This document shows, piece after piece, positions 1 to 41,673 of a DNA stretch of 41,673 nt. Below the pieces are notes generated by a model. That model saw nothing but the letters and a program-made list of their open reading frames with translations. It was not told the DNA's origin and searched no databases. Both the position numbers and the translations under genes were made by a program. The DNA lies in the IMG/VR virus record IMGVR_UViG_3300006145_000006, positions 66,480 through 108,152 of that record; one strand, given 5' to 3'. Source of the DNA: a virus (taxonomy: Duplodnaviria > Heunggongvirae > Uroviricota > Caudoviricetes). Within the stretch, counting starts at the first letter, position 1, and every line of letters starts with the position of its first letter.

Positions 1-15
1 CGTTTTACGGTGTTA

Positions 16-693
16 TCACCAGCTCGATGTATAATACACAGCCTCGTTCACAAAGTCGGTTTCCTTAAGTACCTTCTCCAGAATTTCAATCGTCTGGTCA
101 ATATCCTCCATGTAGTAGCTGTCATACTCTGTGCTCCCGAAGAAGAAGCCACCTCGCGTCGGCAACAACTCCTCGCACACCTCTAGATTCGTAATTACAA
201 ATCCATCCACATAATCCCAATCACACTTGCCATCCTTTGTAAGCGTGTAACCATTTTTAACTTTCCCGGGCTTGAGTACGGCTTGCTCTTTAATCTGCTT
301 GCAGATACCAAGCAATTCCTCCAGGACACCCTCACTTACAATGTAGTACCCGCAGTCGTCAACACCGCCCTGTACATTCTCCACAAACCAAGAGTGGATC
401 TGATTGGCCTTGCGCCACGATGCCAAGTTCTGATGGATACACTTATAGCCATACTTCTGCTCGGTATCCCAAGATCCATAGCGATGTTTATAGCGGGGTC
501 GATAAAAATCCATCACATCTTGCTTAGGAAGTTCGCTGGGGTCATACCCTGACCAGCTCTTTAGATCGCTATCAAGATATTCACCATTTGCCTGCGTCTC
601 CTTAAGGCTAAAGTAGCTCTCCATAACAGAAATCTGATGCGGAGTCGTGTCCTTATACCGGGGATACTTGCTCAAATACATATCAAGTCCCAT
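16..693 (-). CDS. Conserved phage hypothetical protein (MGLDMYL...WRKANQIHSWF type)
   Basis: 225-aa ORF with RBS (AGAAAGGA). The N-terminal MGLDMYL and WRKANQIH motifs are typical of a widespread phage early-gene family. Confidence 0.8.
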   Translation of the reverse strand: MGLDMYLSKYPRYKDTTPHQISVMESYFSLKETQANGEYLDSDLKSWSGYDPSELPKQDVMDFYRPRYKHRYGSWDTEQKYGYKCIHQNLASWRKANQIHSWFVENVQGGVDDCGYYIVSEGVLEELLGICKQIKEQAVLKPGKVKNGYTLTKDGKCDWDYVDGFVITNLEVCEELLPTRGGFFFGSTEYDSYYMEDIDQTIEILEKVLKETDFVNEAVYYTSSW

Positions 694-730
694 GTCTCTT
701 TTCCTTTCTATTCACCATAAAAGTACAATT

Positions 731-1225
731 TTATGCCCAAAACCCAACTGTCCAATTTTGTAAGTATCCATTCTCATCAAAGTTACACATTGTTACATGC
801 CCGTTTTCAAACCTGCGAACAATCACATCCGAAGAATCAATTTCTCCCTGTGCGATATGAATACCAAACCAATTCACTATTGCCTCACTGTGAGTTTCAA
901 TCCAAAGATTCGCATTACGGGATCGCACTAGTTCGACCACACCTGCAATAACTTTTTTCTGAACTCTCGGATGCAAATCGTTTTCTGGGTGAATCAGCGC
1001 AATATCTAACCCCTCGCACTTCAGCATTTCATAGACTGACCATAGGATGGGAGCGCCAGAACCATTCCCACTCGGATATCCGCAACACCTTTCTACTAAA
1101 TCCAAAAACCCTTTGTCGCTTCGGTCCGGGGGCGAAGGGTTGCAGTACAAGCACCTAGGAATTGCACTGAGATATTTGCTCTTCCCTGATCCGTTTTCTC
1201 CAACCAAAATTTCAATCTTACTCAC
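731..1225 (-). CDS. Miniature ABC-type (AAA_15/AAA_21-like) ATPase with DUF3696-like C-terminus and degenerate Walker B
   Basis: Walker A GENGSGKS, D-loop-like PENDLHP, H-loop ETHS, C-terminal FDENGYLQNWTVGFW. Only 164 aa. Confidence 0.7.
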   Translation of the reverse strand: MSKIEILVGENGSGKSKYLSAIPRCLYCNPSPPDRSDKGFLDLVERCCGYPSGNGSGAPILWSVYEMLKCEGLDIALIHPENDLHPRVQKKVIAGVVELVRSRNANLWIETHSEAIVNWFGIHIAQGEIDSSDVIVRRFENGHVTMCNFDENGYLQNWTVGFWA

Positions 1226-1262
1226 AACATCACCTTCATTTTGGGCTCCAGAATTGATAAAA

Positions 1263-1517
1263 TCATCCTTTTATCTTCTTTAACAGTCTGATCAAAGACT
1301 CGAAGTCTGAATAGCTGTGCGGGTTAATTGGTTCTCCGTTCCACGCAGCGAAGAACACTCTCGCATCGTTTTCCGGTACAAATTCGCATTCTCCGTTCCA
1401 GTCCTCCAAAATATCCTGGATGTATTCCGCCACAATTACATAGATTTCACCATCTACATTCTCTGTGACAATTACAGTCCCATTCCCGTAGAAATTCACT
1501 GTCACGTCTTTGTTCAT
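1263..1517 (-). CDS. Hypothetical acidic protein
   Basis: 84-aa ORF with GAGGTGAGG RBS, co-oriented with neighbours. Confidence 0.75.
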   Translation of the reverse strand: MNKDVTVNFYGNGTVIVTENVDGEIYVIVAEYIQDILEDWNGECEFVPENDARVFFAAWNGEPINPHSYSDFESLIRLLKKIKG

Positions 1518-1534
1518 AGCCTCACCTCATAAAA

Positions 1535-1702
1535 TTACTGTTTTGTCTTGTCCGCAAACCGCTCATTTTCCCAACGTTCACACCAGCGTTGCTGGATAGA
1601 AACAAATTCAAGCCAGCTCCATTCGCCCCCAGCTTTAATGGGAACAATAGAAAACCGCTTAACAACACGGCTGTCACCATAATTAGGATCTCTCCATCGC
1701 AT
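1535..1702 (-). CDS. Small Trp-rich hypothetical protein (55 aa, not in ORF track)
   Basis: Hand translation MRWRDPNYGDSRVVKRFSIVPIK...; TAATG overlap with the upstream stop and a GGAGG RBS. Confidence 0.65.
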   Translation of the reverse strand: MRWRDPNYGDSRVVKRFSIVPIKAGGEWSWLEFVSIQQRWCERWENERFADKTKQ

Positions 1703-1896
1703 TATTGATTACCTCCCGCACTACACCAGAAGTCATCCGGCCCAAAGTGAACACCATCATAGTGTCGATAAATCACACCATCCGGAACATTGCTGGCGTC
1801 GGCCAGCTCCATATAGGACGGGTTCCCTACCATCTCAGTCACATACGCCTGCTTCAGCTCATCAATCTGGTCTCGGCTCAAATCTCGGACTGTCAC
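1702..1896 (-). CDS. Hypothetical protein
   Basis: 64-aa ORF with ATGA overlap to the upstream gene. Confidence 0.75.
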   Translation of the reverse strand: MTVRDLSRDQIDELKQAYVTEMVGNPSYMELADASNVPDGVIYRHYDGVHFGPDDFWCSAGGNQ

Positions 1897-2195
1897 TCGT
1901 CATCAGCCTCCAAATCCACCCACTTCTCAATCGCAGAATAGACGTCACTATCGTCCAACTGCGGAGCCCGCTCGTCAACCCACATCATCTCGTCCAGGAT
2001 GTCTTCTTTGGCCGCAATGATCTCGTTCCGCTTAGACTCATAAGGCTCTTCATCTTCGATATGTAAAAGTAAATCCTGCCACAGTTCTTCCCGTATCATC
2101 ATCGTCTTGAGTACACTGCTCTCGTTCGAGGTCAGACGGATAACCTCGCCGGTGTCCCGCTCGATGACCCACTCGCTGTCAAAATAGACCCCCAT
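1893..2195 (-). CDS. Acidic hypothetical protein, paralog of 2775..3095
   Basis: GGAGG RBS. Shares W..ERDTGE.I.LT.NE and RE.LW motifs with 2775..3095. Confidence 0.8.
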   Translation of the reverse strand: MGVYFDSEWVIERDTGEVIRLTSNESSVLKTMMIREELWQDLLLHIEDEEPYESKRNEIIAAKEDILDEMMWVDERAPQLDDSDVYSAIEKWVDLEADDE

Positions 2196-2228
2196 ATTTC
2201 CTCCAGTAGAACACCAAGGTTGTTAAAT

Positions 2229-2750
2229 TTATTCACCTGAAAACTCACTATAATATTTCTTCCTCATCTCTTTTGCGAAATTCTTGGGCTCATCCACATC
2301 ATCAAATGTTCCTAAGACGCTATTTACACCATTGATTTGCAGTTGAACACACCATTTTTCATTCATCCACGACACATTTCGGTAGCCAGACACCTAGTTC
2401 TTGTTGGGGCCAACTCGATTCATGCTGTTTTCTGACGGCTCAACGACCCTCAGATTTTCTTTTCTGTTATCCATCGTGTCATGGTTAATGTGGTCCACTA
2501 CCAAACCGCGTGGGGGCATCAACAACAAAACGACTAAGCATTAGACTTGTATATCGCTTCCTGCCAAAGTCATTCCGCCCATTGTCAATAAGCATAAATG
2601 GATACATAAACTGGTTGTTGCGATTACCTTTTACTTGAACCGCCTTCCCCAACTTTTGAAATCTTGGCAAGTCTTCTGTATCGATAAGAACTTCGTATCG
2701 TTTCTTACCTGCTATAATTGTTGTCGTGTCCCCATTAACAACGCATTCAT
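2229..2750 (-). pseudogene. Decayed HNH-AP2 homing endonuclease
   Basis: Joined frames give LIDTEDL...LVVDHINHDTMDNRKENLR...SGYRNVSW...WCVQLQING...LGTFDD. There is a frameshift near the start, a +1 frameshift at the G5 run 2512-2516, and an in-frame TAG at 2394-2396. Confidence 0.8.
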
Positions 2751-2774
2751 TAACAAATATGTCTGACTACCTCC

Positions 2775-3095
2775 TCAAGCCGAATGATATACATCCGGGC
2801 AAAACTTCTTGATGGCATCCCATACGATGTCGCCCATCACATCATCGGTGCGATGCTCTTGCTCCATCATGTAGTTCAGGATATTGTCCTTCTGCTTCTC
2901 GATGGCGGCAAACTCGGTGTCGGCGGCAGCATCGTTAGCGTCAATGTCCTCCAGTCGTAAGGAAACCCCTTCCCACAACTTTTCCCTCCGCATGAACCAG
3001 TAGATGTCCTGAATCTCATTGTAGGTCAGAGGAATCTTCTCCCCAGTATCCCGCTCGGCAATCCAAGACATAGGGCCATCACGATAGACAATCAT
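2775..3095 (-). CDS. Acidic hypothetical protein, paralog of 1893..2195
   Basis: 106-aa ORF with ATGA overlap; motif sharing as above. Confidence 0.8.
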   Translation of the reverse strand: MIVYRDGPMSWIAERDTGEKIPLTYNEIQDIYWFMRREKLWEGVSLRLEDIDANDAAADTEFAAIEKQKDNILNYMMEQEHRTDDVMGDIVWDAIKKFCPDVYHSA

Positions 3096-3532
3096 AGGTC
3101 CCCTCCAATTTCAAATCCAGTACCATCTGCAAAATCATCCAGTGCTTCGCTCAAATATTTTTTGTAGATATCATAGTGCTCTTTGCACCACACATGAGTA
3201 TCTATGTAGTTGTGATAGGTCTCCATATCGTCATCTGGGTTCAGCTTTTTCAGAGCAGTCAGCTCCTCCTGCCCAGCCTCATCCAAATCCTCATAGGCCT
3301 TATCGTTTTCAAGCTCCTCGATTCTATCACTTATAGCTTTCTTAATTTGCTCAAACCCATACTCGAAAACCAGCCTCATAACTCCATTTAGACCAACGGA
3401 AGTTACCCACTCTGCCCCATCGCAATATTCAAGAATGTCACAAAAGTCATATCCAACATCGTCAATTAACTTCAAATCTAATGAGCCGCAATTAAGAAGC
3501 TGCATCAGCAAGTCATCTTTTCCTCGAATCAT
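3092..3532 (-). CDS. Highly acidic hypothetical protein
   Basis: Start moved to ATG 3532 behind a GGAGGAG RBS. D/E-rich. Confidence 0.8.
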   Translation of the reverse strand: MIRGKDDLLMQLLNCGSLDLKLIDDVGYDFCDILEYCDGAEWVTSVGLNGVMRLVFEYGFEQIKKAISDRIEELENDKAYEDLDEAGQEELTALKKLNPDDDMETYHNYIDTHVWCKEHYDIYKKYLSEALDDFADGTGFEIGGDL

Positions 3533-3534
3533 AT

Positions 3535-3825
3535 TCAGTACTCCTCCGGAAGCAAAACTGTCGTTGTACTGCGGTCTTCCTCGGTGATGATCCAAATTTT
3601 GTCCTCCGGATCCAGTTCGCTCATGATGTACACACTAAACAGCCTGCCACCATCACTGAGCGCATTCTGATTGCTCTCCCAGTCCTCATCGCAAACATCG
3701 CCCCAGCTTCCTTCTCTGTGCATCTGGAGCGCTTTTTGCACAAGGAACGCATAGGTCGCACTGTCTGCGGCTCTGTCGGCAACACCACAAAGCATAACAA
3801 CCTGACCTATATCAAACAAGGCCAT
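3535..3825 (-). CDS. Conserved plasmid/phage protein (WGDV...WIITE.DRS.TTVLLPEEY family)
   Basis: The C-terminal motif is typical of a widespread family of unknown function on mobile elements. Confidence 0.75.
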   Translation of the reverse strand: MALFDIGQVVMLCGVADRAADSATYAFLVQKALQMHREGSWGDVCDEDWESNQNALSDGGRLFSVYIMSELDPEDKIWIITEEDRSTTTVLLPEEY

Positions 3826-3986
3826 TACTGTTCCTCCTCGTCGTCAAGATAACCTTCATCGCAAAGGTGCCCACGGAACCCATCGCTCAAGAGGCACGTT
3901 CCGTGCCAATCTAAGAAAAGGTTCGCTACAGTTTCACCGTCCAATCCACAGAGAATATCGTACATCTCAAGTTGCTTGCCGTTCAC
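3825..3986 (-). CDS. Small acidic hypothetical protein (53 aa, not in ORF track)
   Basis: Hand translation from GTG: MNGKQLEMYDILCGLDGETVANLFLDWHG...DDEEEQ. Fills the gap with overlaps at both ends. Confidence 0.65.
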   Translation of the reverse strand: MNGKQLEMYDILCGLDGETVANLFLDWHGTCLLSDGFRGHLCDEGYLDDEEEQ

Positions 3987-4621
3987 TGCTCGACCACCTC
4001 CACGACTGTATTATTCTTATCAACCCAGACGTGCTGCGTCCCAAGAACAGCAATGTGATAGCCCTTATTTTTCATTACCCTCTCATGCTCAGCAGCTTCA
4101 TCGTGCCACTGTAGGTCACGGGCCTTATAAAGCGGGATCCAGTGTGACTCATAGAAATCATACCCAGCACCATCGATGCCGAATATATAGCCGTAATCCT
4201 CTGACTCATAGACACGGAAGCCGCAGTCCGCCATCTTCTGGAGACCGTCCATTTTCTCAAGCCAATAATCATCACAAGAATCTCCGAATGTCCACATGGT
4301 TCCCCACATCGGAAGGCCGTCATCTCGTTGGACCTCAAAGTCGGATTTCTCCAGAACGATTTCATCGCCGGAGCCATCCAGCTCAATGCGATAACCATCT
4401 TCGTACTCGCCAACACCGCTTTCCACGATGTACCCATACTCACCGTCGCGAACCCCCTGAAGGACATAGACGTAGTCGTTCTCACCGGGAGGAGTGATTT
4501 CCACAATATCATTGTAGTCGCTTGCAATCATCAGTTTCTTAACAACAGACTGAGGGATACGATCAAAATCGCGCACCAGCTCCTTGGCAGCCTCACGTAC
4601 TGTCATTCCAGGTCGTTTCAT
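3983..4621 (-). CDS. Conserved phage hypothetical protein, acidic
   Basis: ORF with GGGAGA RBS; C-terminal GIDGAGYDFYESHW.PLY motif. Confidence 0.8.
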   Translation of the reverse strand: MKRPGMTVREAAKELVRDFDRIPQSVVKKLMIASDYNDIVEITPPGENDYVYVLQGVRDGEYGYIVESGVGEYEDGYRIELDGSGDEIVLEKSDFEVQRDDGLPMWGTMWTFGDSCDDYWLEKMDGLQKMADCGFRVYESEDYGYIFGIDGAGYDFYESHWIPLYKARDLQWHDEAAEHERVMKNKGYHIAVLGTQHVWVDKNNTVVEVVEQ

Positions 4622-4682
4622 ATTCAATTTCTCCCTTCTAAGTCGGCATCACCCGCCTATTCCCGATAAAATAACGTTTTTA

Positions 4683-5162
4683 TCAATAGGTGACGGTAAA
4701 CATGCCGTCCAGGTGCTTATGGCACATACTTTCATATGTAGATCCCGTCATACCTACATTAACGTCACACTGGACGACATGTTCGCCGTGTAGTGCATAA
4801 AAGTCATCAAAAATATCATCATCCAGGATCGCGTAGTTCTCAACGCCAGGATGTTCGTCAATCCACTTCTTGATCTCTGCTCCTCGATTAGACCCATGCA
4901 GAAGTGGAGTATGGCCCAGAATGTTAATTCCGTCACGCAGTCCTCCATTTCTAAGGCACTCTTGGTAGTTCTCCGCGGCTCGCCACGTGCTAGACACCAC
5001 AATGTCATAACCGTAATTCTGGCAAAACTCCGAAAGCCACTGAACTGCTTGAAAATTGTTGACGGAGCCGTCACGAGGAAAGTTAAAACGGCAACGTTTG
5101 CCATCTGGTGTCCACATTGCCGTGTTTACAACACCGTCGTAGTCAAGAAATACTACGTTCAT
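4683..5162 (-). CDS. HAD-superfamily phosphatase (HAD_SAK_2-like)
   Basis: Motif I FLDYDGV, motif II VVSSTWR, motif IV ILDDD. Confidence 0.85.
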   Translation of the reverse strand: MNVVFLDYDGVVNTAMWTPDGKRCRFNFPRDGSVNNFQAVQWLSEFCQNYGYDIVVSSTWRAAENYQECLRNGGLRDGINILGHTPLLHGSNRGAEIKKWIDEHPGVENYAILDDDIFDDFYALHGEHVVQCDVNVGMTGSTYESMCHKHLDGMFTVTY

Positions 5163-5197
5163 TATTTATCGCCATCCAATCTCATAAAAGAGTGCTT

Positions 5198-5761
5198 TTA
5201 TTGACCCTCGCAAACAATCTCATAGTCTCCGGACGAGACCTTCTTCCGCATATCTCTAATTGAGGAATACCACACAAATGTTTCCCCTGGCAATGTTATT
5301 TCGTACCCATTTTCAACCTTTTCGGCATGATAGATGGAACCTTTCACAAGCACATTTATGTGAGTTATAAAAGAAAATTTTTCTGGCAACATCGTCATTT
5401 CCTCACATAAATCGATTTTGCTTTGCTCCAAAAGCTCATCCGTAAAACCATTAACATATCCGTCATCGTCCCGCACCTGCACAAGAGCAAACATTGCACA
5501 GATTTTCTCCGCGGTGCTACTTGCCGTTTTCCCGTACTCCTTCAGTTCCCACAAAACAAAGCTCGGCTTCTTGACGCCGTCGATGTAGTCCGCAAGTGCA
5601 TCGTATAGGATTTCATCCAGCATTCGAGGCGTGTAGTTCTTCCACGGATAAGTACACTCTTTCCCCATGTACCGCTTAATGGAGTAAATCGGATCCCCCT
5701 TGTAGCCATATTTGTCGTTTCCCTTGCAGCACATGATGATGTTACAGGTTCGTTGCTCCAT
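5198..5761 (-). CDS. Hypothetical protein, possibly a two-part fusion
   Basis: ORF with GAGGTGA RBS. There is an internal GAGGAA-ATG and a degenerate palindrome copy at 5367-5384. Confidence 0.75.
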   Translation of the reverse strand: MEQRTCNIIMCCKGNDKYGYKGDPIYSIKRYMGKECTYPWKNYTPRMLDEILYDALADYIDGVKKPSFVLWELKEYGKTASSTAEKICAMFALVQVRDDDGYVNGFTDELLEQSKIDLCEEMTMLPEKFSFITHINVLVKGSIYHAEKVENGYEITLPGETFVWYSSIRDMRKKVSSGDYEIVCEGQ

Positions 5762-5796
5762 GTGATTCACCTCATGAAATAGTGGTTCTATCAGGA

Positions 5797-5966
5797 TCAG
5801 TTTCCAAAATAGTAGTGCAACCAGTCGCTCACAGCATCCATAACGCTCTTGCGGAGTTCGTTTGGATTATATCTATAATCGAAAAAATAGAGCCGTCATG
5901 GGGCTGGATTATAATCGTTCTTGTATCGGCATTAAGTTCTATAGAAAATTTGATTTTGTTGCCCAT
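5797..5966 (-). pseudogene. Small AT-rich ORF with a probable 1-nt deletion in a T6 run
   Basis: GGAGG-ATG at 5966 gives 45 aa. One extra T at 5882-5887 would give a 56-aa ORF ending YRYNPNELRKSVMDAVSDWLHYYFGN just before the next junction motif. Confidence 0.4.
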
Positions 5967-5985
5967 TTAGAATGACCTCCTATGG

Positions 5986-6294
5986 TCAATACTCTGTAGG
6001 ATCAGTCTCTGTCTCATCTGCCACATATACATCCAGACACACATAGTCAGTATCCGGAACGTCCGCCTTCTCAATAGCAAGAATCTTCTTTGCCAAGGTA
6101 CGAGACGGAATAAAAGTGCAATCCACATCAGGAATCATTGAGATTCCCATATCTCTGTCATCATGGACATTTACGTTATATTTCCCTGAGTCCATACGCA
6201 GCATATATACCAGCTCATTAACGGAAAGCTGAACACTCCGTTTAAACATCGGATGCTTGTCCAAAAGTTCGTTCATCTTATCTGTGAATTTCAT
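5986..6294 (-). CDS. Hypothetical protein
   Basis: 102-aa ORF with GGAGG RBS. Confidence 0.8.
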   Translation of the reverse strand: MKFTDKMNELLDKHPMFKRSVQLSVNELVYMLRMDSGKYNVNVHDDRDMGISMIPDVDCTFIPSRTLAKKILAIEKADVPDTDYVCLDVYVADETETDPTEY

Positions 6295-6314
6295 ACACTA
6301 ACCTCCTTCAGTGC

Positions 6315-6716
6315 TCAAAATGCCTGATGGTCAATGTCGTACACCATAGCAGAGACGCTGTCCATTTCAACGCGAACCCTACTCTCGCCACCACCGATCC
6401 AATGGACAATCACAAGCCTCCTGTCCGGCGTCAGCTCCATGCTCTCAACGCCCTTGCCCTCACCATGGGCACGGACATCCGGGTCAGCATAAAGCTCTCC
6501 ATACTCTCGGATAAACCGCTCAGCATAGGTTTCCTTACGGTAAACCTGTTCGCTGATTTTAGCGTAAGCACTATTGAACGCTCCAGCGTTTTCCCTCATA
6601 CTCTCCGCAAGTTCATCGTCGCTTTCGTACTTCTCCGCATAGACCTGATCGTCAATGGATAGTTCCAAAGCCTGCAACACAGTGAGCCACTCTTCTTTTG
6701 TCAGGTTGATTTTCAT
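6315..6716 (-). CDS. Hypothetical protein
   Basis: 133-aa ORF with GGAGGAG RBS. Confidence 0.8.
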   Translation of the reverse strand: MKINLTKEEWLTVLQALELSIDDQVYAEKYESDDELAESMRENAGAFNSAYAKISEQVYRKETYAERFIREYGELYADPDVRAHGEGKGVESMELTPDRRLVIVHWIGGGESRVRVEMDSVSAMVYDIDHQAF

Positions 6717-6731
6717 AGACGTTCTCCTCCA

Positions 6732-6884
6732 TTACACAATTTCAACTCTGGCTCCCCAGGCATCGTATGTATCAAGGTTGTTGCAGGCCCAGCTCAACGC
6801 CTCCCCATAGCTCAGGAATGGGCGGGTTATCCGGCGGATTTCATAATGGCTTTCATTCACAAAGACAATAGTGTACCTATTCAA
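6732..6884 (-). CDS. Small hypothetical protein (50 aa, TTG start, not in ORF track)
   Basis: GGGGAGG RBS; MNRYTIVFVNESHYEIRRITRPFLSYGEALSWA... Confidence 0.6.
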   Translation of the reverse strand: MNRYTIVFVNESHYEIRRITRPFLSYGEALSWACNNLDTYDAWGARVEIV

Positions 6885-7209
6885 CGGAGTTTACCTCCCC
6901 GGTGATCATCATCGAAAAAATATCGCGCAATTCACTTTTTGCGTGCCTTTCGCACGCTTTGAGCGTCTGCACCATTTCTCTATTGGTTGCATTGCGGGAA
7001 ACCGCTTTTCGATATTCCGCGGCATAGCCAGAACTGGAATCAAAAGAAAAGCACCCAGACTTTTCATAAAGAAAGTCAAAGAGTTCCTCCACCCTGGCGC
7101 ACTTCCAAGGGTGTTGGTTCTTGTGTGTAACCGTCCAGTCAAATTCCTTGACAGCCTTGATACACTCGTCAATCGCCTTGTAGCTGTATGTGGCTATGCC
7201 GGCTGACAT
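6877..7209 (-). CDS. Hypothetical protein
   Basis: Start moved to ATG 7209 (MSAGIATY) behind a GGAGG RBS. Confidence 0.75.
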   Translation of the reverse strand: MSAGIATYSYKAIDECIKAVKEFDWTVTHKNQHPWKCARVEELFDFLYEKSGCFSFDSSSGYAAEYRKAVSRNATNREMVQTLKACERHAKSELRDIFSMMITGEVNSVE

Positions 7210-7361
7210 ACAAACTGCCCCTCCTTCTGCCAATACTCCTCTCGGTAGCGGCGCATGGCCTCCTTCTTGGTGTAGTCGTAATACTGTTTCACCCCAAGGA
7301 GGCCATACACCACCCAGGCACCGTGGACGTTCTTCTCAACGAAATAGATACAGGACTTCAT
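7194..7361 (-). CDS. Small hypothetical protein (55 aa, not in ORF track)
   Basis: AAAGGAG RBS; MKSCIYFVEKNVHGAWVVYGLLGVKQYYDYTKKEAMRRY... Confidence 0.7.
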   Translation of the reverse strand: MKSCIYFVEKNVHGAWVVYGLLGVKQYYDYTKKEAMRRYREEYWQKEGQFVCQPA

Positions 7362-7391
7362 TCCGTCTCTCCTTTCAATGAAACCGCAGTT

Positions 7392-8318
7392 TTATCTGGT
7401 CTTTGTGGGATATGTATAATGGGAAGTCACAACTAGTTTGGCCTCGCCTTCCTCATAATCCCCGCCTTCAATGGCCTCTGTAAGGCCCGCAATCGAGCCC
7501 GCAATGCCGTTAGCAAAAATGTCAGAACCGTAAAAGCCCCAGCATGAATCAACTTCCTCCCAGGTGCTGTCATCATCCTCGGCCTCTGTATCGGCTTTCT
7601 TGAGGAGAGTGAACCCATACACATCGCCGGTGAGATACTGGTCGTATTCTTTAACCTCGGCCTCCATAAGCCGGGTTGCACACTCCCTCCAGTCGTTCTC
7701 ACTGTAGCCGATTTCTTTGATGACATTATCCTTCGTGGTATAAATCCATCCAACCTGCCCACTATCCCAACAGTCAGCAAATTGACCTCTCCTCACTCCA
7801 CAGGACATCGTGATACCGCTATGATCATATAGCCAGAGCGGGAGCCATATCGCATAGGGCTCCATCAATGTCATACAATGCCCGATAGTCAAATCGTCCA
7901 GCAGGTAGTACACGGCGGTGTCTTCGCTAACCTCTTCATACTCCAGGCATTCCTCCGGCTCCCCATCTCCGATAGGGCTTCTCCACTGACAGATTTCGTA
8001 GATGTTTACCAGATTGTCATGCCCCTCGCATTTTTCGATACGGATACCGGTGAGCTTCCCAGCTTTCGCCGCAACCATAACCTCGCTTTCAGGCACATTC
8101 TCTCGGACGAGTCTTTGCCAAAATTCCTCCGGGGTATCATCCCCAACGTCATCACCGAGCCGATAATGTCGATGCCAACACGCCATATAGGTTCCTGTGT
8201 GATCCCAGTCAGTCCTTGGATTCATCGGGTCATCGTCATGTTGAACATGGAGGCAAAACTGGCCGCCCTCATGCTCGAACTTCACGGTGTCATTGTCGTA
8301 CATTCTGAACTCCATCAC
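7392..8318 (-). CDS. Conserved acidic phage early protein (YDHSG...WDSGQVG...DSCWGFYG family)
   Basis: 308 aa, strongly acidic, with recognisable family motifs. Function unknown. Confidence 0.8.
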   Translation of the reverse strand: MMEFRMYDNDTVKFEHEGGQFCLHVQHDDDPMNPRTDWDHTGTYMACWHRHYRLGDDVGDDTPEEFWQRLVRENVPESEVMVAAKAGKLTGIRIEKCEGHDNLVNIYEICQWRSPIGDGEPEECLEYEEVSEDTAVYYLLDDLTIGHCMTLMEPYAIWLPLWLYDHSGITMSCGVRRGQFADCWDSGQVGWIYTTKDNVIKEIGYSENDWRECATRLMEAEVKEYDQYLTGDVYGFTLLKKADTEAEDDDSTWEEVDSCWGFYGSDIFANGIAGSIAGLTEAIEGGDYEEGEAKLVVTSHYTYPTKTR

Positions 8319-8356
8319 AGCTTCCCCTTCTTATGAAATGACCGTTTTATGTAGTT

Positions 8357-8833
8357 TTATATGTCTCCAAAATAAACAGACAAAGGGATACTCAAAATTT
8401 CTTGCTCGTGTTGATTGAGTATCAGGCAGCACAACTTGTATGCCTCCTTATCTGCTCCAACCTCGCTATTATCTTCCCTCTGCTTGATTGCCATATAGTG
8501 TCCCAGTTCATGGGCCAACACCCAAGGATCATTTTCAAGCTTCTCCAAGATTTCAATTTTGGCATCGTCAAGAATCAGACGTCCAGCTCTGGAGTGATAC
8601 AGAATCCTCCCGGCCGCATCTCCAAGCACCTTGTGATATGACACCTCAATGCCGAGCTGAGAACACAGAACCTTAAGAGAGCTGGTCAACCTTGTCTCGG
8701 TTTCTGCCCTCTCCTTGCCCCGTTCCTTCATTTCTTTATCGACCTTCCAGTTGATAATGAGAATCGACACAACCATAGCGATAAGAAAACTCACGAACCC
8801 GGCAAAGAGTATCAAAATCACTTCCCTTTCCAT
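8357..8833 (-). CDS. Membrane-anchored HExxH zinc metallopeptidase (ImmA/IrrE, Peptidase_M78-like)
   Basis: N-terminal hydrophobic helix; VLAHELGH motif and a downstream E..AD..A motif. Confidence 0.7.
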   Translation of the reverse strand: MEREVILILFAGFVSFLIAMVVSILIINWKVDKEMKERGKERAETETRLTSSLKVLCSQLGIEVSYHKVLGDAAGRILYHSRAGRLILDDAKIEILEKLENDPWVLAHELGHYMAIKQREDNSEVGADKEAYKLCCLILNQHEQEILSIPLSVYFGDI

Positions 8834-8858
8834 ATTTTCACCCCATAAAATGTCTGTT

Positions 8859-9149
8859 TTACTTGCTCTCGAAAACTTTCATAGCATCAATGTGCGCCTT
8901 GGCCTCGGACAAAGTGCATCCAGTCTGCTCACGATACAGAACGCAGGCATTCACGGTATTGCCGGCGGCAACCAGTTCCTGGACGGTCGGATGACACTCA
9001 ATCGCCCTTCCACTAACAGACAACCCCCGCAAAAACTCGGAGTAAAGCTCAGGAGCTTTGTCACACTCGATCCCCGTCGTGATCTGAAATGCCATAAGAA
9101 CATAGTTGCCCCTGACGATGTCACCGTTAGAAAGTTTGTAAAATTCCAT
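8859..9149 (-). CDS. Protein with a ribosomal L7/L12 C-terminal-like motif
   Basis: ELVAAGNTVNACVLYREQTGCTLSEAKAHIDAM fits the L..G..i.Aik.yRe.tg.gL.EAK..vd pattern. Confidence 0.6.
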   Translation of the reverse strand: MEFYKLSNGDIVRGNYVLMAFQITTGIECDKAPELYSEFLRGLSVSGRAIECHPTVQELVAAGNTVNACVLYREQTGCTLSEAKAHIDAMKVFESK

Positions 9150-9190
9150 AAAGCTCCCTCCAAAGTTGATAGAATCGCGGTTTACCTGGC

Positions 9191-9385
9191 TTACTTGCGC
9201 TCGTACTTAGTCCCCGTCCAGTCAAAAGCCCGGATAATATACCCGGAAATGCACTGGAGAATTTCATCATCGTTCTCTCGGATAAACCGATCCATGTCCA
9301 CCGTCTTATGGTCGTGCTCAAAATCCTCGATGAAGCGCATAACTTCCTCCAGCGTAATGTCGCTACGCTTGCAGGCGGACACCAC
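9191..9385 (-). CDS. Hypothetical protein
   Basis: 64-aa ORF in the operon. Confidence 0.65.
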   Translation of the reverse strand: MVSACKRSDITLEEVMRFIEDFEHDHKTVDMDRFIRENDDEILQCISGYIIRAFDWTGTKYERK

Positions 9386-9617
9386 CCCGCCTGGTAGGCC
9401 GTGGGCGCTTATACGGGCTACATCCTTTGACTCGCCAATTTAGTCGTTTTGCGTTTGACATTAGGCCGTTGGGGTTTGCCTTCTTGACTTGCTCGGCCTG
9501 GCTCTTGGTCTGCTCGCTATAGTTGGCATATTTCTGACAATCACTATGGCATCTATGTACGCCAGTACTATCTGTCCTGACATATCGATCCGCGCAGCCA
9601 TTACATGGACAGTTCAT
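9363..9617 (-). CDS. Small Cys-rich phage protein (CPCxGC..R..CHS.C.KY type)
   Basis: MNCPCNGCADR...CHSDCQKY. Confidence 0.75.
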   Translation of the reverse strand: MNCPCNGCADRYVRTDSTGVHRCHSDCQKYANYSEQTKSQAEQVKKANPNGLMSNAKRLNWRVKGCSPYKRPRPTRRGGVRLQA

Positions 9618-9619
9618 TA

Positions 9620-9910
9620 TCAGCACCGCCCATCTGCCCGGAGCAACGAGACGGCAAACCTGGCCTGCTCCATTGGGCAGTTGTTATTCTTGGCATAGAG
9701 CACAGCAGCATCTTCGTGCATTCCGTTTGCACACAACTCGCTCACCGTGCTGAACGGCATTTTTTCAAGACCTCCCAGCTCCGCCGCCAGTTTTGCCCGA
9801 TACTGCTTGGAACTCAATCCCGGGTTCTTTTGCTTGGCAATCAAAAATCCCCGGAGATTTAGCTCTCTGTCAGTGTAGATTTTGCCATTACCACTCTTGT
9901 AGAGACACAT
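9620..9910 (-). CDS. Paralog of 8859..9149 with a divergent L7/L12-CTD-like motif
   Basis: Start at ATG 9910 behind AAAGGGGG. Shares the YK..NG.I N-terminus and TV.EL.A.G....A.VLY.....C....A C-terminus. Confidence 0.7.
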   Translation of the reverse strand: MCLYKSGNGKIYTDRELNLRGFLIAKQKNPGLSSKQYRAKLAAELGGLEKMPFSTVSELCANGMHEDAAVLYAKNNNCPMEQARFAVSLLRADGRC

Positions 9911-9944
9911 GTGTCTCGCCCCCTTTATTTTGTTTTGCGTATTG

Positions 9945-9973
9945 ATAATACCATACGCAAATATTAAAGTCAA
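9945..9973 (-). promoter_or_regulatory. sigmaA-type internal promoter with an overlapping inverted repeat
   Basis: TTGACT-17-TATTAT on the minus strand. TTTGCGTAT/ATACGCAAA arms flank the -10. Confidence 0.7.
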
Positions 9974-10137
9974 TAGGAATTTTCATTCTCTTGCATCATG
10001 GGTAATGTATCGATCCAGTCATTGAGCCATTTCCAATGAGGGAAAATAAGATCGGACACAAGACCCAGGATGCCGAAGCCGAAGAAGATAACCCCTCCGG
10101 CTCCGGCAACAAAGATGATTCGCTCTAGCGCACTCAT
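9970..10137 (-). CDS. Small membrane protein (55 aa, not in ORF track)
   Basis: MSALERIIFVAGAGGVIFFGFGILGLVSDLIFPHWKW...; one predicted TM helix; overlaps the upstream stop. Confidence 0.7.
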   Translation of the reverse strand: MSALERIIFVAGAGGVIFFGFGILGLVSDLIFPHWKWLNDWIDTLPMMQENENSY

Positions 10138-11123
10138 CACGCCTTTACCATGGTAGGCATGAAGTTATCTTCGGCCACATTGTTATAGGGCATCTTGACA
10201 TCATCCTTAGAGGCTCCACCGCCGGTTACCTTTTTGCGCTCCGGCAAAATGCTTTCCCAATATTTGGTCACAGCCTGCAAATCCCCCTTCGCGTGAGGGA
10301 ATTTGTCGATGGCCTTTGCCTTAATCTGTCGCGGCTCAGTGCCCTGGTTGGCCTTTACAATCTCCCTGCTCACAACCCCAAGGCGGTCTGTGTTGCTGAG
10401 ATAGATATTCCTCAGCGCCTTGATGATGGTCTGATTATAGGCACGGTCAGAGCTATGCCATCCGCTATCCTGGATAACCTTCAAAATCCAGTACAAGGCA
10501 TCCGGCCCGTTCTTTTTGCAAATTTGATAAGCAGATTTGAGGGCAGACAGCCGAGCCGCCCCCTCCTCATTGCCAGGCTTGCACAATACGCGCTGCGGCA
10601 GAGACTCGCATACCCGCAGGATCTCAAAGACCACGGAATCCGCATCCTCCCCACGCTGAACAAGGGCGGCCTTAAAGTCGTCAAAGGCGCTCATCCTCTT
10701 CCTCGGGGCGTTATTCTGCTTGCGGTACTGAGTGGCCTCGTCGGAGAGAGATTTTCCTACATAGATGCGGCAGGGGAGGTCTGTGATCCCAGCCTTCTTG
10801 GCACCCTCTACCCGATGCCACCCATCTGTCACCCAGAACCATCCATCCCGATAAGAGACACTGATGGTTTCACACAAACCCCAGTTCCAATTGGCAGCGA
10901 TATCATTGATAAGAGCCTCATCTGCCGGCAATGTATGATCGCGCTGGTAACCATCCTCCCCATCCTCCACGGCCATGAACGCAATAGGCAAGTCTGCTTC
11001 TAAGATCCCATGGTGCTTTTCTGCGTTTTTTACGAGTAGGTCGCAGGCAGTGCGGCGGACAGCGTCAATGTCTTGGGCGATGGTGACGGGTTCTTTGTTC
11101 TCCTTGTTGTTGAACAGCTTCAT
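10137..11123 (-). CDS. ParB/Srx-like domain protein (DUF6551-like)
   Basis: VSYRDGWFWVTDGWHRV motif (DGxHR) followed by a helical region; 328 aa. Confidence 0.7.
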   Translation of the reverse strand: MKLFNNKENKEPVTIAQDIDAVRRTACDLLVKNAEKHHGILEADLPIAFMAVEDGEDGYQRDHTLPADEALINDIAANWNWGLCETISVSYRDGWFWVTDGWHRVEGAKKAGITDLPCRIYVGKSLSDEATQYRKQNNAPRKRMSAFDDFKAALVQRGEDADSVVFEILRVCESLPQRVLCKPGNEEGAARLSALKSAYQICKKNGPDALYWILKVIQDSGWHSSDRAYNQTIIKALRNIYLSNTDRLGVVSREIVKANQGTEPRQIKAKAIDKFPHAKGDLQAVTKYWESILPERKKVTGGGASKDDVKMPYNNVAEDNFMPTMVKA

Positions 11124-11167
11124 GATTTGTTATCTCCCTTCAAAAATGTGGTTTGGTTATGTAATAA

Positions 11168-11275
11168 TCAGGTCAATCGGTCGTACTTCTCCTCGAAGAA
11201 GTTGTATATGCGGTGGTCCATCTTCTCGCACCACGCAAACAGGTGCATGAGCATGAGGTAAATTTCCTTTCTCAT
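11168..11275 (-). CDS. Small hypothetical protein (35 aa, not in ORF track)
   Basis: GGAGG RBS; MRKEIYLMLMHLFAWCEKMDHRIYNFFEEKYDRLT; ATGA overlap. Confidence 0.6.
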   Translation of the reverse strand: MRKEIYLMLMHLFAWCEKMDHRIYNFFEEKYDRLT

Positions 11276-11622
11276 TGGCATTCCTCCTTTTCGGTGCCAA
11301 CACCCATACAGGAGCTGGCAAGATTGTCAATGTGCGCAGGGTGGATCTCGGACGGCTGGTACACGCCAATAGAATCCAGCTCCTTCGGCTTGGCAACACC
11401 ATCTACACTGGAAGCCCACGACCGTGCCGCAGCACTCACCCGCCCATCCCAGTTGCCAACGGTGTTGACCAGCTCCGCCACGGCCAAGATTGCCTCACGG
11501 TGACCAATCATGCCCCCCAGGATTGAGACGGTTTCCTCCGGCGTGTTATTGCCCTCAAACCGGCTCTTTGTGTACGCCTCCACAAGAGCTTTTTGCCGTG
11601 CCTTGACTGTCTTTTTGTCCAT
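11272..11622 (-). CDS. Hypothetical protein
   Basis: Start moved to ATG 11622 behind GGGAGGAG. Confidence 0.8.
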   Translation of the reverse strand: MDKKTVKARQKALVEAYTKSRFEGNNTPEETVSILGGMIGHREAILAVAELVNTVGNWDGRVSAAARSWASSVDGVAKPKELDSIGVYQPSEIHPAHIDNLASSCMGVGTEKEECQ

Positions 11623-11654
11623 AATGTACTCCTCCCTTTTTGAATTTTGGGCAC

Positions 11655-11690
11655 AAAAATAGACCGCCAAGGCTTACACCTCAGCGGTCT
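11655..11690 (-). terminator. Intrinsic terminator directly upstream of the 11622 gene
   Basis: On the minus strand, AGACCGCTGAGG-TGTAAG-CCTTGGCGGTCT followed by ATTTTT. Confidence 0.7.
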
Positions 11691-11759
11691 GATAAAATTG
11701 ATGTTTTATAAGGTTTGGGGAGGGGCCTATCGCTTGACCCCTCCCCGGCGGGTTTCCCA

Positions 11760-11788
11760 TTGACACATCCCAAAATTCGCCTTATAAT
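11760..11788 (+). promoter_or_regulatory. Consensus sigmaA promoter for the toxin-like peptide
   Basis: TTGACA-17-TATAAT, an exact match. Confidence 0.85.
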
Positions 11789-11876
11789 GACTCTGCGGTT
11801 AACACCTCCCGTACATCAGCAAATACCCTTTACATAGGTCACAGATTCCATGTGACCACGAAAGGAGGTGTCGCCC

Positions 11877-11969
11877 ATAGAGTTCGTCCTACTTAACATT
11901 GCGGCCAGCTTGGTCGCTAATGCGATTTGGGATGGTCTCCGGGCCATGTGGCGTGCTGTAGCACGCTAA
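11877..11969 (+). CDS. Type I toxin-like hydrophobic peptide (30 aa, ATA start)
   Basis: AAAGGAGGTG RBS, then (M)EFVLLNIAASLVANAIWDGLRAMWRAVAR. It has its own promoter, an upstream anti-SD and a downstream hairpin. Confidence 0.65.
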   Translation: MEFVLLNIAASLVANAIWDGLRAMWRAVAR

Positions 11970-11976
11970 TCGCACG

Positions 11977-12003
11977 GAGGCGGGGCGATGAGCGTCCCGC
12001 CTC
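11977..12003 (+). terminator. Hairpin after the toxin-like ORF
   Basis: GAGGCGGGGCG-ATGAG-CGTCCCGCCTC followed by TCGTTT. Confidence 0.6.
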
Positions 12004-12045
12004 TCGTTTCGTCCTCCCGGCTCCTGCACCTGCGGAGGGCGATAT

Positions 12046-12080
12046 AAAACCGCCCAAGGCCGATGGTCTTGGGCGGTTTG
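12046..12080. terminator. Bidirectional terminator downstream of the AAA ATPase gene
   Basis: AAACCGCCCAAG...CTTGGGCGGTTT inverted repeat. Confidence 0.75.
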
Positions 12081-12096
12081 TTGGATGGTATTTGTA

Positions 12097-13269
12097 CTAC
12101 AATTCCAAATCAGGATTGATTCGTTTGATATAATTATCAAATTGCGGAACGGTAAAGTCTATTTCTCCATAAGAAGTAGGATATATCATGCCTTTGTTGA
12201 TGAGTTGTGCCCTTATCAACGATATGGAGTTTACCTTTTTCCCAAGCACACTTGCCACGTTTGCAATTGTGCAAGGTAACTTCCCACATTTCACCATAGC
12301 GGTCATAAACTGCTTCTCCCGGTTTGTGCATCTGCGATACCGTACAGAAAAAAATCCCTTATCTAACTCTTGCCAAAACAAGCTCTCCGCCGCCTTGACA
12401 TCTTCCACAGATATCACAATCCTATTCTCAGTGCTAACCCATGTAGCACTGCACATTTCTTGAATGAAGTAGGGGTAGCCTCCAGTGATTTGAATAATTT
12501 CTTCTATCGCTTCGTCTGTATATGAGACACCAAGATCCTGCGCCGGCATCTGAATGGCCGCCTTAGCCTCCTGTCGTTCAAGTGCACCAATCACCTCGTA
12601 GCGGAAAAGACGTTCCGCATAAGAGCAAGCCTCCCCCACTTCTTGGAGCAACTTTGGCAGGCCGGCACAAAAAATCATCACCGGCAAACGAAGTTGATTG
12701 CAACGATGTAGCGCCATAATAAGGCCGGCGTTTTCCTCTTTCGAGAGGTATTGCATTTCGTCTACAAATATGCAAATAGTGTCGCCGGAATTAGAAGCCG
12801 CTTTACCGATTTGTGTCATAATGTCCACCAAATCGCTGGAATAAACTCCGCTTACAAAGCTTGCATCCTGGTCAATACCTACAGCGAATTCTCCATCTTC
12901 AATTTTATAGCGAAGCGAGAAAGCTTTAATAAGCGAGAGGCACCGGCGTGCAAAATCTTTTGCTGTTTCTTTTATGCTGATTTCGTGAGCAAATCGCTGA
13001 AGCGCAACAAGAAGATTGTTAGTGAATTTCCCATTAGTATCTGCTTCAATGTGAGCATAGAGGATATTATAGTTATCAGCAATGTTAGCAATTGCATTGA
13101 GCAGAACCGTTTTCCCTACGCCCCGGAGGCCATAATATAACATAGACTGCTGTGGATATCTCTTTTGAATGCTGCTTAAACACTGCTCTGCGTGCTCAAT
13201 TTGATTTTCTCGACCTGCCAAATAGGCTGGCATGAAACCTGCGCCTGGCGTGTACGGATTTGCGTTCAT
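12097..13269 (-). CDS. AAA_16-like P-loop ATPase with C-terminal winged helix (moron)
   Basis: NPYTPGAG..P..LAGRE N-terminus, Walker A GLRGVGKT, Walker B IFVDEMQ, GGYPYFIQ. AT-rich, with its own promoter and terminator. Confidence 0.85.
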   Translation of the reverse strand: MNANPYTPGAGFMPAYLAGRENQIEHAEQCLSSIQKRYPQQSMLYYGLRGVGKTVLLNAIANIADNYNILYAHIEADTNGKFTNNLLVALQRFAHEISIKETAKDFARRCLSLIKAFSLRYKIEDGEFAVGIDQDASFVSGVYSSDLVDIMTQIGKAASNSGDTICIFVDEMQYLSKEENAGLIMALHRCNQLRLPVMIFCAGLPKLLQEVGEACSYAERLFRYEVIGALERQEAKAAIQMPAQDLGVSYTDEAIEEIIQITGGYPYFIQEMCSATWVSTENRIVISVEDVKAAESLFWQELDKGFFSVRYRRCTNREKQFMTAMVKCGKLPCTIANVASVLGKKVNSISLIRAQLINKGMIYPTSYGEIDFTVPQFDNYIKRINPDLEL

Positions 13270-13344
13270 TGGCTTGCCTCCTTTATATGAATTTATTTGT
13301 AGATATATGCTTTTTTTCGCCTTACGATGCCGTGATTTGTTTTT

Positions 13345-13372
13345 AGTATACCATACAGAGCGACATTGTCAA
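13345..13372 (-). promoter_or_regulatory. Promoter of the AAA ATPase moron
   Basis: TTGACA-16-TATACT with a TG extension. Confidence 0.7.
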
Positions 13373-13375
13373 GAG

Positions 13376-13410
13376 CAAAAGAGCCGCCTGGGCGGGCGGC
13401 TCTTGTCGTT
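13376..13410 (-). terminator. Intrinsic terminator
   Basis: AAGAGCCGCC...GGCGGCTCTT stem followed by TTTT on the minus strand. Confidence 0.7.
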
Positions 13411-13442
13411 TCCTCTGGTTTGTGGTAGGATTGGGGTGGAGG

Positions 13443-13471
13443 TTGAAATCCTCTGGTAGTTGTGGTAGAAT
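13443..13471 (+). promoter_or_regulatory. Promoter of the GHKL moron
   Basis: TTGAAA-17-TAGAAT with a TG extension. Confidence 0.7.
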
Positions 13472-13519
13472 GTGGTCGATTATATCTTGCTCCATAAGTC
13501 AAATTTTGGAGGTCTTACA

Positions 13520-14911
13520 ATGAAAGAATTCGATTTGAACATTGAGCGAATTCTGGAAAACTGGGAAGTCTACCACGCAATTCGAGAAATAATAGCAAAT
13601 GCATTAGACGAGCAAATTTTAACCGAGACAAGGCCAATTGAGATAAAGAAAATAGGCGATGTGTGGCATATTATAGACTATGGACGAGGCCTAAATTATC
13701 GCCATCTAACCCAAAACGAAAATCAAGAGAAATTGAACAACGAAAAATTGATTGGCCGATTCGGGGTTGGGCTGAAGGATGCTCTCGCAACCTTGTATAG
13801 ACACAACATTGATGTTACTATTTATTCAAAATTTGGCACTATCACGCTCAAGAATGTGCCTAAGGCAAATTTTGACGATATAATTACATTACACGCAGAG
13901 ATCGGTCTTCCAATCAACCCGTCTATGACGGGTACAGACTTCGCTCTTATCGGATGCTCAGATGATGATATAGAACAGGCCAAGTCGCTATTTCTTCATT
14001 TTCAAAATGAACAAATATTATCCACAACTAATTATGGGCAGATAATGCAAAAATCATCTGAACAGGCTTTCATCTATATCAACGGAGTGAAGGTTGCAGA
14101 GGAACCAAATTTTCTGTTCTCCTACAATATCACATCTTTGACGCGAAATTTGAAAAAGGCTCTTAATCGCGAAAGAGCAAATGTAGGGAGAACCGCTTAC
14201 GCAGATCGTGTTAAGGCCATTATATTGGCAACAGAAGAAGATGAAGTAATTGACGCATTGATGAGCAACCTCAAAGAAATGAGTAGCGGCAATCAGTGTG
14301 ATGAAATCAAATGGACAGATATTGCTGCCTATATTACTTCAAAATTAAACGATTCAGAAGATACTGTGTTCGTGACTCCAGAAGAATATTCTCATTATTC
14401 CGGCTCCACACTCGAAATCATTGAAGATAGCGGGAGGCAAGTAGTCTTTGTCCCAGAAAATGTTAAAAAGAAATCTATCGAAAGTGATGAAAGCATTTAT
14501 ACTGTCTCAGATGTAATTGAAGACTACAACAATAGTTTTGAATATTCGTTCATCTCATTAGAGGAATTGAACCCCGATGAGCGTGAAAATCTTCTATCAA
14601 TTCTTCCCGTTTTAACTATTCTTAGTTTGGATGATTGGTTTAAGTCGATTGAAGTTTCAACCAAGTTAAAAAACACGGATGATTACATAGATGCTGTGGG
14701 AATTTGGGATCCCCAGATTGAGAAAATTGTAATTCGAAGAGACCAACTATCATTTCGGGAAACATTATTTGGTCTTATCCTACACGAAATCGCCCATGCA
14801 ACATCTCTATGTTCTGATTGTTCGAGGGGCTTTGAGAGCGCATTAACTGACATAATTGGTGAACTCGCCTTAATCGTTCAAGAATTCTTGTCGAGAAACG
14901 ACATTGAATAA
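13520..14911 (+). CDS. GHKL (HATPase/MORC-like) ATPase with a C-terminal HExxH metallopeptidase-like motif (moron)
   Basis: REIIANALD, IIDYGRGL and GRFGVGLKDA boxes; C-terminal LILHEIAHA. AT-rich and opposite in orientation to its neighbours. Start at ATG 13520 behind GGAGG. Confidence 0.8.
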   Translation: MKEFDLNIERILENWEVYHAIREIIANALDEQILTETRPIEIKKIGDVWHIIDYGRGLNYRHLTQNENQEKLNNEKLIGRFGVGLKDALATLYRHNIDVTIYSKFGTITLKNVPKANFDDIITLHAEIGLPINPSMTGTDFALIGCSDDDIEQAKSLFLHFQNEQILSTTNYGQIMQKSSEQAFIYINGVKVAEEPNFLFSYNITSLTRNLKKALNRERANVGRTAYADRVKAIILATEEDEVIDALMSNLKEMSSGNQCDEIKWTDIAAYITSKLNDSEDTVFVTPEEYSHYSGSTLEIIEDSGRQVVFVPENVKKKSIESDESIYTVSDVIEDYNNSFEYSFISLEELNPDERENLLSILPVLTILSLDDWFKSIEVSTKLKNTDDYIDAVGIWDPQIEKIVIRRDQLSFRETLFGLILHEIAHATSLCSDCSRGFESALTDIIGELALIVQEFLSRNDIE

Positions 14912-14914
14912 TTC

Positions 14915-15115
14915 TTATTGTCCAAAGTCATCATAGGTATATCTCTCAATAAAATTTTTTAAAACCGCATTTCTGCTTGTACCCTGTTGAGTACATTTAA
15001 GCTCGAAATCCTCATTTAGCTTTGGGGCAACCTTTACGACGATCCTCGCCTCTGTGGCTGCTCGTCTTGCTTTTTCACGTTGATATTCCTTTGCATAGTC
15101 TCTTTCCTTTGCCAC
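14915..15115 (-). CDS. Ribbon-helix-helix-like DNA-binding protein
   Basis: GTG start behind GGGGAGG. RIVVKVAPKLNEDFELKCTQQGTSRNAVLKNFIERY fits the RHH pattern. Confidence 0.65.
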   Translation of the reverse strand: MAKERDYAKEYQREKARRAATEARIVVKVAPKLNEDFELKCTQQGTSRNAVLKNFIERYTYDDFGQ

Positions 15116-15145
15116 GTTGCCCGCCTCCCCTGTATTGGTAGGCGT

Positions 15146-15174
15146 ATTATAGCACATGGCAGACTTTTCTTCAA
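15146..15174 (-). promoter_or_regulatory. Promoter of the RHH gene
   Basis: TTGAAG-17-TATAAT with TG. Confidence 0.7.
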
Positions 15175-15262
15175 GGCTCGTTTTCTTCTCTCGGCTAATA
15201 ACAAAATTCCTCCATCATAGTTTACACCCTCCCGCCTCATGCAGCCGCAGAGGGTGATAAAT

Positions 15263-15290
15263 AGCCCGCCGCCTTAATCGGTAGCGGGCT
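15263..15290 (-). terminator. Probable terminator after the 15330 gene
   Basis: AGCCCGC/GCGGGCT stem followed by ATTTAT on the minus strand. Confidence 0.55.
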
Positions 15291-15329
15291 CTATATATTG
15301 CCCTGGCGTCTGCCTGGGCTAGTTCTTGT

Positions 15330-15827
15330 TCACGCCATCATTGCCTCCCGGCAAATCTGATCCACCCATGTTCTCTTCCTCTTTGGCATTGGCGGCATAG
15401 GGTTGTAATGGTCTTTCCGGCTCTGGCTCATGGCGTGGTAATGCGGGGCCTTGATGTCTGCCCCCGTCCATGTTCCACCCTTTTCGGCCTTTGGCCTCTC
15501 TTTTGCTGTCCATCTCAAACATGGCTTGCGTTCATAGAAAGTCACTTCTTGAATTGGGCTATTAGCTCTTGCCGCTCTAAGCAATTTCCCAAGTTCACAC
15601 CCAGCAGGAATACTGATTTTGTGCCAAATAGATCCGTCTGGTGTCCTCTGTTGCTTGTACACGAAAATTTTATTTGTGTCGCACTTGTCCGACTCCAGCC
15701 CAGAGACATAACAAACGCCCTCATACAAGCCAAAAATGTGCCCCTTCTGAATCGAAAAATCAAGCCACGGGAAAGGGCATTTTGCAACGCGGAATTTGCC
15801 CTCTATCAACTTTGAAGCTCTGCCCAT
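15330..15827 (-). CDS. Basic hypothetical early protein
   Basis: Start moved to ATG 15827 behind AAAGGAG; 165 aa. Confidence 0.75.
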   Translation of the reverse strand: MGRASKLIEGKFRVAKCPFPWLDFSIQKGHIFGLYEGVCYVSGLESDKCDTNKIFVYKQQRTPDGSIWHKISIPAGCELGKLLRAARANSPIQEVTFYERKPCLRWTAKERPKAEKGGTWTGADIKAPHYHAMSQSRKDHYNPMPPMPKRKRTWVDQICREAMMA

Positions 15828-16104
15828 CTCGTTCTCTCCTTTCCTTTGTAGACCTCTAAAAATGGGTATAGTCCCAGGGCTGGCAGCTATAACGTCAGGA
15901 GAACATACCCACAAAATAAACGCCCATAAAGGCCATTTCTTGGCCCTCTACGGCGTTACCTTCATGTTGTGCCATTTTAGCCGTCTACGTCCTTTTGCGT
16001 GGCATTGTAGACGTTTCCACCCTCCACGGCGTGGACGTATGGCAAAAGGAGGGCACAAGAGAAAGGACGCCTTGCGGCGTCCCCTCTCTCGGTGAGTGTT
16101 CAGT

Positions 16105-16884
16105 TCAGGCGGCGGGTTGCTCGGCCTTGCCGTCATTCTCGGCGGTCAGCTTCTCAATGGAAGCCCCGGCGACGGTTTCTTCCCTCTTGGAGGCGTTGGC
16201 GGCGGAGATGGTCTTGGAGGTGTTCACGCTGGTGATACCGTCAAAGCCCATGATACGCTCCACGGCCAGCCGCTGGGCCTTCTTGATGAACGCCCCAAAA
16301 CTTGCGGCGGCGGTGTGCTTGATCCCGGTTTCCAGGGTGGCGATAACCTCTCCCTCGGTGTTGAGGGTGGGCTTGTACGTCTCCCCCTCGGTCTGCTCCC
16401 GCTTGGCGGCCTCCACCAGCTCTTCCCGGTCACTTGCGGCGGCCTTGACGGTCTCCCCCACCAGAAGGGAAAGGAAGAACTTCCACTCAGTGAAAAGGTT
16501 GTTGTTGGCACGCTTGGCGGCATCCTCCTTGCGTTGGGTGTCGGCGGCGGTGACGGCGGCCTTGTAGAGCGTGGAAGCGGCGAGCATGAACCGGGAGGCA
16601 TCATCCGGGGAGAGGCCAGCGGCTTTCAGAGCTTTTTCATTCATGCCTTTACGGTTGTTGTGGCGGTAGCTGTCCAGCAGGAAACGGAGGGCGGCGGACG
16701 TGGCCTTGTCTTCCAGCTTGACGGCGACGGCGTGGAGCTTGTCAGCCCCGGAGAGAGCGGAGCCGATAGCCTCGGCGGCGGAAAGGTTGGTCTTGCGGGT
16801 CTCGGCGTTCTGGGTGATGGGGTTAGGCTTCTTGGTCTCGGTCTTGGCGGTCTTAGTCTCGGTCTTCTTGGTGGTGGTCTTCAT
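16105..16884 (-). CDS. Early protein with a Lys/Thr-rich N-terminal tail, Ala-rich and helical
   Basis: 259-aa ORF behind an AAAGGGG RBS; first large gene downstream of the leftward promoter. Confidence 0.85.
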   Translation of the reverse strand: MKTTTKKTETKTAKTETKKPNPITQNAETRKTNLSAAEAIGSALSGADKLHAVAVKLEDKATSAALRFLLDSYRHNNRKGMNEKALKAAGLSPDDASRFMLAASTLYKAAVTAADTQRKEDAAKRANNNLFTEWKFFLSLLVGETVKAAASDREELVEAAKREQTEGETYKPTLNTEGEVIATLETGIKHTAAASFGAFIKKAQRLAVERIMGFDGITSVNTSKTISAANASKREETVAGASIEKLTAENDGKAEQPAA

Positions 16885-16984
16885 GGTGTCCCCTTTCTAT
16901 CCCCTTGCGGGGCTTGCCACCGTTTCAGCCGTGGCCGCTGTTATATGGTGGACGGTCTGCCCTCATGCGGACATACTGCCCATA

Positions 16985-17014
16985 TTGACGAAACAAGGGG
17001 GAACATGGTATACT
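16985..17014 (+). promoter_or_regulatory. Antisense promoter within the early leader
   Basis: TTGACG-18-TATACT with TG. Confidence 0.55.
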
Positions 17015-17068
17015 AAGGAAGAGGTAGCCGGGTTTGATGTTATCTCCCCCGGCCCGCTTGGGTTGTCG

Positions 17069-17152
17069 TTACTCGTCTAACTCGTCGGCGTTGTCGCTTG
17101 CCCGTTCTACGCCGTCGGGCCACAAGTAACCGTACTCGGTGTACTCGCTCAT
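17069..17152 (-). CDS. 27-aa acidic peptide, first ORF of the leftward transcript (not in ORF track)
   Basis: GGGAGG RBS; MSEYTEYGYLWPDGVERASDNADELDE. Confidence 0.6.
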   Translation of the reverse strand: MSEYTEYGYLWPDGVERASDNADELDE

Positions 17153-17525
17153 GCGGTAAACCTCCCTTCCAGTCCGTCCCTTGTGTGGTAGCACTTGGGG
17201 CGGGCTTTCTATTACAACGGTACGGCCTGACGTGTAGCCCCTTCTTATGTAGTGCCCATGTGGGCGGTGGGCTTGTCAGGTGTAACCGTGGTAACCTGGG
17301 TTAATTCCACCTATCTGGCGTGTGCCAGATGTGGGATATGTAATATGTAGTTGTCAATGTTCGCCGTAACCGTCCAGCGGTGGGAGGTCTCACCCTCCCG
17401 GCCTTGCCTGTATTCCAAGGTAGGCCATGTTGTGGTTGGCTGCGGTTGTTGCCCTGGGCGGTGGTGTACCGTCACTTGGGCAAGCTGGGCACCGTTTCAC
17501 GGGTGTACCCGTTGCTTATGGTGCC

Positions 17526-17585
17526 ATTATAACGGGTGTACCAGTGTTTGTCAACCCCTTTTTCAAAATTTCTTGAAAAACTTTT
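17526..17585 (-). promoter_or_regulatory. Major leftward early promoter with UP element
   Basis: Exact TTGACA (17549-17554), 17-nt spacer, TATAAT (17526-17531), preceded by A/T tracts. Confidence 0.9.
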
Positions 17586-18284
17586 TCGCAACCCCCGCAA
17601 ACCGTAGTAATTGCAAGGGATAGCGGGATTATAAATATGCCCTTACACCTTACAATGCGGAGGCATAGCCGGAGCATTGACGGGACTATGCGGGAGCATA
17701 GGCACGCCATCGGAGCGAAGCGGAGCAGATACCAGGATGACGGAATCCAGGGTGTGGTGGTGGGTGGTAGACGGTGGAGCGATGGGAAATAGAATGATGA
17801 GATATGATTTTGAGTATTAGATTAAATAGTAATGGTTACTGATTAGAAAATATAAAGCTAACTTTACATATGCCGACAGATCGAACTCAGACGGTGACTG
17901 TAGAGACTGGAGCGGGTACAGGATAGGCAAGGCGAGACGTGGCCCAGGGTGGCATAATCGGGTCACTGTCCACAAGACACGGTTAGAATATGGGGGGTAT
18001 GTTTACACCTTGCGGCACAAGGGATTGCGGGGATATAAGGTTAGTTGTTCCTTCTCAGTCATCCTTCAAAATTCTGATCTCGGTGTCCTCTCCAAAATTC
18101 CCAAGCATACCGCTCATACCATCAAAAACCCTTCGGTTTATGCTTCGGAGATCCCTTACACCGCAAGGCTTTCAGCGTATTGTAAGAGCAATAAAAAGAT
18201 TTTTTATTCTCCTCTAGTCTTCTCTATTCCATGTGCCACATACGTTAGCTCCGAAAAAGCCAAAAATAACATTTGTTTTCAGTA

Positions 18285-18313
18285 TTGACAATGCTGTTCA
18301 CTTGTGCTATTCT
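18285..18313 (+). promoter_or_regulatory. Rightward early promoter
   Basis: TTGACA-17-TATTCT with TG. Confidence 0.75.
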
Positions 18314-18558
18314 ATGAAAGCAGTTGGGAGTACAGGCTTTTCCAGTTTGACTCCGAAGAATAATTAAGGAGATGATGTTATTTGATTGTATAAGCAGCAT
18401 ACCCCCTCCGCGCAGTGCTTCGCCGTGGAAGGACGGCTCGCTCCGCTTGGGCTCGCTTTGCAGTTTCTCAAAAAAAGTGAACTTTTTGAGCAACTTCATG
18501 CTCGCTAGAGTAATAGAAATATAAACCCCTTGTGCCACATGGGCTAGACATAGGCAAA

Positions 18559-18653
18559 TCGGCAAAGAATGGCGAGGTTTTCGGCAAAGAATGGCGAGGT
18601 AGCGGGAACTAACTTTAACTTTTTGGGGTAATTCCGGCAAAGAGTTGCGAGAT
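18559..18653 (+). repeat. Iteron-like direct repeats (candidate origin)
   Basis: TCGGCAAAGAATGGCGAGGT at 18559 and 18581 (22-bp period), plus a variant CCGGCAAAGAGTTGCGAGAT at 18634. Confidence 0.75.
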
Positions 18654-18700
18654 TTTTAAATTATTGCCGGATATCTAAGGAAAGCAAAGGAGGACGATAA

Positions 18701-19627
18701 TTGGCAACGGTAAAAACGACAGGGCGGGTGGCAATGACCAATATTGACACCGGGGAGATTTTTGGGATGTGGGATGGGGAACAGGCGGTCACCATCAGAA
18801 CAGTGGAAAATTACGAAAAGGCTAGGGCAAGAGGAGAAACGGCTCAGTCAAAGAATGATAAGCTCTCCACCATATCAAAGTCCTACTGGGATTACGGGCG
18901 GTTCTTCTGGAGCATGTATGACACGGCAACGACGCTATTCGGTCACCTAAAGCCGGCGACCTTGACTCGGCTTATGGTTCTGGGTACCTACATGAGCTAT
19001 GATAACGAGCTTGTAGAGGATGACGGATCTGCAATGACACAACTTGGCGTGCAGAATGCCTTAGGTGTAAGCGAGCGGATGACACGGTATATCTTGGGGG
19101 AAATGAAGGAACTAGATATTATCACAGAGCGAGACGATGTATACACACTTAATAGTGCCTTCTTTATGAGAGGGAGAATAAAGGAGTCCGATCTGAATGC
19201 CTCGTTTGACGATGGAAAGTCAGTCAAGCGGGTCTACGCAGATGGTGTGCGGGCCCTGTACCGGGCGGCCTCGCGGGCGTCTGTTAAGAAGCTGTGTCCT
19301 ATATTCCGGATCATGCCGTATGTCAACAAGGAGTATAACATCGTTTGCTTTAACCCGCTCGAAAAGCAAAAGCATGCTATCCGCCCGATGTCGGTGGGCG
19401 ATGTGGCCGAGCTTACAGGAATTGAGAGGTCTCATGCAAACAGGGTACAAAAGGCTTTGCTGGAGCCAGAGTTTTTGACGGAATGCGGCATGGCAAAGGC
19501 AGTAAGGTACGTGTCTGGCAATCAGCTTGGGGTTGAGAACCACTGTCTCTTTATCAATCCACGCATTTACTATGGCGGTAGTGAGGAACACCGAAAGGAG
19601 GTGGATATCCTTGGGCAGTTCCAATAA
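18701..19627 (+). CDS. RepL-like HTH replication/maintenance protein
   Basis: TTG start behind AAGGAGG. Two wHTH-like segments ending in YTLNSAFFMRG and FINPRIYYGG; adjacent to the repeats. Confidence 0.55.
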   Translation: MATVKTTGRVAMTNIDTGEIFGMWDGEQAVTIRTVENYEKARARGETAQSKNDKLSTISKSYWDYGRFFWSMYDTATTLFGHLKPATLTRLMVLGTYMSYDNELVEDDGSAMTQLGVQNALGVSERMTRYILGEMKELDIITERDDVYTLNSAFFMRGRIKESDLNASFDDGKSVKRVYADGVRALYRAASRASVKKLCPIFRIMPYVNKEYNIVCFNPLEKQKHAIRPMSVGDVAELTGIERSHANRVQKALLEPEFLTECGMAKAVRYVSGNQLGVENHCLFINPRIYYGGSEEHRKEVDILGQFQ

Positions 19628-19811
19628 GATCAATGTCGCCAATCTATCGAATTGGGACTTGGTAAACTCATTTATCACGGCAACGTGGTGGAGAAATCTG
19701 GTTAATGACCCGCGCGACCGGGCCGCCTACGAAGTATGCGTGCGACATGCAGATGATTTTCGGGATGAGCTGATGCGCCGCATGTCGCTTACAACAAGCA
19801 ACAAGGTGTAG
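19611..19811 (+). CDS. Hypothetical protein
   Basis: Start moved to TTG 19611 behind AAAGGAGGTG. Confidence 0.65.
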   Translation: MGSSNKINVANLSNWDLVNSFITATWWRNLVNDPRDRAAYEVCVRHADDFRDELMRRMSLTTSNKV

Positions 19812-19881
19812 TGACGAGACAAACCAACTTTGAATGCACAAAGGAGGTAATCAACTATGAAAGGAACAGGATATTACATAC

Positions 19882-20070
19882 ATGAACAACACAGAAAACC
19901 GTAAGTGCGAAAACTGTATCTGGGGCAATCGGTGTGAGGGGGATGCATTGACCTGCGAGGACTACTACCCCGCCGATACAGACATGGCGATGGATTATGA
20001 GGTCGAGCTACAATTGGAGTATGAGCGCAGTCTATACGCTGAGGCGGAGGATGAGTATGACTACATCTGA
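19882..20070 (+). CDS. Small Cys-containing acidic protein
   Basis: CENCIW...C....C..Y motif and a D/E-rich C-terminus. Confidence 0.7.
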   Translation: MNNTENRKCENCIWGNRCEGDALTCEDYYPADTDMAMDYEVELQLEYERSLYAEAEDEYDYI

Positions 20071-20473
20071 GGCCAGGTGCTTTGAGCACGCCAGGCACAT
20101 GGCGGAGATGAGTAACTTTCCACGGGCGAGAGTCGGATGTGTAGTGGCCTATAAGGGAAACGTGCTGGCGGCGGGATGGAACAGCAACAAGACACACCCG
20201 GTACAGGCCCATTACAACCAGTACCGCAAGCTGAGACCGAGCGCGGCCCCTTCCCCAGCGCAGCTCCACGCGGAGACGGCGGCGTTGATCCAGCTCCGCA
20301 ATGAGAATATCCCCTGGGACAAGGTGGACGTGTTTGTATATCGGCTGCGGAAGGATCGTCCACACGGTCTTGCCGCCCCATGTCCTGCCTGCAAGAGATA
20401 CTTAATGGATATGGGTGTCAAATCTATCTATTACACGACAGACAATGGATATGCCCACGAGATACTTGATTGA
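20057..20473 (+). CDS. Cytidine/deoxycytidylate deaminase family protein
   Basis: Zn-binding HAE and PCPAC motifs; VGCVV...GWN. Start moved to ATG 20057. Confidence 0.85.
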   Translation: MTTSEARCFEHARHMAEMSNFPRARVGCVVAYKGNVLAAGWNSNKTHPVQAHYNQYRKLRPSAAPSPAQLHAETAALIQLRNENIPWDKVDVFVYRLRKDRPHGLAAPCPACKRYLMDMGVKSIYYTTDNGYAHEILD

Positions 20474-23284
20474 TTGGAGGTTATCAGCATAGCACTAGAC
20501 AAGCAAGTCCATCTCTACGCCGTGGATACCAAGGCATTTTATACAGATGAAGAGATGGCGATCGAAAAAGAGATCTCGGAACTACGGAAGCGAAAGAGGC
20601 AAAACAAGGCTGTGGTTGATTTGATGGAGGAATATCACCACGGTGGGATCAAAGAGGGGAAACTCAAGAAGCGACTGGTGGACTGTAAGTATCTGTCACA
20701 GAAGGAGGATCCGCTCCCGGATGACGATACTATCGTGTGGTTGAAGCAAGAGTCCCGGAGATTGGCCCAGGAAATTTCATCTAAAAAGAACGAATTACGA
20801 AAGGTTTTTGATGATTTTTGTGGGGTTAGGCAATTTAGAAATGAATTTTTGACAGATTTTAATGTCATTTCTATTTTTGAATCCTATTTGACCAGGACAA
20901 TTGGAGTTCAAGCCGGCGAGCTGACCAGAGATCTGCTCGTAGTCAAAACCTGTTATTTCAAAGTCCTTCAGGATATTATCTATAACGGATTTATACTGGA
21001 CGTGGATAAATACGTTATCTACACCGCATCCGCTGGGCAGATCAGAACCAAGCGGTCGGTGTTCATCCGGGAGAGCGTCCTCCGGGAACATGAGATGACG
21101 TTGATGTGTGGGCTAACTGTGGATCATATCAATGAGCTTGGTGGTGTGAACACCAACAAATATCTGGCATACTTGGCTCTCAGCAACTCGGCCACGGACG
21201 AATGGACGGACTTTGACATTGATCGGTGTATCGTGGTTGACGACTTTGAGACAGAGGTCCATGGCGTGGTGGATTACATAGACGATAAAACCTACGAGAT
21301 CACCCGCCAGGAGATGGGTGTCCCTATCACTCATACGGACGGTGCGGGGATGATCTTGCCGTCTGTGAGCAAGAAGAACTTTATGTGTCGGTTGCCTTGG
21401 GTCAAGGGGCTCCTTGCTTCTTTCCCGTTTGACAAGTTCATTCGTGAGGCCAATAGAAAGGAACCAAAGGTCAATCACGGAATCGTCAAGGATATTTATG
21501 GGCAGGAACATGACGTACTGGCGGAGAACATCCAAATCATATTCACAAAATCCCAGTTCAAAATGTCAAAATATTATTCGAATTGGGAGGAATATAAAAC
21601 TTTTTTCAAAAAGTACAACTGCCAAGCCGGTATCTGTAATATGGAAGAGGACGAGTTTGGCAAAGCGAAGATTAATTACCAGATGTTACAAACGCTGACT
21701 GACCTTAGTGATGATGAGCTGTGGGAGATCATGTCTGCCACGGTGAGCAAGCTGGACAGAACTTGTCATGACCGGGAGACCATGCTTCAGGTATTTGGCG
21801 CCACCAGGAGTAACACAAGGCCGTCGGCATTCCAGAGGGCTCTTCTCCTCTACCCGGAGCTTTTACAGGACGAGTACAGCAGGGACACCCTGCGGCTGAT
21901 CCGGGCCAAGCTGGAGCGTGAGGCTGTTGCGGGGAGACTGGATGTAGAGGGGTACTACACGTTCATTGTTCCTGACCTATACGCATTTTGCCAACGACTG
22001 TTCCTCAGGGAAGAAAACCCAACCGGACTACTGGTGGACGGAGAGGTCTATTGTAGATTATTTGAGCCCGGCGCGGAGCTGGACTGTCTGCGGAGTCCGC
22101 ATCTGTACCGGGAGCACGCCGTGCGAAAAAACATGTTTGGAATCAATGATGAAGCCAAACGCTGGTTTGCCACCGATGCTTTGTATACGAGTGATATGGA
22201 TCTAATTAGCCGCGTACTGCAATTCGATTGCGACGGAGATAAGGCATTGGTTGTATCTGATAAAGTGTTGGTGGATGCGGCCAAACGAAATATGGACGGG
22301 ATCGTTCCGCTCTATTACCCGGGACTAAAAGCACCACCGTCCGCTATTACACCGGAGAACATTTACAAAAGCATGACATGGGCATATACATCTTGCAATG
22401 TTGGTGTGGTGTCCAACGAAATCACTCGCGTCTGGTCCAGTGACCAAGAGATCGATCTTGACTTGGTCAAGTTCCTTACGCTCTACAACAACCTCGTGAT
22501 CGACGCGGCCAAGAATCTGTATCTTCCGAAAAAGCCGGAAGATATCTTGCAGAGGCTGGCCCCGTACACCAAATCGAAGGTTCCCCACTTCTTCATGGAG
22601 GCCAAGCAGAAATCACGCAAGCAGGTAGCTTCCATTAACGGCTCCACCGTGAACCGAATCCGAGGTCTCCTCCCTGCTATGCGGCTGAACTTTAACTGGG
22701 ACTCCTGCGGGAAGTTTGACTGGCGGATGCTGTGTTCCTTTTCCGTTATCCCCCGTAATGACATCACTCAAAAAATCGTTGATATGTTTAAGCAACGCTC
22801 CCGGAAGATGAGGTTTAAGACCGATGATGAGACAAACGAGAGCAACCGCGTGTTTCTGTGCGAGCAGCTACGCGCAGACCTTCTGTCTATTCATCCGGAC
22901 CCTCACTTTGTCTGTGATGTGCTGGTACGGGAGCTCTTTGATCCAAGGCACAGCTCCAAGCGGAAGATCGTCTTCTGGGAGTGCTTTGGCGGCGAGGTCG
23001 TAGAACATCTCCAGAAGAATGTGAACCAGAACCAGAAGATGTGTACGAGGTGTGGCAAGCGATACTACCGAGAAGCCGCTAACCAGGTTCTATGCCCGGC
23101 GTGCCAGAAAAAGCAACGCCGTCAATATAAGACACAATGGGATAGAAACAAGAGAAAGTGCGGACAGGGCAACAATTCTTTTGTATCTCATGAGCCACAT
23201 GGAGTACAGAAAAACGAAAATCCAATTTCAAATAATGAGGATTTTGAGCAATCCCATGGGCCACATGGAGTACAGAGAATATAG
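20474..23284 (+). CDS. yonO: YonO-type single-subunit DNA-dependent RNA polymerase (two-barrel family)
   Basis: 936 aa; catalytic DCDGD at 22226-22240; RSPH and TDGAG motifs; C-terminal CxxC...CxxC. Position upstream of the SPbeta-like late genes agrees. Confidence 0.85.
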   Translation: MEVISIALDKQVHLYAVDTKAFYTDEEMAIEKEISELRKRKRQNKAVVDLMEEYHHGGIKEGKLKKRLVDCKYLSQKEDPLPDDDTIVWLKQESRRLAQEISSKKNELRKVFDDFCGVRQFRNEFLTDFNVISIFESYLTRTIGVQAGELTRDLLVVKTCYFKVLQDIIYNGFILDVDKYVIYTASAGQIRTKRSVFIRESVLREHEMTLMCGLTVDHINELGGVNTNKYLAYLALSNSATDEWTDFDIDRCIVVDDFETEVHGVVDYIDDKTYEITRQEMGVPITHTDGAGMILPSVSKKNFMCRLPWVKGLLASFPFDKFIREANRKEPKVNHGIVKDIYGQEHDVLAENIQIIFTKSQFKMSKYYSNWEEYKTFFKKYNCQAGICNMEEDEFGKAKINYQMLQTLTDLSDDELWEIMSATVSKLDRTCHDRETMLQVFGATRSNTRPSAFQRALLLYPELLQDEYSRDTLRLIRAKLEREAVAGRLDVEGYYTFIVPDLYAFCQRLFLREENPTGLLVDGEVYCRLFEPGAELDCLRSPHLYREHAVRKNMFGINDEAKRWFATDALYTSDMDLISRVLQFDCDGDKALVVSDKVLVDAAKRNMDGIVPLYYPGLKAPPSAITPENIYKSMTWAYTSCNVGVVSNEITRVWSSDQEIDLDLVKFLTLYNNLVIDAAKNLYLPKKPEDILQRLAPYTKSKVPHFFMEAKQKSRKQVASINGSTVNRIRGLLPAMRLNFNWDSCGKFDWRMLCSFSVIPRNDITQKIVDMFKQRSRKMRFKTDDETNESNRVFLCEQLRADLLSIHPDPHFVCDVLVRELFDPRHSSKRKIVFWECFGGEVVEHLQKNVNQNQKMCTRCGKRYYREAANQVLCPACQKKQRRQYKTQWDRNKRKCGQGNNSFVSHEPHGVQKNENPISNNEDFEQSHGPHGVQRI

Positions 23285-23346
23285 GCAAAACCACTTAGGG
23301 GGAAGTGTTTTGGCCTAAAGTACACATGAGAGGCCAAATAACTATA

Positions 23347-23376
23347 GGAGAGCTGCGGGGGAGCCCGCAGCTCTCC
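23347..23376 (+). terminator. Perfect 13-bp hairpin after the RNAP gene
   Basis: GGAGAGCTGCGGG-GGAG-CCCGCAGCTCTCC. There is no U-tract, so the function is uncertain. Confidence 0.45.
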
Positions 23377-23415
23377 ACTCCTATACCCCTAATAAATTGT
23401 AAAGGATGAAAGACT

Positions 23416-23595
23416 ATCGTACCGATCACGAAAGCCGAAGCAGCTTATTTGCGGCCGCTACTCAGACCCGGAAAGGGCATTGACCGTCACATTAGCCGTG
23501 TCACTACTCACGGGAAGTATTACATGACAGAAAGCCGGGAGGCTATGCGGTTGCTCCGGGAATACCGGGCAGGCAACAAAAACAGAAGTAGGTAA
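23416..23595 (+). CDS. Small basic phage protein (59 aa) with ATC start (not in ORF track)
   Basis: AAAGGA RBS, in-frame TGA at 23407, then (M)VPITKAEAAYLRPLLRPGKGIDRHISRVTTHGKYYMTESREAMRLLREYR... Confidence 0.6.
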   Translation: MVPITKAEAAYLRPLLRPGKGIDRHISRVTTHGKYYMTESREAMRLLREYRAGNKNRSR

Positions 23596-23696
23596 GATAC
23601 CAAGATGTATGTATATTCGCCTCAGACTGTTTTTCTGTGAGCGAAACAGGTGCGGGCTGTTCTCCCGTGGCCTCCTAATTTAAATGGGAGGATGGA

Positions 23697-24824
23697 ATGG
23701 GAAAGTTTAAGGATTTAACAGGTCAGAGATTTGGACGTTGGACCGTATTGCGTTTCCAGCGCAATGACAAAGGAGATCCTCGCTGGTTTTGCCGATGTGA
23801 TTGCGGAACCGAAAAATTGGTATCTGGCTCACATTTGCGGCTTGGGCACAGCACTTCTTGCGGATGTATAACGGCAGAAAAGGCGCGAAATCGCGGAATG
23901 GATTTATCTGGTAAAGTTTTTGGGCACTTAACAGTCAACAAAAGAGCTCCTGCAAGCAGTCAAGATGGTGTAGTGTGGGAGTGTAGTTGTGATTGCGGTA
24001 AACAATATTTACTATCTACAAGACAGTTAACTAGTCGCGGAGCATCCTCTGTATGCTGTAATGGGAAAGAACCTCACGATCCGAAAGTTATTGCCATGAG
24101 AAACGAAATGATTGGAAAACGTTTTGGATTTTTGACGGTTTTATACATTCAGTCGTCTAAAAATCATAGGGCCCTTGTCCATTGTCGTTGTGACTGCGGC
24201 AACGAGTGTGATATTAGAATGGATGTTCTGAAAAGGCAGAAATCACCGTCATGTGGATGCAGGTTTAAGGAATTACGACGTAACACTTTTGATGAAAAGA
24301 GAAAGAATCTGCTTGGGGAACGCTTTGGAAGACTTGTTGTCGAATCCGGATTTTATCGAGGCAATGAGTACATATGGAAATGTAGGTGTGATTGTGGCGA
24401 AAGCGTAGAGGCAAACACATCAGAATTGCTAAATAATCGCAAGATGTCGTGTCCAAAATGCACCATGTCGAATGGTGAAACGAAGATTAGTAACTTGTTA
24501 TCTGAGCATGGCATTAATTTCACCTATAATACTTCGTATATGAATTGCCGCTTCCCAGATACTCATTATCTTGCTAAATTCGATTTTATTGTTGCTGATA
24601 ATTATATAATCGAGTATGATGGATCACAGCATTTTGTCGGATTTTGGTCTGATGCATTCTCCGGCGAGACATTAGAGCGGAGAATATGGAAAGATAACTA
24701 CAAAAATCAGTTCTGTTTTAACCACCATATTCCAATTATCCGCATACCATATACGCACTACAACGACTTGTGCTTTGAGGACTTAGTCCCAGAGACGAGT
24801 CCTTTTTTATTACAGCCAGATTGA
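23697..24824 (+). CDS. Free-standing homing-endonuclease-like protein (repeated G.RFG.L.V / C.CDCG modules plus a PD-(D/E)XK, DUF559-like nuclease)
   Basis: Four C.CDCG repeats; C-terminal FDF...IIEYDGSQH...D..K...IPIIRIPY. More AT-rich than its flanks. Confidence 0.75.
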   Translation: MGKFKDLTGQRFGRWTVLRFQRNDKGDPRWFCRCDCGTEKLVSGSHLRLGHSTSCGCITAEKARNRGMDLSGKVFGHLTVNKRAPASSQDGVVWECSCDCGKQYLLSTRQLTSRGASSVCCNGKEPHDPKVIAMRNEMIGKRFGFLTVLYIQSSKNHRALVHCRCDCGNECDIRMDVLKRQKSPSCGCRFKELRRNTFDEKRKNLLGERFGRLVVESGFYRGNEYIWKCRCDCGESVEANTSELLNNRKMSCPKCTMSNGETKISNLLSEHGINFTYNTSYMNCRFPDTHYLAKFDFIVADNYIIEYDGSQHFVGFWSDAFSGETLERRIWKDNYKNQFCFNHHIPIIRIPYTHYNDLCFEDLVPETSPFLLQPD

Positions 24825-24836
24825 AGGTGAATCATC

Positions 24837-26018
24837 ATAGAGGATATCAAATCTTTTATTCCAAGGCTCTTAAATATGCTGGAAGAACACAAGGATCCAC
24901 AAAGTAGTCTCAACTGGGCCGATATTACATTAGAACTTAATAAGGCACTGGGGACAAATTACGACTACAACACAGTTCGTAAGGGGAATTTTCTCTTAGA
25001 CTTCATTATGAGCAACGGTTATTCGCTCCAGCCGAATGATACAGATGATAGAATCATGAATAATACATATGTCCAGCGCAAGCTGGATGCCGAAAAGGCT
25101 ATAGTGAAGCTCCGGGACGAACGCAATGAGCTCGCTCGTATACAGAGGGAACTCGCGCGCCGGGAGTCCGTTGTGGATATTGTCCGGGAGATGCTTCACA
25201 CCGAGGTCACCCCTCTGCCTGGGTATGTGCCACACAACGCAGAGACCAGCGACGCGGATCTTATTGTTCATTTGACAGACATACATGCCGGCATTGAGAT
25301 CAGCAACTATTGCAACGAATACAGCTCCGAGGTGATGCACCAGCGGCTGGATGTCTATCTGGACAAAATCAGAGAAATCGCGCTCCGACACCGCGCGGAG
25401 AATTGCCATGTGCTTCTTGGCGGGGATCTCATCTCCGGAGCGATCCACTCCACCATCCGAATTGAAAACCAGATGGACGTGATTCGTCAGCTCAAGCTTG
25501 TTTCCATGGAAATCGGACGGTTTGTGTCTGAGCTGAGCCGGATGTTTGGCGGCGTGGAGGTCTACTCGGTGGCTGGCAACCACAGCCGGCTGTCTCCCAA
25601 CAAGGCAGACCATCTCAAGGGTGAGAATCTGGACACCCTGGTCCCCTTCTATTTGACCGCCCTTCTCCAGAACTATGAAAACGTACATATCCACGAAGAG
25701 AACGTTGAGGAGAGCGTAGCCATGTTCAGCGTTCGGGGACAACGGGTGTTTGGTGCCCACGGTGATAAGGACACACCGGAGAATGTGGTACAACGATTGA
25801 CCATGATGTTTGGCGTTAAGCCTGATATTGTGATGCTTGGCCATCGTCATACGAACGGGATGAAGACGGTATACGACTCGAAGGTCATTGAGAGCGGCTG
25901 TGTAAGTGGGCCGGACAACTACTGTATGGATCACCGCCTCCGCAACAAACCGGAGCAGGCAGTCCTGGTTGTGTCCGACAATGGGCTGGAATGTCTTTAT
26001 GATGTAAAGCTGGATTAA
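24837..26018 (+). CDS. Calcineurin-like metallophosphoesterase (YonJ-like) with an N-terminal coiled coil
   Basis: DIH, GD, GNH, H.D and GHRH motifs. The start may be ATA 24837 behind GAAGGTGA; otherwise ATG 24876. Confidence 0.85.
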   Translation: MEDIKSFIPRLLNMLEEHKDPQSSLNWADITLELNKALGTNYDYNTVRKGNFLLDFIMSNGYSLQPNDTDDRIMNNTYVQRKLDAEKAIVKLRDERNELARIQRELARRESVVDIVREMLHTEVTPLPGYVPHNAETSDADLIVHLTDIHAGIEISNYCNEYSSEVMHQRLDVYLDKIREIALRHRAENCHVLLGGDLISGAIHSTIRIENQMDVIRQLKLVSMEIGRFVSELSRMFGGVEVYSVAGNHSRLSPNKADHLKGENLDTLVPFYLTALLQNYENVHIHEENVEESVAMFSVRGQRVFGAHGDKDTPENVVQRLTMMFGVKPDIVMLGHRHTNGMKTVYDSKVIESGCVSGPDNYCMDHRLRNKPEQAVLVVSDNGLECLYDVKLD

Positions 26019-26052
26019 CGAATTTCAATAGCATAGTCAGGAGGTGGTTGTA

Positions 26053-27042
26053 GTGGCACAGAAAAGTCCTTTAATTCGGTTTTATGATGAGGATAAGCTA
26101 AAAAAGATCAACCCGGAGACAATGAAGTTCTGGCAAAAGTACCGCATCGATATGGAACTGCGAGACTTGAGCGAGAAAACGATTGCCGGATACTACAACG
26201 ACCTCCAGCACTGGTGGATCTTCGTCTATGACAATCAGGGCAATCAGTGCGTAACAGATTTGACTGAGGACGACTTGACTGAATTTCTGTATTTTTGCAA
26301 AACTCAGGGCAACAATTCCCGCAGGATGAAGCGGAGGATGTCCTCCATCTCGGCCTTTTATAAGTTCTTGCGAAAGAAGAAGCTCATCAGCGAGAATCCC
26401 ATGGAGTTCATAGATCGCCCAAAGAAGGATGTGGACGTGCTGGTGCAGACTTACCTCACGCCGGAGCAGGTTGGTCAGATGCGTGAGGCACTGTCTTCCA
26501 ATATTGACACGGCCACTACCGACCGGGCTAAGAATGCCGCACTCACTTTACGGGTCTATGCCCTGTTTTCCCTGTCTACGATGGCTCGGGTAACGGCCAT
26601 TAGCAACACCCGATGGGAACAAATCGACCTTGACGAACGAACGGTCAATGAAGTGATTGAGAAAGAGGGCTATATTGTAGACCTTGGGTTCTCCGAGGAG
26701 GTCTCGGGTCTGCTATCCGAGCTGAGACGGTTCCGGCAGGAGCACAACATTGATGATGGTGGGTTCGTGTTCTATTCAGACCACGGAAGTCAAATTGACG
26801 CCATCGATACCGGTTCTCTAAACGAGTGGTGTAAAAAGATTGGGCGCATGATTGATGTTCCCACCCTCCATCCACACGATTTTCGGCACAGCGGGGCAAC
26901 CTTGCTTAAAAACGCTGGCATGAGTCTTGAGGATGTTAGTGCTTTGTTAAACCATGCAGGGACAGATGTTACTAAGAAGTACTACATCAAAGAGGATAAG
27001 AGCAAACTCAAGAAGGCAAAAGACCAGTTTGAAACCTTCTAA
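26053..27042 (+). CDS. Tyrosine recombinase (XerC/D-like) with intact catalytic residues
   Basis: SAM-like N-domain (SS.SAFYKFL), R in MARV, HDFRH, LNH and the C-terminal Y (TKKYY). GTG start behind AGGAGG. Confidence 0.9.
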   Translation: MAQKSPLIRFYDEDKLKKINPETMKFWQKYRIDMELRDLSEKTIAGYYNDLQHWWIFVYDNQGNQCVTDLTEDDLTEFLYFCKTQGNNSRRMKRRMSSISAFYKFLRKKKLISENPMEFIDRPKKDVDVLVQTYLTPEQVGQMREALSSNIDTATTDRAKNAALTLRVYALFSLSTMARVTAISNTRWEQIDLDERTVNEVIEKEGYIVDLGFSEEVSGLLSELRRFRQEHNIDDGGFVFYSDHGSQIDAIDTGSLNEWCKKIGRMIDVPTLHPHDFRHSGATLLKNAGMSLEDVSALLNHAGTDVTKKYYIKEDKSKLKKAKDQFETF

Positions 27043-27047
27043 GCCTG

Positions 27048-27065
27048 ATAAAACCTATATTTTAT
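27048..27065. repeat. Exact ATAAAA-N6-TTTTAT copy directly after the tyrosine recombinase stop
   Basis: ATAAAA CCTATA TTTTAT. Further right-arm copies lie at 39925 (ATGAAA TCAAAA TTCTAT) and 41610 (GTAAAA CCGCTC TTTTAT). Confidence 0.85.
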
Positions 27066-27153
27066 GGTCCTGCCAAGTCGAAGGCTTGCGTTCCTACGCG
27101 GGGTATTGATGTAGGCTTGGTGGGATTATTTTATATTGCCTGGGGGTGAGCTG

Positions 27154-28272
27154 ATGGCTGGACGGCCGGCAGGCTCCAAAAACAAGACGCCCCCTAAAAT
27201 CAATACGGACAACCTCCCCCCTCTTTACAAGTGTACGGAGTGCGGCAAAGTGGTACAGGCCCCGAAAGGGGTCTTTTTCATGTCCAAGCAGTCCGGCATG
27301 TACGACGGGAACGAGGGATATTCCCATCTGTGCGCCGAATGCACCAATAAGCGGTACGAAAACTATAAGGCCAAGCTGAAGGACGAGCGGTTGGCTTTGA
27401 TCCTCACCTGTGCCTCCATCGGCGTCTACTTTTCTGATGAGCTGTACGCCTCCGTGAAGGGGAATGTGGACTCGGTGCGGTTTGGAGATTTTATCAAGGC
27501 CCTGAATGGGACCCAGTACCGCTCCAAGAACTTTGCCACATTTCTCATCAACATCCTGCAAGACCAGGAGCAGCTCAGAGGCGGCTCCGAACTTCGGGAG
27601 GAGCGGGAGACAAAGTGGAAGCAGGCGGACCGCAAGAACAAGAAATATGTACTGGAAACCGTGGGCTATGACCCCTTCAACGATGACTCCTACACCGATG
27701 AGAACCGAAAGTTTCTGTTCAACACCCTGTCCGACTACCTGACCGACGAGGTCATCGAGGATCCCCACAAAATGCAGAGTGTGATCGCCCTGGTGAAGAC
27801 CACCCTCCAAAAGGAGAGCGTGGACAGCATGATAAACCTGGAGCTTCGGAAGGCCCATCCAGATTACGCTACCATCAAGCAGCTTACCGACATCAAGGAC
27901 AAGCTGGGGGCTGACATTATCAAGACGGCCAAGGACAACGGCATTTCCGCCGCCGCAAACGGCAAGTCCGGCAAGAGCAGCAATGCTCTGACGGCCATTA
28001 TGAAGGAGATGGCGGAGAACGGCTTTGAAGAAATCAAGGTCAATGTGATAGATGCTAAGATGTCGTCCTCCTACAAAGAGGTGGCAGAGCAGAACGCCAG
28101 AGCCCTCATCAACGAGCTTGGATTCACCCAGGATGACTATGCCCGTATGCTGGGGGAACAGTCCGAGATGGCCCGCAAGCTCCAGGAGAGTCTGGATAAG
28201 GCCCAGGAGGAGCTACGGCTGGCGAAGAAGGCTCTGAAGGAGGAGCATGAGAAGGGGCGGAGTAAGAAGTGA
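27154..28272 (+). CDS. Zn-finger/coiled-coil protein upstream of terminase (candidate small terminase)
   Basis: GRP AT-hook-like start, CxxC...CxxC, overlap with terL. The function is inferred from synteny only. Confidence 0.5.
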   Translation: MAGRPAGSKNKTPPKINTDNLPPLYKCTECGKVVQAPKGVFFMSKQSGMYDGNEGYSHLCAECTNKRYENYKAKLKDERLALILTCASIGVYFSDELYASVKGNVDSVRFGDFIKALNGTQYRSKNFATFLINILQDQEQLRGGSELREERETKWKQADRKNKKYVLETVGYDPFNDDSYTDENRKFLFNTLSDYLTDEVIEDPHKMQSVIALVKTTLQKESVDSMINLELRKAHPDYATIKQLTDIKDKLGADIIKTAKDNGISAAANGKSGKSSNALTAIMKEMAENGFEEIKVNVIDAKMSSSYKEVAEQNARALINELGFTQDDYARMLGEQSEMARKLQESLDKAQEELRLAKKALKEEHEKGRSKK

Positions 28273-30107
28273 GCCTGAGTATCATTGTCCGCCCCGGGTG
28301 TAAGGAGGTATCTCAGCGCAAGCTGGAGGTCTATGACAAGTATTGTCAGGTGATCCAGTGGGGGCGGGCGCATCCCGTCAAGTTTTGTAGCCGCTTTATG
28401 GGCGTTGAGCTGCTGGACATGCAGGCATATGTCATTGGAAACACCTGGCCTGTCGACTTTGCCCTGTGGCTGGAGTCCAGAAATGCGGGAAAAAGTACAA
28501 AATTGGCTGTTTACACCATGCTTCGTAGTCTGCTCATCCCCCTTCATGCCACCTACTTCTTAGGTAACAGCGGCGCACAGGCAAAGGAGACCTACTCCAA
28601 GATCGAGAAAATCGCCAAGAAGGAGATCGAGTCCTTTACCGGCAGCACCGATGTGTTCATGGAGGAGATCCTGCGCAGCGGTCCCACGGGGGACGGGTTT
28701 ACCCACAGCCCGGAGTCCTTCACATTCAAGCTGTTCAACGGTTCAACAGTGAACACCCTGAACAGCGACATCACCAATATCAAGGGAAAGCGTGCCAACC
28801 TGGTGTGCTTTGATGAGGCCGGGTGGTTCAGCGATGAGCTATTCGTGCAGGCGGAGCAGTTCGTCAACCAGGATGAGAACTTCAAGCTGGGCGGCAACAT
28901 CGATCTGACTTTGGAACCGAAGGGCTTTCCCCGTCAGCTTCTCTACGCCTCCTCCGCCAGCGACACCAGTTCGGAGTTCTATAAGAAGTTCCGTAATTTC
29001 TCGGAGCGGATGCTGATGGGGGATACCAAATACTTTGCCTGTAACATCGACATCGACACGGTGATGAAAGCCAAGTTCAAGGGTAACCCCTACCCTCCCC
29101 TGCTCAGCCAGGATAAGGTGGATAAAGCACTGGCCGACAACAAGGAGAAGGCGCTCCGGGAACTTTACAACAAGTTCTCAGCGGACAGCCACGAGGGGCA
29201 GATCCTCACCAGGCGTGACTTGCGGCAGTGTACGGAAAACCGCCCGCCGCTGCTGTTCAACGATACTGGCAACCGACTGTTTATGCTGGCGTGGGACTCC
29301 GCTCGCCTGAACGATAACAGCGTGATCGGTGTCGCTGAACTTCGCAATGATCCGGACAAGGGCTGGTGCATGGACCTTCATAATGTGGTGAGCCTTGTGG
29401 ACGTGGATGCCAAAAAGAGGACCCCCATGATATTGCCGGAACAGGTAAGCCGCTTCCAGGAGTTGCTGTTGGCTTATAATGGAAGTGAGTTTCAAAAGTT
29501 GGACTATGAGAATATCCAAGCGGTCGTCTGTGATTCCGGCGCCGGTGGGCAGATGATAGGCGGCGTGTCCGATTATATGTTGGCGGACTGGGTGGACAAA
29601 AACGGCAACACCCACCGCGGCATTATCGATAAAAGCCATAAAGCCAATGAAACATCGCAGTACAAATACGAGAATGCAATAGACATTATGAAGCTGGTAG
29701 ATCCAAGAGCACACCGCAATGAGATTTTTGATGCCGCTGAAAAAATGGTCAAATTGGGTGTTGTCACCTTCCCGGCCGACTGGGATGGGAAAGACGAGCT
29801 GGTTCGTATTTTGGATGACGGCACCGAGGACAGATATACGTTATCTCCCGATGAGCGAGTTGCCCTGGGCCAAATTGAGCTTCTGAAGACAGAAATCATC
29901 ACGATGTGCAAAACCAGCAGCAACGGGAATATATCCTATAATTTCCCGCCAGACAAGCGCAACACCATGCACGATGACCGTGCGTTTATGTTCGGTCTTC
30001 TCTGTTGGTATCTGGCTGTGTTGCGCCGGGGGCAAATTATCAATAGAACAGACAATGATGATAGCTTCGAAAATGCGCAAAGCTGTGTCAGTTCCATTTC
30101 TTACTAA
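28269..30107 (+). CDS. terL: Terminase large subunit
   Basis: Walker A-like SRNAGKS, Walker B VCFDEAG, nuclease acidic residues (WDSAR, DSG, HDDR). Confidence 0.85.
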   Translation: MSLSIIVRPGCKEVSQRKLEVYDKYCQVIQWGRAHPVKFCSRFMGVELLDMQAYVIGNTWPVDFALWLESRNAGKSTKLAVYTMLRSLLIPLHATYFLGNSGAQAKETYSKIEKIAKKEIESFTGSTDVFMEEILRSGPTGDGFTHSPESFTFKLFNGSTVNTLNSDITNIKGKRANLVCFDEAGWFSDELFVQAEQFVNQDENFKLGGNIDLTLEPKGFPRQLLYASSASDTSSEFYKKFRNFSERMLMGDTKYFACNIDIDTVMKAKFKGNPYPPLLSQDKVDKALADNKEKALRELYNKFSADSHEGQILTRRDLRQCTENRPPLLFNDTGNRLFMLAWDSARLNDNSVIGVAELRNDPDKGWCMDLHNVVSLVDVDAKKRTPMILPEQVSRFQELLLAYNGSEFQKLDYENIQAVVCDSGAGGQMIGGVSDYMLADWVDKNGNTHRGIIDKSHKANETSQYKYENAIDIMKLVDPRAHRNEIFDAAEKMVKLGVVTFPADWDGKDELVRILDDGTEDRYTLSPDERVALGQIELLKTEIITMCKTSSNGNISYNFPPDKRNTMHDDRAFMFGLLCWYLAVLRRGQIINRTDNDDSFENAQSCVSSISY

Positions 30108-30121
30108 GGGAGGTGAGTGGA

Positions 30122-31708
30122 TTGCCGGAAAAAGAATCGTTTACCGTTGCCATTGCCTCTCAGCCGGATGAGGAAACCGTTATTCTGACTACAGCGGAGC
30201 AGATTGACGAGTTATCGCAGGAGCGTATGCTTGCCGCATTGCAGGTATATGACAACTCCAAGCCTCAGTCCGGGGTGACCTTTAGCGAGCCGTCCTCCAA
30301 TACGGCCCTGACTGTGGACCGGATCAAGGAGCTGGCCGTCGGGGTCAATTCGTCCCTCTCTAATGTTCTGGAGATCAACCGCTTTGTGAAGCAGTATATC
30401 TCCATCGATGATATTCTCGGCGCAACCCATACGGCCATACAGTCCAATATCAACACAGATTACAGGCTGACCTATGGTGACACCGAGGGGAGGAACAAGC
30501 AAAAGCAGCTCCAGAAGGCAAAACAAATCGTGGAACAGTTCAACCGGGCCGTACATATCCGAAGGGTAATCTTCCACGCCATTGACCAAACCGCAATGGA
30601 GGGCAATTATATCATGTACCTGCGGACAGACGGACCGTCCGCCGTAATCGATACATGGCCCCTGGGGATAGCAGAGATCAGCGAGTATACCATGAACGGC
30701 GACCCCATCGTGCAGATCAACCTGGACGAGTTTAAGTCCCGTCTGCGTAAGACCTATACAAAAGACCGCAAGGGCAGGGCTCTATACTTTGAAAATCTCG
30801 ACAAGGAAGTGCAAGCTAACTTCCCGCCGGAGGTTTACAAGGCCTTCAAGGACGGCGAGAAATACGCAAAGCTGGATGTAGCGCGGACCGGGGTACTTCG
30901 TATCAACAACTTTGGCGGAAGGTATGGCGTGAGCCACTTCTTCAAGGCTCTGAAGCCGACAGTACGGTTGGATGACATTGAAAACGCAGACAGCGTGAAC
31001 GATAAGGCCAAGGCAAAGAAAATCATTGTCCAGCTTCTCAACAAGGAGGTCATGGGCAACGACTATAACCGTAAGGGCTTTGAGTTCGCGGCCTATGCCC
31101 ATAAGGAACTGATGGGGGCGTGGAAGAATTCCACCGTCCTTTATACCGCCATCCCCGCCGTTAGGTCGGTGGAATATGTGGAGCCAAAGGTGGAAAGCAC
31201 TCCTGTGGAGAAAATCAACACCTACCGCAACGAAAAGATGGTAGCCCTGGGGGTATCATACTCCGATCCATCTTTGGGAAGCGTGTCCGCCGCCAACATC
31301 TCCCTTAAGCAGCTTATGAAGACCATCGACTCAATCGCCGACCAACTCTCCGATGTGTTCCGCAAGTTCTACAGGGTCATGCTGGAGGAGAATGGCGTGG
31401 AGGAGATCTACTGTCCCGATATTCGAGTGTTGGACAGCGATCAGATGGAGTGGGAGGTCAAGAAATCTCTTGTAGAGTTGCTGTTCTCCAAGCTGAATCT
31501 CAGTCATGAGACCTGCCTTGAGCTGCTCGGGATGGACGCCGATGACGAATTTGCAAAGAGACAGGCCGAGAACGACGCAGAATTTGATAAGACCTTCTTC
31601 CCGAGGCAATCCCAGTATACGTCCAGCGGAGACAGCCCAGGCGGTCGCCCGGCGGACAGCAACGACCCGGACAAGCAGTCCTATGATAAAGAGAGGTCAA
31701 AGACATGA
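30122..31708 (+). CDS. Portal protein
   Basis: Follows terL; about 530 aa with portal-like layout. TTG start behind GGAGGTG. Confidence 0.75.
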   Translation: MPEKESFTVAIASQPDEETVILTTAEQIDELSQERMLAALQVYDNSKPQSGVTFSEPSSNTALTVDRIKELAVGVNSSLSNVLEINRFVKQYISIDDILGATHTAIQSNINTDYRLTYGDTEGRNKQKQLQKAKQIVEQFNRAVHIRRVIFHAIDQTAMEGNYIMYLRTDGPSAVIDTWPLGIAEISEYTMNGDPIVQINLDEFKSRLRKTYTKDRKGRALYFENLDKEVQANFPPEVYKAFKDGEKYAKLDVARTGVLRINNFGGRYGVSHFFKALKPTVRLDDIENADSVNDKAKAKKIIVQLLNKEVMGNDYNRKGFEFAAYAHKELMGAWKNSTVLYTAIPAVRSVEYVEPKVESTPVEKINTYRNEKMVALGVSYSDPSLGSVSAANISLKQLMKTIDSIADQLSDVFRKFYRVMLEENGVEEIYCPDIRVLDSDQMEWEVKKSLVELLFSKLNLSHETCLELLGMDADDEFAKRQAENDAEFDKTFFPRQSQYTSSGDSPGGRPADSNDPDKQSYDKERSKT

Positions 31709-31884
31709 CCTATATAGATACTGTGTGTCCGTGTTGCGGCAAGACAATTCAGGTTCAGATATCGGGCGGCACCGTAACTGGTGCCGCTTTTGATATATAT
31801 TCAGACGATTTGAAGGCCAAGTTGACGCAGCGAGGTCTGGAATTCGGCGTGACGGGGGGAGGTGAAACCAAGGATGGAGAATGA
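31705..31884 (+). CDS. Small CPCC zinc-ribbon-like protein (59 aa, not in ORF track)
   Basis: ATGA overlap with the portal stop; MTYIDTVCPCCGKTIQVQISGG... Confidence 0.65.
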   Translation: MTYIDTVCPCCGKTIQVQISGGTVTGAAFDIYSDDLKAKLTQRGLEFGVTGGGETKDGE

Positions 31885-33394
31885 AAGAATCCTTCTTTCC
31901 GGCACACCGATTGAAATTGCTGACTTCAAGGAATATAAACTGGCGACTTTTCTTATCAGTGTATGCGATGAGCCTGACCTTGAGGGGCGCATTATCCCAA
32001 AGGAGTCGGCGGACTTGTATCACTCGTCCATTGTGGGCTTTCCTATTGTAGCAAAGTTGGTGCGCAACACCGCTGGTGAAGCAGTAGATTTTGCTGGACA
32101 CGAGATGTATCTTGTCAAGAACGAAAAGGGCAAGAAAGAAGTCAGGTTCGGTACTCACCCTATTGGCTCTGTGGTAAAGAGCTGGACAGAAGACAGGGAG
32201 GTGGCCGGATATGTTGGCAAAAAGCACTGTGTGATGATCCAGGCAAAGCTGTGGTCCACACGCTATCCGGAGTACTTCAAGGTGCTGGATAAGCTGTGGG
32301 CCTCCAACAACGTGAAAAGCTCTTGGGAGATCGCTGTGTCTGAGGTAGTTCAGACAGCAAAAGGCAGGATCCTCAAGGCTTTTTCTTTTATTGGAAACGC
32401 ACTGTTGGGCTCCAGCGTCATCGGTGCCGTCCCGGGTGCCGGTGTCTATGAGTATGCCCAAAAGACTGACGATGGCAACAATCCTGAGTTTGAGCTTGCT
32501 ATGGCTCTGAGTCAGGATGTTGCTGTCTCCAACAACCAAAGAAAGGAGGGGGATGCTGATATGGAGAAAGAGAAGAATACCCCTGTGGAAGAGGCCGAAG
32601 AGAAGGAGCAGGTTGCTCCCGCCACCGAGACTTCTGCCGGCGAGGCAGATACGGAAAGCACTTCCGACGAGAACCAGAATGGCGATAACGGCAATAGCGA
32701 GAACGCTCCCGAGAATGAAGATAATGCCGAGACCGCCTCTTTGACCGATTGGGACATCAAGGAGAAAATCGAAGGGGCACACCGCGCTAAGACCTCTCAG
32801 TGGTGCTGGGTCTGCTGGCTCTTCCCTGCCGAGAATAAGGCGTGGATCCGGGATGAGACCTGCCAGTCTGATACCGACTATATTCAGGTTGAATATGCGG
32901 TGGATGGCGACGAGGTCACGATTATTTCTGAAACCGCCTGTAAGCTGACTGTCTCCGTCGCAGAGGTCAACGATGCTATTGCTGCCCGGGATGACGCCAT
33001 CGCTAAGGCCAACGCCCAGATCAATGACCTCACTGCCGAGGTTGCCGAGCTGAAGCCCTACAAGGATGCCGCCGACAAAGCAGAGCAGGAACGCATTGAG
33101 CAGGAGACTGCCGAGAAGCGGCAGGCGTTTAAGGCCGAGATGGTGAAGACCAAGCTGTTTACTGAAGAGGAAATTGAGACCTCCGAGGCTCTGATGGCTA
33201 TGGTCAACAACATGGACGAAGCCGCCTTTAAGGCAGAGGTTGCTGAGCGGTTCATCAAGAACATGCAGAACAGCACTGAAACCGAGACCGCAGAAGTAAA
33301 GACTGAGGCCGCCGTTGTGCGGCACGATCTGTCCGGCAATGACAGCAAGGTGGACAACGCCACTTTTATGCGTCATCTGCTGGGCAGGGACTAA
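31874..33394 (+). CDS. Prohead protease/scaffold
   Basis: N-terminal protease-like domain (SSWEI), acidic linker and coiled-coil C-terminus, between portal and capsid. Confidence 0.7.
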   Translation: MENERILLSGTPIEIADFKEYKLATFLISVCDEPDLEGRIIPKESADLYHSSIVGFPIVAKLVRNTAGEAVDFAGHEMYLVKNEKGKKEVRFGTHPIGSVVKSWTEDREVAGYVGKKHCVMIQAKLWSTRYPEYFKVLDKLWASNNVKSSWEIAVSEVVQTAKGRILKAFSFIGNALLGSSVIGAVPGAGVYEYAQKTDDGNNPEFELAMALSQDVAVSNNQRKEGDADMEKEKNTPVEEAEEKEQVAPATETSAGEADTESTSDENQNGDNGNSENAPENEDNAETASLTDWDIKEKIEGAHRAKTSQWCWVCWLFPAENKAWIRDETCQSDTDYIQVEYAVDGDEVTIISETACKLTVSVAEVNDAIAARDDAIAKANAQINDLTAEVAELKPYKDAADKAEQERIEQETAEKRQAFKAEMVKTKLFTEEEIETSEALMAMVNNMDEAAFKAEVAERFIKNMQNSTETETAEVKTEAAVVRHDLSGNDSKVDNATFMRHLLGRD

Positions 33395-33416
33395 AAACTA
33401 AAGGAGGAAATGAATT

Positions 33417-33884
33417 ATGCTTCGTGAACGCATTACTCATCAGCACAAGGCTGCTGATACTTATCTGAAGGCCGCTGCCAATATGGTGACCGGCATGGGC
33501 GTCGTGAAGGACGAGGTCACCGGCACCTTCAAGTTCCCCACCGCCGCTACTTCCGCCAACATCTATCTGGTGGACAAGGAGCGCATCCCCACCGGCATCA
33601 ACGCCGCCCGCACCGATATGTCTGACTATGACGAGGACTATACCGCCGTCAAGAAAAATGAGTTTGCCAAGCTGCCCCGGTATGATGCCGGAGAGCGGTT
33701 TGCCACTGACCAGTATGCTACTGCTCTGACTGACGCCGCTATCGGCAAGACTCTGGCTGTTGGTGCCGACGGCAAGTGGGCTGTGGCTACCGCAGACTCT
33801 GTTTACAAGTTTGTGGGCTGGTTTGACGATGCCGGTCACAAGCTGGCCGATATTGCGGTGCTGGATACCGCAGTCGCCAACTAA
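33417..33884 (+). CDS. Head decoration/cement protein (by synteny)
   Basis: 155 aa directly before the capsid gene. Confidence 0.55.
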   Translation: MLRERITHQHKAADTYLKAAANMVTGMGVVKDEVTGTFKFPTAATSANIYLVDKERIPTGINAARTDMSDYDEDYTAVKKNEFAKLPRYDAGERFATDQYATALTDAAIGKTLAVGADGKWAVATADSVYKFVGWFDDAGHKLADIAVLDTAVAN

Positions 33885-33910
33885 TTATACGAAAAAGGAG
33901 GATAAAGAAT

Positions 33911-34903
33911 ATGAATGCTGTTGAAATGGCTGAGCTGACTCAGAATGTCAGCCTGTACGAGATTGCCGCCAAGACCAACGACCCCAAGATGAATCTGAAC
34001 GATAACGAGAAGGAAGTCGCCGAGCAGCTTGACGAGTGGGCCCGCAAGATTGGCGAGACCGGCCACGACCGGGACCATGAGATCGCTGCGTTCGTGACCC
34101 GCACCATCCGGGGCGAGTTCTATGACGCTCCCGATGAGCTGCTGGACACTATGTTTGAGCGCGGCACTGTAGGCGAGTTTGATGACTACGAGGCTAAGAT
34201 CGACCCCGTGAAGAACACCCTTGTCGCTTATGAGTCCGCTCCCGGCGGCACTGTTCCCAAGAGCTATCTGGACTACAGTTATCTGAAGCCCACCTGGAAG
34301 CACCTTCAGGTGGAGTCCCAGATCAGCTACCGTGACCTGCGCCGGAACGGCTGGAAGAGCGTGGCTCTGCTGACTGAGTATGCCGACAAGGCTCTGCGGA
34401 ACAAGATGTTCTACCACATCTTCAACGCCATTGACGCTGCCATTGCCAGCGGTGCTGACAACTACATCTCCGAGGCGGGTGCTCTGCCCTCTCAGGCTAC
34501 TATGGACGCTCTGGCCCTGTATCTGAACGACCGGGGCGGCGGCAATATTGTCGCTCTGAACAAGTACATCCAGGCCGCTTCCAAGCTGAGGGGCTTTGAG
34601 TCCGAGGCCATGAAGGATGAGGTCCACCGCACCGGTGTTCTGAAGCTGTATGACGGCAACACTATGGTTGGCATCACTGCCGCCAAGAAGCAGGCCAACG
34701 GCGAGCTGCTGATCCCCGATAAGCGCATCTTCGGTATCGCCGGCAAGGTGGGCAGCCTTGATATGAAGGGCGACGTCTACACCTATGAGACCGAGGAGAA
34801 CCAGAAGGAGGTCATTGACCTTAAGATCACCGGCTTTACCTTCGGCTATGCCTTCAACAAGGACAGCCTGGACAACATGGCTAAGGTGGTCATGGCGAAG
34901 TAA
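33911..34903 (+). CDS. Major capsid protein
   Basis: 330 aa with strong codon bias, at the capsid position, followed by a stable hairpin. Confidence 0.75.
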   Translation: MNAVEMAELTQNVSLYEIAAKTNDPKMNLNDNEKEVAEQLDEWARKIGETGHDRDHEIAAFVTRTIRGEFYDAPDELLDTMFERGTVGEFDDYEAKIDPVKNTLVAYESAPGGTVPKSYLDYSYLKPTWKHLQVESQISYRDLRRNGWKSVALLTEYADKALRNKMFYHIFNAIDAAIASGADNYISEAGALPSQATMDALALYLNDRGGGNIVALNKYIQAASKLRGFESEAMKDEVHRTGVLKLYDGNTMVGITAAKKQANGELLIPDKRIFGIAGKVGSLDMKGDVYTYETEENQKEVIDLKITGFTFGYAFNKDSLDNMAKVVMAK

Positions 34904-34919
34904 GAGCTTCGCATCCCCT

Positions 34920-34947
34920 GGAGGGGCTCGCTTCGGCGGGCTCCTCC
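34920..34947 (+). terminator. Hairpin after the capsid gene
   Basis: GGAGGGGCTCGC-TTCG-GCGGGCTCCTCC. Confidence 0.6.
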
Positions 34948-34971
34948 AAATATACTTTGAGGAGAATTTGA

Positions 34972-35604
34972 TTGGCTATCTCTAAAACAAAGAACTATCT
35001 GGTGCTGAACTATGGGCACTCCCCCGTGGGGATCTCTACCAGACACGAGAACTATCTGATTCCCGGAGCTGAGGGGGACAATCCCGCCTCGCTCCCCTTG
35101 ACAATCGACGAAATCCAGGTGGTCAACAGCAATTCCCCGGTCTTTAAGGTGGGGATGCTCCGCTTCGAGGAGAAGGATGAGAAGGACATTTACGAGGAGC
35201 TTCGCATTTTGGATTGGCGGGATATTCTTACCGACAAGGCCATTGAGGAAATATTGCTGAACCCTACCGCCGAAACGCTACAAAAACTCGTATCCATTGA
35301 GAGCGAACCATATTATGAGCGTATTCGTGGTGTCTATATGGGCCTTAAGAGTGCGGGTGCCTCCATCTCTCTGAATGTAAGCAACGCTATTGAGGCACGC
35401 CGGGATGAGCTGATTCGCCATAAGCGCACAACCGATATCCGGGTGACCGCTAATCCTGACGGTCAAAATAGGGCGGCTTCCAGCGAAGAGGTGGATGAGC
35501 TGAAACGGCAGCTTGCCGAAATGCAGGCCATGATGGAGAAGATGCAGGAATGCCATGGCAACAATAAAGAAGCCACCAAGAAAGGCGCAAACGCCAAGAA
35601 GTAG
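34972..35604 (+). CDS. Virion morphogenesis protein (hypothetical)
   Basis: 210-aa ORF with TTG start, after the capsid gene. Confidence 0.6.
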   Translation: MAISKTKNYLVLNYGHSPVGISTRHENYLIPGAEGDNPASLPLTIDEIQVVNSNSPVFKVGMLRFEEKDEKDIYEELRILDWRDILTDKAIEEILLNPTAETLQKLVSIESEPYYERIRGVYMGLKSAGASISLNVSNAIEARRDELIRHKRTTDIRVTANPDGQNRAASSEEVDELKRQLAEMQAMMEKMQECHGNNKEATKKGANAKK

Positions 35605-35616
35605 GGGGGTGTCTGA

Positions 35617-36117
35617 ATGGCAACTCCTTTTGTGACGGTCGTTGACCGCTTCTTTAACCGCATCGAGGAGGATCGGGACTTTTTCGAGTACTACTCTCTG
35701 TCAGATGGAGAGGCAATGCAGCTTGCCAACCGGCGGGCTACCTTCTATTTCAAAAACGCCGTAGACCGTATGATGCTGGAAGGGACACCGGAGATCGACT
35801 TTACGGATATTGACGAGCCGCTGGCTCAGTTCAATGTGGATCTGACCAGCCGGGAGGTATTTATTCTCGCTTCCCTGATGTATGAGTATTATCTGGAGAA
35901 GGACATCGCCAAGATCAAGACGATGGACCGGAGCTTTACACCCACTGAGCTGCGGGTATTTGACGCAAGCAACGCCCGCACCAGCTTCAAGGCTCTATAT
36001 GACGGCGTATGTGAGAACAATAGGCTCCTGCTGGATTCCTACCGAAACACCGACAGGCTGACAGGGCAGTACAAGGGAATCGACTTCTCATCTTATGACG
36101 ATGAGGGGGCGGTCTGA
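35617..36117 (+). CDS. Head-tail connector-like protein (by synteny)
   Basis: 166 aa at the neck-gene position. Confidence 0.5.
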   Translation: MATPFVTVVDRFFNRIEEDRDFFEYYSLSDGEAMQLANRRATFYFKNAVDRMMLEGTPEIDFTDIDEPLAQFNVDLTSREVFILASLMYEYYLEKDIAKIKTMDRSFTPTELRVFDASNARTSFKALYDGVCENNRLLLDSYRNTDRLTGQYKGIDFSSYDDEGAV

Positions 36118-37220
36118 TGGAGAACATCAACTATTTCCGGGCGATCCATGGAGCACTCGGTGCGAACAGCGCCGAGGAGACGCTTCGGCGGGAGGTCCGC
36201 AAGGACCGTGCGGAGGACTATACTACCTCGATTGGGTACATCCATGACGCCCTGCGTAACGGTGAGGTACAGCCCATTGTGGCGAAGACCACCAATTCGC
36301 CAAACAAATATAACATCATCGCTATGCCTGGAGATCCGCTGGCTGTGGGTGACATTCTGGAGTTTTACGGCGAGCACTGGATCGTGGTGGATATCCGCTC
36401 TGTGGATGTGGTGAGTCTCATCGGCGTGGCCATGCAGTGTAATCACATGTTCCGGTGGCAGAACTGGTCTCCCGAGATTATTGAGCGATGGGGCGTTTTG
36501 GACAGCGGCGTTTATTCCACGACTCTCAGCGAGGCGGAGAAGATGACTCTGACCCATAAGCAGTACAAAATCTATCTACCCTTTGACGAGGATACCGCAA
36601 AGCTGTATCTGGACAAACGCATCATCACCGAGATCGCATACGACAAAGACGGAGATAGAATCCCTGTGGTCTATAAGGTTACAGGGCGTGACTCCATCAG
36701 CGAGTCTTATGGCAAGGGTGGTCATCTGCTGGTGCTGAACGCCGAGAGCAGCAGTGACTACAACAAGCTGACGGATAACCTCGATCTGATGATAGCGGAC
36801 TGCATTGCGCCGGAGGAGGAACCAGAACCGCCGGTGACACCGGATCCGCCCGATCCCCCTACTCCACCTGACCCGCCTGGGCCGGTTGACCCTCCGGATC
36901 CCCCCACGCCTCCAGTTCCCCTTCTCCCCTGCTCGATCTCCGGGCGGGAGACGCTGAAGGCTGGGCTTGGGGCGAGGAAGTATACGGCTACCTTCTACAC
37001 GGAGGACGGCGAGACGGAGGACACATCTGTGGCCGCATTTTGGACAGTCGTTCTCCCCGCCGGGTACGAAAGATACATTCACTATACGATCCATGACAAC
37101 GCCCTGTCTTTGTCAGCAGATGAGGACGCAATCGGTGAAATGGTTATTTTACAGGCTTCGGATGCAGACGGTCTATATCAAACCTGCGAGTTTACGGTGA
37201 AGGTGGTGGAGTCGCTGTGA
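36117..37220 (+). CDS. Head-tail adaptor-like protein with a Pro-rich linker and Ig-like C-terminal domain
   Basis: PEPPVTPDPPDPPTPPDPP repeat, then a beta-rich C-terminal domain. Confidence 0.55.
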   Translation: MENINYFRAIHGALGANSAEETLRREVRKDRAEDYTTSIGYIHDALRNGEVQPIVAKTTNSPNKYNIIAMPGDPLAVGDILEFYGEHWIVVDIRSVDVVSLIGVAMQCNHMFRWQNWSPEIIERWGVLDSGVYSTTLSEAEKMTLTHKQYKIYLPFDEDTAKLYLDKRIITEIAYDKDGDRIPVVYKVTGRDSISESYGKGGHLLVLNAESSSDYNKLTDNLDLMIADCIAPEEEPEPPVTPDPPDPPTPPDPPGPVDPPDPPTPPVPLLPCSISGRETLKAGLGARKYTATFYTEDGETEDTSVAAFWTVVLPAGYERYIHYTIHDNALSLSADEDAIGEMVILQASDADGLYQTCEFTVKVVESL

Positions 37221-37717
37221 CAACCACCGAGCTGAAGCTGAAATTCGTCAAGGACATTCTGAATAACCCGGAGCTTGTCAATCTAATCGATGTGTATGGG
37301 GAGTATGCGGAGTACCCGGAGGACATGCTCGACGAGCGTGTTTTTACCTGGTGGCAGTTCAAAAATGAGGTGCTTCAAAAGGCAAAGGTAATCATCGGCG
37401 CTCGCATCACATTTCCAAGCCCTGCTCAAAACCAAGCCTACAAAAACTTCCGGGTTGAGTTCCTGGTCCTGTGCCACAAGGATTTGATGGGGAATGTCAA
37501 GGGGCTGGACGGAAAGAGGGTCCCCGGGAACAGGCTGGACCTGATCGGCGATGAGCTGGAGCGGATGTGGGTGTGGGACCGGAGCGGGACGCAGTTTCGG
37601 ATGAAGTTCGTTTCCAACAACGAGGATACCTACAACGATGACTACTATGCCAGGACCATCGTGTTGCGGTCCTATACCGACAACAACACGGAGAATGCGG
37701 TGAAGCGGAATGCGTAG
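37217..37717 (+). CDS. Tail completion/terminator-like protein (by synteny)
   Basis: 166 aa with overlaps at both ends. Confidence 0.5.
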   Translation: MTTTELKLKFVKDILNNPELVNLIDVYGEYAEYPEDMLDERVFTWWQFKNEVLQKAKVIIGARITFPSPAQNQAYKNFRVEFLVLCHKDLMGNVKGLDGKRVPGNRLDLIGDELERMWVWDRSGTQFRMKFVSNNEDTYNDDYYARTIVLRSYTDNNTENAVKRNA

Positions 37718-38486
37718 CGCTATGTTGGATGAGCTCCAGCTCTTCCGAGGCAAGGACTTCGTGGTGAACGGCCACCTTACAATCCATCACCCAACGATCG
37801 GCGAGATATGCGATTTTGGTGAGGATCGCTATTTTAACATGGTATCAAAACTATGTGCCACGCCGTCAGATTACAAGGTAACCCTATGGGACGAGATGGG
37901 GAAGGACTGGGAGGAAGTCGATGATATGGACCTATTTGGGGCCATTTCCCTTGGATTCTCCAGAGAAGATACCAGTATTCTGTTTGGAGACTTTCCGCTC
38001 AATGAGCTGGTCATCTACCATGAACCGGATATCGATGACTCTGTGCTGGGGGAGGCCATATGGGACCGCAGTACTGGGCAGCCTGTTGGCCTGAAGCCGG
38101 ACGGCGTGAAGATCGACCGGTATGCCTACACTATGATGACCGAGTTTCTGCGGTGCATCCACAGCATGGAAAAGCATGTGGACAAGTGTGTGACCCAAGG
38201 GGACAAGATGTACCTGCTGGACAAGGATCGCTCCAGGCTCCGCCGCCAGAAGCACGCCAAGGACAGCGGGAAGTCCGTTCTCGTCCCGCTCGTGTCCGCC
38301 CTTGTAAACTGCAAGGAGTTTAAGTACGACCATTCCACCGTGTGGGATCTGCCCATCTATGCGTTTTACGATTCGGTAAGGCGCATTCAAAAAATCAAGT
38401 ACAGCGACAGACTTGTGTACGGGGTCATGGTAGACCCCAGCAAGATGCCGCAGGATATGACAGACTGGATGAGCGAAATCAAGTAG
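37710..38486 (+). CDS. Conserved tail-region protein
   Basis: 258-aa ORF before the tail tube gene. Confidence 0.55.
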   Translation: MRSAMLDELQLFRGKDFVVNGHLTIHHPTIGEICDFGEDRYFNMVSKLCATPSDYKVTLWDEMGKDWEEVDDMDLFGAISLGFSREDTSILFGDFPLNELVIYHEPDIDDSVLGEAIWDRSTGQPVGLKPDGVKIDRYAYTMMTEFLRCIHSMEKHVDKCVTQGDKMYLLDKDRSRLRRQKHAKDSGKSVLVPLVSALVNCKEFKYDHSTVWDLPIYAFYDSVRRIQKIKYSDRLVYGVMVDPSKMPQDMTDWMSEIK

Positions 38487-38527
38487 CCGTCCAGTCTAAT
38501 TTTATCAAAGAAAGAAGGAAAATGAAT

Positions 38528-39427
38528 ATGGCTGATACTGTTTACACCCCTCTGGAAAGTGTGGATTTCAGCAAGCTGAAGATCGAGTCTTATGACCGTC
38601 TGACCCTGTTTGACCGCACCTCTGATGACCTTATTGTTATGCTGGAGGATATGTCTGACTTCACCCTGTCTCAGACCGTTGACTCTCAGGAGCAGACCGG
38701 CAAGCGGGGCACCGTACTGTCCGTTATGGACCGGAACAAGGGCGTGACTGGTAGCGGCAACAACGCCTATGTTGTCACTAATGCTATCGCTGCCCAGGTG
38801 GGCGCCGATCTGGAGCACGCTACCGAGGAAGCTCCCCTGAGTGTTCCCCATATTGCTAAGCTGAAGGTAGCTGCCGATGGCACTGTCACTCTACCCAAAG
38901 AATATGAGCCTGTTGGCCCGGTTGGAGTTGAGGTTCCCGCTATCTACTCCACCACCGTGGACATTACCCAGGACAAGAAGTACACCATTGGCGCCGCTGT
39001 CTCCGCCACTGAGTTTACTTATGACCCCGCTACCAGGAAGATCTCCCTGCCTGTTGTCCCCGCCAAGGAGGCTGTGGGCACGGAGGGTGATGAGGGCTAC
39101 CAGCCCGCCGTCGAGGCTGCTCCCGTATTCAAGCCCGGCGATGTGGTCATTGTCCCCTACCGCCGCAAGGCTACCGTTGGCGTGAAGATCACCAACGACG
39201 CTGAGAAGTACGCCAAGTCCGGCCGCTGTGTGCTGGATCTGACTGCCTCTGATATCTGTAACGACAATATCAAGCGGCACGTCGTCATTGAGTTGCCCTA
39301 TGTCCATGTGGACGGCAACTTCGACCTGGCTGGCGGTGACGAGGTCATGAAGCAGCCCTTTGGCTTCCGCTCCATGCCCGAGCCCTGCTCTGTTGACAAG
39401 AGCCTCTGGGATATGTATGTTGCGTAA
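38528..39427 (+). CDS. Major tail (tube) protein
   Basis: Start moved to ATG 38528 behind AAGGA. Beta-rich, strong codon bias, tail position. Confidence 0.65.
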   Translation: MADTVYTPLESVDFSKLKIESYDRLTLFDRTSDDLIVMLEDMSDFTLSQTVDSQEQTGKRGTVLSVMDRNKGVTGSGNNAYVVTNAIAAQVGADLEHATEEAPLSVPHIAKLKVAADGTVTLPKEYEPVGPVGVEVPAIYSTTVDITQDKKYTIGAAVSATEFTYDPATRKISLPVVPAKEAVGTEGDEGYQPAVEAAPVFKPGDVVIVPYRRKATVGVKITNDAEKYAKSGRCVLDLTASDICNDNIKRHVVIELPYVHVDGNFDLAGGDEVMKQPFGFRSMPEPCSVDKSLWDMYVA

Positions 39428-39439
39428 GGCTGGTGATGC

Positions 39440-39859
39440 ATGATGGCACACGAGCCTAACACGCTGTGTAAGAATCCTAACTGTCGCCACGGAGAGGGCG
39501 GAACAAGAAAACACTTCTTCGCTTGTGCTTATTGCACGGGGACAAAGAAGTGGAAGGCGTACTGTTGCTCGCCGGAGTGCTGGACGGAATATCAGGACAT
39601 TATCGCCCGGCGTGATACGGGCGGCGCGAAGCAGGAGGATCTGCCTGAGCGCACTGACATGACACAGGAGGAGGTCAAGGCGCTGATCCATGACACCCCA
39701 TATGAGGTCATTGAGGAGACCACCCGGCAGGAGCTGGGTGGGTATCTGCCGGAGGATGCCGATATCTCTCCTGAGACGGTCGGCCCGGTCATTGACGCTA
39801 TCAACGCGGAGATCGACGCTGAGCGTCAAGGGAAGCGGAAGAACAAGAAGAACCGCTGA
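39440..39859 (+). CDS. Cys-rich hypothetical protein
   Basis: CKNPNC...CAYC...CCSPEC. Confidence 0.7.
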   Translation: MMAHEPNTLCKNPNCRHGEGGTRKHFFACAYCTGTKKWKAYCCSPECWTEYQDIIARRDTGGAKQEDLPERTDMTQEEVKALIHDTPYEVIEETTRQELGGYLPEDADISPETVGPVIDAINAEIDAERQGKRKNKKNR

Positions 39860-39869
39860 GGAAGGCAAC

Positions 39870-39895
39870 GGGGAGAGGGCGTATTCCCTCTCCCC
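39870..39895 (+). terminator. Hairpin/terminator
   Basis: GGGGAGAGGG-CGTATT-CCCTCTCCCC followed by a pyrimidine run. Confidence 0.6.
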
Positions 39896-39954
39896 TGCTC
39901 TTTCCTATTCGCACCGAATGGACGATGAAATCAAAATTCTATAAGGATAAGCCA

Positions 39955-40395
39955 ATGAAACAAAAGTCGAAGTTCAATGTGGACACCAACACCGCCAAGC
40001 GCACCTATGACGGCATTGTATTTGACAGTGTCCTGGAGATGAAGTACTACCGTGATGTAGTTTTGCCCCAAGTGGGAAGCGGCGCAATCGTTGAGTATGA
40101 GCTCCAGAAGAGCTATGAGCTGCAACCGAAATTTACATATCACGGAACCACTGTCCGAGCCATCACCTATGTGGCTGACTTCTATCTGGTCTATGCGGAT
40201 GGAGAGCAAGAGGTCATCGACATCAAAGGGATGGCTGATACTACGGCCAAATTGAAACGAAAGCTGTTTTGGCACACATACCCGGAGCTGCCCTATCGCT
40301 GGGTCAGCTATTCCGCCAAGGACGGCGGATGGATCGATTATGATAAGCTACAAAAACTGCGCCGGGAGCGCAAGAAGAATAAGGAGGCCAACTAA
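39955..40395 (+). CDS. DUF1064-family PD-(D/E)XK endonuclease-like protein
   Basis: DGIVFDS.LE..YY, YVADF and DIKG motifs. Confidence 0.75.
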   Translation: MKQKSKFNVDTNTAKRTYDGIVFDSVLEMKYYRDVVLPQVGSGAIVEYELQKSYELQPKFTYHGTTVRAITYVADFYLVYADGEQEVIDIKGMADTTAKLKRKLFWHTYPELPYRWVSYSAKDGGWIDYDKLQKLRRERKKNKEAN

Positions 40396-41087
40396 TGGCT
40401 GCCAAGAAGAATACTGAGAAGAAGGTTTCAATCAATAAACTCGACGCATTGCTGGCCACAGAGAAGGCTAAGTATGAGGGGAGCAAATTTACCTATGACA
40501 TTGACGGTGAGGCCGTAGACATTCTGGTCAAGCAATCTATCTCACTTGCCGAGATGCAGGCGTTTGTGGATAATGTGGCCGAGAATGTATTCATGGAGGA
40601 CGAGGACACTGGCGAGGTCACATATGCTCCTGCCCTTTATGAGACTGCATTTGCGCTTAACTTTGTTGTCTACTTTACAAATCTCAAGGTAGAGATGGGT
40701 GCCGAGCGTGTTATTGATCTACTCTACGCTACCAACATTCTTCCAAAAATGATGAGGTCCGTGAACGAAGAACAGCTCCGGGATATGCAAATTGCTATCA
40801 ATTCTGCAATCGAGTTCCGCAAGCAGACCATCCTCTCCGGGGAGCGGATCAAGCTCAACTACCTGATCGAGCAGATGGATAAGCTGATGCCCATGCTGGA
40901 GCAGAACGCCGGGTTGCTGGCCGGCATGAGCCAGGAGGACCTGACGAAGGCTGTGCAGACTATGGGGAACATGGACGAGGGCAAGCTGGCCAAGGCGGTG
41001 CTGGCGGAGCAAGAGGGCAAGGTCATTGAGATGCCAAAGCCCAAGAAGACCAGCACGAGAAAGAAGAAGACCGACGATGTCGATTGA
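40395..41087 (+). CDS. Tail assembly chaperone-like protein (by synteny)
   Basis: 230 aa, helical, downstream of the tail tube gene. Confidence 0.45.
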   Translation: MAAKKNTEKKVSINKLDALLATEKAKYEGSKFTYDIDGEAVDILVKQSISLAEMQAFVDNVAENVFMEDEDTGEVTYAPALYETAFALNFVVYFTNLKVEMGAERVIDLLYATNILPKMMRSVNEEQLRDMQIAINSAIEFRKQTILSGERIKLNYLIEQMDKLMPMLEQNAGLLAGMSQEDLTKAVQTMGNMDEGKLAKAVLAEQEGKVIEMPKPKKTSTRKKKTDDVD

Positions 41088-41604
41088 GTCGGAGTTGAAG
41101 AAGTGGGCCAACAGCCCCGCCGGGAAGAAGCGGATCGCCGAGGAACGGGCCAAAAAGCTCAAAGCCGGACAGAAGTTCGGGCAAGGCTCCGGCGTGGTGT
41201 CGATTGAACAGGCCAAGAAGATGGGCGATGAGATGCGGGACATCCTATACGCCCACCTTCCTGTTGGGCTGAAGGCATCCATCAGCACCGGAGATATCAT
41301 CGTTTCTGCTCCCAAAGTGCAGGCCGATGGAAGCATGTTGGTGGAGCTGCATTTCCGCCCAGAGGATTTGGAACGGGAGTCCCTTGACCCGGAGAAGTAC
41401 CCGAATGGCGCGGACAACATTGTCCGGCTGTTCAGCCGTGGCTATACCGCCCACGGAGATGTTGTCGGCATGTGGCACGGGCATGAGCAATGGAATCTGC
41501 GCCATCGAGCCGCCGATCCGTTCATGCAGGATGCGGTGGATAAGTTCAACGCACTCCACGGTGGCGTGAAGATTGCAGATGTGAGGCCGGATTACAAGGC
41601 ATAG
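41077..41604 (+). CDS. Hypothetical tail-region protein
   Basis: Start moved to ATG 41077 (MSIESELKKW). Confidence 0.6.
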   Translation: MSIESELKKWANSPAGKKRIAEERAKKLKAGQKFGQGSGVVSIEQAKKMGDEMRDILYAHLPVGLKASISTGDIIVSAPKVQADGSMLVELHFRPEDLERESLDPEKYPNGADNIVRLFSRGYTAHGDVVGMWHGHEQWNLRHRAADPFMQDAVDKFNALHGGVKIADVRPDYKA

Positions 41605-41638
41605 AGACGGTAAAACCGCTCTTTTATCAGGTTAACAG

Positions 41639-41668
41639 ACGGGACGGCTATTGCCGTCCCGTTTTCTT
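41639..41668 (+). terminator. Intrinsic terminator
   Basis: ACGGGACGGC-TATT-GCCGTCCCGT followed by TTTCTT. Confidence 0.8.
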
Positions 41669-41673
41669 AAAGG

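Follow-up and report, generated by a model that had tools for sequence, protein, structure and literature searches.

The window analyzed here, a stretch of 41,673 nucleotides, is the final 41.7 kb of the 108-kb genome (G0) of an SPbeta-like, temperate phage, whose YonO-type RNA polymerase shares 43% identity with YonO of SPbeta. Its early genes are punctuated by the palindrome ATAAAA-N6-TTTTAT. All 11 left-arm copies listed in a first-pass annotation are present at the coordinates it gave, ten at gene junctions and one (5367) inside an ORF. Five are exact (717, 1257, 4666, 5184 and 11692), single mismatches occur at 1529, 5367, 7378, 8333 and 8845, and the copy at 5774 has two. At 731, 5198, 7392 and 8859 the TAA of an arm also terminates the upstream ORF, and each of the five single genes that had been named as bounded on both sides is indeed flanked by a copy on either side. 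A half-site noted at 2-7 belongs, as its right arm, to a copy at genome 66470-66487 that straddles the start of the window; the right half, TTTTAC, occupies positions 1..8. The allelic spacer, cgatgg, is the same in the relatives L216 and L218, and the divergence of L218 begins exactly at the copy's right edge.

Proceeding inward, an exact copy at 717..734 (ttgtac when the spacer is read in transcription orientation) lies at the junction of a 164-aa ATPase gene and a 225-aa gene; its arm supplies the stop of ORF 731-1225, and its spacer is unchanged in the near relative LOG37. The exact copy at 1257..1274 (ggatga) separates the 84-aa ORF from the ATPase gene, and the ATG of that ORF is preceded, at a distance of 11 nt, by ACAAAA cagtaa TTTTAT (1529..1546). 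A HAD gene (HAD_SAK_2 match) has exact copies downstream, at 4666..4683 (acgtta), and upstream, at 5184..5201 (gcactc), where the arm TAA ends ORF 5198-5770. The intragenic match at 5367..5384 is probably fortuitous and outside the palindrome family; LOG37 has the homologous sequence without the motif. The copy at 5774..5791, ATAGAA ccacta TTTCAT, corresponds to GTAAAA ccacta TTTTAT in LOG37, and the two genomes have only AA-ccacta-TTT in common there, with both arms and both flanks different. A 307-aa gene is bordered downstream by 7378..7395 (ctgcgg) and upstream by 8333..8350 (cggtca). At the former, G0, L216 and L218 are identical through ctgcgg TTT and then continue into three different downstream sequences; the first base of the latter is the exact start of homology with L218. 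The copy at 8845..8862, GTAAAA cagaca TTTTAT, has as its LOG37 allele ATAAAA cagaca TTTCAT, with unrelated sequence on both sides. At the head of the early arm, an exact copy at 11692..11709 (catcaa) is flanked on one side by a GC-rich hairpin and on the other by a strong intrinsic terminator (11690-11661, minus strand).

Three further copies lie in the window. A decayed one at 9169..9185, GTAAA-ccgcga-TTCTAT, has lost 1 nt but is intact in L216 (GTAAAA ccgcga TTTTAT), and homology stops 3 nt past it. An exact copy at 27048..27065 lies 6 bp past the stop codon of an Xer-like recombinase gene, and is directly followed by a DUF3800-VIII RNA. A one-mismatch copy at 41610..41627 comes after the final gene of the plus strand and before a terminator hairpin, within the 78 nt that overlap the beginning of the contig.

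The palindrome is non-random and genuine. The window has 6 exact matches and 12 with at most one mismatch, compared with 0.00 exact and 0.12 one-mismatch matches expected from dinucleotide shuffles. The whole genome has about 35 copies, concentrated in the accessory/early arm and nearly all placed in the short gap that separates a stop codon from the following ribosome-binding site; in 20-27 of the 35 the palindrome lies between a stop codon and a Shine-Dalgarno (SD) sequence. Across 8 genomes with 78-91% coding content, 70-90% of copies are intergenic. Enrichment was also seen in SPbeta (38 matches vs 4 in the control), phi3T (33 vs 7), Perkons (48 vs 8) and many uncultured relatives, including G003 (22 vs 0) and G006-G010 (4-17 exact copies each); SPR and SPbetaL2 have 12 and 16 exact copies, respectively, vs 0 in the control. 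The palindrome is thus, judging by these counts, family-wide. Sigma-70-like promoters show no excess in positions 1-13500 of the window (20 found vs 20.1 in shuffles).

The 18-bp motif forms the center of a longer dyad of 28 bp, ACCCAATAAAA-N6-TTTTATTGGGT, with 11-6-11 geometry; ACCCAATAAAA is the consensus of the inverted 11-bp arm, and its inner six bases are the most strongly conserved. In the outer arms of G0 a left flank ACC(C/A) is mirrored by a right flank GGT, and AT-rich relatives have ACCCA...TGGGT flanks with a separate SD further downstream. The spacer had been described as polarised, but its first base avoids A (2/35) and its last avoids T (0/35), a symmetric pattern which merely fixes the length of the A and T runs at four bases. 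The two arms vary independently. Paired arm positions in Perkons are A-T in 12 cases, A-C in 10, G-T in 8 and G-C in 8, the sense-strand combinations comprise 16 G.U and 21 A.C, and right arms TTTGAT and TTTCAT are found opposite unaltered ATAAAA left arms. For this reason the palindrome appears to be a double-stranded DNA site and not an RNA hairpin. Since its geometry is that of the core sites of Xer/dif-type tyrosine recombinases, we infer that the predicted site is most likely bound by a dimeric protein.

What is new here is that the spacer is the same at the same map position in two lineages, even where one or both flanks are unrelated. When 29 syntenic copies were compared between G0 and LOG37, the spacers differed at 0/174 positions and the arms at 12/348; at two of these copies both flanks and both arms had been replaced. 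Within the SPbeta group there were 149 same-spacer matches vs 5.4 expected by chance, 54 of them with one unrelated flank and 30 with both unrelated; when only independent allelic groups of this set were counted, spacer conservation was 7/9 vs 4.9 expected, which is not significant. Differences in the arms were found on the replaced side in 34/390 positions and on the homologous side in 3/390 (p = 7e-8). The variants of an arm thus accompany the flank on which replacement has occurred, which places the crossover inside the motif. As judged by comparison in these two lineages, the copies are shown to be position-specific crossover points for whole-gene exchange between phages, since the spacer is constant at each map position despite unrelated flanks and arm variants follow the flank that was replaced. 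The sites had been proposed to tolerate heterology; the identity of allelic spacers indicates instead that exchange follows the spacer.

The ends of homology between genomes are distributed accordingly around the motif. Between G0 and its near relatives (Logan assemblies), 13-14 of 24 sharp ends are within about 12 nt of a copy. A separate count also has homology ends clustering at the motif, 45/86 falling in 9/58 positions. In SPbeta, phi3T, SPR and SPbetaL2, homology ends occur at 72/125 junctions with the motif vs 143/605 without it, an odds ratio of 4.4 that becomes about 3 once gap length is controlled, with the reservation that these four genomes are mutually related and pooled p-values are inflated. 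A 3213-bp block that is 99.97% identical in SPbeta and phi3T has a copy at each boundary. Slots bounded by two copies differ in gene content between phages. On the minus strand at 8863..9168, between the ccgcga and cagaca copies, G0 has a 96-aa gene where L216 and L218 have a 125-aa DUF551 gene. The adjoining minus-strand slot at 8351..8844 (cagaca to cggtca) contains a 158-aa gene in G0 and only a 101-aa gene in L218, whereas L216 has both the 101-aa and the 158-aa gene. The slot at 5792..7377 (ctgcgg to ccacta), on the same strand, holds five small genes in G0, one 42-aa gene in L216, L217 and L212, and one 94-aa gene in L218. The first-pass annotation had suggested gene cassettes and proposed that breakpoints in relatives be examined. 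Whole genes are swapped at copies, and a large share of gains, losses and replacements end there, as that idea would have it; the resemblance to integrons did not hold, and many indels avoid the sites. Those in the window region are at 9371, 3107-3534, 1838-2766 and 7276/5404, and only about 12-25% of SPbeta-group homology ends are located at copies. Of 16 junctions in hybrids obtained in the laboratory from phi3Ts and SPbeta, 15 were in long stretches of ordinary homology (10.1101/2020.05.06.055103).

The palindromes have a candidate protein, as yet unproven, in the Xer-type tyrosine recombinase of 332 aa encoded at 26044..27042 on the plus strand (Pfam Phage_integrase, 68 bits, plus SAM_1; PHROG integrase). 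Its HxxR, H and Y are present as PHDFRHS, LLNHAG and KKYY when aligned with XerC-like and XerA proteins, and the catalytic motifs are intact. A copy adjacent to the recombinase gene was found only in G0. Tyrosine recombinases are present also in the motif-less relatives G001 and CB473P1, which makes their co-occurrence with the motif uninformative, and SPbeta-like phages are known to carry extra tyrosine recombinases of unexplained role (PMC13245101). In the mechanism we prefer, two phages would recombine in register within the motif, between copies having the same spacer, and the recombinase would perform a conservative site-specific exchange across that spacer, so swapping whole genes or gene blocks and leaving genes undamaged. 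Unlike spacers would render sites mutually incompatible, as in heterospecific lox sites, and the genome would therefore not delete itself. This choice of mechanism is tentative, at somewhat less than even odds. The best explanation overall, to which we assign a probability of roughly 45%, is that the palindromes are predicted protein-bound DNA sites at which address-specific crossover takes place through recombinase-mediated exchange.

The strongest alternative, which we regard as possible but doubtful, is that the palindromes are primarily operators or roadblocks, in a layout likened to the stoperators of mycobacteriophage L5, through which a dimeric phage regulator would silence, in the lysogen, early operons that are long and for the most part without promoters. 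A protein of the recombinase fold that is no longer catalytic could fill this role, for instance YopP of SPbeta, to which the MrpR repressor is a sister. YopP is the nearest SPbeta counterpart of the window recombinase and has HSFK at the HxxR position, Lys replacing the second catalytic Arg (Arg II), although SPbeta displays the same motif and breakpoint pattern as G0. The YopP gene is conserved in the SPbeta group, and its transcription in the lysogen goes together with that of yopQ and yopR; expression there along with the repressor would suit a regulator, and MrpR is already a case of a recombinase-fold repressor whose sites are dispersed (PMC10516654). The early arm holds most of the copies. 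One copy in G006 covers the spacer of a perfect TTGACA-17-TATAAT promoter, with a second about 20 nt downstream, and a two-mismatch copy in G0 overlaps a -35 at genome position 58236. Most copies, however, are far from any promoter, so that nearly all would need to act as elongation blocks, and some come after terminators and before promoters (SPbeta 99497; window 11692). ChAP-seq of MrpR found only 10 SPBRE sites, which are unlike the palindrome in sequence (PMC10516654). Gene exchange would on this account be a by-product, an annealing protein or the host using a conserved 14-18-bp patch as the sole homology between otherwise unrelated junctions. The phage does encode an SSB and a Sak-type single-strand annealing protein (SSAP), and an 11-18-bp patch of identity could serve short-homology recombination. 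Patches down to 11-13 bp are nevertheless poor substrates for general recombination, and motif junctions are still exchange points 2-3 times more often than other junctions.

Much less probable is an RNA element, an AU-rich intercistronic hairpin serving as a processing site, a translational-repressor site, or a structure masking the ribosome-binding site and coupling the translation of adjacent genes. The usual position between stop codon and SD would suit such an element, the outer ACC/GGT arms could pair with the SD region, and the annotation of NC_001884 marks one of the SPbeta copies as a stem_loop. Against it are the lack of covariation in Perkons and the altered right arms facing unaltered left arms, both described above, as well as some copies that belong to no transcription unit, being placed after a terminator and before the promoter that follows, and the distance of the TGGGT flank from the SD in AT-rich relatives; a search of Rfam gave no family for the palindrome. 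That the palindrome is a promoter or part of one, giving each cassette its own start and read by a phage-modified host polymerase or one of the YonO type that the phage encodes, is hardly credible, because the element is symmetric and without direction, several copies are just 1-11 nt from an SD or start codon, so that a transcript starting in them would lack a ribosome-binding site, and the copies are mostly in the early region, whereas YonO in SPbeta serves just the late operon, initiating at a single start upstream of yonK (PMC5467207).

Taken as sites of recombinase-mediated exchange, the palindromes and their genes share with integron arrays the promoterless single genes in one orientation, imperfect palindromes with possible stop-codon overlap, and a tyrosine recombinase in the genome. 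Integron attC sites, 57-141 bp long and variable in sequence, are recognized as single strands through the structure into which they fold. An integron further comprises attI, the promoter Pc and an intI gene next to them, and it inserts and excises circles. The array proposed in the first-pass annotation is not of that kind; the palindromes are 18-28 bp with conserved sequence, the attC, attI, Pc and intI features were not seen here, and phage exchange, which follows the identity of the spacer, is allelic. Stoperators of Cluster A mycobacteriophages (L5 gp71) are 13-bp, asymmetric, orientation-dependent sites with a known repressor, and P1 C1 and phiC31 also have dispersed operators. These systems resemble the palindromes in having tens of copies of a short site, in short operon gaps of a temperate phage and with frequent stop-codon overlap; unlike stoperators, the palindromes are dyad-symmetric, with a free spacer and a demonstrated link to exchange points.

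SPBRE occurs in the same phage family, is likewise dispersed and is bound by the tyrosine-recombinase-fold protein MrpR/YopR (PMC10516654). It differs in that its shared ...ACAAATAATATGTATATAAT overlaps the -10 of PyorE, PyopV and PyonP, and in its approximately 10 copies, all at promoters, as against 38 palindromes in SPbeta, mostly within operons. Identity of the palindrome with SPBRE, the MrpR operator, was considered and rejected, as the sequences differ. The PeSL cassettes of T4-type phages are also repeated intergenic elements in variable regions of small genes, at which genes are inserted, deleted or replaced between related phages (PMC2839356; PMC4122927). PeSLs, however, are composites of a sigma-70 promoter and a terminator and recombine with one another to give deletions and mini-circles, whereas the palindrome is a promoterless 18-28-bp dyad whose per-site spacer limits exchange to the same map position.

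The Xer/dif systems (XerH/difH, XerS/difSL, archaeal XerA/dif) differ from the palindromes in having one dif copy where the phage has about 35 per genome, each with its own spacer. The arms of the putative phage system differ in sequence from the host dif, and the nearest SPbeta recombinase homologue lacks Arg II. The sites are alike in having two inverted 11-bp arms around a 6-bp center. In the single-recombinase Xer sites the arms are AGTTATGAAAA / AAAAGTTTGA for difH and TTTCCGAAAA / TTTTCTTGAAA for difSL, and A-runs and T-runs abut the central region as they do in the phage; the Xer sites are, moreover, gene-adjacent, as is the G0 copy directly beside the intact Xer-like gene (PMC5357621). 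Exchange at the phage palindromes, likewise, follows identity of the central 6 bp.

The source genome is a single contig of 108,152 nt whose ends overlap by 78 nt; its final 41,673 nt make up the window. Genes are on the minus strand from genome position 25 to 78 kb, the early and accessory arm, and on the plus strand in the remainder, the late arm; positions below refer to the window unless marked as genome positions. The gene at 20474-23284 (+) encodes a 936-aa protein that shares 43% identity with SPbeta YonO across 93% of its length. This YonO-type single-chain RNA polymerase has FDCDGD where the metal site is universally of the DFDGD type, and after its gene comes one for an HNH endonuclease (23697-24824), absent from that place in SPbeta. 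Other genes encode a DnaE-type polymerase, NrdD, ThyX, a dNMP kinase, SSB and a Sak-type annealing protein, and three products resemble tyrosine recombinases: a classical 388-aa integrase, a 332-aa Xer-like protein in the window and a weak 349-aa candidate beside a MazF gene. The phage is temperate and SPbeta-like, with an anaerobic host. The adjacent SSB and Sak-type genes (genome 52643-53743, -), upstream of the primase-helicase and DnaE genes, are a recombination module capable of using short homologies. The 349-aa protein, which with its neighboring MazF/PemK toxin gene occupies genome 60168-61620 (-), gave a weak partial Phage_integrase match (27.7 bits), and a sequence search of the PDB yielded no relative for it. 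The two genes are conserved as a pair in the relatives G001 and G003 and in those from Logan assemblies. One possibility is that the protein is a degenerate, MrpR-like regulator with the recombinase fold, tied to the toxin, an echo of the arbitrium-MazEF link of SPbeta. A DUF3800-VIII RNA (Rfam) is located at the head of the late operon both here (27064-27129, +; 67 bits) and in SPbeta (59409-59474; 47.5 bits), and may be a leader of YonO-dependent late transcripts or a marker of the YonO promoter region.

Copies of the palindrome ATAAAA-N6-TTTTAT had been listed in the first-pass annotation, and all of their coordinates were recovered on re-scanning. The 41.7-kb window has 6 exact matches and 12 with at most one mismatch, compared with 0.00 and 0.12 in dinucleotide shuffles, and genome-wide 16 copies are exact and about 19 have one mismatch, most of them in the early arm. 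No other gapped palindrome was enriched in a scan of the whole genome. Read in the direction of transcription, 27 of the 35 copies have the stop codon of an ORF 40 or more codons long between -30 and +6 of the motif, with TAA within the left arm in 14 of these 27, and a Shine-Dalgarno (SD) sequence and start codon are found no more than 60 nt downstream, again in 27/35. The spacer, earlier described as polarized, proved merely symmetric, with A shunned at its first base and T at its last. Position counts in this genome, together with the copies in relatives, define a conserved unit of 18-28 bp with the consensus ACCCAATAAAA-N6-TTTTATTGGGT. By position counts the outer flanks are mirrored as well, with ACC(C/A) at -5 to -2 and GGT at +20 to +22, and AT-rich relatives show the full form ACCCA-ATAAAA-N6-TTTTAT-TGGGT. 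Since a distinct ribosome-binding site comes after TGGGT in those relatives, TGGGT is more than an SD sequence. Dyad symmetry is thus seen in both core and flanks, and because the mirrored flanks extend beyond the core the unit is 11-6-11.

Several readings of such an element at the level of transcription or RNA can be set aside. A promoter was rejected on the symmetry of the element and its too short distance to the SD sequence, and a YonO promoter on the mapping of the SPbeta YonO start elsewhere; a promoter consensus is absent in or beside most copies. The element's AT stem, 6 bp long and with a loop of 6 nt, is no terminator. An RNA hairpin was likewise rejected, since the paired positions do not covary and G.U is not in excess of A.C. 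In the phage Perkons, the combinations at positions 3 and 4' are A-T 12, A-C 10, G-T 8 and G-C 8, and as sense-strand pairs A.C (21) and G.U (16) are about equally common. Rfam has no family at the copies. The arms vary independently, and certain copies, among them SPbeta 99497 and window 11692, have a terminator on one side and the following promoter on the other; we conclude from these sequence patterns that the element is probably read as duplex DNA, with two separately read half-sites RTRAAA. At the window 11692 copy a strong terminator (11690-11661, minus) follows immediately, so that the long early operon downstream of it is left without an obvious promoter of its own; a perfect plus-strand TTGACA-17-TATAAT promoter (11760-11788) points away from the early arm.

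The motif is shared by part of the SPbeta-like family. A complete 141-kb relative has 22 matches with none in a reversed control, and five more IMG/VR contigs of 26-32% GC are enriched, with up to 11 exact copies per 17 kb. Matches exceed controls in SPbeta (38 vs 4), phi3T (33 vs 7) and Perkons (48 vs 8), and SPR and SPbetaL2 are also enriched; in the yopV-yorE region of SPbeta, copies are found at annotated gene junctions. G001, the closest relative by terminase (77% at the amino acid level), carries neither a copy nor any other enriched dyad, which rules out a co-varying pair of site and protein. Neither half of the window matched the phage collection by megablast, and a scan of viral contigs with the exact 23-nt pattern returned mostly lone chance matches, informative only for a few multi-hit contigs. 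The SPbeta record NC_001884 annotates at least one copy, that at 116406-116431, only as a 'stem_loop'; two further features of that record labeled 'palindrome' (77856-77871 and 82394-82411) flank the yopM-R lysogeny operon, and neither is a copy of the motif. The copy with spacer tgataa is in opposite orientations in SPbeta (99497) and phi3T (89339), and may be at the border of a segment that has been inverted. The motif is undescribed in the SPbeta review and in the MrpR, SPbeta-relatives and Perkons papers.

Why phage genomes are mosaics of intact genes is an old question, and the classic answers invoke either illegitimate joining at random, with selection afterwards, or conserved 'linker' sequences. 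Near relatives of this phage were found in Logan assemblies by exact-protein look-ups. When sharp ends of homology (at least 90% identity, contig ends excluded) were located, 13-14 of 24 proved to be some 12 nt or less from a copy, either in this genome or in the relative. Homology begins at the first base of the copies at window 8333 and genome 62041, stops after the right-arm TTT at window 7378 and genome 59002, stops within the left arm at genome 59350, and stops at the right edge or a few bases past it at genome 66470, genome 64483 and window 9169. Slots between two copies carry different genes in different phages. The check put forward in the first-pass annotation, whether gene-replacement breakpoints in relatives fall at the sites, comes out positive for many sharp ends and negative for other indels: copies are absent at those at 9371, 3107-3534, 1838-2766 and 7276/5404. 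One whole 146-aa gene (3092-3532) and a stretch of about 930 nt (1838-2766) are present here, while four near relatives lack them; these indels end at overlapping stop and start codons or within ORFs rather than at palindrome copies, which argues for a second, motif-independent indel process in the same arm.

A similar pattern was found among SPbeta, phi3T, SPR and SPbetaL2, which were compared by megablast (minimum block length 400 bp, minimum identity 85%). In these four genomes, which are related to each other, 7-13% of block ends are no more than 15 bp from the center of a copy, against about 0.9% of random positions. The ends cluster at the borders of the motif: left ends gather at offsets 0-2, right ends at offsets 15-20, and these positions take 45 of the 86 in a 58-nt window. 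One SPbeta/phi3T block of 3213 bp, 99.97% identical, runs from the first base of one copy to the right arm of another, and the DNA outside it is unrelated on both sides. SPbeta base 116431, the last base of a copy, is the exact end of homology for seven natural phages. Among gene junctions, 72 of 125 with a copy carry a homology end, compared with 143 of 605 without one; the motif effect holds in most gap-length strata, with a logistic coefficient of 1.06 for the motif. Most homology ends in the group nevertheless fall away from copies. The single non-homologous junction, 'following yosA', reported for laboratory phi3Ts-SPbeta hybrids was not located, the deposited hybrids being 100% SPbeta there.

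The spacers show where within the motif these joints lie. All 35 spacers of this genome differ from one another. Over a 33-kb stretch shared with the near relative LOG37, 29 copies occur in the same order with 0/174 spacer differences and 12/348 arm differences, in a comparison in which copies were paired by spacer and no syntenic copy with a changed spacer remained except the intragenic match at 5367. One or both flanks are replaced at at least 10 of the 29. Two of the copies, 8845 and 5774, differ in arm and flank on either side, leaving only AAAA-cagaca-TTT and AA-ccacta-TTT in common. Among copies with at most one mismatch in the SPbeta group, 149 same-spacer matches were found across genomes, compared with 5.4 when the spacer letters were shuffled; both 60-nt flanks are homologous in 65 of these, one in 54 and none in 30. 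The spacer AGACTG, for example, occurs in four phages in four unrelated contexts. In pairs with exactly one homologous flank, arm differences number 3/390 on the homologous side and 34/390 on the replaced side (p = 7e-8), or 3/34 and 15/36 when counted as unique events. Lower spacer divergence in through-aligned copies was suggestive, and not significant on 9 independent groups. Since arm differences gather on the replaced side while the spacers are common, the joint is within the motif, with the variable arm positions on one side of it and the spacer on the other. With the joint inside the motif and the same spacer in both partners, random illegitimate joining followed by selection is ruled out as the main source of these joints. 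We put at roughly 0.7 the probability that the element is a protein-binding DNA dyad that acts as a position-specific crossover point.

How such crossovers might be made can be read in two ways. In the first, which we regard as quite possible if short of an even chance, a tyrosine recombinase would perform site-specific exchange at the copies. The candidate enzyme is the 332-aa Xer-like protein (26044-27042, +), which is linked to the sites by a single copy adjoining its gene and which, when aligned with XerC-like proteins and XerA, shows, from the R-K-H-R-H/W-Y catalytic set, the box I Arg, HDFR, NH and KYY. XerH/difH and XerS/difSL likewise have an 11-6-11 site, A/T runs beside the central region and a site next to the gene (PMC5357621), and SPbeta-like phages carry extra tyrosine recombinases with no assigned role (PMC13245101). 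A requirement for identical spacers, and the safety of having 35 different ones, would follow naturally from such an enzyme. In the second reading, somewhat unlikely in our judgment, the copies are binding sites of a regulator and exchange takes place by short-homology recombination. It is favored by YopP, the closest SPbeta relative of the window protein, which has Lys for the second catalytic Arg (HSFK) and is produced in the lysogen along with the recombinase-fold repressor MrpR, by the annealing protein that the phage encodes, and by a few copies that overlap promoters in relatives. Allelic spacer identity, same-spacer matches and arms that move with the replaced flank fit strand exchange at the borders of a central region that must be identical in both partners, and short-homology recombination predicts them likewise. 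As to the binder, tables of shared genes (tblastn) for motif-bearing and motif-less genomes yielded no candidate. An HU-like protein of the YonN type was rejected, being present in the motif-less G001 and CB473P1 and missing from the motif-bearing G003, and a 220-aa protein that this phage shares with G003, G006 and G007 is a DNA methyltransferase and was not retained. Because Phage_integrase matches are found in every genome, with or without the motif, their co-occurrence is uninformative.

If a tyrosine recombinase is indeed responsible, the element may tentatively be seen as a natural 'addressable cassette-exchange' system, with dozens of dif-like sites that have common arms and site-specific 6-bp overlaps. 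Co-resident phages or prophages might then, and here too the odds are against it, swap whole genes only between sites of the same address. Such exchange would be nature's equivalent of the cassette exchange that a recombinase mediates at heterospecific lox sites, and would account for the extra tyrosine recombinases of SPbeta-like phages. An enzyme at work here would also represent a new use of tyrosine recombinases and offer genome engineering a ready set of mutually incompatible recombination sites; if there is none, the element would clearly exemplify a family of regulatory sites with a second role in steering modular evolution. What is at hand is an 18-28-bp element that marks joints to the base in a family that includes SPbeta, and since SPbeta is a tractable genetic model in Bacillus subtilis, the question is directly testable.

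Comparison with known systems places the element more closely. Integron attC sites are about 57-141 bp long, with R''-L''/L'-R' boxes and a GTTRRRY core, and are recognized as folded single strands; the present element has 18-28 bp and no GTTRRRY core. In place of an intI/attI/Pc head, the recombinase gene (26044-27042) belongs to the late operon, on the strand opposite to the array and some 14 kb away from it, and at the head of the early arm there are a hairpin, a motif copy and a terminator. Of the integron-style cassettes proposed from the first reading, what survives is the promoterless, co-oriented genes: those in 16-11670 are all on the minus strand, with 20 promoter-like sites where 20.1 are expected by chance. 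SPBRE, the MrpR operator, differs in that the promoter regions of yorE, yopV and yonP have ...AATATGTATATA(AT) in common, which is not the palindrome; MrpR ChAP-seq gave ten peaks, with the 15-bp SPBRE at bound promoters (PMC10516654). Stoperators are likewise scattered in many copies over the short gaps between genes of a temperate phage, but they are asymmetric, fixed in orientation to transcription and bound by the phage repressor, whereas the element is dyad-symmetric. PeSL units each have a strong sigma-70 early promoter and a terminator stem-loop, whereas most motif copies are without a promoter consensus and the stem of the element is no terminator, yet there too the end points of indels and replacements between close relatives coincide with the repeats. 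Sites of the Xer/dif type share with the element two arms of about 11 bp and a dyad around a central region of 6-8 bp (PMC5357621). The element is thus not an integron, not SPBRE, not a strict stoperator and not PeSL. For its address-like spacer we know of no described natural counterpart. It works most like PeSL, in the modular shuffling at repeated intergenic units, and looks most like sites of the dif/lox type.

Follow-up and report, generated by a model that had tools for sequence, protein, structure and literature searches.

Palindromic sites at gene junctions of a distant SPbeta relative as possible core sites of a phage-encoded Xer-like recombinase

Gene context of the palindromic sites

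The window, the whole stretch of DNA analyzed here (41,673 nt; positions 66480–108152 of a 108,152-bp phage record), contains six exact copies of the palindrome ATAAAA-N6-TTTTAT. No exact 18-mer occurred in 100 dinucleotide shuffles of the window, and the palindrome described in the initial annotation is real. Five of the copies it listed (717, 1257, 4666, 5184, and 11692) are exact, and a sixth is at 27048. With up to one mismatch there are 12 copies in the window versus 0.12 expected, the additional ones being at 1529, 5367, 7378, 8333, 8845, and 41610, and a copy at 5774 has two mismatches. The right end of a cut site is present at 1–8 (two spacer bases and the arm TTTTAC, at 3–8 rather than 2–7 as first annotated); the full site spans genome positions 66470–66487 and has one mismatch.

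Sites in the window are located at gene junctions, and the TAA within an arm frequently terminates the preceding gene. In the exact site at 717–734, the minus-strand TAA is the stop codon of ORF 731–1225 and the next gene, 16–693, begins 23 nt on. The exact site at 1257–1274 separates ORF 731–1225 from ORF 1263–1517, whose stop codon is in the spacer, and a one-mismatch site at 1529–1546 is upstream of the latter. Farther along, an exact site at 4666–4683 lies between ORF 3983–4627 and ORF 4683–5162 (HAD_SAK_2), and the exact site upstream of this HAD gene (5184–5201) supplies the stop codon of ORF 5198–5770. The two-mismatch copy (ATGAAA..TTCTAT; 5774–5791) precedes the start of ORF 5198–5770 by 12 nt. 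Three one-mismatch sites follow: the TAA of that at 7378–7395 is the stop codon of ORF 7392–8318 (308 aa), that at 8333–8350 is between the 308-aa ORF and ORF 8357–8833 (PHROG metallo-protease family), and that at 8845–8862 is upstream of ORF 8357–8833 and provides the stop codon of ORF 8859–9149. The sole copy away from a junction, a one-mismatch copy at 5367–5384 within ORF 5198–5770, could be the remnant of a former site or have arisen by chance. As initially described, five single genes are bounded by sites on both sides: 731–1225 (AAA_15/AAA_21), 1263–1517, 4683–5162, 7392–8318, and 8357–8833. Their description as promoterless was checked by consensus scan only, in which sigma-70-like promoters had 32 matches versus 26.7 expected and none was tied to the sites.

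The remaining copies mark larger features. The exact site at 11692–11709 is at the head of a leftward early block and is directly followed by an intrinsic-terminator-like hairpin on the minus strand (11661–11690; 13 pairs and a T run). After the hairpin there is a Shine-Dalgarno sequence and then an ATG at 11620. In the rightward late block, the exact site at 27048–27065 is 6 bp past the stop codon of a gene encoding an Xer-like recombinase. The one-mismatch site at 41610–41627 lies in the record's 77-bp terminal repeat and is likewise followed by a hairpin.

Across the 108,152-bp genome, there are 16 exact 18-mers versus none for a control pattern, 36 copies with up to one mismatch, and 28 exact 16-bp cores (TAAAA-N6-TTTTA), nearly all between codirectional early genes. 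The minus-strand early block (∼32.6–78.2 kb) holds 29 of the 36 copies. The usual layout, inside transcription units, is a stop codon, the site, and then a Shine-Dalgarno sequence or terminator. In at least 14 sites, about half of the copies, the TAA of the upstream arm is a stop codon. Distance from site to start codon varies from 1 to 38 nt, and the Shine-Dalgarno sequence begins 0–10 nt past the site or sits within it, sometimes in the spacer.

Symmetry of the site and its occurrence in related phages

The phage encodes a homolog of the YonO RNA polymerase, indicating it is a distant relative of SPbeta. Scans of relatives identified 34 cores in SPbeta versus 1.9 expected, with a 6-bp spacer only (other spacer lengths give 0–3), and phi3T is also enriched in the core with a strict 6-bp spacer. 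Counts are similarly elevated in G004 (19 vs. 2.3 expected), Perkons (17 vs. 3.5), c-st (31 vs. 8), and nine metagenomic phages (12–23 copies vs. 1–2 for the control pattern). In SPbeta, the TAA of the site serves as the stop codon of nine annotated genes. The element is common to many SPbeta-like phages and not to all: G003 has a YonO with 48% identity, yet only one copy, and in G001 orthologous genes stand without the site.

Conservation extends beyond the core. In this phage, both halves read A-C-C-C-n-A-TAAAA; in SPbeta, phi3T, and G004, both read T-Y-T-n-n-a-TAAAA. The outer bases are therefore lineage-specific and the same on both halves, forming a dyad of ∼28 bp (11-6-11). Mismatches are tolerated at outer positions only, on both sides, and the two halves vary independently (Y/R pair counts of 11, 18, 16, and 18; p = 0.61). 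The spacer was initially read as polarized, but its first base is A in only 2 of 29 copies and its last base is T in none of 29, a symmetric constraint of "not A" and "not T". The shared outer bases and independently varying halves suggest recognition of double-stranded DNA by a dimeric protein, and the sites look like binding sites for such a dimer. Inverted arms, a strict 6-bp spacer, and the 11-6-11 dyad also fit the geometry of core sites of tyrosine recombinases, in agreement with the initial annotation.

Breakpoints between related phages

Because no close motif-carrying relative of this phage was found, all evidence on breakpoints is from other lineages. In comparisons of SPbeta to phi3T and of three related gut phages, homology stops at the edge of the site at base-pair resolution. 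Homology ends at the outer limit of the upstream arm in at least six independent gut-phage junctions and in five SPbeta/phi3T junctions. Genes yoqH–yoqI are missing from phi3T, and both end points are in two copies of the site, at the arm/spacer border. For shared sites with at least one homologous flank, the other flank was replaced right at the site in 16 of 35 cases. Sites are retained beside the downstream gene in approximately twice as many cases as beside the upstream gene.

Counted by junction, breakpoints are only weakly concentrated at sites. Breakpoints are present in 11 of 23 SPbeta/phi3T junctions with a site versus 20 of 89 without, a modest enrichment (odds ratio of 3.2; p = 0.02), and enrichment at site-bearing junctions was not detected in three gut-phage pairs. 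The exact edges could simply reflect intergenic spaces that hold only a site and a Shine-Dalgarno sequence. Positions of breakpoints range from the upstream to the downstream edge of the site and fall in or at either arm, and a conserved flank is joined to a different spacer in one case only. In one laboratory SPbeta × phi3T hybrid, the crossover is within 5.1 kb of identical late-gene DNA and was thus made by ordinary homologous recombination. Homology that breaks at the site edge, together with a site that is usually kept with the downstream gene, partly supports the cassette-like picture of the initial annotation, with sites acting as module boundaries.

A candidate reader and competing explanations

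The gene adjacent to the 27048 site encodes an Xer-like tyrosine recombinase (26044–27042, plus strand) with Phage_integrase and SAM_1 domains and intact catalytic residues (R..HxxR..H..Y), which we infer to be a candidate reader of the sites. This recombinase is 57–62% identical across phages that span 26% to 50% GC, and a site adjoins its gene in this phage, G004, and two IMG/VR loci. All of the motif-rich genomes examined encode, besides an integrase, one or more Xer-like recombinases. The motif is not enriched in G006 and G013, whose recombinases are 62% and 56% identical, and G008 (59% identical) has just five copies versus two for the control. The recombinases of motif-rich phages belong to at least two families with only 20–27% mutual identity, and in YomM and YopP of SPbeta the second catalytic Arg is replaced by Lys. 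Across 13 genomes, no protein family cleanly tracked the motif.

Our preferred explanation, with a probability of roughly 0.4, is that a phage tyrosine recombinase of the Xer-like type uses the sites as its core sites. ATAAAA-N6-TTTTAT would be the conserved core of a ∼28-bp dyad-symmetric site on double-stranded DNA (11-bp arm, 6-bp spacer, and 11-bp arm) that is read by a protein dimer. The site forms the 5′ edge of a gene unit composed of site, Shine-Dalgarno sequence, and ORF, and its TAA often ends the preceding gene. The predicted reader is the 26044–27042 product in this phage and YopP or YomM in SPbeta. Exchange between copies with equal spacers in coresident related genomes, or alternatively strand exchange at the upstream arm, would make sites the boundaries of modules, and differing spacers would keep the many copies of one genome from recombining together.

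If so, the system would correspond, in a phage, to the dif modules known from Acinetobacter plasmids. There too, replicons have many copies of a 28-bp site with an 11-bp arm, 6-bp spacer, and 11-bp arm, sites flank accessory modules of one or a few genes, modules are beside different neighbors in related replicons, and the mechanism is drawn mainly from comparative data (PMC6449649, PMC13141974, PMC7399989). The systems differ in that the replicon here is a phage genome, and the arms are alike, as for a homodimer, whereas pdif sites have XerC and XerD arms in alternating orientation. Moreover, the putative enzyme is phage-encoded rather than host XerCD, and sites overlap stop codons and directly precede ribosome-binding sites.

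A dimeric DNA-binding reader in general is a live rival to the recombinase. The sites could be roadblock or silencing operators at which a dimeric protein bound between genes damps read-through of the early block, and modules would be exchanged passively, via microhomology and selection that keeps the site with its gene. The protein could be an unrecognized small regulator. Alternatively, it could have a recombinase fold but be limited to binding, like MrpR at SPBRE, its element in SPbeta. Symmetric, independently varying half-sites fit such operators, as do 20–35 copies along codirectional early operons, in short intergenic spaces and often overlapping stop codons, the bias toward the downstream gene, and the lack of clearly hotter gut-phage breakpoints at site-bearing junctions. 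The phages concerned are temperate, and precedents exist in a recombinase-fold repressor of the same phage family (PMC10516654) and in Cluster A stoperators (phages L5 and Bxb1), where tens of short protein-binding sites are in short intergenic spaces of temperate-phage operons (PMC9283540, PMC6550527). Stoperators, however, are 13–14 bp, asymmetric, orientation-dependent, bound by a monomeric repressor, and diverge with immunity group (PMC9283540, PMC6550527), in contrast to palindromic sites whose core is the same in heteroimmune SPbeta and phi3T and in very distant phages, with hosts from Bacillus to Clostridium. Stoperators change in step with their repressor (PMC6550527). The 13 genomes yielded no conserved candidate protein, ChAP-seq peaks of MrpR are at SPBRE only, a simple helix-turn-helix dimer would be expected to cover less than 11-6-11, and the G001 orthologs manage without the site. 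We view operators as the main rival, somewhat less probable than recombinase core sites.

The element could instead act in mRNA, where the AU-rich inverted repeat might mark a point of processing, couple or insulate translation, or be bound by an RNA-binding protein. Its placement after a stop codon and before a Shine-Dalgarno sequence or terminator, always inside transcription units, the occasional Shine-Dalgarno sequence in the spacer, and its leader-like movement with the downstream gene are consistent with this. Sense windows of 30 nt also fold slightly better than shuffles (−3.1 vs. −1.6 kcal/mol). But the 6-pair stem alone is at +0.3 kcal/mol, thus no stable RNA hairpin is predicted, and neither arms nor flanks show compensatory variation. 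Identical outer bases on both halves, conserved as sequence, are not needed by a single-stranded reader, and the distance to the start codon is variable. A role in mRNA is improbable.

Very improbable is a self-perpetuating junction sequence that lacks a dedicated reader, spreads by illegitimate or relaxed-fidelity recombination, and is retained for its stop codon and unstructured AU-rich leader. The frequent use of TAA as a stop here and in SPbeta, breakpoints in or at either arm, and the laboratory hybrid are compatible with microhomology. Conversely, strict 6-bp spacing, symmetric outer-arm conservation that differs among lineages, and the rule at spacer ends are left unexplained, and 5-bp arms are very short for homologous exchange. 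PeSL cassettes of T4-type phages are similar in that an intergenic motif is repeated before small early genes, moves with the following gene, and contains the ends of indels and replacements that distinguish close relatives (PMC2839356, PMC4122927). PeSL is a sigma-70 promoter and terminator stem-loop, with both functions demonstrated (PMC2839356, PMC4122927), whereas the 16–28-bp dyad has neither feature, and ordinary homologous exchange would require longer arms.

Integron-type chemistry was not supported. Integron attC sites are 57–141 bp, long imperfect palindromes that are conserved in structure, recombine in single-stranded form at a constant position, and are beside attI and a common promoter. 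As proposed for the sites here, they are recombination sites at the ends of gene cassettes, and they too can overlap stop codons. Single genes flanked on both sides and the yoqH–yoqI indel are also compatible with insertion and excision of circular cassettes at folded attC-like sites. However, none of the distinguishing attC features is seen: the 16–28-bp site is conserved in sequence rather than structure and does not covary, breakpoints vary in position, and an attI-like primary site and common cassette promoter are absent. Sites are furthermore dispersed across a 45-kb region that includes essential replication genes, and only one conserved flank is joined to a different spacer. An integron-type system is thus highly unlikely.

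There is similarly little to recommend a promoter read by host sigma-A holoenzyme or the phage YonO polymerase, despite the location of the element upstream of many genes and the encoded YonO homolog. Elements at −35 and −10 cannot be 6 bp apart. Because the Shine-Dalgarno sequence is inside the site or begins 0–10 nt after it, transcripts initiated downstream of the site would lack this sequence. No copy is present in the region of SPbeta to which the YonO start has been mapped, and G003 has a single one. Least credible is the suggestion that the element is an operator of an MrpR-like master repressor: SPBRE, also a repeated element of an SPbeta-like phage with a recombinase-fold reader, is a different, 15-bp sequence (AAATACAAAAAATATGTATA) in promoters (PMC10516654), and the MrpR (YopR) family is missing from this phage and present in motif-poor G003. 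In SPbeta, the two elements coexist, with SPBRE in approximately ten copies and the palindrome in 34.

A palindrome at the junctions of early genes

The palindrome ATAAAA-N6-TTTTAT is strongly overrepresented in this phage, which confirms and extends the enrichment claimed in the initial annotation. The window has six exact copies (717, 1257, 4666, 5184, 11692, and 27048) and 100 dinucleotide-preserving shuffles have none; when at most one mismatch is allowed, there are 12 copies versus 0.12 expected. The copy at 5774 carries two mismatches. What was taken for a cut half-site at the window edge is real and is the end of a full site at genome positions 66470–66487. The entire record (108,152 bp with a 77-bp terminal repeat), of which the window covers bases 66480–108152, has 16 exact 18-mers, compared with zero for a control pattern, 36 copies with at most one mismatch, and 28 exact 16-bp cores (TAAAA-N6-TTTTA). 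Single mismatches are found only at outer core positions 1, 2, and 15, and the inner AAA/TTT is invariant. Most copies (29 of 36 with at most one mismatch) are inside a minus-strand block at ∼32.6–78.2 kb of the genome that encodes replication and accessory functions (DNA polymerase III alpha, primase-helicase, NrdD, and methyltransferases). Three DNA methyltransferase-like genes are in this early block (genome 33082–33744, 39258–40502, and 43221–43697, all minus strand), and their types are N6_N4_Mtase, one similar to SPbeta mtbP, and one Dam-like. The block also has a tRNA-Met gene (genome 54327–54401, minus strand). Another palindrome, TTGA-N5-TCAA, occurs 16 times in the genome versus ∼1.7 expected (e.g., window 22458, 28025, and 39792), but was rejected as an alternative repeated element because its copies, mostly inside coding sequences, have no common context.

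Location of the sites relative to genes is consistent. Genes were called with a simple home-made script and sites were oriented according to the local coding strand. In the direction of transcription, a site is immediately 3' of the preceding gene. In at least 14 copies of this genome, the TAA in the upstream arm is the stop codon of that gene, and in the remaining copies the stop codon is within ∼11 nt upstream of the site or in the spacer. From the site to the next start codon is a distance of 1–38 nt, and a strong Shine-Dalgarno sequence usually comes immediately after the site; in the copy at genome position 64483, the Shine-Dalgarno sequence is the spacer (TGGAGG). Among 92 early-block junctions examined with these crude gene calls, sites occupy 14 of the 21 whose gap is 31–60 nt and are nearly absent from those that overlap or are very short. 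The five single genes reported in the initial annotation as bracketed on both sides are indeed so arranged.

For two copies, the one at 11692 and the final one of the block (genome 32660), the next feature is a terminator-like hairpin and not a gene. Two terminator-like hairpins (window 11661–11690 and ∼12045–12085, minus strand) are in series before the first leftward early gene, which hints that early expression needs read-through or antitermination. Between them, a perfect TTGACA-17-TATAAT promoter (window 11760–11788, plus strand) is directed away from the early block and into ∼270 nt lacking an ORF. This stretch (window 11760–12060, plus strand) has a folding energy of −122 kcal/mol (z = −6 versus shuffles) and no Rfam match, and is possibly a structured noncoding RNA of the control region. 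An Rfam search of the sites gave no match on them. A DUF3800-VIII RNA (window 27064–27129, plus strand; 67 bits, gathering threshold of 40) begins inside the exact site at 27048–27065 and is just upstream of an ORF at 27136–28272.

Symmetry of the site

Half-site tables show that conservation extends past the core and equally on both sides, with arms conserved out to position −6; the site is thus ∼28 bp and built 11-6-11. The half-site of this phage is A-C-C-C-n-A-TAAAA, to which the complement of the Shine-Dalgarno sequence possibly contributes on the downstream side. That of SPbeta, phi3T, and G004 (a 136-kb provirus) is T-Y-T-n-n-a-TAAAA, and the downstream side in this group reads A-R-A, which no ribosome-binding site explains. 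At position −5/+5 in the SPbeta group, the pairs C-G, C-A, T-G, and T-A occur 11, 18, 16, and 18 times (p = 0.61), and at every flank position the count of complementary pairs matches the product of marginal frequencies. The halves are therefore conserved as sequence and vary independently. Such a pattern is characteristic of double-stranded DNA bound by a symmetric protein dimer and not of base pairing.

The spacer was previously described as polarized, but it is not: A seldom occupies the first position and T never occupies the last, a constraint that is symmetric. Self-complementary spacers appear depleted in this phage and in the SPbeta group, but the depletion is gone in the pooled 141 unique sites (98 versus 101 expected). 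A role at the level of RNA is given low weight. The 6-pair stem by itself has a free energy of +0.3 kcal/mol, and the folding advantage of 30-nt sense windows over shuffles is only 1.5 kcal/mol, which rules out a stable hairpin.

Occurrence and module boundaries among relatives

A 936-aa ORF (window 20474–23284, plus strand) has no Pfam match and shows 43–45% identity to YonO, which is a single-chain RNA polymerase found in SPbeta and relatives. With its tape-measure and tail genes, HU homolog, Pol III alpha replicase, and several tyrosine recombinases, the record represents a distant SPbeta-like temperate phage. Its host is probably an anaerobic Firmicute, as suggested by an NrdD gene and strong Shine-Dalgarno sequences.

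The core is enriched in many, but not all, of the compared phages. Exact cores number 34 in SPbeta (AF020713; 1.9 expected from local shuffles), 30 in phi3T, 19 in G004 (2.3 expected), 17 in Perkons (3.5 expected), and 31 in Clostridium phage c-st (8.0 expected). Each of nine gut-metagenome phages has 12–23 exact cores versus 1–2 for a control pattern, and the core is also enriched in several AT-rich IMG/VR phages. In SPbeta, only a spacer of 6 bp is enriched, with 0–3 copies for other lengths, and sites are located at junctions of early yop, yoq, yor, and yos genes. There, the TAA of the site supplies the annotated stop codons of yoqG, yoqS, yoqY, yorT, mtbP, yorZ, yosC, yosF, and yosR. Conversely, enrichment is absent in five comparison genomes (G001, G002, G003, G006, and G013), Enterocloster phage CB473P1, and Thomasclavelia phage TR-TP2. 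The Pol III of G001 is 77% identical to that of this phage, yet its core is unenriched and its orthologs of site-preceded genes have plain ribosome-binding sites without the element. The complete genome G003 encodes a YonO at 48% identity and has one copy of the core. No other palindromes stand out in the motif-poor G001, G002, G003, and G006. Close relatives by DNA were not found in INPHARED, and a scan of IMG/VR with the extended motif returned only unrelated AT-rich phages, in which the core is present.

All breakpoint evidence is from other SPbeta-like lineages, as no close motif-carrying relative of this phage was found. In the early region of SPbeta and phi3T, 38 of 47 homology breakpoints are at gene junctions, and junctions with a site have breakpoints more often (11 of 23) than those without (20 of 89; odds ratio of 3.2, p = 0.02). 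At the base-pair level, five junctions have a site, spacer, and downstream gene in common and unrelated upstream genes, and two have the upstream gene in common, together with the complete site or most of it. The genes yoqH-yoqI are absent from phi3T and both ends of this difference are in two copies of the site, at the border of arm and spacer. In the three related gut phages G009, G012, and G017, junction-level Fisher tests of breakpoints, made with crude gene calls, are not significant. In at least six independent junctions of these phages, homology covers the downstream gene, Shine-Dalgarno sequence, and whole site, and its end coincides precisely with the outer base of the upstream arm. 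Among identical 16-mers common to relatives, 19 have both flanks kept and 16 have one flank replaced at the edge of the site (∼11 upstream and ∼5 downstream); hence, one flank is replaced in 16 of 35 shared sites. A further nine have unrelated flanks on both sides, versus ∼3.5 expected by chance, and only one conserved flank is joined to a different spacer.

These edges of homology indicate that the working unit consists of the site, a Shine-Dalgarno sequence, and one or more ORFs, and the TAA of the site terminates whatever gene comes to lie upstream. The cassette picture of the initial annotation is partly supported, in that the sites behave as module boundaries at base-pair resolution. However, exact edges would also follow from any recombination combined with selection for intact genes and an intact site, because intergenic spaces hold little besides the site. 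Microhomology acting without a reader is given low weight, as it leaves the strict 6-bp spacing and the symmetric conservation of the outer arms unexplained. The only recombination event examined in real time, that of the laboratory hybrid Hyb1phi3Ts-SPbeta (MT366946), is a single crossover within 5.1 kb of identical late-gene DNA and is uninformative on sites. At several SPbeta/phi3T junctions there is a second repeated element, AGAATAAAAATAAAATTA (e.g., ∼13680 and 32765 of L035, an SPbeta sequence), in one case just upstream of a good −35/−10 pair; it may be an UP-like element.

Candidate readers and mechanisms

When every gene of this phage was profiled phyletically across 13 genomes, no family correlated cleanly with the motif. 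The best lead to a candidate reader is the Xer-like tyrosine recombinases carried besides the integrase. The protein encoded at window 26044–27042 (plus strand) keeps the catalytic set R..HxxR..H..Y, and is 57% identical to a protein of c-st and ∼60% identical to homologs in 165 IMG/VR contigs. A site is 6 bp past the stop codon of its gene, and a site is likewise at the 3' end of a recombinase gene in G004 (YomM-type) and in two IMG/VR loci with a homolog of the family. SPbeta, G004, and Perkons carry the YomM and YopP families instead, which are 20–27% identical to the window protein; YomM and SPbeta YopP have a Lys at the second catalytic Arg. An iterative search had suggested one recombinase family in all motif-rich phages, but pairwise identities separate at least two. 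Homologs with 56–62% identity to the window protein are also present in phages with little or no motif (G006 and G013 without enrichment; G008 weak).

Other candidate readers were rejected. There is no copy of the site at the YonO start region of SPbeta, and G003 has YonO with only its single copy. A YoqL-like HNH protein of this phage (genome 44138–44785) has counterparts in G004 and SPbeta, but none was detected in Perkons or c-st. HU-like proteins are in motif-rich and motif-poor phages alike, and differences in their arms in G001 and G003 are too weak. The HU homolog of this phage (genome 31995–32282, minus strand) resembles SPbeta YonN more than it does the G001 HU, though G001 has the closest polymerase. 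In the two phages without the motif, the HU arm of G001 (54103–54429) lacks the tip proline and that of G003 (49620–49940) is divergent.

We suggest, with a probability of about 40%, that the sites may be core-type sites of a phage Xer-like recombinase. This reading is supported by the 11-6-11 geometry, the difference in spacers from site to site, same-spacer sites in different contexts, and the orphan recombinases that these phages carry. Among known systems, the dif modules of Acinetobacter plasmids come closest (PMC6449649, PMC13141974, PMC7399989). Like dif, with its inverted ∼11-bp arms and center of 6–8 bp, the site has 11-bp arms and a spacer of strictly 6 bp, and modules are in different contexts in related replicons, both in SPbeta/phi3T and in the gut phages. 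Different spacers would keep copies within one genome from recombining with each other. SPbeta-like phages might encode a site-specific recombination system of their own: with 20–35 sites per genome that have shared arms and their own spacers, the same site could recombine with that of a coinfecting or resident relative, though such a programmed exchange of gene modules is, in our estimation, rather unlikely. If true, it would be a built-in engine of phage mosaicism at fixed junctions. Susskind and Botstein reportedly proposed "linkers" to account for phage mosaicism with breakpoints at gene borders; the alternative to this idea is random illegitimate recombination followed by selection.

The main rival, somewhat less probable, is that the sites are noncatalytic and act in roadblock or silencing, in the manner of stoperators (PMC9283540, PMC6550527). 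Exchange at the motif that relatives share would then be passive, as described for PeSL cassettes in T4-type phages (PMC2839356, PMC4122927). In favor of this reading, enrichment at the level of junctions is weak and the site tends to remain with the downstream gene. As with the stoperators of Cluster A mycobacteriophages, the operons of a temperate phage contain many copies between genes, and integrase genes are present. But stoperators are asymmetric, in one orientation, and bound by the immunity repressor, whereas the site here is dyad-symmetric, linked to no repressor, and has a core common to SPbeta and phi3T. PeSL cassettes resemble the site in that end points of indels and replacements between close relatives fall in the motif. 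They differ in having a sigma-70-type promoter and a terminator stem-loop within the motif, whereas here no −35/−10 arrangement is possible and a hairpin comes after only a few of the sites.

Integron-type chemistry is improbable. Sites of the attC type conserve a folded structure with extrahelical bases, whereas here the sequence is conserved and no covariation between arms was found. An integron has IntI, attI, and Pc at the head of one array, whereas here the sites extend over 45 kb and are interspersed with replication genes, no distinct primary site is seen, and the recombinase gene is in the late block. A promoter is likewise given low weight. Against a sigma-A-type promoter are the separation of the arms by only 6 bp and the position of the Shine-Dalgarno sequence, which starts immediately behind the site or within it; a promoter scan found no association with sites. 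For a YonO promoter, there is no copy near the mapped YonO start (PMC5467207), which is position 60451 of AF020713 by our conversion.

The initial annotation also likened the sites to SPBRE, the operator of MrpR, and this analogy is rejected. SPBRE (AAATACAAAAAATATGTATA) is a different sequence in a different place, at promoters before aimR, yonT, yonX, yopM, yopV, yorE, and yonP, and is the only class of MrpR ChAP-seq peaks (PMC10516654). SPbeta holds both SPBRE and the 34 palindromic sites. An iterative search found no homolog of MrpR (YopR) in this genome; relatives are in SPbeta, phi3T, Perkons, G004, c-st, and the motif-poor G003, an occurrence that does not follow the motif. In the literature covered, an SPbeta review and the MrpR papers, SPBRE is described and the TAAAA-N6-TTTTA element is not.

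The element is a new form of known kinds of repeated junction sites in phages and plasmids, a short protein-type site that marks gene borders across a family of large temperate Firmicute phages. It is of clear interest because it is directly testable in SPbeta and phi3T of Bacillus subtilis, for which genetics, ChIP, and mixed-infection crosses are routine. If the site is read by a recombinase, plasmid dif modules would have their first counterpart in a phage, and the orphan Xer-like yopP and yomM would gain a function. If the site is read by a regulator, it would be a second genome-wide layer of control in SPbeta-like phages beside MrpR.

Three genes of this phage are tyrosine-recombinase-like (genome 25901–27067 and 60168–61226, minus strand, and window 26044–27042, plus strand), and by type they comprise a classical integrase, a weakly matching 352-aa protein, and the Xer-like protein beside a site. 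Near the head of the early block, window 10137–11123 (minus strand) encodes a ParB-like protein (PHROG ParB-like partition protein; Pfam DUF6551). In SPbeta, the ParB-domain gene yopQ is in the same operon as yopP and yopR.

Follow-up and report, generated by a model that had tools for sequence, protein, structure and literature searches.

An Xer-like tyrosine recombinase in the late operon of an SPbeta-like gut phage and its possible link to a dispersed family of junction palindromes

Among the described systems closest to the locus considered here are the single-recombinase Xer systems: XerH/difH of Helicobacter and Campylobacter, XerS/difSL of streptococci and lactococci, and XerA/dif of archaea. 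In these, one two-domain tyrosine recombinase acts on one site at the replication terminus. Other systems offer partial parallels. Heterospecific lox or FRT pairs limit exchange to matching sites; to our knowledge, cassette exchange between heterospecific sites is an engineered use and has not been described as a natural system. Among short repeats at phage gene junctions, the PeSL of T4-type phages consist of a promoter and a GC stem-loop, and the stoperators of cluster A mycobacteriophages are asymmetric repressor sites. The difH and difSL sites have inner arms of the form GAAAA...TTTTC and adjoin the xerH and xerS genes (PMC5357621). In SPbeta, MrpR (YopR) is a repressor with a tyrosine-recombinase fold that has lost most of its catalytic residues and binds a dispersed repeat (PMC10516654).

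The phage described here is a large SPbeta-like phage of gut Oscillospiraceae with a 108-kb genome (IMG/VR record IMGVR_UViG_3300006145_000006), and a megablast search against the phage collection returned no DNA relative of it. The window, meaning the whole stretch of 41,673 nucleotides that was analysed (positions 66,480 to 108,152 of the record), contains a gene whose likely start is a GTG at 26053, 8 nt past a GGAGG; homologues start at the same residue, and an alternative GTG at 26044 overlaps the ribosome-binding site (Table 1). The reading frame matches Pfam Phage_integrase (9e-19; PF00589 score 68.3 bits against a cut-off of 27.1), and Phage_int_SAM_1 matches its N-terminal domain. An earlier reading of the DNA alone (the sequence-only reading) had called the product a catalytically intact tyrosine recombinase, and alignment finds the full set of residues: R182, K207, H278-x-x-R281, H304 and Y314, numbered in the 332-aa translation P0001 (subtract 3 for the 329-aa coding sequence). 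These are invariant or nearly so across 13 homologues and also align to XerC-like and XerD chains. The AF2 model (pLDDT 90.2) and the SAM_1 match give a core-binding helical domain and a catalytic domain, and Foldseek retrieves XerA (3e-12) as well as Tn1549 Int, IntI, lambda Int (core-binding and catalytic domains), XerH and Cre. The product is a two-domain Xer-like tyrosine recombinase which, judged from residues and model, is predicted to be catalytically competent.

The gene had been placed between a phosphoesterase and the packaging genes and away from any att-type boundary. Both points hold: the metallophosphoesterase/exonuclease gene lies upstream, the terminase genes follow downstream, and a separate integrase occupies such a boundary elsewhere in the genome. 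The intergenic region that follows the recombinase gene contains no promoter-like or terminator-like match, and the relationships of the surrounding genes change across it. Upstream, the genes are closest to those of genome G002 (YonO 65%, exonuclease 57%, recombinase 61%); downstream, they are closest to those of G006 (TerS 55%, TerL 77%).

Table 1. Coordinates of the recombinase gene, its neighbours and the palindromes (positions in the window)
Feature	Position	Strand	Evidence and remarks
YonO-type single-subunit RNA polymerase homologue, late-operon head	20474..23284	+	43% identity over 873 aa to SPbeta YonO, E=0; phrog_8308
YonJ-like metallophosphoesterase/exonuclease, upstream neighbour	24876..26018	+	Pfam Metallophos; phrog_284 exonuclease 7e-61; weak match to SPbeta YonJ
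Xer-like tyrosine recombinase CDS	26053..27042	+	329 aa; Pfam/PHROG/NCBIfam matches, intact catalytic residues, AF2 model, tree clade B
Intergenic region, recombinase to small-terminase-position gene	27043..27135	+	mosaic boundary relative to G002 and G006
Gene-linked palindrome copy ATAAAA-CCTATA-TTTTAT, candidate core site	27048..27065	.	exact; RNA fold only -1.9 kcal/mol
378-aa gene in small-terminase position, downstream neighbour	27136..28272	+	no family match; syntenic with pre-TerL gene in G002, G006, G008, G011
Large terminase	28269..30107	+	phrog_9 1e-4; IMG/VR relatives 65-77% identical
Junction palindrome	717..734	.	exact
Junction palindrome	1257..1274	.	exact
Junction palindrome	1529..1546	.	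1 mismatch
Junction palindrome	4666..4683	.	exact
Junction palindrome	5184..5201	.	exact
Junction palindrome	7378..7395	.	1 mismatch
Junction palindrome	8333..8350	.	1 mismatch
Junction palindrome	8845..8862	.	1 mismatch
Junction palindrome	11692..11709	.	exact; adjoins terminator-like hairpin heading leftward early block
Two-mismatch match ATGAAATCAAAATTCTAT, not a copy	39925..39942	+	overlaps ATG of ORF 39925-40395
Palindrome GTAAAA...TTTTAT	41610..41627	.	1 mismatch; past stop codon, ahead of terminator-like hairpin; within 77-bp terminal assembly overlap

A phylogeny, which the sequence-only reading had proposed, groups the recombinase with c-st CST104 (57% identity), Sundance gp33 (37%) and the phiCD211 recombinase (38%), each over full length, and separates it from the better-known types. 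In the tree it lies outside the host XerD/XerC-like pair, and it scores 101.3 bits against a cut-off of 335 with the XerC/XerD equivalog TIGR02224 and 94.7 against 330 with TIGR02225. The other NCBIfam models give the same picture: XerS 44.5 bits against 267, XerA 101.2 against 220 (XerA being its best fold match, at 19% identity), and the IntI model TIGR02249 29.7 against 265, matching the N-terminal part only. Assignment to the YomM type was rejected (blastp 0.007 against YomM and 2e-10 against YopP; separate clade, support 96/98), and the HxxR of the recombinase reads HxxK in SPbeta YomM. An alignment profile does join the two groups via intermediates such as the 6ec and G011 proteins. The c-st, Sundance and phiCD211 recombinases are annotated only as XerC/D-like or as integrase; in the literature searched, no function study on them was found, and the search on yomM returned no relevant paper.

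SPbeta MrpR sets a precedent for a recombinase-fold protein acting as a repressor on a dispersed repeat (PMC10516654), and the present protein could in principle be a non-catalytic repressor of that kind, bound to dispersed sites. This is hardly credible here: the clade keeps all the catalytic residues, most of which MrpR has lost, the protein matches neither MrpR_N_CB nor MrpR_C_cat (YopR: 484 bits), and its gene sits in the late operon, not in a lysogeny module. The palindrome described below was likewise rejected as the MrpR operator, since 9 of 10 MrpR-bound promoters share a different core, the SPBRE sequence AATATGTATA.

Nor is the gene at 26053-27042 the lysogeny integrase. That role falls to a separate module, in which a 388-aa Int at genome 25.9-27.1 kb is accompanied by an HTH_17 Xis-like gene and by an attP whose 28 nt equal the 3' end of tRNA-Gln(CTG) in more than 120 genome records, mostly titled Oscillospiraceae or other Clostridia. 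The attP itself gave no tRNA or Rfam match, as it contains no more than the 3' part of the tRNA; the comparison with host genomes settled its identity. This genome contains no serine recombinase. The sequence-only reading had accepted that a tRNA attB would count against its proposal; such a site exists, yet it belongs to the other Int, which removes the integration role from the present gene and leaves the proposal unrefuted. It had also raised the alternative of a dimer resolvase of a circular prophage, which as a main role here is unlikely because the phage has an integration module. That the recombinase is either an integrase or a multimer resolvase of a circular plasmid prophage is on the whole very improbable. 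Two kinds of plasmid prophage, c-st and the large C. difficile phages (PMC5786514), do encode close homologues, and a site adjoins the gene as in Cre/lox and Xer modules; against this, several relatives are classed as integrated proviruses, and the gene has no arm-binding domain, no adjacent Xis and no host-like sequence.

The site in question is the palindrome that had been reported directly past the recombinase stop, and it is real: the 18-mer ATAAAACCTATATTTTAT (27048-27065) begins 5 nt past the TAA (27040-27042) and is unique as an 18-mer. Its pattern is not. ATAAAA-N6-TTTTAT with at most one mismatch occurs 12 times in the window against 0.12 expected, and 36 matches, or about 35 copies, are found in the 108-kb genome. 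Copies at 39925 and 41610 had been described as flanking a three-gene tail block. This part of the claim fails: 39925, with two mismatches, falls in a class for which about 1.8 chance matches are expected and is not a copy, and 41610 is imperfect and lies in the assembly overlap, so no good pair brackets the block. The caution about a pure cassette model that accompanied the claim was justified, though its tail-block argument used a copy that is not there. In each of 8 genomes no two 6-bp centres are alike, and all 236 centres are non-palindromic. The architecture is 6-6-6, lengthened to about 11-6-11 in SPbeta and G023. Single-strand folds of the palindromes are weak (-1.5 to -4.8 kcal/mol), which makes a duplex protein site likelier than a hairpin signal.

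Where the copies lie relative to genes allows a second reading. In the early block most genes carry a palindrome at the 3' end, and at most copies the upstream stop codon falls inside one arm, the next ribosome-binding site follows a few nt further and the orientation of the flanks is fixed; this arrangement suggests an expression signal. The recombinase and the palindromes might then be unrelated: the enzyme would use a private site (for example in late genome resolution or cyclisation), the palindromes would be an operator, transcript-processing or translation signal, and the 27048 copy would be incidental, since junctions often carry one. This is a real if somewhat doubtful possibility. It gains from c-st, where many copies have AATTAAATTAAA about 10 nt further, a second repeated element that is promoter-like in look. 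It loses from the copies that follow terminators or sit in late regions without a following ribosome-binding site (27048 itself is 90 nt before the next start), from hairpins too weak for a structural RNA signal, and from the difference in sequence between the palindrome and SPBRE.

The palindrome family also occurs in SPbeta (38 matches with at most one mismatch, against 4 in the control), in c-st (13 exact copies against 1), in phi3T and in many uncultured phages. The consensus of the outer arms shows no clear link to recombinase clade: it is ACCC in this phage and TYTRA in SPbeta and G023, and none is clear in c-st and G002, both of which have close homologues of the recombinase. Moreover, the same palindrome lies beside genes of this clade and of the YomM/G037 clade, which are only about 18% identical to each other. 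Two such divergent clades beside one palindrome are more simply explained if accessory genes generally tend to carry a copy at the 3' end, as the reading of enzyme and palindromes as unrelated would have it.

Co-occurrence speaks against that reading. The recombinase profile finds a full-length match, at E 1e-38 or better, in 12 of 12 array-bearing IMG/VR genomes of at least 90% completeness, and array and recombinase also occur together in SPbeta, c-st, G002, G005 and G011, although such counts are confounded by shared ancestry. Two relatives lack both. One, G006, near-complete in look, shares replication and packaging genes with this phage and has no recombinase in the exonuclease-TerS slot and no over-representation of the palindrome; the other, G014, is a 64%-complete record. 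The co-occurrence check that had been suggested thus found no near-complete array genome without a recombinase of this broad group. Two apparent exceptions were set aside. G011 has a distant full-length relative of the recombinase, and G039 is an incomplete contig without terminase, portal or tape-measure-sized genes, which is not a valid exception because the module that usually houses the recombinase is missing.

Adjacency is recurrent and has its own exceptions. Nine lineages have a palindrome no more than 80 nt from the stop of the recombinase gene, compared with a rate of 3-17% per gene, yet G002 and G011 have arrays and no family copy near the recombinase gene. Conversely, Sundance, phiCD211, G001, G004, G008, G035 and G042 keep the recombinase without an array, and in array-less genomes no TAAAA-N6-TTTTA was found beside it, so the conserved job of the enzyme needs no array. 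Both sets of exceptions favour independence of enzyme and palindromes. Some of these genes have other palindromes: phiCD211 carries a private one, TTTATA-AATAGA-TATAAA, duplicated at the 3' end of its recombinase gene, and in G011 the sole strong palindrome beside the gene is a different one, 7-8-7, at the stop. In a search of array-less genomes for variant palindromes only phiCD211 stood out (as does array-bearing G011), and matches with 5-bp arms were at chance level.

Possible traces of exchange can be seen at the palindromes. Between SPbeta and phi3T, homology blocks end at 10 of 27 palindrome junctions and at 26 of 171 other junctions (Fisher p=0.013), an enrichment that holds even against other gene junctions and tells against a pure expression signal. 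Beside yomM-type genes the palindrome retains the centre TCCCTC, and exactly at its edge some genomes have a 397-bp yozP segment that others lack. In a breakpoint test on 64 close IMG/VR relatives, 64 of 3257 HSP ends fall near a palindrome against 13.7 expected, a figure given little weight, as the pairs are non-independent and have no gene-junction control. Sharing of spacers between unrelated genomes is about 2-3 times chance, possibly a composition effect, and carries no weight in the argument.

Such traces could also arise if the palindromes were hot spots for homologous or illegitimate recombination, as proposed for the PeSL of T4-type phages; the process would not depend on the recombinase, whose gene would be just another movable gene bounded by a palindrome. 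The varied placement of that gene is consistent with this: it lies in the exonuclease-terminase gap here and in G002 and G003, whereas SPbeta, Sundance and the G005 group have it within the tail module and phiCD211 has it past the lysis genes. The yozP indel has a palindrome on one side only, and site-specific insertion would leave two hybrid sites. The laboratory hybrid Hyb3phi3Ts-SPbeta is accounted for by crossovers in long stretches where the two parents are nearly identical; their placement needs SNP-level work, which leaves the hybrid uninformative. Even so, recombination of this kind is an improbable account of the palindromes: homologous recombination would have very little to work with in arms of 5-6 bp, centres that are distinct and non-palindromic (236 of 236) suit a tyrosine-recombinase site better, and the two recombinase-less relatives have no array.

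We therefore put the recombinase forward, tentatively, as a plausible candidate enzyme for the junction palindromes. Its mode would be like that of the single-recombinase Xer enzymes or of Cre/lox: two monomers would occupy the inverted TAAAA/TTTTA arms and cut where the 6-bp centre begins and ends, and exchange would take place only with a partner site bearing the same centre. The copy past the stop would be the home site and the roughly 35 junction copies further substrates. Because all centres in a genome differ, copies within one genome could not recombine together, and the reaction would take place only where two genome copies, be they sister replicons or co-infecting relatives, present the same site. 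Replicating DNA might thereby be resolved or cyclised, and genes between sites swapped. The sequence-only reading had named this gene the best candidate enzyme for the dispersed sites. Co-occurrence and the nine-lineage adjacency support that part, and the array-less carriers, G002 and G011, and the two clades at one palindrome weaken it.

A broader scheme can be drawn from the same material, although in its entirety it is rather unlikely. Natural cassette exchange in SPbeta-like phages would employ two Xer-like clades and "barcoded" TAAAA-N6-TTTTA sites, of which only those with the same centre recombine, so that co-infecting relatives would swap single genes at fixed addresses with neither genome scrambled; the gene-linked copy would be an attI-like home. 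What points to the phages' extra tyrosine recombinases is the copy linked to the gene, a co-occurrence that runs one way and site architecture of the Xer type. If the link holds, this would be a natural case of heterospecific-site exchange and would account for the way in which accessory and defence genes pass between large temperate Firmicutes phages. If it fails, the palindromes would be a widespread undescribed expression signal, and the late operon would hold a conserved recombinase without known function. SPbeta and phi3T have the same sites and are genetically tractable.

Compared with the single-recombinase Xer systems, the phage locus shares three traits. First, the enzyme is one two-domain tyrosine recombinase. 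Second, the sites resemble difH and difSL in having inverted A/T-rich inner arms (here TAAAA...TTTTA) around a 6-bp centre, and the longer form in SPbeta and G023 resembles the 11-6-11 of dif. Third, a candidate site adjoins the gene: here it is 5 nt past the stop, and eight other lineages have one no further than 80 nt away, though G002, G011 and the array-less genomes have none beside the gene. The differences are as clear: the sequence scores far below the XerC, XerD, XerS and XerA cut-offs, the enzyme is encoded by a phage in its late operon, and there are about 35 sites with varied centres instead of one at the replication terminus. We know of no FtsK connection for this phage recombinase. 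Among phages, c-st has CST104 in the same clade and a palindrome array, whereas Sundance and phiCD211 have a recombinase of the clade but no array. SPbeta carries this junction palindrome too, along with three genes of recombinase fold (YomM, YopP and MrpR), and the copy downstream of yomM keeps its centre across relatives; the recombinase here differs from YomM in type and in its HxxR, and from MrpR, which is catalytically dead and binds a different repeat. Integrons (IntI/attI/attC) are similar in that a site lies beside the recombinase gene and another comes after each of many single genes, but IntI scores fall below the cut-off, the short duplex palindromes fold weakly compared with attC, and there is no array promoter logic. 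PeSL and stoperators likewise are short repeats found where many early genes meet; they are often in contact with stop codons and coincide with differences in gene content between relatives, but the repeat here is an AT palindrome whose 6-bp centre is free. As in heterospecific exchange with Cre/lox and Flp/FRT, distinct centres of this kind would limit exchange to matching sites.

The IMG/VR virus record is 108,152 bp long, and a 77-bp overlap between its ends indicates a circular assembly; the window is its final 41.7 kb. Its Xer-like tyrosine recombinase gene most likely starts at GTG 26053, 8 nt downstream of GGAGG, where homologues begin too. The product matches Pfam Phage_integrase (9e-19), with a SAM-like core-binding domain at the N-terminus, and PHROG integrase families; its top NCBIfam matches are XerC, XerA and XerD (about 95-101 bits, far short of the cut-offs of 220-335), and the integron integrase model scores 29.7 bits, below its cut-off of 265. 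Alignment with 12 homologues and solved Xer chains places a catalytic set R182, K207, H278-x-x-R281, H304 and Y314 (332-aa numbering), and an AlphaFold model (18 sequences in the alignment; mean pLDDT 90.2) is closest to the solved folds of XerA, Tn1549 Int, IntI, the lambda Int core, XerH and Cre. Given these domain matches, residues and folds, the protein is a plain two-domain enzyme without an arm-binding domain. The surrounding genes are arranged as in the SPbeta late operon: a YonJ-like metallophosphoesterase/exonuclease gene lies upstream, and downstream come a 378-aa gene occupying the small-terminase position, then the large terminase and a portal-position gene. SPbeta YonO, whose homologue is the 936-aa ORF, is the single-subunit RNA polymerase of late genes.

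Features near the recombinase gene (window coordinates)
Feature	Position	Strand	Evidence or placement
YonO-type RNA polymerase homologue, 936 aa	20474-23284	+	43% identity to SPbeta YonO over 873 aa
HNH endonuclease gene	23697-24824		Between YonO homologue and exonuclease gene, 5′ of recombinase
Tyrosine recombinase ORF	26044-27042	+	Pfam and PHROG matches

Could this gene serve lysogeny or plasmid resolution? A Pfam scan of the genome (G000) found a second tyrosine recombinase of 388 aa outside the window, at about 25901-27067 (-) of G000:C1 (25.9-27.1 kb; locus L086:1411-2577), adjoined by an 83-aa HTH_17 excisionase-like gene and with a tRNA 3′-end-like sequence directly beyond its stop. 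With that sequence as attP, these form a canonical Int-Xis-attP module, and the recombinase at 26053-27042 is very probably not the integration enzyme; a role for it as lysogeny integrase or plasmid resolvase is very improbable. Serine recombinases were not found in the genome. Twenty-eight nucleotides of the attP sequence match exactly in more than 120 genome records, titled mostly Oscillospiraceae or other Clostridia, and in Flavonifractor, Pseudoflavonifractor and Intestinimonas they correspond to the 3′ end of tRNA-Gln(CTG), an identity that makes Oscillospiraceae the likely host group.

The sequence-only reading was largely right in what it observed: directly after the recombinase it had placed an exact palindrome, and ATAAAACCTATATTTTAT indeed stands at 27048-27065, 5 nt past the stop. 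A copy that it listed at 41610 belongs to the family with one mismatch and so is not exact, and one at 39925 falls away, having two mismatches and overlapping a start codon. With at most one mismatch, ATAAAA-N6-TTTTAT has 12 matches in the window, where 0.12 would be expected, and 36 in the genome (one a duplicate through the end overlap). When all palindromes with 5-bp arms are counted without bias, TAAAA-N6-TTTTA leads by a wide margin. The majority sit in the leftward early block and look alike when read along transcription: an A-rich ACCC(A/G) flank, a first arm usually holding the upstream gene's TAA stop, a free 6-bp centre, the second arm, and then a ribosome-binding site and start codon 10-25 nt or less beyond. 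The palindromes may thus be an expression signal read by something else, a serious possibility to which we give about a third of the weight; the 27048 copy is atypical, with 90 nt to the next start codon, and the copies fold as RNA at just -1.5 to -4.8 kcal/mol. (At the divergent control region between this block and the rightward genes lies a 390-aa AAA_16/STAND-like ATPase gene, 12097-13269, minus strand.) The arms reach about 11 bp in SPbeta and in phage genome G023 (with T-Y-T-R-A flanking the core); in this phage ACCC stands there, and the outer-arm bases are not conserved in c-st or G002, which both carry close homologues of this recombinase. G002 has at 39902-39919 an 18-mer identical to the 27048 site (centre CCTATA; chance of such a match about 1%); its flanks are unrelated, and the recombinase gene of G002 is 39 kb away. 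Many c-st copies (L234-L243; e.g. 3484, 20281, 29636, 30744, 34303, 41245) are followed about 8-12 nt on by AATTAAATTAAA, a second repeated element that may be part of a phage-specific promoter or operator.

Genomes with arrays carry the recombinase, but not vice versa, and the association is confounded by shared ancestry. Exact copies against a reversed-pattern control number 14/1 in a phi3T-SPbeta hybrid, 13/1 in c-st, 0/0 in Sundance and 1/1 in phiCD211. In relatives retrieved with the recombinase, arrays are present in G002 and G005, weak in G003 and absent from G001 and G004; those retrieved with the terminase include G011 (array plus a distant recombinase), G008 (recombinase, no array), and G006 and G014 (neither). 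G006, an informative case, shares 25 of 128 genes with this phage, replication and packaging modules included (TerL 77%), has two small ORFs in place of the recombinase in the exonuclease-TerS slot, and lacks an over-represented palindrome of any kind. CheckV gives 66% completeness for this circularly assembled 108-kb genome; the 64-71% of the linear relatives G006 and G014 may be underestimates too, which bears on presence and absence calls. In a sample gathered from the motif, all 12 genomes at ≥90% completeness (7-55 exact copies each, control 0-2) have a full-length match to the profile of both recombinase clades (E 1e-38 or better), and array-bearing contigs without any tyrosine recombinase are all incomplete; phages with the array and without the gene, which the sequence-only reading had named as the case against its proposal, were thus absent from the near-complete genomes. 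One of these incomplete contigs, G039, has 21 copies and lacks terminase, portal or tape-measure-sized genes marking a structural module. The homologues in four 165-217-kb array-bearing phages (G024, G041, G027, G030) are interrupted in frame by 2-3 TAG codons and by no other stop, suggesting TAG-recoded phages that also carry arrays. A third, divergent recombinase-fold gene in the early block (349 aa; G000:C1:60168-61217, minus strand, outside the window; L424:1169-2218; PF00589 27.7 bits, partial) has homologues in G002, G006 and G011; as G006 is array-less, the distribution of this protein does not follow that of the palindromes.

The proposal that this recombinase is the enzyme for the palindromes came through the comparison across near-complete genomes and is a reasonable hypothesis founded on correlation and analogy; the chance that it acts on them we put somewhat below even, and the readings in which the two are unrelated (an expression signal, a recombinase-independent hot spot, or an integrase or resolvase role), taken jointly, are slightly favoured. 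Of 58 homology-block ends between SPbeta and phi3T, 8 come no further than 25 bp from the centre of a palindrome (0.77 expected at random), and block ends fall at 10/27 palindrome junctions versus 26/171 other gene junctions (Fisher p=0.013). At the 27048 copy similarity switches, left-hand genes being nearest G002 and right-hand genes nearest G006. No centre recurs within any of the eight genomes compared, and all 236 centres are non-palindromic, which fits sites where the centre determines polarity and the choice of partner. These comparisons concern the sites and not the identity of the enzyme, and an exchange hot spot independent of the recombinase is a less probable reading, though not a negligible one.

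Among named relatives the nearest is c-st CST104 (57%), followed by Alicyclobacillus phage KKP_3916 (40%), the phiCD211 group (36-38%) and Sundance gp33 (37%), with recombinases of the Staphylococcus 6ec/SEP9 group more remote (26%); at least 165 IMG/VR relatives at about 60% identity occur in 100-137-kb gut phages. A maximum-likelihood tree of 30 sequences places the recombinase in a supported clade (96/98) with CST104, Sundance and phiCD211-type proteins, and SPbeta YomM, the G011/G037 type and, long-branched, MrpR in a separate one. Host XerD/XerC, YopP and the lysogeny integrase are closer to the former clade than to the YomM clade, in agreement with pairwise BLAST (2e-10 against YopP, 0.007 against YomM). 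The location of the gene differs among phages: it separates exonuclease from terminase genes in this phage, G002 and G003, precedes the tape measure within the tail module of SPbeta, Sundance and the G005 group, and follows the lysis genes of phiCD211. MrpR has lost most catalytic residues (PMC10516654), whereas this recombinase keeps them. The 10-mer AATATGTATA, presumably the SPBRE core, is common to nine of the ten promoter regions that MrpR binds; the palindrome is not the MrpR operator, which is that different repeat. On both counts, binding as a non-catalytic, MrpR-like repressor is the least probable reading.

Palindromes also stand beside recombinase genes. A copy lies within 80 nt downstream of the stop in this phage, L008/L009, G036, G018/G040/G017, G043, G033 (both its recombinase genes), G029, G020 and G037, and 230-570 nt off, usually with one gene inserted, in SPbeta, c-st, G024/G041 and part of the G005 group; an average gene has one nearby in 3-17% of cases (seven complete genomes). 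Copies beside yomM-type genes retain the centre TCCCTC, and relative to G036, SPbeta has a 397-bp segment (yozP) exactly between the yomM stop and the palindrome. Array-bearing G002 and G011 have no copy near the gene, and array-less genomes none of the TAAAA-N6-TTTTA type beside it. Both clades, mutually about 18% identical, show the adjacency, which could therefore just reflect that the movable genes of such phages tend to have a palindrome at the 3′ end. In phiCD211 (L003; NC_029048.2 57255-57322) the last ~30 nt of the recombinase gene plus TTTATA-AATAGA-TATAAA form a tandem duplication, with 50 bp from one copy to the other; the palindrome has no further copy in that genome and may be a private site of its recombinase. 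The position of the 27048 copy resembles that of known Xer sites, difSL adjoining xerS and difH adjoining xerH, whose inner arms are GAAAA...TTTTC, with a 6-bp centre in difH (PMC5357621).
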